Shown here piece after piece: positions 1-64,000 of a stretch of DNA of 64,000 bases. The number at the start of each line of letters is the position of its first letter. The first letter of the stretch is position 1. Source of the stretch: Cycas panzhihuaensis (Eukaryota > Plantae > Cycadophyta); assembly GCA_023213395.1 (NCBI GenBank), contig CM041465.1, forward strand, positions 2,790,001-2,854,000, given 5' to 3'. The position numbers and the translations under genes were made by a program. The notes beneath the pieces were generated by a model that worked only from the letters and a program-made list of their open reading frames with translations, ran no database searches and was not told the origin of the DNA.

Positions 1-2900
1 CTCGCTACCATCATAACCTTAACATCACCATGGAATAGGTTCCAAGGTGGAAATACTAAGATATTGCATGACACGTAAGGGCATGGCATTCATGGAAGAA
101 TCGTTGTTGACAACAATCATTTGCAAGGTACAATCAGGTGTATCGATGGTAATAGTAAATGGGAAGTTCCACTGATGTTCCCTTTCACACACGGGAGGAA
201 GGTCCTTAGGATCAAAAGAAATAATGGGTTCACGACTTTGGGTAACACCCAAAGCATGGATGGGTGTGTCATTTGATCCTAAAGCTTCCAAGAGAAGAGC
301 CCGTTGCTCGGGATAACTTCTTAAAACGTCCATCAAGGACATTCCTGCAACGACAGTATGGAGTTCATTAACGATAGAGAAAGGCTTACCCTTACAGTAG
401 GTTGGGTAAGTGCCCTTTAAAAATCGTAGTGACCAGGACACACAGGAATGGCCTTGGGAAAGAGAGGTACTTTTGAAGGAGGGTTCTCCTGAAGAGGATC
501 AAAAGGAGTAGAAGAAGAAGCACTAGCTGCTTCTTTGGCAGCTTGAGACCAGGTAAGGGCATACGAAGGAGTAGCCTCAATCATTTGGATCACCTTCTTT
601 CCCTTGTTCCGAGGCTACAAAGGTGATGGGGTACGTCAGTTAGGGGAACGGAAGGAAGAGAATAAATCTTGAGTGCCCTTCCCCTTATCGCGGGAAGGAC
701 AGAAATGTGGAAATCTTCCTCGGTTTCGGTTATTCTTGGATTGAGTGTTACAATCGCGTTCCTCATGTTTCGGTAATAGATCCTTGTGAAATGGTTGGTA
801 TAAATTAGGCCTTAAGGCCCGTTTAGGGGAGAAGTCACGTCGAGGGGCATCCTTAGGATGATGGGCCCTACAATGTAAATCATCGTGGAAGCACTCCCTA
901 TGAATGGAGTACCACTTCTTCTCAAGCGAGGGATCTATCTTCCTCGCTTGAGAGGACTAGGTGTTTCCATTCCTAGGGAGGGAAGCTTGGGTTGCTTGTT
1001 GAATTTGTTTATTAGATGTTGGAGATGAAGGAGATTGTAACTTGAGTTCCTTCACCGTACGTTCGAATGAATGTATGGCGAATGTGATCAGATCTAAAGT
1101 CTTCTCGGCTGGATGAGAAGAGGATCTAGAAGATTGTTGAGGTTTAGTATCTTTGCTTGGAGGTGGTACCTCACATCGCTGTGAGGGCTTGGGAGGCTTT
1201 TTGACTCCAGCTTGGATCTTAATAACCTCCAACGCTAAGCACTTGGAAATTGTGGAGTCACATGTGGTCGCCCCCATTTTAAGGACTTCCACATGTACTT
1301 CGAGACGAAGTGCGTTAACGGAAAGGTCTCTCTTTAACTCCTTGGGCAATATGGCCTTAGTGGAGTGAAGAAGGTCATGGAATCATCGCATAAAATCATG
1401 ATTCATCTCATCATGACCTTGTTTGAGCGATAGGAGGGATTTCATTTTGCTCTCAAATGGGCAAGCTACATCAAAGTAGTTGATGAATTTGTCCACCAAT
1501 TACTGGAATGAAAAGATAGAGTGGGCAGATAGGCAATAAAACCACTTAAGGGCATCGCCCTGCAAAGTTCGTGGAAACAATTTTATTAAGATATGGTTGT
1601 AAGCCCAGTAATCAATACATGCCATATAAAAACTACGTACATGTTCTGTTGGGTCTTGCAAAGAAGTTCCGTCAAATCTAGGAACTTCAGGAGGATGAGA
1701 CGGCAGATTAGTTCTTAATGCCTCAATAGATAAAGGTGTTGATCTATAATCCATGAAGGGATGCATCCTTGCCTGGATTGTAGGATCAATGAATGATGTA
1801 GTAGGTAGTGAGCAAGGAATAGACGAGGGTACAAACCCATCCCTCCTTGAGGAAATTCCCCTTGCTAGAAGGGGCTTGAGGATAAGCGCCTTGAAAGGGA
1901 GTCAGGTTCCCTTACGAAGGCATGGCAAAAGGGGTTGTGCTAGATGGAAAAAAAGGAGGGTGTAGAACCAGATTTTGCCTATATGGGCCGCTTGTAGGTG
2001 GGGCAATCCCATATGGGTGTAGCAGGTCCACTCCATAAGTTGGAAGGTGGTTCCCTTTACCCTACCCCCAAGGTTGAGAAGTATAACCTGGGGGTATGTA
2101 AAAGGAAAGGCCAACAGGTTGGTTTTGAGGATATGTGGGAGTAGGTCCCACATGACTAGTGGCTGAAGAGTTAGTGGGACCGATAAGCCTACTAGAGAAA
2201 GTATGCACCACATTGGGGGATGGTACATTAGTTTGGCTAGGAAAGGGTATGCTAACCTTCAATTGAGGGAAGAACGTACCACGAGAAGGTCCCAAAGCAC
2301 TAGGACCATAATGAAGGATAGAAGGTGCAACATGCATCCCCGAAATAGTAATAGGGATGGAACGGGACGAATGTGTAGGCACAAAAAGATTGGTTGTTAC
2401 AAAAGGAGCAGATGAGGATGAAGAAAGTGGGGAAGGAGCAGACGAGGAAGGGGCACCCCCATGGAAGGCATCTTCAAACCATCTAGGACGTGGTTGAAAA
2501 TGAGCAACGCGACAGCACTCATTAAAAGCTTCAACCACGTCGGCGGGAGGGGTATCTACATGATCATAAGAGGTAGATGGGACCTCAAATGAAGTAGATC
2601 CCTCAGGACGTTCCTCATAAGAATCACCAACCGAGTGGTAAATCTCAAGAGGAAAGAATCCTTCTACCGCATGAGTAGGAGGATGGGCATCAAGCAGGTG
2701 ATGTTGGTCACCCGGGTAGTAGATAGGACCATCACCCTCCTAGGTGGATCTCGTAATAGAAGAGGTAAACTCATGAGTTCCCAAAGCTCATGTGTGGTAG
2801 GCCCAATTGGAAGGGTATCCTTCCATAGTTAAATCAGAATCTGGCGAAGGAAGAGGATGATACCTAGGATCTTCTAACAATGGAGGTAAGCCACGTAAGT
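1..2900 (-). pseudogene. gag: Disrupted gag-protease polyprotein
   Basis: ORF 1500-1766 'VPRFDGTSLQDPTEHVRSF...LIKLFPRTLQGDALKWF' is retrotransposon gag; ORF 25-441 'ISFDPKDLP...MIVVNNDSSMNAMP' resembles the Tat protease VLVDNGSSxNxMP; Pro/Ser-rich N-terminus at 2062-2538; start approximate. Confidence 0.8.
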
Positions 2901-3066
2901 GACGAGAGAAGCATTACATACAAAGCTACCCAACACTTTAGAAGAAAGAAAGGGCGAGAAGGAGTGCACGTTGGGGGCTGCCCAACGAAGGAAACGAAGT
3001 GGGATGAACCACAAGAAAGTAGCAATACTAATAGAAAAGAGCGAAGACTAGCTCCCTTACTGGCAA

Positions 3067-3085
3067 ATCCCCAGTATGATCACCA
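3067..3085 (-). promoter_or_regulatory. Primer-binding site, probably tRNA-Arg type, decayed
   Basis: Minus strand ...GCATCCA-C-TGGTGATCATACTGGGGAT, resembling the Tat/Ogre tRNA-Arg PBS TGGCGACTCCACTGGGGAT, 1 nt after an LTR-terminal CA. Confidence 0.65.
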
Positions 3086-3086
3086 G

Positions 3087-5797
3087 TGGATGCATGTCTA
3101 TGGGATAGCTACCTAACTGAGTAGGAATAATGAGGGTGATCAATGGCACTATCAAGTATGGATAAGAACCTACGAGCAAGGCAAATACCACGCAGGGTGC
3201 CCCGTGTGCCGGAGCGCGAGTTCAGGATCTGTGGATGGTACCTAGCTACCAAAAGGTGGTTCCCCACTTCCACTAAGAAAAGAGAAGGCAGAAGAGTAGT
3301 CAGGATGGATCTTGAAGAAGGGTCCTTCCACCCTTAGATGGCTGGAAGGGAAGGGAGAGAAACCCCCAAGGGTTCCCCATAGCAGAGGGAAATAAGTAGG
3401 TGAATAACCTATGGTTGAGGCTCCCTTAGTTGCTCGGATGAGTGGAGGAAACCAGGGGGAAATGTGAAGATTAATCAGGGTGAGGGTGCTAAAGGCACAC
3501 AAGTAAACGGAGTAAAACCAATACAAGCTAAGATGGCAAGGGCAAAGCTTATAAACTAAAGGGAAAAGGTTGGGAGAAAAGTCTTCCTAAAACCTTTTCC
3601 TATAATAGATGTGATGTACAAAGGTGCTAAACTGAATGTAAACCAAAAGAAGAATCAATTTCTTTTTTCCTTTCAAGTGATCTAATTACTACCATGCAAG
3701 AACTTCTAAAGAAAAGAGAATAAAAATGAAGCGAAGGCACATACCTGGAATGGAGATGCGATTGAAGTGGCAGCATTCCCACAAGGTGTCCAAGATCACT
3801 ACACAAAGCATGGCAAAAGAGAGGGGTCGTAGTAGGACAAAGCGTGGGGCTTCCTTACCTTCCCCGGGAGTGATACTAGAGTGCCAAGAAAGAAAAAAAT
3901 GACAGCGATAACAGCAAATGAAATGCTATAATAAATATGAATACATACACTTACCCGAGAGAGAGGAAAAGGGATAAGTCCTTTGCATCCTCCGTGTACC
4001 TGCAAGTAAGTGAGAGTATCCCTTTCCAAAGAAAGGGTTCTAGCAATACAAAGTGGAATCCCAACAACACATGTATGTATGTACCAAAAATAAGCCTCTA
4101 TACATATATGTTAGCATTCATGAACCACAAGTTTATAATAACAAACTATGATGAAAACTATCCAAATGAATGGTAGATAAGTTGGTAAGCCTTAGAGTGA
4201 CCCACCTCCCATAAGGAGCAATCCTACCTTCCCTTAAGAAGCCACAAGGTAGCGAGGATAGGCTTGTACAAAGGGCTGCAAAATGGAGACAACAAAAGTG
4301 CAAGGAAGCTCAAAGAGATCCTCAACAAACCAGAATGCTATGGGAAGCAATCCGAGTTGCCAGGAGTAAGGTTGAGTTAGGGACAAGTAGCTGGGGCTTA
4401 TGCATTGCCTGGATGGAGGATATAGGCTTGCAAACTAGTGTTGCAACAACTGCAAACACTGATTTTAGCGACTAGAAACAAGTTTCTAACCCTTAGCCCC
4501 ACTCCAGGAGTAGCACGGGGACAAAGAGGAAGGTTTGGAGGGTAGGAGCCTCTTAGGGAGTGTGAGAGTGGTGTGGAATCTACCCAGCTCTATCCCAAAC
4601 CTTATGCAACCCTCTTTGGTTGTTATCCTGGGCATGAAATATAGGAAAAGAAGCCTAAACAGTAGGGGAAACAATCTAAGACAAAGGCAAGAAGTAACCT
4701 CCAAAAATAAGACAAGACAAGCTAGTGCAAACCATGCAAAACTAAGTATAAACTAGGCAAGGAGAGACCTTAGACCAATAAATACCATTTAGAGAAGATG
4801 GGAGGCATTTGCCTCTGCCAAAACCTATTGAGAAGAGGCTGAGAAATTTGAAGAAAAGCTGTAGAGCAACAAGTATGGAGTCCCTGCTAAGATGGCTGAA
4901 GAAAAGTCCTTCACTTGATACCACTTGGTGGCTGCCTGGGCAAAGAGGTCCTGGAAACTCTTCAAGGAGGCCCTCCACAGAGCAAGGGCGTGAAGATATC
5001 ACAGCCGAGCCAAAGGAGAGTTAGGTGCTAGAGAGTGGTTGCAGGTCCTAGAACAACAGTGGAGCAGTAGGAGATAACAGACAGCAGGATGTTTTTCCTT
5101 GTTGATTCTTCTAAAATGAGCCCAAAAGATCTTAAAAAGTGAGTTGGGTAAGGCTTAAATACCCAGCCCCAGCCCTAATCAAGTGATTAGGGCTCGGCTG
5201 ACAGTGAGTTGAGTCATGAGACATGTTGCAATTCTACAATAAATGCATGAATTACCACGGCGGTTCTTAAAAATAAGTCATGACAGTCGCACCACGGTAA
5301 ACTTTGTGGTACCGCAGTAGACATCGTGGTACCGCGAAATCTACCGTAGTGCAAGACTAGAGGTCAAAACTAGCCCAAACAGCCAGCTTGGGATGTGGAC
5401 CAGTGACCTAGGAGGCTTCAAGGGGCAGCCCACCGCCAGAGGCGCATAAGTAGACAAATGAGCCATAGGAAGCAATAATGGGACTCAAAGGTGTGACAAG
5501 TCAACCAAACGATGATGGGTCATCACATGGGTGAGAATGACATGAACCAAATGGGTCTTAAGATGAGTAGGGCAGAATGCGGGAAGTGATGCAGCCACCG
5601 GGGTGTCATACTCACTGGGAATGTGCCCCTGCTATAGTCATCATAGGCTAAATGAGTGTAGACAACACAAACCCATCTACGAAGATGTAGCATGCAAGCA
5701 AGTATTTCTCACAAAAGAAAATAATAATAAGATGAGAAACACACTTACACTTACCTGAGTTGACCGCTCTGTATTCGTTCCTGGAAGCTAGGAAACA
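3087..5797 (-). repeat. Tat-type LTR, about 2.7 kb, flanked by PPT on one side and PBS on the other
   Basis: Minus strand starts TGTTTCCTAGC directly after PPT AAGGGGGTAG and ends ...TCCA before the PBS; TATA-like TATTTAA near 5155-5161; both ends resemble LTR 60918-63539. Confidence 0.8.
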
Positions 5798-5807
5798 CTA
5801 CCCCCTT
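5798..5807 (-). promoter_or_regulatory. Polypurine tract
   Basis: AAGGGGGTAG abutting the LTR TG; same junction (AGGGGGTAG-TGTTTCCTAGC) recurs at 63529-63548. Confidence 0.85.
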
Positions 5808-6134
5808 GGTAGCAGAGCCTCACCGCTCAGAAGCATGGTGCGATAGCAAATGCTGGCAACACAACTCTCAGTAGCACATGTGTATGTGGATATATAAGTC
5901 AGGATCATAACAATAGTCAAGGGTGCCGGTGAATGTTGTGGCAGAATGCCTGGATATGAAGGTAGAGGTAAAGGGAGCATAGGGGTTACCTATGTGCCAC
6001 CCGGAAGTCAACTAGAAAACACAAAGGGTGAGGGGGCTTCCCCCACCACAAAAGATGTAAAGAGATATACATAACCAAGTAGGAAAGATGAGTGAACAAA
6101 ACTGGCAGTCGCCATAGTTTAACCTCATTAGTGG

Positions 6135-6647
6135 CTAGGTTTCGGAGGTGCGAACAGATCGTAAGAAGAACAAAGATGACGGCTCAGGACTCGTGACAGA
6201 GCGGCCTGGACGGTCTCGTGGACGGCCAATGAGAAGAGGGAGGTGACACTCAATGGTGAGGCGAACGAGACTATCTACCTCAGCGTTGAGGGCTCGAGGA
6301 ATGTGTCGAATGTCGACAGACTGGAAGCAAGACAAAAGGGATCTGGCGGTCAAAGTAAGGGCTCTCAAGTAAGGGCATCGCACTTAGTAAACCTGAGTGA
6401 GATGGGACATCACAACCTAGGAGTCACAAAGAAGAACAATCGATTCGTGATGGAAGCAAAGAGCATTTGTCAGAGCTTTAATGAGAGTTGTGTACTCGGC
6501 TTCATTATTAGTAGCCTCTGGGATGAAGACCCCAAAGCGTAAGAAATCGTGTCCAGAGGGACTGCGAAGGATCCATGCAGCAGTAGAAGGTCCAAGGTTA
6601 CCGCAGCTTCCGTCGTTGGTAAAAATATAGAGAGACATGGGTGACAT
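6135..6647 (-). pseudogene. Archaeal-type RNase H (aRH, RVT_3-like) as a separate ORF, two in-frame stops
   Basis: MSPMSLYIFTNDGSCGNLGPS.AAWILR...ATNNEAEY..LI.AL...IVLLCDS*VV...FQSVDIRHIPRALNAEVDSL: D-E-D-D catalytic set and HIPRxxN motif; ORFs 6417-6737 and 6135-6383 share a frame. Confidence 0.9.
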
Positions 6648-7159
6648 AAAGTCCTGGTAATAATAAACAATAACGAAGCGAAAAGAGGCTTGAAAGGCAA
6701 GCAATAAATAACCGTGAAGGGTAGGAGGACCTAGCAATGAGGCTACCCAAGGACGAGAGCAAGCTAACCGACCACTGCTTGAGAGCAGGCAGAAAAGGTA
6801 CCCTGGGGTACCAAAGGTTGCTTCGGGAAGTAAAACATGCCCCCAGACTGGGGAGCACTCCCACTAGAGGCCCCAGGAGCAGAAAAGAGCTGCGGAAACG
6901 GGTCCGGGATGGCGAAATAAGCCAAACGAGTATAAACTTAGGCATGCACTGGGGTGGCATGTAAAACAAGACAGAAAGACCCTGCAAAAAAGTACAATGA
7001 CAAGGTGCCATAAATGCACTCACAAGAAGGAGCGAAAAGGAAGCTATAGGAGTGCAATGGGAGACAGGGCTAGAAGACAAAGGTGATCCAGGAAACGGGA
7101 TGGTCCAGACGGCTGTCACGAGAGCAAAAATAGAGACAGTGCCTGTCAGGGTCCCCACC

Positions 7160-7166
7160 TATATAA
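7160..7166 (+). promoter_or_regulatory. TATA box of the antisense PMD gene, in near-palindromic CCTATATAAGG
   Basis: TATATAA about 165 bp upstream of ATG 7327 in a CpG-retaining segment. Confidence 0.6.
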
Positions 7167-7326
7167 GGAAATTCGACAGAAAACAGATTCATTTTCACCG
7201 ACTCTCGAGAGAATCCAGAGCGATTTCCTTACGCAGCGGAGTGCTACCCGACTACGGAGGCACGCAGAGGGAGATCAGACCATTGGATCAGAGCACGAAG
7301 ATAGCCATTGAGACCATCAGAGTGTG

Positions 7327-9755
7327 ATGGCGACAGCTAGGTCGAATCTAGTGAGTGGATCCTATGAAACCCATCCCATTTCAAAGTTTTAGTTTTGGTG
7401 CTTTCTTATGATTTTTATGTAGTTTTTGGGCCCCATATGGGCAAATAGTGACCTCTTAGAGTCTGAATTAGACCTAGAAAGAGGGGAGACCTGGGCATTA
7501 GGTAGCCCTAGTCCTGGTGGGCCCCATAGGGGTCCACCCAGGAAGAATTTTTTTATGTTTTTGGGTAGAAAACCCCCCCTTTTGGGGGGGTGCCATTCGC
7601 ACTGTGGTAAAGATCGCGCTCCTATGATTTTTACTGCAGGGCCCTGATCGCCACGGGACCCAAGCTAAACTCATTGCATCAGGAGTTTAGCGGGCAAAGG
7701 TGAACCTATAGAAAAAAGAAGATGGAGGGGGCCAGCAGGCCCCGTATCTCGATCAGGCAAAGCTAAGAGATGGCTGGAAGGTCAGAGAGCTTATATGAGC
7801 TTATTTTAACTGGTTTTTGTGGTGTTTGTAGGCAATTATCGTGGTAGATAACCGCGAGAATATAGGGATGGCTATGCTTAGCTTCATCGAGATGATGTCT
7901 AGGGAGGATAAGGGGGTCCTATGGAGGTGTGGCTTGTTGAAGGCCCTGAAGACACCTCAGTACATATCAGACCAGAGACTATTAGTTGATATAGTATCAC
8001 ATTGGGACTAGAGGAGGCACGTTTTCCACCTACCCAGGTGGGAGACGTGACAGTGACGTCGAGGGACATCGAGCGGATACTGGGAGTACCGGCGACTAGG
8101 AGGCTAGTTGCACTAGGAGCGCTGCCTAACAATGAGACAACACACAGGGAGGCAGTAGTGTTTTTCACAGGGGCAGACATATGGGAGAGGAGAGGGGTTC
8201 CTCTCCAGACCATGGTTATGTCCAGAGTTCCTTTTTGTGAGGAAACTCATCACATTGTGCATTCTATTTTGGATTTCCTAGAAATAGAACTATAGGGACA
8301 TCCCTGGGGAATGGATAGATGCAGTGTGTCGTTGTGAGGTCGGTGAGAGGATGGATTGGGTCACCTTGATAGTGGCGAACCTCATCGCACAGTTGGATGC
8401 TATCAGGATGACAGACAGGGGGGGACTATCAAATAGCACGTTGCTATAGTGTTGGTTCTTCAATCATTTTGGAGCAGTGGCACCAACTGAGGGACCACAC
8501 CCCATTTTAGTGTGGGCCCCGATGGTCCACAGGTGATAGACCAAACTGAGGGGGACAAAGGACTAGGCCTATGTCCAACGTTCAATGGAGGCTACATCGT
8601 TGGACCTCCTCACTATGATGGATTTCATAGCATACCCATACAGAGTAGTGAGGTGAGACAGCGACAATGAGGCAGGGGGAGCCGGGATACTCCTAGGGGA
8701 TGATGATGATGGAGATGGAGGAGATGGGACCAGCCCACCACGACCTGCGGGAGGGGTAGGCCTATCAGGGATAGTAAGAGGAGTAATAGGGCCATCTGGG
8801 ACTGCCAGCAGAGAGGTAGGCCAATCAGGGGCTACGAAGGAGAGCAGGGGGCCAGTGACGAGGGCCCACAGGCTATGGATTGTGAGGAGATCCAAAGAGG
8901 TGACAGCTGAGCTAGTCCCAGTGAAGAGAGAGGCCTATGCAGAGGAGGTAGCTAAGGAGGAGGTACCAGCAGCTAGTGGGGAGCCATGAGCAGAGGCTAT
9001 CGCACGGGTAGAGGAGCCGGTGACTACGGTAGGTGAGACCTTACCTCCTCATCATTTGATAACCAGATAGATAGTTTGATTTGGTTTTATTTTGGTATGC
9101 AGTTGGATATATACTGACATATAGTATGTTGGGTTTGCAGGTACCACAGAGATCTAGCAGTTAGTAGAGGCCATGGTGAGGGAGATGTTCCCTCAAATAT
9201 ACACAGAGGGGCATCCGCCCATTCAGGCAGAGGATGCACATAGATCGGTAGGTGCCCACATGGCAGCATTCACCCCACTAGCAAGGGCAAGAGACATATG
9301 GGCTGCAGAGTCCCAGGAGCATATAGCATTCATGGGACAGATGCAACGAGAGCTGGACGAGGCTTAGGGTGTGCAAGACGTATTATAGAGTCGCGTACAG
9401 GCACTAGAGGCCCAAGGCAGAGCCGGAGGGGATATGGGGAGCCATATCCAGGTGGCGATGCTAAAGGAGAGACCCTGAGGGATGGAGGAGAGGTTGTGCC
9501 TCATAGAGGCAGAGCAGGATTATATCGAGGTGTGATACGATTGACTGGTTGAGGACATGGCAGTATTGAGGTTAGCACGGAGTAGGATTCAGACCCATAC
9601 GGTAGTGACGACCTTGAGGAGGCCACGAGATGAGGGGAGTGAGGTACGGAGCTCGTGGAGACCTAGGAGGAGTCTCAGAGGGATGTGGCCCCAGGAGAGG
9701 GATCACACAGACCAGGAGATGATACCCCAGGAACGGGGCAGTAGTAGTGTGGTAG
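7327..9755 (+). pseudogene. Spliced plant mobile domain (PMD, aminotransferase-like) gene, antisense to the retroelement
   Basis: Exons 7327-7350, 7640-7780, 7832-9032, 9141-~9755; GT-AG introns 7351-7639, 7781-7831, 9033-9140. Exons 1-3 splice in frame to MATARSNL/GPDRHG.../...LLVDIVSHWD*RRHVFHLP-(fs)-VGDVTVTSRDIERILGVP, matching PMD 'LVERWRPETHTFHLPxGEMTVTLxDVxxILGLP'. Stops are mostly CAG>TAG; end approximate. Confidence 0.8.
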
Positions 9756-10354
9756 TTATGCATTTGATTTTGACAGGGGAAAGCATGGGACTCCAGGGGG
9801 TCATATATATAGAGTCATATGATTGTACCCCCCCTGCAAGGACACCGGCTTCCCATATGTATGATATAACATATGATTTTGATGTGTATATATATAGACG
9901 GGGTAATTGGCGCCCCATTTTGATATGAGATGATGTGTATATCATGTGTGACAGATGATATGTATGTTTTATTATGTATGTTATAGATTCTTTGTTATAT
10001 GATGCACGTATTTCCTTCCATGCATGGCCGTATATCTAACAGGAGCACACGCGACCACCATGAGTAAAGGCGATAGACACATGTGGGGTTAGAAATAGGG
10101 TGACACGTATGTCCATGGAGGAGCATAGCAGGATATGTGAAGGAAATACTAAATGAGAGGGGGGAGTAACGATACTCCAGAGAGTCATCCTAACTGGGGG
10201 GTGCCCAAATATGAAGACAAGAGTCCCAAAAGGATATGGGAACACAGGTTCCACAGGAGGAACCAGAAAGAAACGGAAGAGGCCATCCTAAGTTGTCATT
10301 CCACCTATGGCTGGGAGAAATGGGAACAACTTAAGATGGTAGTTTAGGCTCATT

Positions 10355-11803
10355 TCAGAGTGTGGGTGAAGTGACAACAAGGTCAAGAGTAAAACTTCTA
10401 AGGAATTTCCCATTAATAGCTTTCTCAAACTCAAGACCTTCTAGGGTGGCAATCCTATAAGTAGCATTACCGAGGGTCTTGATAATGATGAAAAGGCCAA
10501 CCCATCTAGGTTTGAATTTGGTCAAACAGTCATGAAGATATTCTAATTTGAGGACGTGGTCCCTAGGAAACAAAGGATAGGAACTAAGATGTTTATCGTA
10601 GGTCCTTTGTGAGTGAGCTTTAGATGCCAGGTCAGCTTGATAAGCAGCTAAACGTCTCTCGTCCAAAGCTTCGAGGTCTAGAAGGCGAGCCTGACGGATC
10701 GACTCCTCGTCAATGAGAGCTCAAAGAGAGACTCACAAGGAAGGGATTTCCACTTCTAACAGGAGTACCACCTCGATATCGTAGACCAGGGAGAACAGGG
10801 TCATTCCTGTGGCAGAATGGATAGAGGTACGATAAGCCCACAAAGCAGAAGGCAACTGGAGGTGCTAGTCTCTTTGAGACTAAGCAACAGTTTTCTTTAG
10901 GATATTAATGAGAGTCTTGTTAAATGACTCTACCTAACCATTTGCTTGGAGGTAGTAAGGAGATGAGGTCTTATAAGAAATCTTCAACTTCTCGCAAAGC
11001 TCATCCATCTCCTTGTTACAAAAGGGGGTTCCATTATCAGTGATTAAGACATTTGGAATCCTAAAATGATAAATGATATGCTGGTAAACAAAGGTGGCAA
11101 TCATTTTACCAGGAGTAGTAATTAAGGGAATGGCCTCTACCCATTTGGTGAAGTATTCTGTAGTAGTCAAGATAAACTTGTGCTGCGATGACGAAGGTGA
11201 AGAGATAGCCTCGATGAGGTCTAGCCCCCACTGAGCGAAAGGCCATGGAGAAGTAATGGGGTGAAGGGCCTCGGAAGGCACATGGGAGATGTTGGCATGT
11301 TCCTGACATTGCCGGCATCTCAGGGCAAAGGTGTGGGCGTCCTTAAAGAGGGACGACCAAAAGTAACCTATACAAAGGATCCTCTGGGCCATAGACTGGC
11401 CCCCACAAATACCATGGTGGCATTCGTAGAGTATTTGGTTGGCTTCGTCGGCAGTGATGTAGCAAAGGAGGATCCCATCGAAGGACCTCTTGTACAATAC
11501 TTCATCCATGAGGATGTATTACCTAGCAGAAGTCCAGATACGAGATGTAACTTTACTACTAACATCAGGGTAGTATTGTTGTTGCGTGAGATACTACACT
11601 ATATTGCCATACCACTCATTGTCGATGAATGGATGAGGAGAGACATCCTGAATCATCAAGATGGACTTATCAGGGAGTGAATCATCGATGGGTGTATCAA
11701 AAGAGTTAGGAATAGGGGTGTCTGCGAGCTGCTCGGCCACCACCATTCCCTTCTTCGATTTCCGGTTAATGATATGAAGGTCGAATTCTTAGAGTAGGAC
11801 GAC
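10355..11803 (-). pseudogene. pol: pol C-terminus: end of RNase H directly followed by integrase
   Basis: VVLL*EFDLHIINRKSKKGMVVAEQLAD (RH end); CHHGICG...CRQCQ zinc motif; WPFAQWGLD...YFTKWVEA...ITDNG..F core; KFKPRWVGLF GPF/Y region. Confidence 0.92.
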
Positions 11804-14800
11804 ATCTTCTTGGAGTTGAACGCATGAGACTAGGAAAAGAAGATGCAGGAATTTAGGGGACTTTTTAAGGCATGAAACATGAAATACATTATGGATCTTA
11901 GAGTTGGGTGGGAGTTCAGGTGCATAGATAGCTTCACCAATCTATTAAAGTGTTTTATATAGGCTATAAAAATATGGACTAAGCTTTTGAATTATATGGT
12001 ATTTGAGAGATTGTTGCTTATATATTTATATATGAACAAAACCTAGGTCAATAATAAAAAATAAGTAATCAGAATGGTGACAATCAATGAGTTATTTCAT
12101 GTAATTTTGAGTTGTTGCCAAGTTTTATTTAAGCATGTGAAGAATTTAACCTATACCTTAAAACTTATATTGAACTATATCAGTTTGAAGGTTAATTGCT
12201 AAGGTATGATGAGATGCAAGAGGATATCTATAGAGGACCATAAATGGGGATATGTGAAGAGTTGAGTGATGGGATAAGTTGCACTAATATTCTGAAAGAG
12301 CTAGTTATGGCATCCATTTATACTAGTATTCAAAAGAAAAGTATTATAAGCATGTTTCTAACATCTTATCTAGGACTTTAGATTAGCCATTATTTGTAGA
12401 TAGCATGTTGAACTCATTTGAATGAAGTCCCAGAGGCTTAGAAGGGTTCTTGCCAAAATGAGCTAATAAGTTTAGGGCCTCGATCATAAACTATTATTGA
12501 TAAAACTTTATGGAGATAGAAAATATACTAAATATAGAGATCAATGAGGTATAATGCTTTATAAGAGGTATAAACATGTAAGAAATATACATACTTAGTA
12601 AATCTACCAACAATTACTAAGATCGAGCCCATAGTAATATCCATAGTAACGTCTTTCCATAGTAATATCTTACCATTTTCTTTGAGGGATATGTAGGGGT
12701 TGGAGAAGGTCTAGTTGAGCCTCAATATTGATTTTATTTCTTTAGTAAGTGTCACACTTATAAACATATGTAAATATGGAGGATGTTATAAAAATCTAAT
12801 AAAAATAAAACCAATATAGTAATATATTTTATCAAACCACAAGTGACCTCCTAGGGGAGTGGAGTGATACTTAGATAAAATACATAAGATAAAAGATGAT
12901 ACAAGGTAAACAAAAATGTAATTTTAGTATAAGAGGTGGGTTTTATATATGAACCAATCCATTTGATTATGAACTTTAGTGGTCCATTAGTTTCAATTTA
13001 GTAGAGATTAGTTCTTTTTTACTAGTTTTATTAACCATGTTAGTTAGGGCTTAGAAAACACATGGATAATAGATTCATGCATAATGGGCTTAGAGGGAAG
13101 ATGGAAGAGAGTATCAACAACCATATTTTACTTTCCTTTTTTATATGTAATAATGAAATTAAGTATATGTATATATCTAATCCACTTAATTTTCTCTTTA
13201 GATAAAACTATTTGGTTAAGAAGGTGACAGAGGCTATGGTGATCCATTAAAATAGTGAATTTAGAACCTAAAAGGTATTGACACCACTCAACTATAACAT
13301 ATAGAATAACATTCATTTCCTTTTGATGTATTAACAACTAACATTCATGGTCTTTGAGTTTCTAACTTTTAAGTGCTATTGAATGAATGTTCTATAAAAG
13401 GATAACATCAAATCTAAATGTAAAAATATTACATTATAACTAGAAAGGTTGGAAGAAATTTGGGATAGAAAGAACTCAGGTGGATGTTATGATGGACTTA
13501 AGATAATTAAAAAAATCATCTATATCTTGTGATAATTAAAATATGTCTTTATAGAGCAAATTTATTAATGAGGCCATAAGAGAGACATAATTTCAAGTAA
13601 GTTAATGGTAAAATCCTATAAGCCCTAAAAAAAAACATAACTAGGTGAGCTTTCTAGGTGTGAGTTATTGAGAAGACAAGGTCCCACTAACCTGAAACCA
13701 CCACCAAGATCTAAACTATTTTGCAACTAGTTATAGGAATCGAAACTAAAATTTAACATATAAGTTCTTAAACCAGAGATAATACAATCAAATGAATAAG
13801 AAAGTCAAGCATCACATATACACCTGATATAATATGGTAAAACCCTAGCAGTGTGCTAGGGAAACATCCACATAGGAAAGGTATCGATCTTTATTATCAA
13901 GAATGGAGAAGTATATACAATCTGTAACCCAGTGCTCATAGTAACAACAACCAGCCACCCAACTACTCACAGTACATACATTACATCAAACACCATTAAC
14001 ATAATGAAAAATACCCTAAATTGGGCTACATGAGAGAGTCATACAAGGCACAAATCTCGACCATAGAATCTAGGATATTTTGAGCAAATGACCCTGATTC
14101 TCTTTACAATTTAATATACCCCCCACACCCCCTGGCCAAGGGGCACTCCCACCCCCCTTGGAACCCCCTAAGGAAGGTTTGGGAGGGAAACCGTACTGCT
14201 AACCTATAAAGATTTTAGCCTCCAAATCGTTGTTGTCACATTATCTAACATGAGCCAAGTTGTGATGACTAAGATTTTGTTTAGGTCAACCCATATGCCT
14301 TCTAAATATATGATATGACCTAGACATTATAACTCAAACTTGTTAAACTCATATTTAGATAACTTTACATAAAGTTAGTATTAGGTGAGAACATGGAGTA
14401 TAGCTTCCAAATATTACAAATGATTATGCAAGATCAAATTATAAATAAGAATGTTGTTGAAAAATATAATGACAAAGTTTTAGAGGTATGGGACAAATTT
14501 CTTATTTATTAATAACTTAAAATTTAAAATGCCTATGAGGTGTTCAAAAAGTAATCATTTGATAATCCTTTAGGGTAATAAGAATCTAATAATAACCTAA
14601 TTAAAGGTCTAATTTAAAGAAGATGGTGGCCCTATATATTTTATCAATCATGTTATGAATCTTAGGTGTCAAAATTTTATTTTTAATTATGATTTTATTA
14701 AGTTTATGATAGTTAAACTAGGATAATATGAGCAATGTATGGCTTTTACTATGCTAGATGATACCTATGTTAATAAACTCATTAGTGATTTTCTCGATTT

Positions 14801-16600
14801 TAAAGTTTTGATAAAGGTGAAGGATAATGGGGTCATGGGATGATATTTAAGTTCAATCGAATAGTGAAAACCTTGGTTTGAGGGAGGGCTAGGTGAAATG
14901 GGGACAAATATAGATTGGCATTTATCGAGGAGATTTTGTATATCAAGGTGGATGTGAGTATGGGGTTGCTTATTATTAATGTAGACTATGTAGACAACAT
15001 TATTATTCAAGTGTTTATATAATTGATTTGGAGAGATGATTTTATTGGGGAATGATTGGATACCATGAAGTTTATGCATCTGACCCATGTTATCCTTAAA
15101 TAATGTAAAAGGATTATTGGGTGAATTATTCATGTTATATATACCAAGAGTTTAGAGCCATTGCACTTAGAGAATAGTATTAGATCCTCCTATGGATAGA
15201 GCATAGAAATTTAAGGTTAGGCAATAAGTATTAATTAGAATATGTAGGTTTTTCATTATTTCAACAAAATATAGAGTTTGATAACTTGGCGAGGAACAAG
15301 TAAATCCAATCTTGGGTACAATATAAATATTGATTTAACAAGGAAAGGATATATTAGTGAAGTTTAGTCAGGTTCCATTATTAATCAAAATTGTGATAGG
15401 TGTTTTAAAAGGGTGCTTTTCATTTGAAGTGGCTTTAGATAAGATGTGGAAGAAATAACTGATCAAGAGACTTCAATTTGAAGGTTAAGGGAGGAACATT
15501 CTTAGAGAGATTTATTATTAGGTTTATTTTTGATGTTAAAATTCTTGTCTAATATAGGGCCAATAGTGAAAACCATTTATTTTACTTTACACACTCTCCC
15601 ATGATTAGGGGCCTATTTTTCTAAGTACTTAACACATAGGCTAGCATTTATATACTTGTCCACTTTTATTAATGATACATGTGTCGATCCTACAAGAGGG
15701 TTGCCATTAAACATTATACCTCATTTGATCTAATACATTTATGTTAATGGCTTAAGGGATGGGGGCATTGGTACCATATAAAATCTTGCTTAAAAGAAGT
15801 TGAGCATTTTGTGATGAATTTAGCATTGACTACTTTTGCCATTAAAATAACATCTCTTAAGCTATATAGGGTGGTCACCTTAAGGCACATTTGAATGCGC
15901 TCCTTGAGCCCAGATATATATACATCAATAAGTGTCTATCGATTGAGTGGTTGAGAAACTTGATTTTGCAATGCTTGAAACTCATCTACATAGGCCTCTA
16001 TTAATGTTATATATTTCAATTGAGTGAGTTGGCTAAAGGAGGAATGGTTCCATGTATCTTCATATAATTAAAAAAAAAAATTATAGAATATATCTCATGT
16101 TTAATTTAATAGATTCTCATATTTCTACCAACATAACTAATGGTATGCTTTTCCATCCAGATGGATTGAAGTAAACGTTAATTGTTATATTGGGGATATA
16201 GGATTTATAGAAGAATAAGATTTCAACTTACTTATCTAGCTTTTTACAATGTCCCTATTAAGGTCATGATTGAATGTTGGTATGATAATTTTATGATGAA
16301 ACTATTATTACCATGGTGGAGGTGAGATATTATGAAGGGGTGGGAAATTATGGGGTGGTGGGCATGTGGGATTATAATTTGGAGGTGAGAGATCTATTGT
16401 GGTCAAGGCAGATAAGATATTAGAATTAAATGCTAATTTCAAGAGTATCTTATCTATTTTTTGGTCTAAGGCATCTTATTTCTAATTGGCCTCCTTAGAT
16501 TATTAATCATGTTTCTGACCTATTTCTTCTAGGTTTCAAGCTATTTCTATAAACAGAACCTCTAATGCTTAGATTTGATTTGCTTGAGTGGAAGCCATTA
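11804..16600 (-). mobile_element. Heavily decayed Ty3/Gypsy (chromovirus-like) gag-pol relic
   Basis: RNase H fragment 13128-13337 'EWCQYLLGSKFTILMDHHSLCHLL'; pre-RT linker 14765-15133; integrase-like remnants at 11.9-12.9 kb; very AT-rich; LTRs not resolved. Confidence 0.75.
13666..14250. mobile_element. Solo LTR, 585 bp, inserted in the Gypsy RT/RH linker
   Basis: T(A)TTGAG...CTAACA ends, TSD TGAGT/TGAGC; removal restores the host 'TWLTPRK' (WPxP-type) frame. Confidence 0.7.
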
Positions 16601-17692
16601 AGATGAGACCCTCTTATATAAAAAGATGAAAATGGAATTCAAATAAGAAAGATAAAGTAAGAAGGTGGTTGTTCATGAAAAGGAAAAACTATGTAGATAG
16701 AACAAGATTAAAGAACTTAGAAGGAGTGCAAACACCTCAGGGGGAGGGGGATGGGGGGTGGAAGGGAGGGGGATATCTATGGCATGTTCATTCTTGAAAA
16801 CTTTGTAATAAATTTACCTAATATAGTGAGATGAATGTGAAAAGCTTGTCAAAATAATGTATATGAATTTTAGGTACTTAAAATTAGGTTGTAAAGCCCA
16901 TTAGATGTTTATATGTTATTTTACCTTGAAATTTTAGGTTGAAGTTAACCTAGTGAAAAATGACCAATGCAACATGCTCATCAAAATAAGATGTGTAAAA
17001 AATAAGGAAAAAATTGAGCTACTGACTTTTATTTTTAATGACTTAGTCACTAGTAAATATTTTGGGTTAAAATATTTTATTTTAATATAAGTGACCCTAT
17101 AGGATGTAGAGACGATCCTACAAGAAGTTTTCCTTGTCTCTTTTTTCTTTCTTTCTTTTTTCTTTTTCGTTTCTTTCTAGTAAAGACTTCTAAACTTATA
17201 GCTAAAAGTTTGGGCAAGGAGGAGTCTACAAATAGAGTTTAGATAATTTGATTTTATTGTTGTAATAGTAATCTATAATACTTACTAATGTGACTTTGTA
17301 ACCTTTTTATTCTTTTATGTTCTAAAGATGGTAAATTATAATTTAATTATGTTATTTGTTCTATAATATAACAATGCAAAATTATATTCAGATAACCAAT
17401 CTTTAAGTAGGCTCTAGATACAAAGTTTGCCTAATTTGTAGCCCCTTCAATAAACTTCTTAATTGATATTAATTGCTCTACCTAATTTCTCAAGGTACTA
17501 ACTATGGAAGTTTATCGTACTTGTAGCTACGATAATTGTATTGAGGTATTTAAGAAGGATAGCTCCTTAACACTAATTTCTAACTAATGTACTATATATT
17601 TTTAGTAGTTGATAAGCTTCCTACTCTAGGATAGAAAAATAAGCCTAACATGGTCCTCCTATATACTAGAAGGTACATAGAGCCTCACTTTC

Positions 17693-17733
<41 letters not shown>
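17693..17733. repeat. (TA)n(CA)n microsatellite
   Basis: Direct reading. Confidence 0.95.
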
Positions 17734-18122
17734 TACATGTTGTTGAAGGCTAGTGTAAGTAGGTAACTTGTTTTACTTTACATATTAGTATATACCCAAG
17801 TATGGTTGGTTGAGAATGACAACTACATATGGATATTTAAAGACTCCTAAAATAAGGTCTCTACTTAGACTCTCTAAGGATTTAAAAAAGGTTACAAAAA
17901 GGGATTTATTATTTTTCCTCAATCTCTATAATTAACAAAAGGAATGACACTACAGAGAGAGTACTTGAACCAAAAAATAATAAATAAGCAAATAAAACAA
18001 AGGAAGGGTTTCAAATTTTTTCATTATGAGAAAAAAAAAAGAAAATCTATTTTTTTTGTTCCTTTGCTATTTTATCTTTTTATGACCATGCTTTTTCTAC
18101 TTTAGATAGTCTTGTGAATAAG

Positions 18123-18134
18123 GCTTTGATACCA
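18123..18134 (-). promoter_or_regulatory. Decayed tRNA-Met PBS of an old LTR element relic
   Basis: Minus strand TGGTATCAAAGC; partner LTR and coding region not identified. Confidence 0.4.
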
Positions 18135-19120
18135 CTTAGGATGTATTTATTCTAATATTCCTTCATGTACTCAATTCACTTTAAGCTCAAAGGACAAAAT
18201 AATAAAACTTAAGTAGTAAATAAATACTTTTATTGGCATATAAAAATTGATTACAAAAAATATGGATGCATAAAGGTACTAAAGATCTCAAAGTTGTACC
18301 AAAGTAAAATCTCATAAAAGTTATCAATACATAATAATTTTCACTTTATATTAGATTGATCTTAAATAAATGACAAATGCCTCTTATGTAGAATATCATT
18401 AATAGAAAAAAAAGAACTTTAATTCTACTAGTAGACATAAGTGACATACATAGAAGAATTAATAAGTAACACTAACTACTAAAGCCTTTTATCACATATA
18501 CTAACAATCATATTGCACTTAACAATAAGTGGTCATGTAACATATATAAAACAATAAAAACAAAAGAATTTACTAACATAAAAGAAAAAGAAATAAATAT
18601 TTTAAATAAATAAAATTATGTAATATTTATTTAAAATATTTTATAATAATCATTATAAAATGTATGTTAATAACATATTAGTGGACTTATATATATATAT
18701 TATAATAAATTACTTAAAAATTAAAGACAATGTTTAATAATCACTTTCACTTTAGTTTATTGAAAATATCTAATAAAATTTAAAGCTTAACAATTTTTTT
18801 TTTCTAATGATAAATTTTAAAAAATATTCTAAATTAAAACTTTGGACTAGAAAATAGAAATTACTTCACATTGCCCAATTTAAATATATTTTTAAAACTT
18901 TGTAATTTATATTATTCTTTTATAATAGAAAAATAAAATTGTACTAATGTGGGTGTAGATTATATTGAAGACACGGGTCATCCAATCGTCCCCCTTTTTC
19001 CTAGTGACCCAAGCTTTAAAGAATTGAGGAGATTAAATATGGAGATTATGAGGATCTTACGCCGTCAAGGTTTGTTGTGTAGGTCAAATATTGACGATAA
19101 ACAAATTTGTCCTCTAAGTC

Positions 19121-19244
19121 ATATTATTAGCTGGGAGTAATTTGAGAATTAAAGGTACACCATAATTTACTATATTTATATTATTAGATAGGGAGTAATT
19201 TGAGAATTAAAGGTATACCATTATTAGCTGGGGAGTAATTTGAG
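19121..19244. repeat. Three imperfect direct repeats ATTATTAG(C/A)T(N)GGGAGTAATTTGAG
   Basis: Copies at about 19123, 19180 and 19220; the first two extend through AATTAAAGGTAYACCA. Confidence 0.9.
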
Positions 19245-21812
19245 GATCTTTTGCTCGATAATTGTATTGTGGTACGAAGAAGGGATGGATTGTTGTGGAG
19301 TTACTGGGTTTTCCATATCATATCAACATGTTTTCAGGCAACTAAAACAAAATATGAAGAGTAAGAGATGGTTTGTCATATGTGGAGTGTTCATTAAATT
19401 AGTTGTTAGTACATACCCACAGCCTGCGAACAAAGCAAGATGTCCTTTGAAGTGGGGAAGCTAGACATTAAAAATTAACACGATTATGGCGATGGTAGAT
19501 TTGAAGCTTAATAATGTACCCTCTACCCTTTTCTATGTGTAGGGGAGGGAATTGACAGGGTAGAAAAGGAAGAGGAAGAGGCCACCCCAAATGACTACCA
19601 AAAAAAATAATGGAATCTGTTGTACATTAGTTGTCCAACATTTCCTCTGATAACACATCACGACATCTTCCCATCACCATACAGGTAAATGATAAAATGT
19701 ACGGTCAGTGTGTAAACTTAAAGTTTGTCAAGTTGTTTTCTAGCAAAAGGATCAATGAAGCTACCAATCTGCCCAATGATTTATATCATGAATAGTTAAA
19801 TCATGACTTTGATGCAATTATTCCTTTTAGAGAAAATATTCTGAAATGACAAACACTCTAGCTTACTTTTGTCTTTCATTTTTTTATTTAATTATTATTA
19901 TTTTTTCAAAGTATATTCTGATTTTGATGATAAGATCCAAGAACATGAATTTTCTAAGTTGTTGAACTCTTTCTTTTGAGCTCTATGCTGTCAAAACAAG
20001 GCACACGTGCCCCTATGGCACTAAGCTATGCATTTTAAAAATTCTATTCATGACATTGTAACCAAATATATTGGGAAGTTATATTGGAGAACAACGCTCC
20101 ATATGTTCTATGGATTTTTTTTCTTCTTTTTAATGAAATAGAAAGTATTCAAATACAAAGTTAAGGAAGCTCCTCAAAAAACATTTTAATACAACCACTA
20201 TTAGAAAGGCTCTCTCAAAGTTATAATATAAGAATATATACATAAAACACAAAGTTCATACCATAGGGTGAACCAAAAAAACCAACTAAAAAATACATTT
20301 GCCCATGACCCAATTGTGGGAACATCTAAAATAAATAGAAGATAAGAGCAATGACACCCATCATTTGACATTTTATTTTTTTTCTAATGGGCTAGGAATT
20401 AGAAGCTAGGATATCAATACTATCAAACTTTTCTTAAATGAATATTAGTGAATGGACTAGATTGCCATCCTAAGGGATGGTTCCTAAAATCTCCTCACAT
20501 GGTAAAACTTGCCACTATTGAACTAGATCTAAAGGCATTCTTACATTATCCCCTATACTCATGGATAGATGGGAGGAGGCAAGGGAAGAGCTTGCACTCC
20601 ATGACTCAATTATACATCTCTCTTTACTTATGCTTTATATGATGGAAAACTTGGATGGTCTTATCTGAATGAATAAAGGGCAAGATACTAGTCAACAACC
20701 ATTTTGGCATATTTGTAGCTATTGAATTATTCAAATTACAAAAATTTAAAATTATATTGTATATTGTACAAATAAATGAGTAATAGGGATAAACCTTTTA
20801 AAGTAAAAAAACTATCTTAGAAAAATATAACTATATAATAAAATATTATAATATCATAATTCATTACATACAAACTCATTTCTCATTCTAATATAGAGGA
20901 GATGATAAAATATAACAAATTTCCACCAGATTACATAATTAGTTTAATATTATTATAAATAATTTAATAAGTGATTTTATATGACAACATTAAAACATAA
21001 CATTGAATTGTAACATAATAAACACTTTAAGACAATATTATATTACACGTAATAGTATTCTAACTTCTCTCTTTAATGTTAACTTGAAAAATGCAAAAGC
21101 TTGAAGAATACTTCATCATGTAGACCTCCCTTTTATGGAGATTTCTTCAACCTTAAGTTGTTGACATAACTTGACAAACATCATTTCGATTAAAGGTTTG
21201 GTCATAAGATCTATAACATATATATCTGTAAGATAATACAAAAGTTAAATAACATCATCATTAACTAAATTATACATGAAATATTAATGAAGTTTAATAT
21301 GTTTAGTTTTGAAGTGACACACAAGGTTAGTTGTAATAGAAATAACACTTTAATTATCAACATTAATTAAAATTAAATTACTAAAAGGAAAACCAAGTTC
21401 ATCAAGGATATATTTAATCTATAAAATTTCTTCACTACATTTGACTAAGGTATGATACTCTACTTCAATTATGGAAAGAGCAAGAGATTCCATTTTTTTA
21501 CTCATCCAAGTAAGTAGAACAAATTTAAGAAAAAAGACATAACTTATAGTAGATTTTCTTTTATTAATATCTCTAGTGCAATTAAAATTTATTAAACTAA
21601 TAAACTAAGATCGAGGTTAGTAAGTTTATAATAAGATCACAATTATTTATACCTTATTAATATCATGAGATTAATTTGATAGGTTTTTAATGAGAATTAT
21701 GAGGTTTTTATATAATTTTAGAACTTAAAGCAACTGCATTTGAAATGGCAAGATGTGTATGCATTTGTTAAATTAAGCTACTAACTAACTGTAAATAAGT
21801 AGTGGCATCAAC

Positions 21813-24800
21813 TGATGAAAAATAGAGCAAAGACTGATTTGAATTAAACAGAGAAGAAGTGTATTTTACATTGAGATTCAACCTTCTTAAGTATATATCA
21901 ACAATGTGATGGTTACAACCTCTAATGTAACCAATCACTCTGATACTGCCAAGTGGCATCATCTTACACTATGACTATATTGAGTGTGGTCTTAACATGA
22001 CCCCCTTTCATACCTAGATAAAACATTATATCTTAACACCCCCTCTTAATGTTTTATCTCTAATAATCTAATTTTGTCTCTTAAATATTTGAGTCTTTCT
22101 CTTCCAAGAGGTTTTGTCAGAAGATCTGTAACTTGTTCAGCTGAGGGGCAATATTCCAAGTCTATCTCTTTATTACATACTTTTTCTCTTATGAAATGAT
22201 GATGAACTTCAATGTGCTTTGTTCTTGTATGTAGAACTGGATTTTTGGTCAGCTTGATGGCACTTTGATTGTCACATTTCAAGGAGGTTGCTTCTTTTTG
22301 CTGTTGATCTAAGTCGAACAGAAGTTTCCTTAACCATACAGCTTCACAGGTTGCCAACGTAGCTGCTTTGTATTCCACTTCTGTAGAGGAGAGAGCTAAT
22401 GTAGTTTGTTTCTTATTACACCATGAGATTACTGAGGCTCCTAAGAAGAAACAATATCCACTAGTGGATTTCCTTTATTCTTTGTCACCTACCCAGTCAG
22501 AGTCGCTGTACCCTGATATTTCGACTGGATACCCTTTCAAGTATACTAACTTGAAATCTGTTGTTCCTTTGAGGTACCTTAAGACTCTTTTTGTAGTTTG
22601 CCAATGTCTCAACTTTGGATTTTGCATGTATCTGGATATTAGTCCTACTGAGTAGGATATGTCAAGCCTGGTGGCTATTAAATAAATTAGACTTCTAATC
22701 ATTTGTCTATACAATGTGACATCTACATCCTTTTCTATACTATCTACTGTTAAGTCACAGTTTGGTTCCATGGATGTTGTGCATGGATTGCAATTCTCCA
22801 TTTGAAATCAAACAAGCAGACTTTTGATGTAGTTACTTTGGGACAAGGTTATATAGTTTTGATGCTGACCTACCTCTAGTCCCAAGTAGTAATTTAGAAG
22901 CCCTAAGTCTATCATTTCAAATTTTTACTGCAGTTAACTTTTGATCCACTTAATTCCTTCTTCATCATCTCCAGTGAGAAGCATATCATCTACATAGACA
23001 ACAATTATTGTTATCTTGTTGTTTGTTTTTCTTTTGTAGAGACTGGAGTTGGAGTTGCACCGAGCAAACTTATTTTCTTCAAGAAAATGATCTAATTTGG
23101 CATACCAGGCGCGTGGAGCTTGTTTTAGACCATACAGAGTCTCTTTTAACTTGCAAACTAGATTCTCCTGCCCCTGTTTTGTGTATCCTTCTGGTTGTTT
23201 CATATAGACTTCTTCTTCTAGCTCACTATTCAAGAAGGCACTTTTTACATCTAACTGTAAGATTTTCTAGTCTTGTGCTGCAGCCAAGGTAATTACTGTT
23301 CTTACTGTATTCATTTTTGCTACTAGAGAGAAAGTCTCATTAAAATCTACTCCTGTTGTTTGAGTGTACCCTTTTGCAACTAACCTTGCCTTGTATTTTT
23401 CTATTTTTCCATCCATTCCCCTTTTTGTTTTGTAAACCCATTTGCAGTTTACAGTGGATTTATTGGCAGGTAGTTCTACTAACTCCCACGTTTGATTCTT
23501 CTTGATTGAGTTCATTTCATTGTCCATTGTCGCTTTCCATTCTTGATGATCTTTTGCTTCTTGAAAGTTCTATGGTTTGACTTTGCTTAGAAGGGCTCTT
23601 GACCTTTGTCCCCGTGTTTTCTGTTCTATTACACTTCCTTCTTCAACTGTTTTAATGTACCATTTTGGCAGCTTTTTCTGTTTTCATAGGTCTTCTTTCT
23701 CGATCACGTCTTCTGGTACTTGACTAGTTGATGATGGATCTGCTTGTCCTTCTTCTGAAGTGATTTCTAAATCACTTCTTTTTTTAGCTTCTTGATTTTC
23801 TGAGGTAATTTTTGACTTATTTTCTTACTCATCTTCTTGCGTCCCTTTGTGTCTGACAGCTTCCTATTCATTTTCCTTCTCATCTTCTATTATTCTAATT
23901 TGTGAGGATTCAACAGAATTTTCTTCGTTAAAAACAACATCTCTACTTACATAAATTTTATTAGTTTTTGGATCTATGCATTTGTAGGCCTTTGAATTTT
24001 TACTGTAGCCTATCAAAATGCATTCTATGCTTTTTGCATCTAATTTGGACCTTCTTTTATTAGGAATATGCATAAATGCTTGGGTGCCAAAAATTTTGAG
24101 AAGACTTACATCAGGTTTTTGTCATGTCCAAGCTTCTTCTGGGGTGATATCCTTTAATACTTTTGTTGGACTTCTGTTTATCAGGTAGCATGCTATACTG
24201 ACTACTTCTACCCAATATGTTTTTGATATTTTGGTTCCATACATCATGCTTCGAGCCATTTCCATCAGAGTTTTATTCTTTCTTTTGGCCACTCCATTTG
24301 ACTGAGGGGTATAAGGAGTTGTAATCTGTCTATGAATCCCTCGATCCTTGCAGTAATTTAAAAACTCCTTTGATATATATTCCCCTCCTCCATCTGATTT
24401 GATGCATTTGATTTTTGTTCCTGATTCTAGCTCTGCTTCTACTTTGAATTTTTTAAATGTTTCAAAAACTTCTGATTTATTATGCAAAAAATATACCCAT
24501 ACTTTCTGAGTGAAATCATCAATGAAAGTTAAAAAATATCTGCATCCATTAATTGTGAGAGATGTAATTGGACCACAAATATCTGTATGTATCAATTCTA
24601 ATTTTGTCTAAGCTCTCCAAATGCTTTCTTTAAAAGGAAGTCTATGCTATTTTCTAAGTTGACAACCTTTACAAACAAATTTATCTGATGAAATATTAGG
24701 TAGACCATTAACCATTCCTAATTTTTCCATTTGTTTAAGTGTATCAATTGAGAGATGTCCATACCTCAAATGCCAAGCTTTATTATTAGATTTAGAAGCA

Positions 24801-26953
24801 GTACAAGCTTTTTCTTCTAGATAAGGAAGTATAGGATCTGACAAGAGTTTATAAAGATCATTACATCTGATTCCTTTTTCAATAATTTTCCCACCTCTCT
24901 TCATGTCTAGAATATGACAATTCCCTTCTTCATCGAAAATGGTTCTCAACCCTTTTTTGCTTAATTGAAAAACAGAGAGGAGATTCATTTTTAGATCTGG
25001 TACAAATAGAACATTTCCAATTATTTTTTCATTCCCATCCAGATTTACTGAGATAGTTCCAATCCCTTTTATATTAAGGGAATACTTATCACCCAGTTCC
25101 ACTGGTTTGTCCATATTGTAGGGTTTCATGGTTTCAAACCATTCTTCCCAACTTGTCATATGTTTAGAAGCTCCTAAGTCTATGTACCATATGTCTTTGT
25201 CTTTCATACCGGTAACTAACGCTATGATGAAAGCTGTCTCTTCTTCCTCCTCCTCTTTGTCCTTCTCTTTACTGTAGCCTCCAATGGGTCACTTTCCTTT
25301 CTGAATTTCACTTCGTCTTTGTGGACATTGATATGGATAGTGTCAACTTTATCCATAATAGTAGCAAATATCAAAGATTCTGCAACTGCTGGCAAAGTGC
25401 CTGGTTCTTCCACAGTTGTAACAGACCCTATTTTCTCTGCTCTATCCTTGCCCTCTGGAACTTTGCCAGTGTCCTCGTCCTCGGAAGTCTATTGTTCTAC
25501 TTTGTCCTTGAAATTATTATCTCCCTCTTGGCCCGAGATTCAGTCTAGACGTAAATGCATCCTCCAATTCTATCGTATTTTCATACCTTTTGTTTCTCTA
25601 TTCTTGTCTAAGCAACAATCCTGTCAATTCATCAAGAGTTAACTTGTCTAACCTATCATTGTCTATGATAGTATTGATAATTGTGTCAAATGACTTTGGT
25701 AACCTTGCAGTTACAATTTCTACTAGGTCTTGTTCATAAATTAAACCTCCAGCACTTAAGAGATTATTTCTGACAATAATAATTTTATGCATAAAATCCT
25801 CTACCTCTTTATTTTCTTTCATGTGAAGCTTGTACAGTTCTTCTTTGAGTGCAATTATTCTTGCCTTATTCTTTTGTCCATATAAGTTTTCCAAGCATTT
25901 CCATATTTCAGATGCCAAATTTAATTTTTCCACATAGACTAAAACTGAATCTGAAATTGACATTTTCAATGTGAGACTGGCCATATTATTTCTTTCAATC
26001 CAACTTCCTAGCTTATCATCACCAACTGGAGGATGTTTTTCTGTCCCTTCAGCAATTTCCCAGGTATTTTTCACCTTCAAAATTATTTCTAACTTGATTT
26101 TCCACACATGATAGTTAGAACTAGTTAATTTTTCTGGTTCAGGCAGAGAAATGAGGGATGAAGATATTTTCATCAAGTCAAAAGACAGAGTTTAGAGCCT
26201 GTCTGTACAGCTGTACAAATTTCCATACAGAACCCTAGGTGTATGGCTTAAACAAGAAAATACCTCAAAGGAAGGTAGAAGAGAGAAAACTACTCCAGAA
26301 GGAAAAATGGTAGGTAGGGCAGAAAATTAATCTTTGAATATGGATGCAAATTCAATGTATTGATACTAAGAAGGGTTTTTGATTGGAAATACCTGATATT
26401 CTAAGAAAATCGTGAAGATTTTTGAGATGAATCCTCCAAAAATGTGTGGACTAATTCAGGCTTGATTTGGCCTTGAAAATGACCTCAGATGACTTGGATC
26501 CAGAAGAGAAATGTACTCAGCGTGCTTTGATCTACCTCCCCACCAAATTTCATTGCGATCTAACACTTTTGAAAAAAACTCATCCGTACAGGTCCGTACG
26601 ATTCCGTATGCCAGAGCAATGATGAAGCAGATATCCTAACTACCTTGTCTGTTTCTTCTATCCTTGATGGAACTTCTAGACAGGAGAAATTTTTCAAAAA
26701 AGATCAGTTTGGGTGACTGCTCGATACCATGATGAAAAGCAGCAAAGACCGATCCGAATTAGGCAGAGAAGAAGTGTATTTTACATTGAGATTCAACCTT
26801 CTTAAGTATACATCAACAATGTGATGGTTACAACCTCTAATGTAACCAATCACTCTGATACTGCCAAGTGGCATCATCTTACACTATGACTATATTGAGT
26901 GTGGTCTTAACATGACCCCCTTTCATACCTAGATAAAACATTATATCTTAACA
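21813..26953 (-). mobile_element. Full-length Ty1/Copia, 5.14 kb, short LTRs
   Basis: LTRs 21813-22038 and 26730-26953 (TG...CA); TSD TCAAC; PBS TGGTATCGAGC (Met, 1-nt deletion) 26719-26729; PPT AGAGGGGG 22039-22046. Confidence 0.97.
22046..26176 (-). pseudogene. Copia gag-PR-INT-RT-RH polyprotein with stops and frameshifts
   Basis: gag UBN2 (25598-26176); WYIDLGASKHM protease; WHLRYGH...CKGC; HTDICGP, SDGGGEY integrase; KARLVAKG, LYGLKQAPRAW, VYVDD RT; CDNQSAI, TKHIEVHHHFIRE RNase H. Confidence 0.95.
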
Positions 26954-29900
26954 TCAACTGAAGGAGAATTATAGTTTAAAGTAAGTTTCACTCTTAATGA
27001 AGAGAAGGAGGTGTTAGTTATCAGTTTTCTATGTTAAATCTATTAAGTAAATCTAAGACATATTTAGATTGGAAAATATAAATTCTAGAATTTATTTAGC
27101 AAACATATAAATCAAGAGAGTAATATAACAAATATAAGTTTATCATTTCAAAGTTAACCATGAGTTTGATTTTTAAGTTGATAATTATTAAGGATAAATA
27201 ACTAGTAATGATGATACTGTCAACATAAAGGTCTAAAAGAATGATATTATTATATTCTTTCTTAAAATATAGGTTGGGATTAATAACATACTTTTAAAAT
27301 TTATTGCTTAAAATATATTTATTAATTTTGTCGTACCAAGCCTTATGGGCTTGTTTAAGGCCATTAAGTGATTTTTTAATTTTATAAATAAGATTAAGAT
27401 CATGTTATATAATGTTTTTCAACTAAGTTACCCTTCAAGAAAGCCCTATTTACATCTATTTAATAGACTGTTTAACTAAATTTAGTTGCTAAATAAATAA
27501 TAAATTTAATTATGTTCATTTTATAATTATAGTAAAACTTTAGTTATAATTTATTCTAATAACTTAAGGAAAACCCTTTGTTACCAACCTAGCTTTGTAC
27601 TTTTTAATTGTACCATCTAAGTTATATTTAATATAAGAAAACCATCTATGTTCATTTAAATTCTTTTTAGATTATAGAGGGATTAAATTTCAAGTGCAGG
27701 TTTTTAACAATACATCATACTCATCATTCATCACTATTCACTAAGCTAAATTCTTCTTGGATTTTTTAAAGCTTTATGGTTTAGATTAAGATATAACTTT
27801 AACCATTAAGGTAATATTAGCCTACTGTTTATGAGATTTAGTCCTTCTAGTAATTAGAAGATTACCAACTTCAAATCTAATAACTTCAATGGCCATTTAG
27901 ACCCATTTTAGCTATTTTTGTTCTTGAGGAGTTTTATCAATAGGGTTAGTGAATATTAGTTGTGAATAATTTTGATTCTTTATATAAGAGTCACTAACAG
28001 AAAAATTTTAAAGTTATTATTATAAGTCATCAACTTCTTTCATAATTCTAGGACTTCATATTAATGTATTAAGTTCACTTAAATGTTGTATTAACAATGT
28101 ATAAGAGAGTACAAATATAATCACTGATTGTGTTAGAACTTAAGCCTTCTTTGTTAAACTTAACATGTCTTCTAATAGAGATATTAGGTGTAACATGATT
28201 AAATAATCTGTATCCCTTACATTCTTCATTGTAACTAATAAAGACATACCTATAATATTTAAGATCTAACCTCTTTTCTTCTTTCTTCTAGGTTATGAGC
28301 CTAAAAAATACCTCCAAATATTTTTTAATGTTTTACTATGGGTTTCCTACTTGATTATTTTTTTTGGAATAACAATATTTATAGTTTTAATAAAAAGTTT
28401 ATTAAGAAGATAATTCGAATAATTCATTACTTCTACCTAAAGTTTTAGATCTAACTATTTTGAATATAATATATATTTAACCGTTTCAACTAAAATTTGG
28501 TTTTTCCTTTCATCCATATCATTTTGTTGAGTGTGTAGTTAATAGAATGTTGAAATCTAATATTAATTTTCTTATTAAATTATATAAATTAATCACTTGA
28601 GTATTCTTTTACATTATCAATTTAAAGAGTTTATATTCGAAAGTTAAATTTTTTTTGCTAAAACTTTAAATTTAAGAAATTTATCAAATATTTTATTATA
28701 CTTTTTTATTATATAGATCTAATATTTTCTAAAGAAACTATCTATAAAAGTAATAAAATATGTGTTTTTTGAATAGGAAGGGACCTAAAATGGTTCACAT
28801 ATATCGAAATAAACTAATTATAAAGGTTGTTTAGTTTTAAAAGTTATTTTCTCTATGAATGGATCCATGTGTTATTTACTTAGCACATAGGCTTTATAAA
28901 TACCACATAGAACAGAAAATTTAATAGCACAAGGTTGGTTAAGGATTCACAATTATTTACAATTTATCATAACTAATATAGCTAAAATATGCATGCTATA
29001 ATTTGTTAACTAGACTTAATTATGCTATGTAAGAAGTAAAAGTTATTTTCTTAACTCATTTTATTAAGTTAAAAAGATTAGAAAGACTAGTTCTATGATC
29101 ATATAATCCCGAAGAAACTACTATAATGTTACTAAGAGGTTGTTTTATTATGGATTTATATATCCATAATTCTAATACTAAATCTTTTCTATAGATTTGA
29201 TAAATTGATAAGAGATTTAATAATAACCTTGGGACACATAATGCATTATTAATACAACCATTTTTTAATGGAACATCATTAGTTTAGTAATTTTTAACTG
29301 AGAATCACTTCCAAAAGGGATTTTCTCACTAGAATTAAGCCCATATTCATACAAGAAGAAATAGTCCTACTATCCTATTATATAATGGGAAGCACTAGAG
29401 TTTAAAAGCTAAGGGGGTAAAAGTTGTGTTGGTGTAAAGAAGGTAAAAGTAGATACAATTAAGTACCTATAGGATTTTACTAAATGCCTTTAGAGGTCTT
29501 CCATACGTCTGCAATTATGTACTTTCTATAGATATCTTTGATAAGACCTTTTCTATAGCAATAGGTATAAGTTTAAATTGTACCTTAATCGTATTTTATA
29601 TTTTGAGTGTATTTTTTATTAAAATTTATGAGATTGGGATGTGTTAGATGACACTTCATTGATTATTGATTAAAATTTCTACGTGAAATAGAAATCTTAG
29701 ATTTGAATTATTAAATTTTGAAAGAGGACATATGTTTTATTATTAAGGTCTTGAGTTATTAAAAATTATATTTGTATTTTATGGTCATTAATTTTAAGGT
29801 TTATATTATTGACATGACTTGGCCTACAAGGAAAAAACCTATGGAGGGTCTTAAATCTTGTCAGTTTATATAACATAGATTGATATTCAACTATTTAGCT

Positions 29901-31182
29901 TATTAATTCATCTTTGATTATAAGTTTTTGACAACTTATTTATGGTAAGGATGATGAGTTCTTATGATAGTATTATCATTAACTTTTAGTAAGGACTTGA
30001 TACAACTTTTTAAATTAATATTGATTAATTGTAGAGTGGATAAAAAATCTTTCACTATAGTATAATCTTTAAATTTGAGATCATACAATTTTTATTCTAG
30101 GATAGCAACTTATATAGTGTTAACTTTATCAAATTTAGTTTTCAATTTCATCCAAATTAAGGCTAGTTTATTTAAACAAGTAAACCGCATACAAAGGTTT
30201 AAGGATATAGAGGAAAGGATGGTCCCTAAGGTGCCATCACAGTTCATCAGATATAATAAGTGTGCATATGATATTATGTTTTCAAGTATCTTGAATTTCC
30301 CTATGATATATCTCTACACCTTTTATTATTTAATATAGTAAGAGATTCGACCTTTTACTTGACATAATCATAGCCCATTAACATTAGAGTTTTGGTCATC
30401 GGAATAACTCCTAAAAAAATCATTTAAAGTGGGTGACTAGTGTCTTGTTATAGGTGTGTTTAATGCTTTTAAGGATGATTAGAAGAGGCACATTTAAAAA
30501 AATATAGATATTAAGACAAAAATAAAAAAACACTAGCTGATAAAAAAATATCTTAATAAATCATAAATAAGAGGATATTGTTATAATAAAAGAAGTTGTT
30601 AACATCCATAGGTTTGAAATAAATTTATTGCAAAAATATCTATAAATTTAATATTTAATAGATATCTATTAAGTTTTTAATAAACATTCATAGAAATAAT
30701 AAGGTTTATTTATAATGTACATGCCATAATATTCATCAAATTATAATGCATAGTTTGTTTAAAAAAAATGATATTTAAATATATCTCACAAAAATATATC
30801 ATATTTATATTAGTGCTTTAAAAATTATATGTTATTAACATTCATAGATTAGTTTGTAAATTTGTCAAATTAACAAGTACAACATTGATATAACATGAGT
30901 GAAATATAAACCAAGGAAATATTCACCATAGTTACATAAAAGGTCAAAAGTTAAATATGATTTATACACGTTTATTTTAAAGAAAAAGTTGTGTTTATAG
31001 TAGCCCTTTATTTATGTAATATTATCATATAAAAAATAATCGTATCTATTTAAATATAATTGTGTGTTTGTAGGTGCAACACTAGCATATATATGAATGA
31101 TCTTTTTGATATTAAATATTAATGTTTATTTTAGGGTTCATAGCCTTGGGTTATAAACCTCCCTTTTAATATTGATATTAAT

Positions 31183-31193
31183 TATATATATAT

Positions 31194-31234
<41 letters not shown>
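31183..31234. repeat. (TA)n-(GA)18 microsatellite at the LINE 3' end
   Basis: Direct reading. Confidence 0.95.
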
Positions 31235-31235
<1 letters not shown>

Positions 31236-31238
<3 letters not shown>

Positions 31239-34200
31239 AGGTTTAAATAAATGTGGGGATTTAGAAGGGGACCCCAACCCCTTTGTAAAATCTACAAAAC
31301 TGGCCTTTTGGATCTGTCGTGACAAGCCCACAACCTAGCTTCAACTAAAATCAAACTTGATATAACTACTAGACCACCCATGCCATGACAAGCCCGGTGG
31401 CTAGTCTACATCAAATTGCCTATCTGCCATGACAAGACTGGTGGATAGGTCATAATACTTATCAAGGTTTATACCTTCCATATGTTTCCTAACTAGATCC
31501 ATAATCTCTTTAGGGACCATATCCATCCAAACCTTACTTCTTTTAAATTGGACTCCCCAATTAGCCAGACCATCTACCACCCCATTTCCTTCCCTATAAG
31601 TGTGGATCACCTAGATGTTTACTCTACTTTGAAGATCCTGCTTAGCATCATTAATCATATGTCTATGTTTCCAATCTGCCTCTACTTCCCCTCTAATTAA
31701 TTTTATTGTGTTCATTGAATCTCCTTCTAAAATCACCCTGTTAAGCCTTACCGAGAATATCCTCTCCATAGCTTTTCCTATCTCATCTAGTTCAATACTA
31801 TAATCAGTATAGGTCTCATAGTAATCAACGAAGGCCTAGCTCACCTTCCCTTTGGCATTTTGGTAGACTTCCCCACCCCCATCTTCATGAGGTTTACCTT
31901 TTACCATACCGTCGAAGTTGATTTTGACCCATCTCTTAGGAGCGGGGTGCCATCCATACTACCTTTTTTGAATCATTTTTATTTTGATATTCCTAATTTC
32001 CTATTTCTCCAAGGACTTCCTTTCCTTAGATGGGATGAATATTTCTTCCTCTTCTTTCAATGTATATTACATAGCAACATAGAGTGTCCTAAAAAACTTG
32101 GAGCTATCCATATATTTCTCTTTGAAAATTCTCTTATTCCTCTCTTTCTAAAGATTCCACATCATCATAGGAAGAGATATCATCCATAAGGACCTTAGAG
32201 TTTTATATTTGAAAGGGCTTTTCCATGAGGCAACCAAGTCCTTCACATTGCCGAGGAAGACCTAAACTATACCAAAAATGCTCAAAAGTAGCTTCCACAG
32301 TTCCCTAGAGTAGGAGTAGTGCAACAATATATGATTGATAGACTCCTCCTCTTTTTGACATAAAACACATTTGTTTGCCAATGAGAATCCTCTTTTTCTT
32401 AAATTGTCCAAGGTTAGGATCTTATTCTTAAGGTAGAGCCACCAAAAGATGGCTACCTTAGAGATTAAGCCCATATTCCATACATCCCCTAGCACCTCAT
32501 TCTTATCTATTCCTTTTTCTAAGATCAGGAATAAATAACCTAATTTCACCAAATATTCCCTATAGGAGAACCATAGCCAGATTATGGAATCTGGCTTGGG
32601 ATATCTAGGGATATAGATTTTACTCAACTCATGCCTAAGTGCCTCAATCTACTCTTCATTCATACAATTATGAGAAATGTCATCAAAATGCCTGTAGTTC
32701 TTTATACCTCCTCAAGTCTCCTAATAGCACTTAACTTTCCTCCCATATAAGCTTTAACAAATGTCTTGGATGCAGCCAATAACTGGTCTCTCATTCAATT
32801 AGGGTTGTCCATACCAGACATCCTCCCATAAGTTAATCCTCTCCCCATCCCCCAAGCACCATTGAGCTCCCTTCACTAATAGCTTCCTTACGTAAGTTAG
32901 ACTCCTTTATATCGCAAAACCTAGCTTACCTGAGAGATCATCACTCAGATATTATTTGTCCCTGAGGTATTTTTGGGTCATAATCACATACCACAGGCTT
33001 TTATCCTTCCTATCCACTCTCCATCCTAATTTAGCCACCAAAGCCTTGTTAAAGCAAGCAATATTTTTAACATTCAACCTATTAACCCATTTAGGGAAAC
33101 ACACTTTCTCCTAAGCTACTAAATGAATTTTGTCCTTCTCCTCTACTCTGGACCGCAAGAACCTTTTTTGAATAGATTTTAAGGCATTAATAACCTTCAT
33201 TAGGCACCTGAACAATGATATCATATAGGTTGGGATACTCTAGAGAGAGGCCATCAATAGTTGAAGTTTTCTTACTTATGAAAGGAGAGCTCCCTTCTAG
33301 CCAGCCAACTTCCTTTGCACCCTATCGATAGTCATGTTCCACAGATCCTTCTCCATTCTACCCACAAATAGTAGCATGCTAAGGATATAGTTGGAAGCCT
33401 CTTGATAGGCATTTCAAGTACCCTACTAATAGTTCTTTAGGTTCTCTCCATGGTGTTTAGAAAATATATATTGCTCTTATTGAGATTTATCATCTAGTTC
33501 ATTGTAACCTTAAACCTTTCAAACTCACTCTTTATGGCTCTAACTTTCACAATGACATCCCTCCTTGGTAAAATATTATCATCTAGAAAATGATGATGAA
33601 CTACATTATACATCCCTAAGGTCGGCTACCTTCCTAGACTCCTCCATAGACCTTCCTATCATATTTTCTATGATAATGAATATGTACGAGGCTAAGGGCT
33701 CCCCTTGCCTCAAACCTCTGAAGCTTGGGAAAAAGGTTGTCAAATTGCCATTAACAATTATAGAGAACTTTAGCTTCAAGATATAACTATTTATCCACCT
33801 CACCCAATAGTCTCGAAGCTAAAAGCTTTGATGCAATCCATTAGGCACTCCCATGACACCCTTTCGTAGGCCTTAGAAAGGTCAATTTTTATAAGTATCC
33901 CATACTCTTTCTTCTATGAGGTCAAATGGATAATTTTATGGACCATAATTATTCCATCTCATATTTATTTGCCTTTTATGAAACCATCCTAATTAGGTGA
34001 TATAACTAGAGGCAGGGTACTCCTAAGCCTATTGGATAATATCTTTGACAAAATTTTATACTTCACATTATAGAGACTGATGCGTTTAAAGTCCTCCATC
34101 CTTTTTGAATTTTCTTTCTTTGAAATCAGGACCAAAAAGATAGCCTACAATTCTCCATGGATCCTGCCATTCTCAAAGGATTTTATAGTAGCTTCTAACA

Positions 34201-37200
34201 CATCCTCTTTAATAATATCCCAATATTCCTAGAAAAAACCAATGAGGAAGTCATCTAGACTAGTTGATTTCTCCTTTTTCATACCAAAGACAACACTTTT
34301 AACTTCTTCTAGAGAGAATGGGGCTTCCAACACTCTATTTGTTTCTTTCCTAGCAATCTTAGGAATTAGGCAAAGTAGCTCTCTTGTGGCCCCCCTATCT
34401 TGCCATCCAAGTTCATTGAACATATCTTTGATGTAGTCAATCACCACTTCCTTTAAACCTCTCTGCTCTAAAATTTCCTTATCGTCCTTATTAACCAAGA
34501 CCTTGATTTGATTTTGAGATCTGTGTTTTAGTATTGTCATGTGGAAGAATTTCATATTTCTATCTCCCTCGACTAACCATAGGGCTCTAGATTTTTGCTT
34601 CCAATAGATCTCCTCATTTAGAAGGATCCCCTCCAACTTAGAAAAGAGGCCTCTCTCCTTCTGATCTAGGGATTGAGATCTTCGTTCTTCCTAGATTTTT
34701 GCCTCTAGTTCCTTAAGCTCCCTTAGGATCTTGTTCTTTATTTCAAAAATGTTCCTATGGGATCTCTTATTCTATTCTTTAACCTAATGTTTCACCTAAT
34801 TTATCTTCTTAGAGAACCTTAAACATCATACAACCCTCTGCTAAAATGTCTACTAATCTTTAATGATCTCTCAAAGACCTGGGTCCTTTGTCCATATAAG
34901 ATCAAAGCGAAAGGGAGCTCCCATATATCTCTTGTTATTAACAAATCGCAACATCCATGGGGAATGATATGATACTATTTTTCATATGGCTTCTAAAATC
35001 ATATTATTATACTGGCTTGCCCAAGCATAGTTCACTAGAATTTTGTCTAGTTTGACCTAAATATGGTTGGTTCCTAACCTTCTATTAGACTAGGTAAACT
35101 TTGGGCCCTTGAGAAAGACGTCCATCATACCCCCATTTTGTATGAATTCCCCTAGGTCCTCCATACTCTTCATTCAGTCTCCCTGGCCACCTTTCTTCTC
35201 TTTAGGGGACAAAGTTGTATTAAAATCCTTAGTTATCAACTAGGGTCCCCTACATTCTTTATGGGCATCCAAAATCCTTTCCCATAGACAAAACCTCTTG
35301 TCCTGCATGAGGGAAGCATAAACATTCGAGACCAACCATTTAAGGTTCAAATTCTTATAGGTAATCCAACAAGAAATGAAATGGTCCTCTATAATGCTAG
35401 CCTCTCCTTCCTAGCCTCTAGGATTCCACATGATGGTTAAGCCACCTAAACCCCTATGTCTATCCTTAGTAATCTAATTCACCCCCTTCTAGACTTTATT
35501 CTCAATTCTTTCCCTATTAACTACGTCTAATTTTATTTCCTGGAGTAGGAGTATGTTTAGATCTAGGAGAGCACAAAAATCTCTAACCATTCTATATTTT
35601 GATGAGGCATTTATACCTCAAATGTTCTAGGAAGCAAGTTTCATAGATGTACTGCACCCTTCTTCCTCATACCTCATCATCTTTTGTTTCTTAATTTGGG
35701 GCCCATCCCTCCTCCATCCTTAAGAGTTCATTGGCTACCTTAGTCAATCTATAAAGTTGCCTCCATTTCCCGTAATAGCCGTAGAGGGGGCCTTCTAACC
35801 CTCTTTTCACTACAAAAATTAGGATCTTTAATTTGATTTGGGTCCTTATAAACCTCCTGATTACCTTTTTCTTTAATTTTCTAGACATTTTCAGGTTTTC
35901 CTTGCTCCTCTTGTCTATCTTCATGGATTTGACCTTCATTGACTGGCTTGACCTACTCTCCTCTTAGGATCTCCTTATCCTTATTAATCAACTTAATCTC
36001 TTCCATGTAAATATGGTTATTAGCTGGGATTAGACTTACCCTAACTCTCTCCTTCCCTTCTTCCTCCCCAGCTTTGAGGAGGGTATCTTTCTCATCCAAG
36101 TTTATCTCTTTACCAACTTCTATTAAGTCTTCTTCCACTCTCTTCCCATCGTTAGGAGCATTTGGGTATGAGTCCTATTTATCTTTGTCCTTGCCCTTGT
36201 CTTCCTTAAGGATCTCCTTAGTCCTTTTCTTTTATTCTCTTGGGCAATTTTGAGAGAAATGGCCTAGACACTTACAAGATAGACATCTCACATTATCCAA
36301 TTCATACACTAGTCATTGCTCGTTACTCCATCCTGCACCCTCAATATTCACCCATTCAGGAAGGGGTCTATCCATCCTAACCAAGGCATAGAATCTTACA
36401 TTCACCAATCTACTTCTATTCTTAGTGGCAGAGTCCACTACTAACAAAGGACCTATAACCTTAGTTATCCTCTTTATGGTGTCTATATCCTAAGCTTGTA
36501 ATGGGAGGCCTAGAAGTTGAACCCAAAGGGGTATTTGCTTGATAGATACCTCAACTCGATCAAAGTTTGGATGTCATTTCTCCATGAGGGCTGCTTTTCT
36601 CCCCATCATCTAAGGTCATTTAAGCAAGACATTTATCATGTCTTCTTAGTGCATATATTTGAAAATCACACAACCCTTTAGGAGCACTGCTACCTCCACT
36701 GACCCTTTGAGTTTCCATCTTAGCCCCACCCAATTCTTTATGGGGTCTACTCTAGGTCTAGGACCCAAAAAATGCCCTACCATGTAATTCTCCCAATATT
36801 TCTGCATGCAATTAGACACTCTCTTAGGGACTAGAATCCTAATGGGATCCTCATCTATTATAGGATTTATGTCAATAGATTCCTCTACTATATTCCTCAA
36901 GGATTCTAGCTATAATTTTCCTTTATTTGGAGTCTAGTTAAGGTTTAGGATATGTCTGTGAATCTGGTCTATGCTTGGATCCTGGTTACTATCCATAATC
37001 CTTGAACAAAAATCTTTCTCCATTAATCTAAAAAGTAGAAAAAAAACTTCAAGCAAGACTTCCATTTTACAATTGGTCATCAAGAGTCTTACCTAATATA
37101 ACATACACCTATCTCTCCTGTTAGGGTGACCTTTTTATTAATCTCTCAAACCTCCTCCTATCTATCTTTTCAACTCCTAAAGTGAAGGTGTAACACACTA

Positions 37201-37620
37201 CAAGTCCCCACTTAGAGTATAGTAAAGGGTTTTCTCCGTCTAGGTTCTCCCCTCTTAAGGTTTTATAGATATCTTGCTTCGTATTTTGCTTACTTAAAAT
37301 CTATATTGTAGAGGTGATTGTCTTCTTATCTAGGAGAAAAAGAGGCCTACCAACTCATGTCTATCCACCTGATTTCTCTACGCTCTAACAACTATCCTCT
37401 CACAACTCTGAAGGCTCATCGAAATGGTTCCCTATGAATCTATGGCATCATACCTATAGACCTCAATAACCTGATAAAATCTACCATTTTTAAGGCTTGG
37501 ATCCTTTGCATGCATCTTGACTACAAGTCTCCATGCCTCTAATAACTAGTTAGGGTTTGACCCCCATCTAAACCTGCTTGGAGCTCCACCCGTGTAGAAA
37601 ATGAAACCCTAGCTGTGCTA
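31236..37620 (-). mobile_element. Near full-length decayed L1-clade LINE with C-terminal RNase H
   Basis: ORF1 DUF4283-like 36646-36900 plus CCHC knuckle near 36240-36290; endonuclease 35.0-35.64 kb; 'EEIYWKQKSRALWLVEGDRNMKFFH' 34229-34636; RT 'RGLRQGEPL' 33606-33803; zf-RVT 32262-32627; RNase H 'HTYREGNGVVDGLAN' 31401-31610; 5' end approximate. Confidence 0.92.
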
Positions 37621-38216
37621 AAAAATACTAGAGCTTCTCACATTCATGTTTACCATTCTATTAATGACAATATTTGTATTATATTAGTTATAAGTTTATT
37701 TTATGATTTATGAGTGATGAGTCAATGGGGGTTATGACTCTCACCTTATATGTGTTGTATTAGGTAAGATTATTATCCCATTTAATTTTGTATTTGGTTA
37801 TATATAGGTCATATATAAAAAATATAAGAGTGAAGAGCAAGGATTATTGAGTTAGTTTCATAATGTGAGGCATTTATTAATTTGAGATTATATCAAGCAT
37901 TTAGAATTAATTTCTAATGGTTGATGGTTAATTCTTTAATTATTGACTCCATTACATACCTTACTATAATAATGTGGTATCAACATAAGTTCATGGTGTA
38001 TTATCAACTATAATTATTGATTACTATATTAGCTCAGATCATTGCTTAGGATTCACATATTTAACATGTATTAAATATTATTTATTTGCTTAGGTATTTA
38101 GTGATTTTGGTAGATTGAACATGCATGTTTCAAAGATTGAATTATAAGTAGTTAGACACCATAAACAGGCTTGAAGAAGATATATAAAAAGGTATACATG
38201 CATGTAGGCTGAGAGA

Positions 38217-38539
38217 TGTTGGAGTGTGTGATGCTAATTATCTCAAGGAAGTCCTCTTCCCAAATCACTCTGGTTCTTTTGGTGTAATGGCGGCCCATGA
38301 CAACTGGTATCAGAGTAGCCAGGGTTCAAAACTGGTCATTTGTATCATGGTAGCACACTCAGACATACATGAAATTGGGGGAGTCACCACCGAGGAACGT
38401 CGTGGTGGACATGCATGTTGTGTAGATACAACCAACTCCTCATGATAGGGGAGTGTTGGAGCGTGTGACACTAACTATCTTAAGGAAATCCTCTTCCCAA
38501 ATCACCCTGGGGATTTTGGTGTAATGGTGGCCCATAATA
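38217..38539 (+). mobile_element. TRIM (terminal-repeat retrotransposon in miniature), 323 bp
   Basis: 86-bp LTRs 38217-38302 and 38454-38539 (about 13 differences); PBS TGGTATCAGAG 38305-38315; PPT ATAGGGGAG before the 3' LTR; TSD AGAGA. Confidence 0.95.
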
Positions 38540-38976
38540 AGAGAAGCATATAGGGTGTAAATTTATCCATGTGTAGGCATAAAGAGTTATATGCAAGTGA
38601 GTATATAAATACTAAAAGAAAAGGGATATTGATCTCCTATTAACAAACTTGTTGTTGAGGATTATTAAGGGTCATTGTGAAGATGACCTTTGTTCGAATA
38701 AAATATCCCCTCCTCTTGATGAAATTATTAAAGAGTTTTTAAGATAAAGGTTGATAATGATTAATAGAATATTATTGTGCTAAAATGGATCTTTGTTGGT
38801 CATTATTAATGAGAGTTGTTGATCTCTATGGAAAACAGAGTATAAACAATGATAAAATCTTAAATGAAAAGTATTCAAATATATTAAAATGATATTTTTT
38901 TTTAAACCTTTAAAAGGCATCTTTATTAAAAAATGAATATTCTATAAAAAATATTTTAAATTACACATTGTATAGT

Positions 38977-39094
<118 letters not shown>

Positions 39095-41039
39095 CACACA
39101 CATAGAATTCTTTACACTACATGACCTATGACTTCTAAGGAAACCTACACATGTAAAACCTAATTGAATCAATTTGATCAAAATTATTTAAGCTTTCAAA
39201 GCTTGCCTATAGTAGAAAACATATGTTGAAGCCATCATACCCAATGTGAAAAAAAGTTGAAGATGGAGATGTAAAGGCTAAATAAATGCCTAAGTAACAC
39301 AAACAACCATCCGCACAAGATATTGAATAGAGGAGTCAAATGAATAGATGTTAGATAAAACACCAAGATTGCCATTAATATTATAACTACACCCAAGATT
39401 ACCAAAGTGATGCCTAGTCATGCCAATTATGAGAAAACATCATTACAGACCACATACATGTAGAGGAGATAAGGAAAGGCACCAAAGCATACCTACAGAT
39501 ATACAAAAGTTGCATATGCAAAGGAGGATGGTTTACAACCATTAAAACATAAAAACCAAAGAGGAATATAGTCAAAGAAGTCAAAAGAATCTAAAACGTA
39601 GATCTAAATAAGGGAGATGATGGTTATTGCATGCCTAATGATGATCGGTGCTACGAAACCCCTAAGTGTGACTTATAAAATGAACCATTAACAATTTGAC
39701 TATATAATGATAAAGAAAGTTTTAGGAAAAATGACTTTATTTGTAAGAAACATTTGAGTTTATGAAGGGGTACATCATTTACCTATGTTATTTTGGGGAA
39801 TATTCCTAAAGGAATATTAAAAAAAAAGGACTTTAGTTAAAAGATATTTCACTTTTATAAAGTTTATGCAATATTAAACTAGAGTGGATAGTGATTTGAG
39901 TTTTATAAGTGAGCCCCCTACCTACTAGCCCCCAGTCATATGGTCATTTAAGTGTCAAGGCCATTTTTAGATTATCAAGTGTTTATTTTATAAAAATAAA
40001 TATACCACGATGATCAATTCTTTCAGAGATTTAATCTAGCAATAATCACATATTACACTTTTATATAAAATTCTAGTGAAAAAGTAAATTTTATATTTTT
40101 CTTTTGTGGTATTCTGACTACCTACAAGTAGATGAAGGTAAAAAATCGCTCGTACCAACTACTTGTATAGGCTAAGAAATTTTATAACCTTATTTCTTTG
40201 TTTTTGTACTTATTTATTTGCTTTTCAGATGCCTTTTTATTACTTTCCACTTGAAATGGCTAGTGGAAGTTGTATATTGGGAACTATCATAAAAAAAACT
40301 CATAATTCTTAAAAATCACACTATTTGGAAGTGTCACATGTTTAGTTTCTTCCATCTAAATAATTTCTAAAAATATGTAGATGAATTAGTTAAGTATAAA
40401 TATGTTAATGAGGCTATTATTTTTAAAATTAAATTGACTACTAATATTGCATTTAATATTGAATATCAATTAAAGATAAGGATTACATTTGATTTTCTTA
40501 GCATGTTAATTAGTATTAGCATCATCTTATACATCAAGGGAGCTACAATACCAAAATAAATATGGGACACAGTGGTGAACCTATTCAAGTATAGGAATAA
40601 TATTAGAGTTCTCCACTTATGGATTTAACTACACACCTTAAAGATGACTATGAATATAATGGATTACATATGATATGCGAGATTAATTCAAGATCAATTG
40701 GTGACTATAGGTGAGATAGTTCCTAATTAAAAAATTATTGCCTACATACTAAGAAGCATACCACCTTAGTATAAAAATTTCACAACCATAATAACTTTAA
40801 TATACAAATTATCCACTTTCATAATTAGTTCTTTAAAATAATTACTTATGGAAAATAAGTAGAAGTTAAAATATATGCATGGTGAATCATCTAGAGTATT
40901 GTCATCTAGATCAAAAGGGAAGAAAGCCTTTGTTTCAAAGAAAAATATTCCTTTTAAACCTACAATTTTAAAAGATAATCCAATAGCCTCAAAGGGATAA
41001 TATAGACCAAAGCGTTATTATTATAAGAAACTAGGTAAC

Positions 41040-44000
41040 TTTAGAAGAAATTCACCCTCATCCTTTATTGATCATTTGCTAAGTCCTTAAATACATCTTC
41101 AGGAGTACGAGACCAATGGAAATCACTTAATGAGATGATGCCACTTGTCATATTAAAGAAGAAATGGGAAGATGATACATGATCCTTACTAGGGACCTAG
41201 ATAAAATATTAATCTAGATAAAACATTGCCTTTTACACCCCCTCTTAATGTTTTATCTATTTTAGTCCTTAAGGCCAATAAAATTTTCTCTACTAAGAGG
41301 TTTGGTAAGAATATCTATAATTTGATTTTCTAATATACAATGTTGAACCTTAACTTCTTTGTTCTAGACTTTTTCTCTAATGAAATGGTGATGTACTTTT
41401 ATATGTTTGGTTCTTGCATGCAACACTAGATTCTTTGTCATTTTTATTGTGCTTTGGTTATCACAAAATAACTAAGATGACATTAACTATTCTTGTCCAA
41501 GGTCTTTAAGGAGTTGTTTCGTCCAAACTCCTTCACATGTTGCATTGATAGATGGCTTGTACTTTTCTTTTGTTGAAGATAAAATAACTATGTGTTACTT
41601 TTTACTACTCTAGGAGATTAAAGTTGTTCTTAAAAGAAAGGAAATATCATGATGTTGATTACCTATATATTCTGTCTTTAGCCTAGTCTGAATCATAGTA
41701 ACCTATTAGTTATATATTGTTATCCTTTTTATATTCTGGTCCAAGTTTCATTGTTCCCTTCAAATATTGCTGAATTAATTTTGCTACATTCTAGTGAATT
41801 ATTTTGAGATCTTCTATAAACCTGGAAACTACACCAACTACATAAGATATATCTGGTTGTATAGGTGTAAGATAAATTAGATTGTTAATTAGTTGTCTAT
41901 ATAGAGTTGTATCAACTGATTGAGCTTTCTATCTGTGTCTAACACACACCCAATTTCCATTGGAGTGGTGACATTATTACAGCTTTATGTATTGAACTTA
42001 TTTAATAGGTTTTTAACAAACTTTGATTGTGATAAGACAACAGGTCCATTATTTTTTCTTATTTCTATTCCCAGATAATAATACAGCATCCCAAGGTCTG
42101 TCATTTTAAATTCCTTTTCAAATTACTTCTTGATGAAGACAATTAACTTTTCATCATCTCCTGTAATCAACATATCATCCATATACACTACGACGATGAA
42201 GATTAGCCCTTGGTTAAATTTCACATACAAGCTAGGATCTGATTCACACTTGTAAACGTCATTTTGTGTTACATATGTATATAGTTTGGCATACCAGGCT
42301 CTTGGGGCTTGTTTGAGTCCATACAAGGCCTTTTTTTTCTTGCAGACTAGATTTTCTTGACCAGGCCTTATATATCCTTTAGGATGATATATATATACTT
42401 CTTCTTGGAGATTTCTGTTTAAAAAAACCCTTTTGACATCCATTTGATAAATTTTCCACCCTTTCTGAGCAGCAACAACAATCACTATTCTTACAGTATT
42501 TAGCTTGGCTACTAGTGAGAATGTTTCTTCATAGCCAATTCTAGTCGCTTGTGTGTAGCCTTTTGCTACTAATCTTGCTTTGTACTTCTTAATTTCTCCA
42601 TTTGGATTTTCTTTTACTTTATATACCCATTTGCAGTTTATAATGGGTCTATCTTTAGGATATGTTACTAGATCCCATATTCCATTTTTATAGATGACTT
42701 GTATTTCTGCATCCATAGCTATTCTCCAAGCTTAAGATTTGCTTGCTTCTATGTAAGTTTTTAGCTCAATTGAGTATACCAAGGCTTAGGGCTTCTAAGA
42801 CATTATTTGATGTTCAAACACCTCTCCTCTTATTTCCTCAAGAGTTTTGAGGTACCATTTTGGTATCTTTTTGGAGACTAATTCCTATGATGAACTGGTT
42901 TCTTCATCTTCTAGATGAAGACTCATATCACTTGCTTGTTGGATATCAAATGGATGAATACTGGAATCATTTGTTTGTTGAGTATCAGATGATGAAGTAT
43001 CACTTTTAATTTTGATAGAAGTAATATCAAATGTATCTTCTGGTGGAACTATTTTAATGTTTTGATCACTGACATTTGTTTCTTGGTGCTTAGCTTTAGT
43101 GATTCTTTTCTTTTCATTAAATATTACATCTCTACTTACATAGAGTTTGTTTGTCTTGGGATCAAGACATCAATATGCCTTTGAACGACTGTTATATCCA
43201 ACCATTATATATTCTATGCTTTTGTTATCTAGTTTGGTTCTTTTTTATTGTGAATATGTACATATGCTTTGTAATAAAAAATTTTAAGATGACTTACATT
43301 TGGTTTATGGCCTGTCCATACCTCTTCTAGTGTTATTTCACCCAATTCTTGAGTTGGACTCCTATTGATCAAGTATAGAGCTGTGTTTACAGACTCTACC
43401 CAATATTTTCTTATGACGTTGTTTTCACTTAATATACACCAAGCCATTTCTAAAATTGTTCTATTCATTCTTTCTGCTAACCCATTTGATTATGGTGTAT
43501 ACGGGGTTGTGACCTATCTACGGATTCCATGCACTTTACAGAAATGGAAAAACTCATTGGACATGAACTCGCCACCCCCATTTGATTGAACACATTTAAT
43601 TTTCTTGTTTCCTTATAGCTCAACTTCTATTTTAATTTTTTTGAAATAATCGAATGCTTCTGATTTTCTAAACAAAAAATATACCCATGTCTTTTTAGAA
43701 AAGTCATAAATAAAAGTTAGGAAGTACCTTGCTCCATTTGTTGAAGTTGGTATGAATGGACCACATAAATCAGTGTGAATTAGTTCTAGCTTATCTTATG
43801 TATGCCATGTACCTTTTGAAAAAGGAATCCTATGTTGTTTTCCCATCATGTAACTTTTACATATAAAGGAATTAAATTGAATGTTAGGCAGACCATTTAC
43901 CATCTTCAATTTTTTTAGCTTTTCTAGTCTATGATGAGAGGTATGACTGCACTTCAAATTCCACATTTCATTAGTATCATTGTTTATCACAACAAAAGAA

Positions 44001-46272
44001 TTTACATCAGAAGTAGATATTGTAGGTCCTTTATTTGGCATCACAGGAGTGGAGAGAAGTTTGTATAGCCTATTACATTTTTCTCCTTTAGCTATTACAA
44101 CACCATTCTTTTTCATGTCAAGGATATAATGGTGCCCATTTTCATCAAATATTGTTCTCAGTTTTTTTTCGCTTGACTGAGACACTGATAGGAGATTCTT
44201 CTTCATTCCTGGTATGAAGAAAACATTGCCTATTCATTAGATTTTTCCATCAATATTTATGGCAATTTGTCCTATTCCTTTTATATGTAAAGGAAAGTTA
44301 TCTCCCAATTCGACAAATTTATTAAGATCATATGGTTGAGCACTTCAAACCATTTTTCAATTTCAGTCATGTGATATGAGGCTCTTGAATCAATGTATCA
44401 GTTTTCTAGTCCATTGGAGCTTGCTGTTAATACTGCTATGAAGGTTGTTTCTACTTCTTCTTTTGTTGAGTCTCATTCTCTGTTGTAGTTTTCGGACACT
44501 TGCTTCCCTTTTTGAATTTCAATTCTTCTCTGATGACATTGGTATGGATAGTGGTCTGGTTGTCCGCAACGGTAACATATGTCAAAGGCTTTATAGGCAC
44601 TTGAAAAATGACATGGTTTGCCATAATTAAAACAAACTATGACATCACGTGGTAGATTTGTAATAGTTCTTCCTCATCTTGCCTTTAGTCCAATGACCTT
44701 GGTAGCCACTTGTTACTCTTCCTCATGTTTTGAGGTTATACTGATCTCATCCTTGACTTTGCAAATGAAGTTTGGTGACAAGTGCTTCTTCAATTTCCTT
44801 GTCTTCTTCATATCTCTAATTCCTCTTCTCTTAACTGAGCATGTATCCTATAAGAGTATCAAGGGTCATTGTGGTTGTTTATCCTCCACCTGTCAACATG
44901 TTTACCATGTTATCAAATGATTTAGGAAATTTATTGAGCATAAGATGTATTAACTTAGTATATATATTATTTTATCCTCGGCTGTAAGAAGTGTAGTTTT
45001 AATGTTTGTCAAATCAATTATGAAGCTGGATACTATTTGGCCTTCTTTCATCCTAAGCTTATAAAGTTCCTCCTTGAGTGCAATAATTATGCCTTCATTT
45101 TTTTGATTGAACATGGAGGATATTATTTTCTAAATTTCATGAGCATTCTCAACACCATCTACATAGACTAGTAGGGGATTAGAGATTGAAAGTTTAAGGA
45201 CAAATACAACAAGATTGTTTCTTTCTTCCCAATTCAATAGATCATCTCTGTTAGTGGGTTATTTTTCATCACTAGTGGTGATTTTCCAGGCACGCTTTAC
45301 TCTTAAGTGGCCCTCTATCTTAATTTTCCAAATACTAAAATTCAATTTAGTCAACTTGTCATCTTCAACCAATGATCTAGTAAAAGAGGCCATGATCAAC
45401 AAAAATTTTAATTTTTGTGTGCAGAAATGAGGTTATACGCCTTTATGGAAGGCTATACAGATTTCCATATGGAATCTAAAGTGTACGGATGAGATAAAAT
45501 AAGGTGTCAAGTAAAAGATCAATCTGGTGTTAAATTTTAAAAACTCTCTCAGATTTAAGAGAAATGACACCAGAAAGCTCCAAACTTGTGCCCTTAGGTT
45601 TTTGGGTATTTTGATAAAAAATTCTCAAAACAAGAGAAAAAACTAGCAATTTAGGACTTGATCTCTTTAATTTCAGATGAAGAAGGTTTTAGATACTTAG
45701 TACCCAACTTTTGTCTTGAATTTTTGAGAAACTTTGAAGGAGAAGTCTTCTAAACCTATGTGTAGAGAAATCTGGCCAAAAGTCCATCAAAAAGTCTTTA
45801 AATCATGATAGTCCAAAAGAAGAAAATGTTGAGGAGACCCTGATCTATGATCTAGACAAGTTTCATTAGATTCTGATGACTTTGGTTCTTAACATCCATA
45901 CAATTCCATACAGTTCCATACTCTGAACCGAACATAAGAGGAGCTATGTCTAATACTTTGATGAATCTCTTGGACTCCTTAGACTTCCTCAATTTCCTTA
46001 ATCTAATGCTTCTCTAATTCCCAGAACCCTAATTCTCTTATAGACAGAGGGACTCACCAGCCTGCTCTGATACCATGTAGAAGAAATTCATCCTCATCCT
46101 TTATTGATCATTTGCAAGTCTTTAAATACATCTTCAGGAGTACAGGATAAATGACAACTGCTTAATGAGATGGTGTCACTTGTCATATTGAAGAAGAAAG
46201 GGGAAGATGATACATGACCCTTACTAAGGACCTATATAAAACATTAATCTAGATAAAACATTACCTTTTACA
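41040..46272 (-). mobile_element. Full-length decayed Ty1/Copia, 5.2 kb, related to the 21813-26953 family
   Basis: LTRs 41040-41237 and 46076-46272; TSD GTAAC/GCAAC; PBS TGGTATCAGAGC 46064-46075; PPT AGAGGGGG; RT ORF 42123-42716; integrase ORFs 43229-44206. Confidence 0.95.
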
Positions 46273-47295
46273 GCAACATCAAGAAGGACTATTGGGAATG
46301 GTAGTGTTAATAGCATAAAAAATAATAATAGAAACTCCAATAATAGAGACAATAGTGGCAATAATAATAATAACTACCTAGATAAGATGGTCATGTCTTA
46401 GATGCAATAGATAATACACCTACCAAGATTTCAACATGTTTGTTTGTTACAATATATAAAATAGATTTGAATATATAGGATGTCTAGTTCATCAATTTTG
46501 GTACATCATAACACATGATTGTAAGGATAGAATGGTTCTTTTAAATGTGAGAGGTATATCATAAGGTGACCTTTAGGAATGACATTAATTTAGAGGCTAT
46601 AAGAGTAGGAAAATTTCCAATCATCATGCCAAATAAAGAATAATAATATCTAGATAATGCTTTATACATACCAAATCTAAATGCCAACATTGTTTTAATT
46701 GGAAAGATTGAATAATAAGACATGACTGAGATGGTTATTTAAGGACAGTGCATGGTCTAAGGCAAATACAATAATGTTGTAACCAAGGGACTAAGAGAAA
46801 ATAACTTATATAAACTATAAGGATACTCTTATGTTTAAATAATTCCTATCTATATCTCCAAAATAGAAGCTATGGCATGGGCAAGTGGGTCATTTAAATT
46901 ATATAAGTCTCTAATTAATACATAAATTAAAAATGGTGTATGGTCTTCCCATGATAGATAATAAAAGTTATTTGTATAAACCTTGTAGATTTGAAAAATA
47001 ATATAAAGAGACCTTTGTAATGAAGAAGACATGGACAGCCAAAAAGAAATTAAGATTAGTTCACTTAAACATTTGTGGACCAATGCTTGTCATTGAAGTG
47101 AGATATTTTATCATATTCATTAATAAATTTTCATGGAAAATTTTGATCTTTCCATTCAAAAAAAAATTACAAGTCTTTACTTGATTGAAATAGTTCAAAA
47201 TTTTAGTGGAGAATAAAAGTGGCCTAAAGATTAAGGTTCTATAAATTGATAATAGTGGAGAATACACTTCAAATATATTTATATAATTCTACAAA

Positions 47296-50200
47296 AATAT
47301 ATATCTAATATTTAGTGTGATCTTGTGGACTTGTATAAAATTTTACCCATCAAAAGCATTGAGAGATGTGATATGAATGCTTATTCACATATACATCCTA
47401 TTAGATGATGAAAAAACTTAAAATATATTGTAGGTTATTCATGAGATGACATAATCTATAAATATATATACACATCATTTAAGAACTTATGGGAGGAAGG
47501 ACTCACTTCGAGATATAATTCATTTGATATCATAAAGAGGAGATCCCAACTCTAACCTTCTCTCGTGGTTTTTTCGATCTTAGGTTTTCTATGTATAAAT
47601 CTATTATTTATCTTATAATGCATGCTTTGTTATATTTATAGTTTATGAATCATGTTATTGCTTTATATATTCATCTTATAATATATGATTTGTATGTATT
47701 CCTTAGAATTTGATTTATTCATTATGTATGTTTGATATACTTTCATTACAAATAATAACTACATTCTAATATGGTATTTGAGATAAATTCTAAATTCCTA
47801 TATGGTATTAAAGCCATATTGTGAAAGATATTGTGAAGTATATTAAAGCATATATGAGCTAGGTGATGAGCTAGATGAGCTGATAGTTGAGTCAATTATA
47901 GATCTAGTGATATAACTAATATAAGTCAATATAGAAGCTAGTACGAGGAGAGTTTTGATGAGCCAAAACTTAATTATGTAAATGATATATAACTAAAATC
48001 TTAGGGTAAGATGAAGATGTTTGAAAGCCATATATAGATGATGATAATAAGGTTGATGGTATGCTAAAATTTAAATTTATTATAGATAATTATTTTAAGT
48101 ATGTTGTGTGCTATTTCTATAGACATACAACTATTAAATAAGTCCATTGAATGTGACATGATGAGGAGAATTATTGCTAGTTATATTTACTGATATAGTT
48201 TAGCTTCCTATATAAGTGATTGAGATTTTATGAGATTGACCATCTCACCTAATATTCTAATTAATAATAGTATATATACTTAATTAAAATATATTTTGAG
48301 ATACATAAGAATTCATTCCATTAGTGAATGATTAACGTAAAATGGGCAATAGTCATATACTAATAGATGTAGAATAACCTATAAGGTATGTGTCATTAAG
48401 CAAATATAATATTTTGATACATTTAATCAAATTTAAATCTTTTATGAAGTTCATTAGAAAGACCCTAAGCCATTAGTAATTAGTCACATGGAGGAGCTAG
48501 TACAATTAGGAGACCAACCAAAAAGACCTTAGAAATAGTTCTTATTTGTATATCATTTATTTCATGATATACAAATAATTTTTTGAACATAATATTTCAC
48601 TAAAGTGTCTATTTTTTAAACCATTAGTTATATTAAAAAGAGAATTTTGAGAATATTAAAATGAGTAGCCATAAGGCATATTTTAGAAATCAAAAGATAA
48701 AAATTTTAATGGGTAAATTTGAGCAAAGTATTTATGACATAATAAATATTACATTTATTGAGTAGTTTCATATATGATTTGGCATATTTTAATGTTTTTA
48801 AGGCTCATGAGGTCATGATAATATATAATGATGATTGTTGAAGAAAGAAAAAGTAAGTTTGGTTTAAAATTAACATATAAAATCTTATTTATAATAGTTC
48901 AAGGCTCAAAACTGATGAAATTTTGATGTGGAAATTTTTTAATACACATTGGACATAATACAAATCCCCCTTGGCTCTTATTTCATATAGTTTAGTGGAT
49001 GTATAACACTAGTCAAATGCCATGTTTGGTTGGTTTATTGCATACTTGTTTGAATGAATGGAATTAATGACACCACCTATTTTATATTGATAAAAGGCTT
49101 AATTTGTTTATAGCATTTGTTTGTTAGAGAGATAAGTTAATGATATCATTTTCACTTATTTATAAGACATGGAGAAGAAGTATCATATATTGATTACTTA
49201 ACACATCAAATTTAATTGTTAAGGTCATCTAATTGATATATGATATCCATTTATCAATGAGAAATCTAACTTGCTATATATGACATGAGGAATAAAAATG
49301 CACCATTTACATTACCTTATTATAGCTACCTTAACTCGTCTAAGCAATACACTTTATTCCTAGAGTTAGTATCTTAAATTTATTGATTTGATTATGTTGA
49401 TAAGATTATTAGTTACTAAAAGAAACTTGCAAAGTATATGTACATAGATGGAGGTAACACATAAACTATTTATTTATATGCAAGAGTCAAGATGAATTAG
49501 GCTATTTCTATATAATACACAGATTGTATTATTATTCTTATATGTAAGAGGCAAGAAATTTTATGCTACTCTTGTAAAAATATTTTGCTAAATAGTTAAG
49601 TGTTATTTTTTACATGAACAAAATTGATGATTATAATAACTTTACAAATAAAGATATGATGGTCTTCAGTATAACACTTTATATAAATATGATAAGTAAA
49701 AGCTATATATATTAGTTAATGCTTGGTGGATGATTGAAGTTAGTATATAGGTTTTTATAAGATTGGTTATTCTTAGTTAGTTACTAATGATCATAAATGA
49801 TTACAAATGTTTACAAGTTAATTACTTACAGGAAATAAGCATGATATTGATAGATTTATAGTTTATAGGCAATACAACTTTATTCAAATTAATACAACTT
49901 AATATAAATTAATACAAGTTTACAAATTCTAACATACAAGGAAATCATGAATATTGAAGACTAAGCTTGAAAACATGAAGATTATAAATTAAAGATGTTA
50001 AATATTAAAGAGAAGTCTTGGAATCTGTGATATTTTTATATATTTAATATTTAATATTATATTATAAGCCCACATAAAACCCCACTTACTAAAAGTATTA
50101 AGAGATATAATATGCACAATTATTTAAGTATACATTCTATTAGATGATGAAAAGGCTCAAGAGTTATTATAGGCTATTCATGATGTGACATAATCTATAA

Positions 50201-50541
50201 GTATATATATACACTATTTAAGAACTTAAGAAAGTAATAACATACTTGGATATATAATTAATTTGATATCATAAAGAGGAGCTCATAACTCCAACATTCT
50301 CTTGTGGTTTGTTCTATATTAAGTTTTCAACATGTAAATTTGTTATCTATCTTGTGGTGCATGTTTTGTTATGTTTATATTTTATGATTCATATCATTGC
50401 TTTATATGTTTATTTTATAATACATAATTTGTGTATATTCCTCATGATATGATTTATTAATTATATATGTTTGATATACTTTAGTTGTATATAATGATTA
50501 TATTTCAACATGGTATTAAATTTAAATTTTAAATTTTTACA
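47296..50541 (+). mobile_element. Old non-autonomous LTR element (LARD-like) with LTRs of about 500 bp
   Basis: Diverged direct repeats ~47296-47802 and ~50016-50541; decayed PBS TGGTATTAAAGCC 47803-47815; purine run before the second repeat; no intact ORF. Confidence 0.75.
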
Positions 50542-52411
50542 TGACAAATTAACAATGATGGAGAATATACTTTAAATGAATTCACCTAGTTCTACAATAA
50601 TCATGGGATCAAGAGGTTGTTTCCTACTACCTATACACCTCAACAAAATAGACTTAATAAATAAATGAATAGAAATTTGGTTAAAAAAGCCAAAGACATA
50701 ATATAAAGAAAGGATGTAATAGATTTATTATGGGCAAAAGACATAAATACAATTTCATATATAATAAGCAAGAGCACTACTAGGGCTATTAGAAATATAA
50801 CACCTAAGGAGGCTTAGTTAAGTAGGAAACCAATTATAAGTCATCTTAGAAAATTTGAATGTATAATATACATTCATATTCCTTTGGAGAAATTATTAAA
50901 TTTTTATGATAAAAGCATAAAGTATATCCTTATTAGTATATAATCTTTTAGGAAGATAAGGTTTAGAATGTTGGTTGAACTGATATTGAGGATTTGCTTA
51001 AATAAAGTTCTTCATATGACATTATTCAACTAGAGTATAAGTTATTTAATAATGGTGAAACAATAAAAGTAGAATCCTTCTAATTTTTAAAAGTTAATTT
51101 TAAGTAGAAATTAAAGATAAAGATAAATTTAAAGCCTAAGCTAAAGAAACTATCACATACAAAGCATTCACCATCATCTTTAAAGAAGAAGCTTCGAAAG
51201 TGGTATTTAGAAACCATGGAGGATGTTAAGAAGTTATTACCTAAATTTAAGAGAAAGTAAAAATAAAAAAATGTGACCCTCTAAACATGTAAATATGGCT
51301 CTTATGGCATGTGTATTAGATGTAAATAAACTATATATAATTGAAGAAGTACTTTAAGAGAAGAAGTAGCATGATGATGTGAAGATTAAAATCTAAGTAA
51401 TCAAGAAAAACCGTACATGGGATTTGGTAGAATTATTTGTTGGTAACTAGGAAATTAGAAGCAAATGGATTTATAAAACCAACTTTAAATTTGATGGATC
51501 TATAGAAAAATACAATGTATGGCTTTTTGTGAAATACTTCAAGTAATAATAAGGGATTGACTACTAAGAGAAATTCATTCTGGTTGTAAAGATGAACACC
51601 ATTCATTTCATTATGGTGATAGCTACACAATTTAATTAATAGCTATAGTAGATGGATGTAAAAATTGCACTTTCAAATGGGCATTTAAATGAAGAAGTCT
51701 ACATGGAGAAGCCACTTGGCTTTATTAAAAAAAGTTATAAGCATTTGATATGCTAACTTAGGAAGTACTTTTATGGCCTATAATACGCTCCTAGAGCCTA
51801 GTATGAAAAGATTAATTAGTATTTTTAAAAGAACGGGTTTGAGATATCTCTAGTTGACTTAAACTCATACATGAAAGCAAAAAATGATAAAACATATTTA
51901 TGGTGTTATATGTTGATAATCTATTGATCACAGGTAATGATATTAATATGATATTATGCTTCAAGGTATATTTTAGTCATTACTTTAAGTTGATTGATTT
52001 ATAGATTCTATACTTCTTCCTTAGAGTGGAAGTATGGCAAAGGCCTGAGTATATCTTCATCTCATAGGCAAATTATACTTTTAAGAAATTCTAAAGAAAT
52101 TTATAATAGAATATTTTAAACCTATGCCTAACCCCATGGAGATAGTTTCTATATTGATAGTGGAAGATGGTAGAGTAGATGTTAATTCTATATTATATAG
52201 ACAACTAGTGGGAAGTCTAATATACCTAATCACTACTTGACTTGATATATCTTATGTAGTTAGAATGGTATCCAAGTTCATAACAATGTCAAAATAGGAT
52301 CATTAAGAAGTTACTAAATAGATCCTTAAATACTTAAAAGGGATGATTTACTATAGATATATATTCTAACATAATGATAATGTTAAGTTAATATGATTTG
52401 TAAACTCTAAT

Positions 52412-55400
52412 TGTTAAATTAGAGAGTAGGATCATATAATATATGTGCATATAATTATATCAAAATAAAAGTAGGAAACAAGATAAACATAATATATTTA
52501 TGCAAATGTCTTACAAATAAGTGTGATAGGTAAATTGATTACATCATGAAAATATATTTTGGTAGAGCTTCCACACACTAAAATTTAATCTTACAAATTA
52601 GGGGGATTGCACTTAATTTATAATCATTCTAAACTCAAATATAATAATGTGATTGGTTAACATAACAAGCCCATATTATTAACCCATTATATGACAAGTG
52701 GATGGACTTGACCTTTTTTAAATATAATTTAATTATATAAAGAGGGTCTTACCTTATGTCATAATAGGTACATAATATATAAAAAATATACTATAGTAGA
52801 GATGTTGTTAGATATTTTAACACCCTCCCTTAATGATAGATTTATTTGTTATAATACCAAGGTCATAATAAAACCATTCAAACTTTGATCTCCTAAGTGC
52901 TTTAGTGAAGATATCTGCTCCTTAGTCTCCATCCAGTTAGTACGCTTAGTCAATAAAATCATTAGGAGGTTTCCTCTAGAGAAATTTTTTTATGAGATTT
53001 CTATTTAAGAAGGTGCTCTTTAATACCAAAGGATCTTTATGGTGCTAAAAAATACTATTAGCATGAAATTTTACTTTATAAATCCTTCTACAATCAACTG
53101 ACTTCTTTCTAGGTGGTAAATCTATTAGCTCCTATGTGTCATTCTTAAGGATAGAGTTTATTTCTTCAACCATTGTAGCTTTTTACATTTGGTCTTTGAC
53201 TACCTCCTCAAATGTGGAAGGCTTAGAGGTCTCAAGGACATATGCCATTAAGGTATAGTTGATGGACTGTCTCATTCTAAACTCTTATGAGAGTTATGGG
53301 AGGAGGAGGTGTATCCTTCATCAATTGTTATAGCCACTTAAGAGGTGGTTGAATACTGGTGACATCCACCTAAAGATTTTTAGGAGATATAAGTGGCATT
53401 ATTATAGTAGCATCTGAAGTGAATGTTGAGGCTATTGGAACTCAAGATAGACTTGGTGTGTAGGATGATGTAGATGGTAGTGGCTCAAGAATTGATACAA
53501 GAGGCACTTTAGGTATACTAATATCTTCATCTACTATAAATTAAAGTTGTGAAGGATCCAAGTCATAAGTATTGTCAACAAATATGACATCTCAAGTGGT
53601 ATATGCCTAGTTTCTAATATTGTCATATACTTTGTAGGGTTTACATCTGAGTGCATAGCCAAGGAAGATGCACTTTAGGCTTTTATCATCCAATTTCTTC
53701 GTATTCTCTTTAGGAATGAATTTATAAGTTATACAATCAAATGTCCTTAGGTGATAGATTGTAGGCCTTATGCCTATCTAATCCTCAAGAGTGATGTCTC
53801 TAACTATTGCCATGGTACTTCCATTTATGAGATAAGCAATAATTGACATGGATTTAGCCTAAAATCAAGTAATAAGATTAATAGGAATCAACATGGCTTT
53901 TACCTTATTCACTAATATTTGGATCATTCTTTCTATTACACTATTTTGTTAAGGTATATATGGGGATAAGAATTGGTGTTTGGTTCCATATTATCCATAA
54001 AAGTTGGTGAATAGTTAGATGTATTCAGATTATCAGATCTAAGCACCTTTATGTTCATGTTGCTTTTATTTTCCACCTTAGCCTTAAATTCTTTATGATG
54101 GCGCCCGACGCCTCCCCGAATTCTCTATTTAAGGGTTGGGAATACCTCCCCGGTGTTTATTAGATGAGAATAGATAGTTTTCAAACAGATGCCAATTTCT
54201 CAAATGAATAATAAATCTTCAATGTAAAAAAACTTCTTTTTATATAAGAACAACTTTTATGTATTGCCTTATAAACAAGTGCTTATTTAAAATAATGTAA
54301 AGTGCTTGTAGAAAGATCAAGCAAAAACTTGAGTAAACAAGAAAATATGAACTAGAATTTTCTTTACAATTTTTGAAAGAAGACAAGCTTGTTAGGATAT
54401 ATATATATGCTCAACTTTAACAGATTGAAAACTATATTGAATGAGGTCAGAATAGCTTAAACTTTTATCAATATGTAGATTGCTGAGATGCGAATCCAAT
54501 AAAATAGACAGTTTTGAAAATGGATACCAATAAGTCACGTTTTGAATGAGGCAAAGGAATGGACCTCCTTATGGAGCCTAACAGGAGCAGGGTAGGCAAA
54601 AATTGCATAAAAATACTAATTAATCCTTAGAAAAGTTGAACAAATGATCAAATATTATTGATGAAGTAATTAATATTCTGCCAATTAAAAAATTTTGAAA
54701 GAATATATTAAACAGGTGTAGAAAAAAGCAGATTTAGGCCAATAAAATACCTCAACTTTAGCTGATTTGAAATATAAGAAAAATGTGTCAAAATATATGG
54801 AAAAATATATCACAATGAAGAGAAATGAGTCAGCTTCCCAACGAAGCTAACGGAAATGAAATCTGATAAAAATTGCAAAAAGTATAGTGAAAAATGTAAC
54901 AAGTGTCTTTATGGATAATGTTCAAGAAACAGGCAAAAACAACTAAATTTCTTATTTTAGCGATTAAAATATTAGTGAAAATGAACTCAAAGAATTGAAA
55001 TTAAAAATGGGTATTAAAGTCTATATGACGTAGATTGCTATAGAGAAAATTTGGACACAAAATAGTTTACTAGAAATAAATGACAGCCAGTTCTAAAACC
55101 GATTTTGGTAAAAATGCAAAAAATGCTGAAATTTCAAAAGTCCAATGTTAAAAAGGTCGAAACAAGGTCAAATGGGCACCAAATTGGTATTATGACCAGT
55201 CGAAATCAATCTACAGAAAATTTGTGATCTATTGGCGTAGGTTTTGTCTGAAACCGATGAGCCAAAAAGACGTTATGGCCTCAAAAGCGCCAATAACCCT
55301 ATGGAAAAGTAAAATTAAAAAAAAAAAAAAGTTTAAAATTGAAAAACACTTATTAAAAAAGTGTTTGAGAATGGATTGCGCTGGGATTGAACCCAAGACT

Positions 55401-58400
55401 AGTCAGGAAACAGAAACCTCTGATGCCAGGAGGGTGAACTCGCTCGTTGAGTTTAAAACAGAACAGAAACTATGAAAACCTGAAAATCAGAATTGAAAAC
55501 ACATACAAAACGATTTAATGAATGAATTGAAGGCGATTTCGTGAACGCAATAATATGAAACAATGTAATCAATGAATAAGGCAAACGAAATAGCAGCAAT
55601 CTAATCAATAAATAAGGCGATTTACAAGGCGAATATAATCGCACACGAAGAAAGGCGATTTAAATAGCAACGCAAATATATATAACGTGATTAATGATGA
55701 ATATGAATATGAATATGAAGGCACGAACGCCAACGCAAATATATAACAAATATAATGAATATGAAGACGGCGATTAACGCACAATAAATGGGGATTTAAT
55801 GACGCACAAAGGCGATGAAAAGAAAGGCGATGGCGATTATATCAACGCAAAAGGAAAATATCACAAAACGGAAGATCGATTGTATGGATGATGGAGCCGA
55901 ATGCAATTCAGCCGAGCCAGAACGGGTGCTATGTATTAATGGACTGTGTATTAATGGTCCCAAAGGCGATTAAATAAAGTAGCAAGGAGCAAGGGCGGAA
56001 TGCTCAAACGGAGCTGATCGACGCAAACGACGAGGAATGGCAACGCAGAACAGGCAGACGGACGCTAGGCGGCGGGACGCTCCGTAAGCTAAAACGCGAG
56101 CGAGTCACGGAGAGTCAAACGGGAACAGGAATGAGCATAGACAAAGCTGGAGCTACGCAATCAATGAAGCAGAGCAGCGGATCAATATATATATGCAACC
56201 GAGTATACTAGTGCGTGAACACAGTATTAAAAAGGAAAATGAAACAATAATGAGAGATACGCGCCGATTCAGTAGGCTAACACGGAGACAAAGAGACGTT
56301 TGCAGAGAGGATTCTATGAGCCTGTATGGTGGGAGGCGGTCAAGGAAGCAGCTGTGCGCCACACGCCACAGAGAAGACGCAATAATGCAAATAACAGATG
56401 CAAGTTTCAGAGATAAATAGAATAGCTATATGTGTGCTGAGATTAATCTAGCATAGAGGATCACAACAAACTACAAGTATATCATGCTAATGCAGAGAAT
56501 GCATAGAATAAAAGAATTATATATATGGTTAGATCAAACCAATACAGAGAATCGCAAACCACAAATTTATCAAGCTAAAACATATATCAAAAGGTTTATT
56601 TATTTGTTTGTATGTTCAAAATATAAAAACGGAAACGAAGAACCTGGTTTGAGTGCAAACTTTCGAGCGGGAGATCTTTCTTCACAGTGGATGGAATCCA
56701 GATCCGTCTTCTCCAGCGGATAGGTGAGCTCGCCAGAATCTCAACGGCGATCATATAGCTATGTTCCGCCAGACATTTGAGCAACTAAAACCAGAAAATA
56801 GACAACGTCGCTCTGATACCAAATGATGGAGCCGAGGAGCGAGCGAGGACATCACGACGTTCTCATCTTGAGTACAACGGCAATTTCAATAGAGTGGCGG
56901 TGTTAATAAACACCGTGGAGGTATTCCCAACCCTTAAATAGAGAATTGGGGAGGCGTGGGCCATCACCCTAGTACCTGACAATTAAGGTTAGTTTGAAAA
57001 ATATAAAAAATAAATAGCGGTGATACCTCACATGAGTGGTCGGTCCAAGGCGGTATTATTAAACGGCTCAAGGTGCCCTAGGGGCCCTCAAAGGTGGCTT
57101 TGAGGGGCCCTAAGCGCTCTAGTGCATGAACATTGGGATTATTCCCAACACTTTAAACTTGTCAAAGGCTTAAAATTTATTTTTAAGAAAGTAGACTCAT
57201 TCTCTTTTGGAATAATCATCAATAAAGGTCGTAAAAAATAGGTTCCCATTAAGTGATAGAATTAACATAGGCCTACAAATACCTGAGTGGACCAATCTCA
57301 ATGGTTCTAAGGTTCACCATGCTTTCTTTAATGGAAATCATTCTCTATGCTGCTTGCCAACCAAGTAAGCCTCATAAATACAATTGTTTCTATTGATCCT
57401 TAAAAATCCATGTACCATATGTAGCCTATACATGAGGTTTAGGCTCTACATATTTAGGTGACCTAGGCATTGGTGCCATAATTGGTCCTTGGTACTATTG
57501 GAGGAGAATTTCTCTTTAGAATATGAACATTCACCTTGAACTTGTTCAAGGGGTGGATCTTTAACTATGATTGATTTCCCTTTATTAAAGTGATTATTTT
57601 GTGCTATAGAATAAGACTCTTATACTAGAATAGTAGTGAGGGGAACTCAATCAAGTTTGTATAGTCTACTATCCTCATGTCCTATGACAACTAGTTAACC
57701 TCTGGCATGATATATAATTATGCAGATGTCTTAGTTGAAGAGAATGTCTAGGATTTGCTTGTTAATTTAACTAATTAATAGTAGGTTTGTTTCCATACTA
57801 AGCATAAGAAAAATATTGTTGATATAATGGGGGATGTTTGAATCCTTGACAGCAATGGGGGCCCTTCCAATCTTGGTCATATCATACATGAGATTATCTC
57901 TAAATGTAATAGTCTAGGCCCTTATTGGTTGTGTCTCCTCAAGTAGATCTTTGGTACTGATCATGAGAGGTACCAAAACTAATTAACTAAGAATTATCAT
58001 CATATTAAGATGATAAGGTTGCAAAGAATAAGTTTTAGGAGGTGTCTTGAGTATTAGCAGCATGGCCTCCTTACTATAAATTCTTATTGTTCCTTGGGTT
58101 TCTTAGTTGGTATCTTTACCTGTTTACTTGGCATTAGTTCTAATTCTACCTCTAGTTCTTATTCAATTAGAAGTTTTAGCCTCCTTACTATGCACTATGG
58201 CTTTGAAAGATTTGTATATCAACTTATCTTCATCTACAATCAATTACAAGGTGCCTATTTTTGCTACAATATATGCATGTTATATTTTTTCTATGCTACC
58301 AATTTTTTAAAGGCTAAGATTATTGCGACTGTTATGGCTATTATAGCTATTGGGACTATTATGACTATTGAGAGATGTTTAAAGAGCTAAATTATTGAGA

Positions 58401-59110
58401 AAGGGGTTATTGATGAGTTCACTACTAATATGGTTGTTGAAGTGGCTAATTCCTTTCTAGATTTCTTATTACAAATGTAGAAGCAAAGTCAAAAGTGGAT
58501 GCCACTCCTTGGAAATTGAGTATATTCTCCTCCATGAGCAAGAGTCCTTTAAAGATATTAAATTCCATTTTAGGAAAGGTATTATAAAGTCTAGATACAA
58601 AATTTTTATATTCAATAGGAAGGATATTGAGAATACTAGACACTAGATCATGGTCAAAGGGAGGTTCACCAAAGATAATAAGTTGGTTTCTAACTATTTT
58701 AATTTTAGTAAGATGGGTCATTATGGCACAAGTAAAGGGTATACTAATAAGGTGAGATTTTAAAGTAAGAGACCTTAGGTTATATTTTCTCTCATAAAGG
58801 GAGTATATGATGCTCCAAGCCTCATGAGAGGTTTCAATAGTTTTTATATTTTGATCCACTTAATCTTCTATAGCCAAGTAGAGGAATGAAAGGACTATTT
58901 GATCCTTAGCTTTAAAAGCTACTAAGGTAATTAGATCTAGTGTAATTTTTGGGCTAAAGTGATTAGGTCTTGTGTGGGTGTAGGTGGAACTATGTCCCCA
59001 TTAACATAGGCCCAATAGTTATTCATAATTAAGAGATTTTTACCTTACTGTTTTTTAACTAAAAAGTTGTTCATGCCACTAAGTTTGATTATATTATACA
59101 CAAGCATTTA
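52412..59110 (-). mobile_element. Decayed Ty1/Copia with internal RT/RH deletion; 3' LTR 52412-52822
   Basis: TGTTAAA...TTTAACA LTR, PPT AGGGAGGG 52823-52830; ADIFTKALG joined to the RT N-half near 52925; integrase 53.6-54.09 and 57.15-57.5 kb; gag ORF 58446-58859; 5' LTR not identified. Confidence 0.8.
54096..57150 (-). mobile_element. Non-coding 3,055-bp LTR-derived insertion with PBS and inverted terminal repeat
   Basis: TG...CA ends; perfect TSD CTTTA (54091-54095, 57151-57155) splitting the host integrase 'DKFK|EFKAKVEN'; PBS TGGTATCAGAGC 56810-56821; inverted repeat 54096-54162 / 56904-56966. Confidence 0.9.
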
Positions 59111-60833
59111 AGCTACTATTTTTAGTGTGTATTTTAGTATCTTATCTACTCAAGGGGGCTGCTAAACTATAATGCTAAGTCTAAGGGTCTCTAGGAAGCC
59201 CTCAGTTACTATTTTATCTAGTGGAACTTGCCCACAAGTGGTAAATCAGGAACCTTATATACTAGTATGTGATCTTTAAGCTTTATATACCTTAGCATAT
59301 GGGCTATTAAGAAGGTTAAAGAACCCCCTAACTTGTTTATCAACCTGCATTAGTCTTATGCCTAGTATTAGATCTAGTTAGGAAATAAAAACCAAGGTAC
59401 TTACCCCCTCTAAGTCTAGCCTAGTCTCCAAACTTCAAGATAAGGTTTTATACCTCGCCCTACCACTTAATATATCTTATAGCTAGCAGGCTTCTCTAAT
59501 ATCTACAGAATTTGATAAGGACAACTAATATATATAGAGTGGTAACTTTAAGGGTCCTAACCATTTCCCTTATAAGGATGCAAGTTGATGTGTAGATTAG
59601 GAGTTATCTTTTTAATCATTTAAGTTGAAATAAATTTTAAAATGTGTTATTATTTAAGAAATAGGGTTCTTTTTATGAAATAAGAGTAAAAATACTAAAA
59701 GAAAAGTAATAAATTAAAGGAAATAGAAGGGTTTAGGATGCTCTTTAGAGGACTTTACTTCCAAGAGAAGATCAACCTCCTTCATATAGGAAAGGCACTT
59801 ACAATCATAATGCACAAATAAATGTTAGCAAAAAACCTAGGTAGGACAACAAATAAGGTGTAAAAAGCTAGCATTTAGTAGATATATCCTTTGTAAAATA
59901 AAAACTAAGATTTTAATTTATGAAAAAATTCTTATTACAACCTAAATAGAATGATATACTTTAGCTACTAAAAATCTGTTGAATAACTACTTGAAATTAA
60001 CTAAGACTAGCTCCAAACTGTAGGCCTTTGAACTAAGAATCCAATAGTTTAAATGGTGTGCAAAATAGACCTCTTGTTAAAACGTTATGGCAGAAATAGT
60101 GCATGGTACTCTTTATGAATAAAAAATTAAAATGAGGTGGCTTAATCCCCCTTTAAAGGTAAGCCCCTAGTCTCAAAGGATCACTATATGACCACCTACT
60201 AGGCTACTGAGGGGCTACAAGATCCAAAAATGATTTAAATATAAAATAAATTTTTTAATTAATAAAAAAGTTTAAATTTAACTTATTAAATTTTGGCATC
60301 TACCTCCATTTTGAACTAAACCCCTCAATCACATAGGATTAGCATATGATCTCTAGTGAGTTGAAAAGGACCTTTGATAGATTTGAAAAGGATTATAATT
60401 AGATTTAATCAAATATAGACTATAGAAAATATAGATTTCAAAAATAAGTAATTTCCATAGCTATGTGTAGGATTTTCTGAAGTGCAGTGAACATAGTCAA
60501 TTAAATCAAGTCAAGTTAGAATTAAGCGACTTTAAAAACATGACAAAGACTTTCACAAAGTGACGTAGAGGAGATCTAAGGAGAAATAGGATTGTGTAGA
60601 GATTGTACGGTGTCATGAGGGTTGATGGAGGGCGTGGAGGATCCATGACTCTCAGATATTGATTTTATTGATCAAATAACATTATAAAGGCTTTATTCTA
60701 CTATAGAATCATTCAAAAGGGTAACGTAAAGGGTAGGCAAAAATTTGGAAGTGAATCAATCACTAGGGAGTAAGGTTTAAATTAATCAGTCATTAGAAAA
60801 TAATGAACAATGGTTTAATGACATTCAAATGAT

Positions 60834-60882
60834 AGAAATAAAGTGATATTTTGTGTTCCACATAAAATATCACTTTATTTCT
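60834..60882. repeat. Perfect 19-bp inverted repeat with 11-nt spacer
   Basis: AGAAATAAAGTGATATTTT-gtgttccacat-AAAATATCACTTTATTTCT; a third arm (18/19) at 60895-60913. Confidence 0.95.
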
Positions 60883-60917
60883 TCAGGCCCATCAAGAAAT
60901 AAAATGATATTTTATAT

Positions 60918-62115
60918 TAGATACCCCCCATCCTATTGGGAGTACCTAATACGACGAACACCAAGGAAGGGCTAGGCCTAAGGTGTGGGACCTAGAATGG
61001 GGTATAAAGGGAGTCTTGGGTGGCCCAGGTAGGGTGCTCATGCATCTCTTAAGTATGGATTTAGGATACATGGGCAAGATCCTCTTCCCTTCACTTAGGA
61101 TTTTGGAGGAATAAGGGGATGGTAAAGTTTCTAGTTTCCATAGGCTTCTAGGTAGCCCAAACATGCCCTCTTTTCCCTCAATACCAAGGTTGGGCAAGCT
61201 CCCCTAATGAGGGACCAACATGGTAGGTAAGGAAGGGGAAAGAAAGAGAGAGAGGGGTGAAGGGACATAATGGGCATAAGCCCACTTAGTAGAAAAAGAG
61301 AATTAAGTTTTGGCTTCATTGTTATATTGGCCAAAACAAGAGGAAAAAGGGAAAAAGAAAAGAATCAAACAAGTGGAAAACTTCACTTTCCTTTTCCTTA
61401 ATATACTTCCTCTTTCTTTCTTATAAAAAGGCATACATACCAATTAAAGAAAAGAAACAAGGATGCGACTAAGGGGGAAACAAAGGGGGAAATCTAAGGG
61501 ATCCTTTCTTATATAAAATCCTACACCATGAAACTCTTGCTTTCAATCTTTTTGTTTAAAGAAAAGAAAATATAACTAACTTTCCTTCTTATCAGTTACT
61601 TTCTCCTTACTCTCTATTATGCTAAACCCTTCTCAATTCCCATCGTTTTTCCTTTAACAATGATACAACCCAAAAAATAAAAGGGGGGAAGAGAATTTCT
61701 ACAATAGGCAGTAGAGTGAGAATTCCAATAAGAAATGAAATAATGATGAGGAAAGTGGAAGGAGGTCAACCTACATTCAGTAGGTGGTTGGAAGCATTGC
61801 TCCTCTTTGTCTCTCCTCATCCTCCCCTTGGATGCTCTTGTTGCTACTTTAAAGTAGAGTAGGAGGGCCCTAAATAAAATGATAACAAATAAAGAGCAAC
61901 AAGGGAAACAAATAAAAGAGTAAAGAAATAACAAGTATACAATGAAGTGGGTGCTTACCTTGATGGGGTACACCCTAGCTCTAAACCCTAATGTGAATGA
62001 TGGTGGGTCCACTCCCTCTCATATCCTTGCAAGTTAGAAACTAGAAAAAGGGAGCTACCATACAATCCTTCAAAAATCTACTTACATAACAATGAATAAG
62101 TATGAACATGAAGCA

Positions 62116-62213
<98 letters not shown>

Positions 62214-63539
62214 TAGATAGATAGATATATCAAGTGGTGAAATGGAAACCATAACAAACATGAAACAAGAGGGGGAGAAGTGCCTCAGAATGGCACATCC
62301 TCCTCTATGCAAGTAGTTTCTCTAGTTGTACTAATGGAAAACTCTCCAAAAAAACCCCTACAACTTAGTGAATATGTAGGCAAAATAGAAGGAGAGATCA
62401 TGTAAATTCAAACCCTACCTTCTACTATCACAATAACAAGAGAAACTACTAATTCGTATAACTCTACTTATGTAACTTAGTCAAAAAAACACGGAGGGAA
62501 AGGGTGAAAAGAGTCTCATAATCAATAAACCAAGGTAGGAGGGTTATGCCCAAGCTAATGAAGAGATGAGGAGATGATGGCACCCAATGAGTAACTCCCT
62601 AATGCCTCCTTACTTACTCTTGGGTTGATCTCTAAAGTTATCACCTTAACTCCAAAGAATGCAAGTCACATGAAGGACAGAAGAGTTGTTGAGATAGAAT
62701 TTTGGAAGCATTTTATTACCATGAGAAAAATAGAAGATCTATGATATCTTACCCTTAAACTTGAGGGATTTTATATAAGAAAACAAGGTAAGGGGGTGGT
62801 TGTTTTATGCCCACAATATGGAGAAACCACTACCTAAAACCATGGACAAGTTAAGGAGGTGAACTTCAAATCTTAAGAAATTTTAAATAAAAAATATTGT
62901 TGGAGGTCCAATGAGATTCCTAAGAGTGTGGTGAGCTAGCTTGGGTTGATGTGGTATGTTGGGCCTGCTAAACAATATGGGAAATAAGCCATTTAGCTAT
63001 TAGAGACATGACTAAAAGTCACAACAGTCATAACAGAGACAAATCTATGATAATGTATATATATCTATAATATTGTGAATTACTCTATAGTATCACTTTT
63101 TACACTGAAAAAGGTAGTGATGCAGTAATAAAATGGGTAAAAGAGGTTGAAACCCTATCCTAAGGCCACTCTAACTCCTAAAGTAAATCCTAAAGCCTAA
63201 AATAAGGAGTGACCAATGGTTACAAAGAGGAAACGAGGCCAAATACATAAGGATGGGTCCGAAAAGCAAGTTATAGGGATGTGGAGAGTTCCCTTTTCTA
63301 ATCAATAAACCAACATGGGGGGCTCTAAGGCCATTAGACTAGAGTCTTAGTCATCATAAACATAAAAGGAGGAGGCATAGGTAAGCTAATCATGTAAGTG
63401 AGCATGCATCTAATAACTAATCAATACATCACATAAATCAAAATAACAATAACAAATGTGATGGGTGATAAAGATAAAGATGCGTATTTACACTTACCTA
63501 TGTTTTTATATCAATGTCATTCCCTAAAGCTAGGAAACA
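60918..63539 (-). repeat. 3' LTR, about 2.6 kb, of a second Tat-type family
   Basis: Right end GCTAGGAAACA-CTACCCCCT identical to 5787-5806; left end TAGATAC..CTATTGGGAGTACCTAA resembles 3087 TGGATGC..CTATGGGATAGCTACCTAA; left boundary less certain. Confidence 0.7.
62119..62227. repeat. (AT)n(AGAT)n microsatellite inside the LTR
   Basis: Direct reading. Confidence 0.97.
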
Positions 63540-63955
63540 CTACCCCCTCAGCAGTAGAACCTCTTCACTCCAAGGCCTAGAAGATGGTGAATATTGCCAA
63601 TACAAATGATATGAGATACATGCTAACAAATAAATATGCATACATGACGATGGGTAATGTCTAGTATAGTGATTCCTTGTTAGCAATCGGTTAGATGTGT
63701 ACAAGCTAAAAGGAAGGAAGATATGTCAATTTGTGACATCAAAACCTTGGCCAATGGCCATACATCCAAAGCATATACACATAGGGGGGTAAATGACTAA
63801 GGGGTTGCCTTGGTGGCAAGCCAAAAAAGGGGCAACATAGCCCAAGAATGGGGCTCAAGAGCCCCAAGGCTATTCAAATAGAGGGGGGGTTAACCAAAGA
63901 ATACTAGAGGAGGAAAGACATCAATAAATTAAAAGAGGCATAATTACCATAGTTT
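63540..63955 (-). mobile_element. PPT and 3' internal region of the second Tat-type element
   Basis: PPT GAGGGGGTAG; about 100 bp alignable with 5798-5900. Confidence 0.75.
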
Positions 63956-64000
63956 TGTTGGAGTACACGATCCTAACTATTCAGAGGAAGTCCTCTTCCC
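63956..64000 (+). mobile_element. Start of a second copy of the 86-bp TRIM LTR, cut by the window edge
   Basis: TGTTGGAGTACACGATCCTAACTATTCAGAGGAAGTCCTCTTCCC aligns with 38217-38261 and 38454-38498. Confidence 0.9.

What the first reader, a model, noticed from the sequence alone, without database searches (positions are those of the whole stretch)
6135..6660. Archaeal-type RNase H as a free-standing gene next to the PPT, detached from pol
Established: Tat lineages carry an extra aRH domain, typically inside the polyprotein (between RH and INT in Ogre/Retand, other positions in non-angiosperm Tat clades). Seen: the native RH runs straight into integrase with no aRH, and the aRH lies about 3.7 kb after the integrase stop, beyond an antisense gene. 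It has its own ATG (6647) preceded by a U-rich tract and CAG acceptor at 6654-6656, and all catalytic residues are present. Inference: a Tat architecture in which aRH is separately expressed. I cannot verify whether it is already described.
Basis: partly seen in the sequence, partly recalled or inferred. Interest (0 to 1): 0.75.

Follow-up and report, generated by a model that had tools for sequence, protein, structure and literature searches.

The report
Known TatIII retrotransposon, solo RNase H
This is a decayed copy of a plant jumping gene that carries its extra RNase H enzyme as a separate small gene near its tail end, a layout already published for gymnosperm "TatIII" elements; only how that gene is expressed (likely by splicing, untested) is still open.

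Summary
On the minus strand the native RNase H tail runs straight into integrase (stop 10357-10355). An antisense PMD-gene remnant follows, then a solo archaeal-type RNase H frame (6647-6135), a polypurine tract and a likely LTR. The aRH groups with stand-alone 'Gb_' gene models (Ginkgo by their prefix; 46% identity, support 100/96), apart from polyprotein aRHs, and has repeat-level cover in 4 of 4 DNA runs. Three corrections: this copy has two in-frame stops; it has Asn at the first catalytic Asp; and ATG 6647 differs in 51-64% of laid depth, so the conserved start is 6638. What remains of interest: the antisense gene between integrase and aRH rules out a contiguous Pol C-terminus in this copy. 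A U-rich CAG/G acceptor-like site kept in relatives suggests an env-like spliced mRNA, which is untested.

The parts
10355..11810 (-). 3' part of pol: last ~30 residues of native RNase H, a linker, then integrase; 8 internal stops in the frame; stop at 10357-10355 taken as terminal
   Evidence: Pfam rve and Integrase_H2C2; stops; no aRH at the RH-INT junction
7830..9700 (+). Antisense extra gene remnant: PMD-like domain, then a likely coiled-coil part; broken by stops and frameshifts; ends approximate
   Evidence: PF10536 weak hit at about 8285-8653; translations
9033..9140 (+). Candidate 108-nt GT-AG intron in the antisense gene (AG/GT donor, U-rich body, GCAG/G acceptor, same frame on both sides)
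   Evidence: Read from the sequence; inferred, no transcript
6654..6681 (-). U-rich tract and CAG/G acceptor-like site 15 nt upstream of the conserved ATG
6135..6647 (-). Solo archaeal-type RNase H (aRH) frame; conserved start at 6638; two in-frame stops; Asn at the first catalytic Asp site
5798..5808 (-). Polypurine-tract-like purine run, followed directly by TG
   Evidence: Sequence
3087..5797 (-). Likely single LTR (TG...CA, ~2.7 kb) shared by the upstream and downstream units; holds donor-like sites at 5754, 3954, 3858 and 3744
   Evidence: No second copy in the window; one contig joint at 3087 (table 5c); donor scan; boundaries inferred
3067..3085 (-). Degenerate primer-binding-site-like sequence just after CA
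   Evidence: Best match in 12 kb to a recalled Arg-type PBS motif, 14 of 19; 7 of 100 shuffles reach 14 or more
1..2826 (-). gag (ATG 2826) and the start of a protease-like region of a second unit, running off the window; frameshifted
   Evidence: PF03732 E 4e-5; ATG; protease-like motif recognised from recall

Best explanation
This is a decayed copy of a Ty3/gypsy Tat retrotransposon whose archaeal-type RNase H is a separate frame 3.7 kb after the integrase stop and just before the polypurine tract, matching the published gymnosperm TatIII 'post-integrase' layout; in intact copies the gene is likely translated from its own, probably spliced, mRNA and would supply RNase H in trans. SHOWN: the gene order, the solo frame and its breaks, repeat-level cover, and grouping with stand-alone 'Gb_' aRH models. 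FROM THE LITERATURE: native RH is degraded in all aRH-bearing Tat structures, so aRH is thought to be the working nuclease (Biryukov 2023); in the sister Athila lineage the 3' 'env' ORF2 is made from a spliced subgenomic mRNA (PMC7197481). INFERRED: a donor in the LTR or leader joins the CAG/G at 6654; translation starts at 6638; the ~135-residue enzyme is co-packaged in particles and degrades the RNA template during reverse transcription. I put TatIII-type membership at about 0.9 and the splicing step at about 0.45.
For: Order and frames. [quoted passage not shown] Relatives: the best named eukaryotic hits are Gb_11691 (142 aa, 46%), Gb_19334 and Gb_07833. Tree of 53 domains: the window plus 9 stand-alone relatives form one side at 100/96, and the 22 polyprotein aRHs another at 100/99. 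BLASTP bits: 74-117 to the stand-alone relatives, 62-92 to presumed prokaryotic RNase HI, 26-52 to polyprotein aRH. This agrees with published reports that lineage-III aRH clusters with prokaryotic genes. A diverged relative, L001 (42%), independently shows non-coding AT-rich DNA, its own ATG, a 142-codon aRH, a stop, then about 70 nt later a G-run and TG. Repeat-level summed contig depth over the aRH in 4 of 4 runs: 10,800-48,600 at 6077-6510, against 20-730 beyond 12,153 (not a copy number). Acceptor: the G at 6654 differs in 18%, 2% and 5% of depth; 6655 shows no variant; 6656 varies only C/T, which keeps YAG. Three loose-end rows from diverged copies keep a U-rich tract plus CAG/G.
Against: No transcript shows splicing. 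No listed holder was on record as RNA. The one run guessed to be RNA gave 4 contigs, 2 of which run on unspliced through the acceptor site; genomic RNA or DNA would do the same. The region is conserved overall (116 of 126 positions without a listed variant), so AG retention is weak evidence of selection. Sites meeting my acceptor pattern occur about once per 1.1 kb outside the element. L001 has no AG within about 35 nt of its ATG. RT is not in the window, so the RT-based clade assignment could not be tested. No listed contig spans INT-PMD-aRH in another copy. Donors are pattern matches only, and the LTR limits are inferred.
Confidence: 0.78

Rival explanations
1. Same TatIII-type element, but the solo aRH is expressed without splicing, from an internal promoter in the ~1.1-kb spacer it shares head-to-head with the antisense PMD gene, or by internal initiation on the genomic RNA.
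For: The aRH (minus, 6638) and PMD (plus, ~7830) starts diverge across a non-coding spacer. Two contigs of the RNA-guessed run cross the site unspliced. L001 lacks a nearby AG.
Against: The U-rich CAG/G is kept in diverged copies whose neighbouring bases differ. The sister Athila lineage makes its 3' ORF by splicing. No plant promoter test was available; the sigma-70 scan is irrelevant to a plant.
Confidence: 0.3
2. A 3.7-kb intron holding the antisense gene is removed so that aRH is fused in frame to the end of Pol, which would reconcile the 2015 description of aRH at the Pol C-terminus.
For: [quoted passage not shown] The frame is open from the acceptor into aRH (previous in-frame stop at 6866). 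The sister Ogre lineage splices its polyprotein transcript.
Against: Acceptor-to-ATG spacing is 15 nt here but 16 nt in three loose-end rows (two from X24, one from X7; read by eye), so phase is not kept. Relatives begin with, or keep, a Met at the aRH start. My donor pattern found no site between 10500 and 9045.
Confidence: 0.1
3. The aRH is a private insertion, a LINE fragment or a captured host gene and is not part of the element.
For: Plant L1 elements also carry an aRH, and a decayed LINE with an RNase H-like stretch lies at 31934-31548 in this window.
Against: That LINE stretch gives no BLASTP alignment to the solo aRH at E 10. The aRH has repeat-level cover like the neighbouring PMD region in 4 of 4 runs. 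It groups with stand-alone relatives, one of which sits by a PPT. Host RNase H1 and other L1 aRHs were not in my tree.
Confidence: 0.03
4. The aRH belongs to the downstream gag unit as a 5' 'pre-capsid' ORF (structure #4).
For: On the minus strand the aRH precedes a gag that starts at 2826.
Against: A PPT-like tract plus TG, and a CA plus PBS-like site, lie between them. Structure #4 is reported only from mosses and a clubmoss. L001 shows the aRH-PPT-TG order.
Confidence: 0.04

Closest known systems
TatIII (REXdb; Neumann 2019, PMC6317226) = Tat lineage III (Ustyantsev 2015, PMC4408406) = structure #3 'post-integrase', clusters Tat H (Pinaceae) and Tat I (Cycas, Ginkgo) (Biryukov 2023, PMC10508981; Prokopeva 2026, PMC13468544)
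   Same: aRH after integrase, as a separate ORF in the 3' region; none between RH and INT; antisense 3' PMD eORF; aRH clade distinct from Ogre/Retand aRH and closer to prokaryotic RNase HI.
   Different: In the text I read, no paper states that the PMD gene lies between integrase and aRH, or names a splice acceptor; figures were not visible. The 2015 paper drew aRH as the Pol C-terminus, which this copy's layout does not allow without splicing. This copy is broken, lacks RT and is joined by one LTR to a second gag unit.
Stand-alone RNase H gene models Gb_11691, Gb_19334, Gb_07833 (prefix read as Ginkgo biloba from recall)
   Same: 43-46% identity, single domain, own Met, same clade at 100/96.
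   Different: A sister subfamily with a slightly longer N-terminus; genomic context not available; closer unnamed relatives exist (P0128 63%, P0130 53%).
Ogre and Retand (structure #1), TatI/TatII (structure #2)
   Same: Tat-type integrase (40-49% identity); an extra aRH; Ogre carries PMD eORFs.
   Different: Their aRH is inside the polyprotein; the 22 polyprotein aRH domains I tested form a separate clade.
Athila 'env' ORF2
   Same: Sister lineage; an extra sense ORF downstream of pol; made from a spliced subgenomic mRNA.
   Different: An unrelated protein; here splicing is only inferred.

Membership tests
TatIII / structure #3 (Tat H/I) | aRH located after integrase | tested here: met
   Integrase stop 10357-10355, aRH 6647-6135, same strand
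TatIII / structure #3 (Tat H/I) | No aRH between native RH and integrase | tested here: met
TatIII / structure #3 (Tat H/I) | aRH in its own ORF in the 3' region | tested here: met
   Own ATG, 3.7-kb gap, PPT-like tract downstream; same in L001
TatIII / structure #3 (Tat H/I) | aRH clade distinct from Ogre/Retand-type aRH and near prokaryotic RNase HI | tested here: met
   the published reference sequences themselves were not available, so Gb_ models stood in
TatIII / structure #3 (Tat H/I) | Antisense 3' eORF with PMD | tested here: met
   Weak PF10536 hit on the + strand, below the curated cut-off
TatIII / structure #3 (Tat H/I) | RT (and INT) phylogeny within Tat H/I | not testable with these tools
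   RT of this element is not in the window; REXdb files too large to read; no INT tree was built
TatIII / structure #3 (Tat H/I) | No aRH between protease and RT | not testable with these tools
   That region lies outside the window
TatIII / structure #3 (Tat H/I) | PBS mostly tRNA-Arg (64%); 5-bp TSD; 12.7-17.3 kb | tested here: inconclusive
   14 of 19 match to a recalled Arg-type motif, reached by 7 of 100 shuffles; no LTR pair or TSD in the window; my rough size estimate of ~16.5 kb is in range
TatIII / structure #3 (Tat H/I) | Degraded native RH catalytic core | tested here: inconclusive
   Only the last ~30 residues are present
TatIII / structure #3 (Tat H/I) | Gymnosperm host | tested here: inconclusive
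   Nearest named aRH relatives are Gb_ models; the highest full-length integrase identities are Taxus 49% and Cryptomeria 48%; host not named
Ogre / Retand (structure #1) | aRH between native RH and integrase | tested here: not met
Structure #4 'pre-capsid' | aRH ORF between the 5' LTR and gag | tested here: not met
   PPT-like tract and likely LTR lie between aRH and gag
Archaeal-type RNase HI | D-E-D-D core, with Arg in the C-terminal motif | tested here: inconclusive
   E51, D75, D125 and R118 present; first Asp is Asn in this copy but Asp in the relatives aligned

The most novel reading that the evidence does not exclude
TatIII elements make their working RNase H from an env-like spliced subgenomic mRNA (LTR donor joined to a CAG/G just before the aRH start) and package it as a free subunit: a retroelement whose RNase H acts in trans to RT, with an antisense gene nested in the removed part. 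This would answer the question, left open in 2023, of how aRH can function from a separate ORF.
Probability: 0.4. Interest if true: 0.5.

Novelty: new member of a known kind. Interest (0 to 1): 0.22.

Why it matters
The layout itself adds little: four papers describe it. The useful residue is mechanistic. Biryukov 2023 asks how aRH could work from a separate ORF, and Prokopeva 2026 notes conflicting reports on whether it is part of pol. This copy shows a 3.7-kb gap holding an antisense gene, a conserved start at 6638 and a specific candidate acceptor at 6656-6654. That gives a single junction to test in RNA data.

Tried and rejected
No whole genome is held for the window, so intact copies could not be inspected. 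A single-sequence word search with the aRH found 0 hits among 54 candidates; the profile search did find relatives. Locus searches: 39 metagenome loci with the aRH alignment, of which only L001 was examined as a plant-type relative; none of the 54 metagenome and viral loci matched the element's first 12 kb by blastn, or by tblastx outside the aRH. With the integrase: 3 short contigs at 32-34% in genome contigs, not followed up, and 0 in viral contigs. No RNA holder listed. Whether Asn11 is private to this copy could not be read: no variant row appears there, but depth falls and loose ends begin near 6620, so divergent copies are clipped. The sigma-70 promoter scan does not apply to a plant. 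Paper searches for PBS motifs gave nothing useful. A search for 'plant mobile domain, Tat, RNase H, Ginkgo, retrotransposon' found 0 papers; 'TatIII, gymnosperm' found 4, one of which I read. Look-ups of earlier scan findings gave nothing relevant. A second G-rich tract near 6050 was considered as the PPT and rejected because no TG follows. A Met-type PBS candidate at 4927 was judged weaker than the one at 3085. A weak Rap_GAP hit at 14765-15148 was rejected as spurious. No structure or complex prediction was run.

Full report
WHAT IS THERE. The first 11.8 kb of the window is GC-richer (43-53%) than most of the rest. Read on the minus strand it holds, in order: the last ~30 residues of a native RNase H running into integrase (Pfam rve, Integrase_H2C2; frame stop 10357-10355); an antisense gene remnant on the plus strand with a weak PMD match; a solo RNase H frame at 6647-6135 (RVT_3 E 4.5e-16; archaeal-type by its PDB and database neighbours); a purine tract at 5808-5798 followed by TG; about 2.7 kb read as one LTR, ending in CA at 3087 with a degenerate PBS-like site behind it (one contig joint at 3087); and gag from ATG 2826 (PF03732) with a protease-like start that runs off the window. 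At ~11,815 the element abuts the integrase SH3 end of a different gypsy element (PF24626), so its RT is missing. The single LTR between two half-units looks like a tandem or recombined arrangement.

CHECK OF THE OBSERVATION. Position, strand, the 3.7-kb distance, the missing aRH at the RH-INT junction, the antisense gene and the U-rich CAG are all confirmed. Three details fail. The frame has two in-frame stops (6419-6417, 6386-6384). Residue 11 is Asn at the first catalytic Asp column, while E51, D75 and D125 are present. ATG 6647 differs at its first base in 51%, 58% and 64% of laid depth in three DNA runs, whereas ATG 6638 shows no variant at the 15% threshold and matches the Met of the two closest proteins, P0128 (63%) and P0130 (53%).

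IS IT PART OF A FAMILY? Yes. In 4 of 4 DNA runs the aRH bins have summed contig depth of the same order as the PMD region and far above the flank beyond 12,153. This is not a copy number, and no listed contig spans the whole order. A profile of five sequences found, as best named eukaryotic hits, three stand-alone models Gb_11691, Gb_19334 and Gb_07833 (prefix read as Ginkgo from recall; 46% over 131 residues for the first). In a tree of 53 domains with none dropped, the window and 9 stand-alone relatives form one side at 100/96, and 22 polyprotein aRHs form another at 100/99. The 21 other rows are presumed prokaryotic and were only partly checked by name. Host RNase H1 and L1 aRHs were not in the tree. 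The LINE RNase H-like stretch in this window does not align to the solo aRH. Locus L001, 42% identical, repeats the layout on its own: ~500 nt of AT-rich non-coding DNA, ATG, 142 codons with 4 internal stops, a stop, and ~70 nt later a G-run and TG.

WHAT IS KNOWN. Ustyantsev 2015 (PMC4408406; passages, section 6 and legends of two supplement files read, figures not visible) describes gymnosperm lineage III with aRNH after integrase, drawn as the Pol C-terminus, and an antisense 3' PMD eORF. Neumann 2019 (PMC6317226; passages and one supplement row) defines TatIII by aRH after INT: 39 elements, 12.7-17.3 kb, PBS mostly tRNA-Arg, reverse 3' eORF in 18%. Its element table and FASTA were too large to read and may state the order of the eORF and aRH. 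Biryukov 2023 (PMC10508981; whole text and supplement parts 1 and 3 of 3) reports structure #3, aRH in a separate ORF, in Pinaceae, Cycas (68% of Tat elements) and Ginkgo, and says this raises the question of how the domain could function. Its text says 'upstream of pol' for #3, but its table gives INT.aRH. Prokopeva 2026 (PMC13468544; passages) calls it 'post-integrase' with a 'solo aRH' ORF and notes conflicting reports on pol versus a 3'UTR ORF. The architecture is therefore known. I did not find the order INT-PMD-aRH or a splice acceptor stated in what I read (searches).

HOW IT LIKELY WORKS. Native RH is reported degraded in all aRH-bearing Tat structures, so the aRH is probably the working nuclease. 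In this copy it cannot be a contiguous part of Pol. A downstream ORF on a long plant mRNA needs its own message (general knowledge). The sister Athila lineage makes its 3' ORF2 from a spliced subgenomic RNA (PMC7197481, passages; PMC1142308 passages were also read, and add nothing decisive). Here a U-rich CAG/G lies 15 nt before the conserved ATG. It is one of 2 such sites in 3721 nt, is kept as YAG in most laid depth, and is visible in three loose-end rows from diverged copies. Donor-like sites occur in the likely LTR. In those three rows the spacing is 16 nt rather than 15, which fits a non-coding leader and not an in-frame fusion to Pol. Against splicing: there is no junction evidence; 2 of the 4 contigs from the one RNA-guessed run cross the site unspliced; the stretch is conserved throughout (10 of 126 positions vary); such sites occur about once per 1.1 kb elsewhere in the window; and L001 lacks a close AG. 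I give splicing about 0.45, an internal promoter or internal initiation 0.3, and fusion by splicing 0.1.

VERDICT. A real feature and a further, decayed member of a described kind. Interest 0.22. The testable remainder is the candidate splice junction at 6654.

Noticed in passing
window 9033-9140 (+): The antisense PMD-like gene has a clean candidate GT-AG intron of 108 nt; both flanks are in the same frame and three stops fall inside it. An intron would make ORF-based eORF counts (250 codons or more) miss such genes.
   Followed up: partly
window 5797-3087 (-): One LTR-like stretch joins the 3' half of one unit to the gag of another (tandem or recombined elements). A pipeline could misread the aRH as a pre-gag ORF. 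It holds 4 donor-like and 6 acceptor-like sites.
   Followed up: partly
window ~15500-11815 (-): Decayed gypsy element of another lineage (RT-like remnant near 14.6 kb, integrase SH3 end PF24626 near 11.9-12.0 kb) joined directly to the Tat RH tail; the weak Rap_GAP hit at 14765-15148 is probably spurious.
   Followed up: partly
window 21813-26953: Ty1/copia element on the minus strand with ~225-nt LTRs 96% identical.
   Followed up: no
window 41042-46272: Second Ty1/copia element with ~196-nt LTRs 89% identical and 66-71% similar to the first in pol.
   Followed up: no
window ~31500-37000 (-): Decayed LINE (zf-RVT at 32265-32648) with a degenerate RNase H-like stretch at 31934-31548, unrelated by BLASTP to the Tat aRH.
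   Followed up: partly
window 58449-58859 (-): Copia-type gag fragment (PF14223).
   Followed up: no
window 47298-47804 and 50037-50543: A 507-nt direct repeat, 77% identical, 2.7 kb apart in AT-rich DNA; nature not examined.
   Followed up: no
L001 1-1125; P0274, P0275, P0277: A metagenome contig and three annotated 'Gb_' gene models appear to be solo TatIII-type aRH genes, so some host gene models may be retrotransposon ORFs.
   Followed up: partly

What the first reader, a model, noticed from the sequence alone, without database searches (positions are those of the whole stretch)
54096..57150. Integrase-type insertion with a PBS but an inverted, not direct, terminal repeat
Seen: TG...CA ends and a perfect 5-bp TSD. 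On the minus strand a 327-bp LTR-like block (57150-56824, TGTTGG...CCATCA, TATTTAA box) precedes TT-TGGTATCAGAGC and 2.7 kb of non-coding DNA. There is no PPT or second direct LTR. Instead the far end (54096-54162) is the reverse complement of 56904-56966, with a 44-bp core at 43/44 identity that includes the TATA and supplies a terminal CCATCA. Segment 56824-56966 is itself bounded by TGATGG...CCATCA, and GTTGGGAATA is shared by the repeat and the right terminus. Inference: either a non-autonomous retroelement with inverted ends and convergent promoters, or a 3-kb solo LTR whose U3 carries a U5/PBS mimic and U5-complementary arm (RNA cyclisation, cf. the bipartite PBS of Ty3), or a one-off template-switch product.
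Basis: partly seen in the sequence, partly recalled or inferred. Interest (0 to 1): 0.8.

Follow-up and report, generated by a model that had tools for sequence, protein, structure and literature searches.

The report
Broken retrotransposon with a flipped patch
This is a 3-kb remnant of a very abundant plant LTR retrotransposon, sitting inside an older one, whose missing back half is replaced by a 67-letter flipped copy of part of its own end repeat; it is likely a one-off copying slip rather than a new kind of mobile element.

Summary
The anatomy is real: TG…CA ends, CTTTA target duplication splitting an old Copia integrase, a 327-bp LTR with tRNA-Met PBS, 2.65 kb of non-coding leader, no PPT, and a 67-bp inverted arm copied from LTR positions 185-247. 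Public contigs from related plants argue against a family feature. Contigs on the arm run on as ordinary LTR interior at both sides (4 of 4 runs). The leader runs on into other sequence where this copy switches to the arm. Depth falls sharply at that junction, and none of 32 listed pieces crosses it. The arm matches the TATA region (likely U3), not U5, so RNA cyclisation is not supported. The arm starts at a hexamer identical to the LTR's own 3' end, and the junction carries a further 9-mer from the LTR: the signature of microhomology template switching. Best reading: a one-off derivative (about 0.8), made after insertion by host replication or repair (0.45) or during reverse transcription with a cryptic end (0.33). 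No genome or long reads were available, so a low-copy family (0.1) or assembly chimera (0.07) is not excluded. Interest 0.17.

The parts
54091..54095 (.). Left copy of the 5-bp target-site duplication (CTTTA)
   Evidence: empty-site joint 54090>57151 in three runs
57151..57155 (.). Right copy of the target-site duplication (CTTTA)
56824..57150 (-). 327-bp 5' LTR (TGTTGG…CCATCA) of an abundant family
   Evidence: summed contig depth in the tens of thousands at both ends of it in X1 and X4
56934..56940 (-). TATA-like box TATTTAA (LTR 211-217); function inferred
56961..56966 (-). Internal TGATGG (LTR 185-190), the inverted repeat of the LTR's last six letters, 131 letters apart; start point of the copied arm
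   Evidence: chance of such a hexamer 5% in shuffles
56860..56868 (-). LTR 283-291, AGATGAGAA: only other occurrence nearby of the 9-mer that spans the arm/leader junction; likely second template hop
56810..56821 (-). Primer-binding site for initiator tRNA-Met (TGGTATCAGAGC), two letters after the LTR
   Evidence: tRNA assignment recalled
54165..56809 (-). Non-coding internal leader, cut short at 54165; high-depth ends with a low-depth, repeat-like variable middle (about 55518-56476)
   Evidence: no Pfam match in six frames; depth profile; other contigs run on past 54165
54096..54162 (+). 67-bp inverted arm: copy of LTR 185-247 with the TATA-like box facing inward; supplies the terminal CA
54162..54170 (+). 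Arm/leader junction AGATGAGAA; its last six letters are shared by the LTR and the family leader (microhomology)
57149..58859 (-). Host: old Copia element, gag (58446-58859), pre-integrase and first part of the integrase core (57149-57301)
   Evidence: PF14223 E 3.5e-12; tblastn
53015..54090 (-). Host: second part of the integrase core (53781-54011) and start of RT (53015-53182)
   Evidence: tblastn; each side translated separately

Best explanation
This is a likely one-off derivative of an abundant plant LTR-retrotransposon family with a tRNA-Met primer site, in which a copying polymerase likely jumped templates at short shared words and so replaced the coding region and nearly all of the 3' LTR with a 67-bp inverted copy of LTR positions 185-247. 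Shown: the termini, TSD, nesting in a Copia integrase, the arm's source, and that listed family contigs do not have this junction. Inferred, step by step: (1) a normal two-LTR element integrated and made the CTTTA duplication; (2) later a host strand entering from the left flank copied the last six letters of the 3' LTR (TGATGG on the + strand) and switched to the opposite strand at the inverted hexamer inside the LTR, as in fork template switching at short inverted repeats or synthesis-dependent end joining; (3) it copied about 60 letters, hopped about 35 letters along the LTR to AGATGAGAA, and used TGAGAA to land in the leader, skipping the rest of the element. The TG…CA ends and TSD then survive automatically. 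With no PPT and no second R region the remnant would not be copied by standard reverse transcription. Confidence that it is a one-off template-switch product by either route is about 0.8; the figure below is for the host route.
For: Family context (runs X1, X2, X3, X7): loose ends before 54096 read as the LTR stretch upstream of the internal TGATGG in 13, 12, 23 and 17 contigs; loose ends behind 54162 read as the LTR continuation in 5, 9, 6 and 6; leader contigs carry other letters before 54165 (3 in X3, 3 in X7; 4 in X4). Summed depth falls from 51,285 to 261 to 62,085 across the junction in X1, 90,889 to 1,934 to 48,598 in X2, 139,629 to 3,128 to 50,426 in X3, 14,843 to 725 to 3,962 in X7. 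None of 32 listed pieces (9 of them inside the element) crosses 54162-54165. In X7, nine contigs run on behind 57150 with a consensus that, on the element strand, ends in a purine tract directly before TGTTGG, as at a normal PPT/3' LTR joint (agreement only 0.5). The arm starts exactly at the hexamer identical to the LTR's 3' terminus. The junction 9-mer recurs once nearby, 35 letters past the arm's end in the LTR (4.5e-5 in shuffles of those 80 letters, post hoc). Deletions with templated, sometimes reverse-complement fillers from iterative microhomology priming are documented in plants (PMC10923293 passages; PMC7156093 passages, which says templates are more often in cis); strand switching at short interrupted inverted repeats is described in yeast (PMC4689423 passages). 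In Triticeae 220 other recombination events against 2 reverse-transcription switch complexes were counted among 400 insertions (PMC1950507 whole text).
Against: The arm differs from this copy's own 5' LTR by three gaps and one substitution in 67 columns, and contigs reaching the hexamer were laid on the arm even when the 5' LTR was available (12 of 13 in X1, 17 of 17 in X7). A cis host event predicts near identity, so one must assume private deletions or consensus errors in the 5' LTR (one search lists several other one-letter gaps there); a trans template is more natural inside a particle. Three hops are needed. No listed contig bridges either element/flank junction or the arm/leader junction, so this exact structure has no read support from other individuals. 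Only 46-53% of X1-X3 was read, only 24 of 137 loose-end rows and 32 of 1,437 pieces were shown, and depth falls near any contig end, so the trough is softer evidence than it looks.
Confidence: 0.45

Rival explanations
1. One-off reverse-transcription slip, integrated whole. A plus strand primed at a cryptic site just before the internal TGATGG (possibly on a co-packaged RNA of another subfamily) switched onto the leader of a second plus strand, giving a linear DNA with the true U3 end on one side and an integrase-site mimic on the other; integrase then made the 5-bp TSD. A variant has the tRNA-primed minus strand switch after its first eight letters.
For: TGATGG matches the true left end TGTTGG at 5 of 6 letters, so integrase could accept it. 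The arm looks like the common family allele rather than this copy's 5' LTR, natural for co-packaged RNAs. TSD-flanked switch products exist in cereals (PMC1950507, whole text). Two unchecked AI notes from other genomes describe 'two left ends' insertions (lead only).
Against: The letters before the internal hexamer (…TACTAGGG) hold only four purines in a row, a poor PPT. The published switch complexes keep direct LTRs; none with an inverted internal start was found in my searches. The extra 35-letter hop still has to be added. Such products are about 100-fold rarer than post-insertion rearrangements in the one count I read.
Confidence: 0.33
2. A rare non-autonomous family descends from such an event and moves with one true LTR end and one inverted internal integrase-site mimic.
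For: Clean TG…CA ends and TSD; CpG still abundant in the element (observed/expected 0.64-1.37 against 0.04-0.05 in the flanks), so it is young relative to its host; the variable middle is shared with a few copies (depth 16-182 in X1). Depth at the junction is low but not zero.
Against: No listed piece crosses the junction in four runs; the lowest junction bin is 0.5% (X1) to 5% (X7) of the arm's peak depth. No PPT and no second R region, so no standard way to regenerate both ends.
Confidence: 0.1
3. Assembly chimera of repeat reads.
For: Very high-copy sequence on both sides of the junction; several one-letter gaps against family contigs near the LTR; no listed bridging contig.
Against: A chimera has no reason to end at CA flush with a perfect 5-bp duplication that restores the host integrase register, nor to carry a 9-mer from further along the LTR.
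Confidence: 0.07
4. Solo LTR of an abundant family whose true LTR is 3,055 bp with an inner PBS mimic and a pairing arm.
For: TG…CA and TSD with no coding sequence fit any solo LTR; plant LTRs reach about 5 kb (PMC6317226 passages).
Against: Contigs beyond 54096 continue as LTR interior, not PBS or varied flanks; the arm/leader junction is not covered at family depth; the leader continues into other sequence. The arm pairs with the TATA region, not U5.
Confidence: 0.03

Closest known systems
Plant LTR retrotransposons primed by complete tRNA-Met (most Ty1/copia lineages and most chromoviruses; REXdb, PMC6317226 passages)
   Same: TG…CA LTR, PBS TGGTATCAGAGC two letters after it, 5-bp TSD, nested insertion.
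   Different: Only one LTR, no coding domains, no PPT; lineage cannot be assigned without RT or integrase.
CRM chromoviruses (PMC3059260 passages)
   Same: LTR ends in CATCA, tRNA-Met PBS, 5-bp TSD, LTR length within the 299-1,225 bp range; the inner block and the arm begin TGATG.
   Different: The LTR begins TGTTG, not TGATG; no polyprotein to test; a leader of more than 2.6 kb was not described in the passages read.
Deletions with templated filler DNA (TMEJ / SD-MMEJ; PMC10923293, PMC7156093 passages) and fork template switching at short inverted repeats (FoSTeS, ODIRA-type; PMC4689423 passages)
   Same: Large deletion closed by a short templated, inverted patch with microhomology at its ends and an internal hop.
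   Different: Here the primer word is the element's terminal hexamer, so the product mimics an integrase end; the route is inferred from sequence only.
Template-switch complexes of LTR retrotransposons (Sabot and Schulman 2007, PMC1950507, whole text)
   Same: TSD-flanked chimera explainable by a polymerase jump between family templates.
   Different: Those keep three direct LTRs and two internal regions; this has one LTR and an inverted 67-bp internal piece.
LARD/TRIM non-autonomous LTR elements (recalled; named in PMC1950507 table)
   Same: Non-coding internal region with PBS, TSD.
   Different: They have two direct LTRs and a PPT; this has neither the second LTR nor a PPT.
DIRS-type retrotransposons with inverted terminal repeats (recalled)
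   Same: Inverted sequence at the two sides.
   Different: DIRS use a tyrosine recombinase and as a rule make no TSD; here the inverted arm does not pair with the terminus, and a 5-bp TSD and PBS are present.

Membership tests
LTR retrotransposon derivative (tRNA-Met primed) | LTR with TG…CA followed by a tRNA PBS | tested here: met
LTR retrotransposon derivative (tRNA-Met primed) | Integrase-type 4-6 bp TSD | tested here: met
   CTTTA both sides; empty-site joints
Intact or non-autonomous (LARD/TRIM) LTR element | Two direct LTRs | tested here: not met
Intact or non-autonomous (LARD/TRIM) LTR element | Polypurine tract before the 3' end | tested here: not met
   no purine run of 10 or more after the LTR
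Parent family as an ordinary two-LTR family | Other copies have PPT + direct 3' LTR starting TGTTGG | tested here: inconclusive
   one loose-end row in X7 (9 contigs, agreement 0.5) shows a purine tract before the LTR start; no full-length copy could be retrieved
Ty1/copia versus chromovirus lineage | RT/integrase phylogeny and domain order | not testable with these tools
   no coding sequence in the element; no plant genome held
CRM | TGATG/CATCA LTR termini | tested here: not met
   LTR starts TGTTG and ends CATCA; criterion from PMC3059260
Solo LTR of 3,055 bp | Whole unit, including the arm/leader junction, recurs in the family and is followed by a PBS in full-length copies | tested here: not met
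   loose ends and depth trough, (partial listings)
Inverted-end non-autonomous family | Many copies with the same ends and different TSDs | tested here: inconclusive
   not seen at family depth; a rare family is not excluded; only one copy in the window
Microhomology template-switch / filler product | Patch templated from nearby or homologous sequence with microhomology at its ends | tested here: met
   arm = LTR 185-247; TGATGG at one end, TGAGAA at the other
Microhomology template-switch / filler product | Ancestral unrearranged allele at the same site | not testable with these tools
   needs orthologous alleles from assemblies
DIRS | Tyrosine recombinase, no TSD | tested here: not met
   5-bp TSD present, no coding domain; family features recalled

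The most novel reading that the evidence does not exclude
A low-copy lineage of non-autonomous LTR derivatives that move with one true U3 end and one inverted internal U3 piece acting as an integrase site, made by a recurring reverse-transcription slip at a cryptic priming site. It would show that a plant retrotransposon can gain inverted-type ends and facing promoters in one step and still be integrated.
Probability: 0.1. Interest if true: 0.6.

Novelty: new member of a known kind. Interest (0 to 1): 0.17.

Why it matters
As a one-off it is a tidy example of how template switching can erase most of a retrotransposon yet leave TG…CA ends and a TSD, so that it passes for a solo LTR or an inverted-end element in annotation. 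The inward-facing TATA could give antisense RNA against an abundant family (untested). It would matter more only if the junction recurs with different TSDs, which would reveal an unusual route of reverse transcription and integration.

Tried and rejected
Whole-genome search: no genome is held for this window. Other copies in the window: none. Pattern scans for the arm/LTR core: 0 hits in metagenome contigs and viral contigs; the LTR start gave 1 metagenome hit, a 20-letter chance match in 51% GC sequence with no further similarity. Expression: no RNA holder listed, which says nothing either way. RAD-seq raw reads X21: 0 laid, no test. Rfam: 0 matches. Pfam on three short element or junction ORFs and six frames: 0 matches. 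Tandem repeats: three short arrays only. Folding of LTR plus PBS: z = -4.1, including a strong U3 hairpin at 57079-57112; no bearing on the arm. Naming the plant group by a neighbouring Copia protein: one distant hit at 39% identity, uninformative. TGGCGCC at 54099 resembles the start of another PBS type (recalled) but is LTR interior in the family contigs, so rejected. A deletion hop through the GTTGGGAATA repeat (LTR 2 and 220) was considered as the arm's origin and rejected: the arm starts 35 letters before that repeat. Earlier scan notes by place and by sequence: nothing. Literature: searches listed no paper on a plant LTR derivative ending in an inverted internal LTR piece; the phrase 'inverted long terminal repeats' had 0 occurrences in the 15 papers listed of 1,072. 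Only open-access text was searched and no supplements were read.
Full report
Observation. The window is repeat-rich plant-type DNA with several decayed Copia and Gypsy coding remnants. It begins TG and ends CA and is flanked by CTTTA on both sides; two random flank 5-mers would agree 0.2% of the time. It interrupts the integrase core of an old Copia element on the minus strand: tblastn places residues 3-56 of a neighbouring integrase at 57301-57149 and residues 82-158 at 54011-53781, with gag to the right and RT to the left, and the two halves, translated separately, are in register with no host sequence lost. CpG observed/expected is 0.64-1.37 inside and 0.04-0.05 in the flanks, so the insertion is much younger than its host. 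On the minus strand come a 327-bp LTR, TT, the PBS TGGTATCAGAGC, and 2.65 kb without Pfam or Rfam matches or any purine run of ten letters. The far end, 54096-54162, is an inverted copy of LTR positions 185-247 (91% over 67 columns, E 2e-19; 43/44 in the core). The arm covers the TATA-like box at LTR 211-217 and what lies before it, so it matches likely U3 up to about the expected start site, not U5.

Family context. No genome is held, so I used public runs. Twenty of 24 listed runs hold part of the stretch, none half of it. Laid on 53600-57700, contigs of X1, X4 and X7 pile up to summed depths of tens of thousands (X7: up to about 12,000) over 54148-55243 and the two ends of the LTR, against about 6-7 for the near-identical flank contigs of X1 and 16-182 over the variable middle of the leader. 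The tool warns that depth is no copy number, but the family is plainly abundant in three coded organisms. Contigs join 54090 to 57151 as an empty site in X1 (2), X4 (1) and X7 (1); these may be paralogous host copies. The RAD-seq run X21 laid no reads. In X7 nine contigs run on behind 57150 with a consensus that ends, on the element strand, in a purine tract directly before TGTTGG, as expected where a PPT precedes a normal 3' LTR; agreement is only 0.5, as a mixture with flanks would give.

The junction test (54030-54270, runs X1, X2, X3, X7). Contigs that reach 54096 continue with the LTR stretch that lies upstream of the internal TGATGG (13, 12, 23, 17 contigs; agreement 0.83-0.98), not with a PBS or varied flanks. 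Contigs that reach 54162 continue as LTR interior (5, 9, 6, 6; agreement 0.63-0.74). Leader contigs carry other A/T-rich letters before 54165 (3 in X3, 3 in X7, and 4 in X4). Summed depth drops across the junction: 51,285 / 261 / 62,085 in X1; 90,889 / 1,934 / 48,598 in X2; 139,629 / 3,128 / 50,426 in X3; 14,843 / 725 / 3,962 in X7. None of the 32 listed pieces, 9 of which lie inside the element, crosses 54162-54165. Limits: 46-53% of X1-X3 was read, 24 of 137 loose-end rows and 32 of 1,437 pieces were shown, and depth falls near contig ends anyway. No listed contig bridges the element/flank junctions either, so this exact structure has no independent read support. The result rules out an abundant family with this end and an abundant 3-kb LTR; it does not rule out a rare family.

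Mechanism. The arm starts exactly at TGATGG, the reverse complement of the LTR's last six letters. Such a hexamer occurs inside 5% of shuffled LTRs, so its presence is ordinary, but the arm starting on it is not. The arm/leader junction AGATGAGAA occurs once more within 53700-57500, at LTR 283-291, 35 letters past the arm's end (4.5e-5 in shuffles of those 80 letters; a post hoc figure), and its last six letters are also the family leader's. This reads as serial microhomology switching. In the favoured route (inferred) a normal element integrated, and later a host strand that had copied the terminal hexamer of the 3' LTR switched to the opposite strand at the inverted hexamer 131 letters away, copied about 60 letters, hopped, and landed in the leader. 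Ends and TSD survive without further assumptions. Templated, sometimes reverse-complement fillers by iterative priming are documented in Arabidopsis (PMC10923293, passages) and wheat (PMC7156093, passages), and strand switching at short interrupted inverted repeats in yeast (PMC4689423, passages). Against it: the arm differs from this copy's 5' LTR by three gaps and a substitution, and family contigs fit the arm better (12 of 13 in X1 and 17 of 17 in X7 were laid on the arm when both places were offered), so the 5' LTR must carry private deletions or consensus errors; one search lists other one-letter gaps there, but I could not settle it. The rival is a reverse-transcription slip: a plus strand primed just before TGATGG, perhaps on a co-packaged RNA of another subfamily, switches to the leader of a second plus strand and the product is integrated through a cryptic end. 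It explains the allele difference but needs priming at a four-purine site. TSD-flanked switch products are known in cereals but keep direct LTRs and were rare, 2 against 220 other recombination events among 400 insertions (PMC1950507, whole text). Two unchecked notes from other genomes describe copies with two left ends; they raised my weight for this rival but were not tested, and here the second end is an internal site, not the left end.

Comparison. PBS type and TSD fit most Ty1/copia lineages and most chromoviruses (PMC6317226, passages); CRM termini are TGATG/CATCA (PMC3059260, passages), met only at the 3' end. Without coding sequence the lineage stays open. It is not a LARD or TRIM (no second LTR, no PPT) and not DIRS-like (TSD and PBS present; DIRS features recalled). 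With no PPT and no second R region the remnant would not be regenerated by standard reverse transcription, which also argues against a family. Searches listed no paper on this exact end structure in plants; only open-access text was searched and no supplements were read.

Verdict. Observation confirmed; interpretation partly supported, in its one-off option. One-off template-switch derivative about 0.8 (host route 0.45, reverse-transcription route 0.33), rare family 0.1, assembly chimera 0.07, abundant 3-kb solo LTR 0.03. New member of a known kind; interest 0.17; 0.6 if the junction proves to recur with different TSDs.

Noticed in passing
window 38217-38535 (+): TRIM-sized element: two 82-bp direct repeats (87% alike) starting TGTTGG, a PBS TGGTATCAGAG at 38305 and a purine tract before the second repeat; no clean TG…CA plus TSD found.
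   Followed up: partly
window 21813-26953 (-): Copia element with 226-bp LTRs 95.6% alike, perfect TSD TCAAC, PBS-like TGGTATCGAGC, and gag, protease-region and integrase Pfam matches.
   Followed up: partly
window 41042-46272 (-): Older Copia with about 196-bp LTRs 89% alike, PBS at 46075, RT and pre-integrase matches; no clean TSD found.
   Followed up: partly
window 46479-51876 (+): Further decayed Copia pol pieces on the plus strand, with a 507-bp duplication at 77% (47298-47804 and 50037-50543).
   Followed up: no
window 1-12000: GC-richer (44-51%), strongly purine-skewed stretch with an integrase core and zinc-binding match at 10934-11518, Gypsy-like.
   Followed up: no
window 57079-57112: Strong hairpin in the U3 part of the LTR (15-bp arms, 93% complementary); LTR plus PBS folds at z = -4.1 against shuffles.
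   Followed up: no
window 55518-56476: Variable middle of the leader with short scattered repeats (GGCGAT, AACGCA, ATGAAT); related contigs differ in the number of units and depth is a thousand-fold below the neighbouring parts.
   Followed up: partly
window 14765-15151 (-): Weak Rap-GAP Pfam match (E 8e-4, 19 bits, below the cut-off of 27) in a low-complexity frame; probably chance.
   Followed up: partly
window 52001-54000 and 58001-60000: Extreme CpG depletion of the host Copia (observed/expected 0.04), lower than anywhere else in the window.
   Followed up: no
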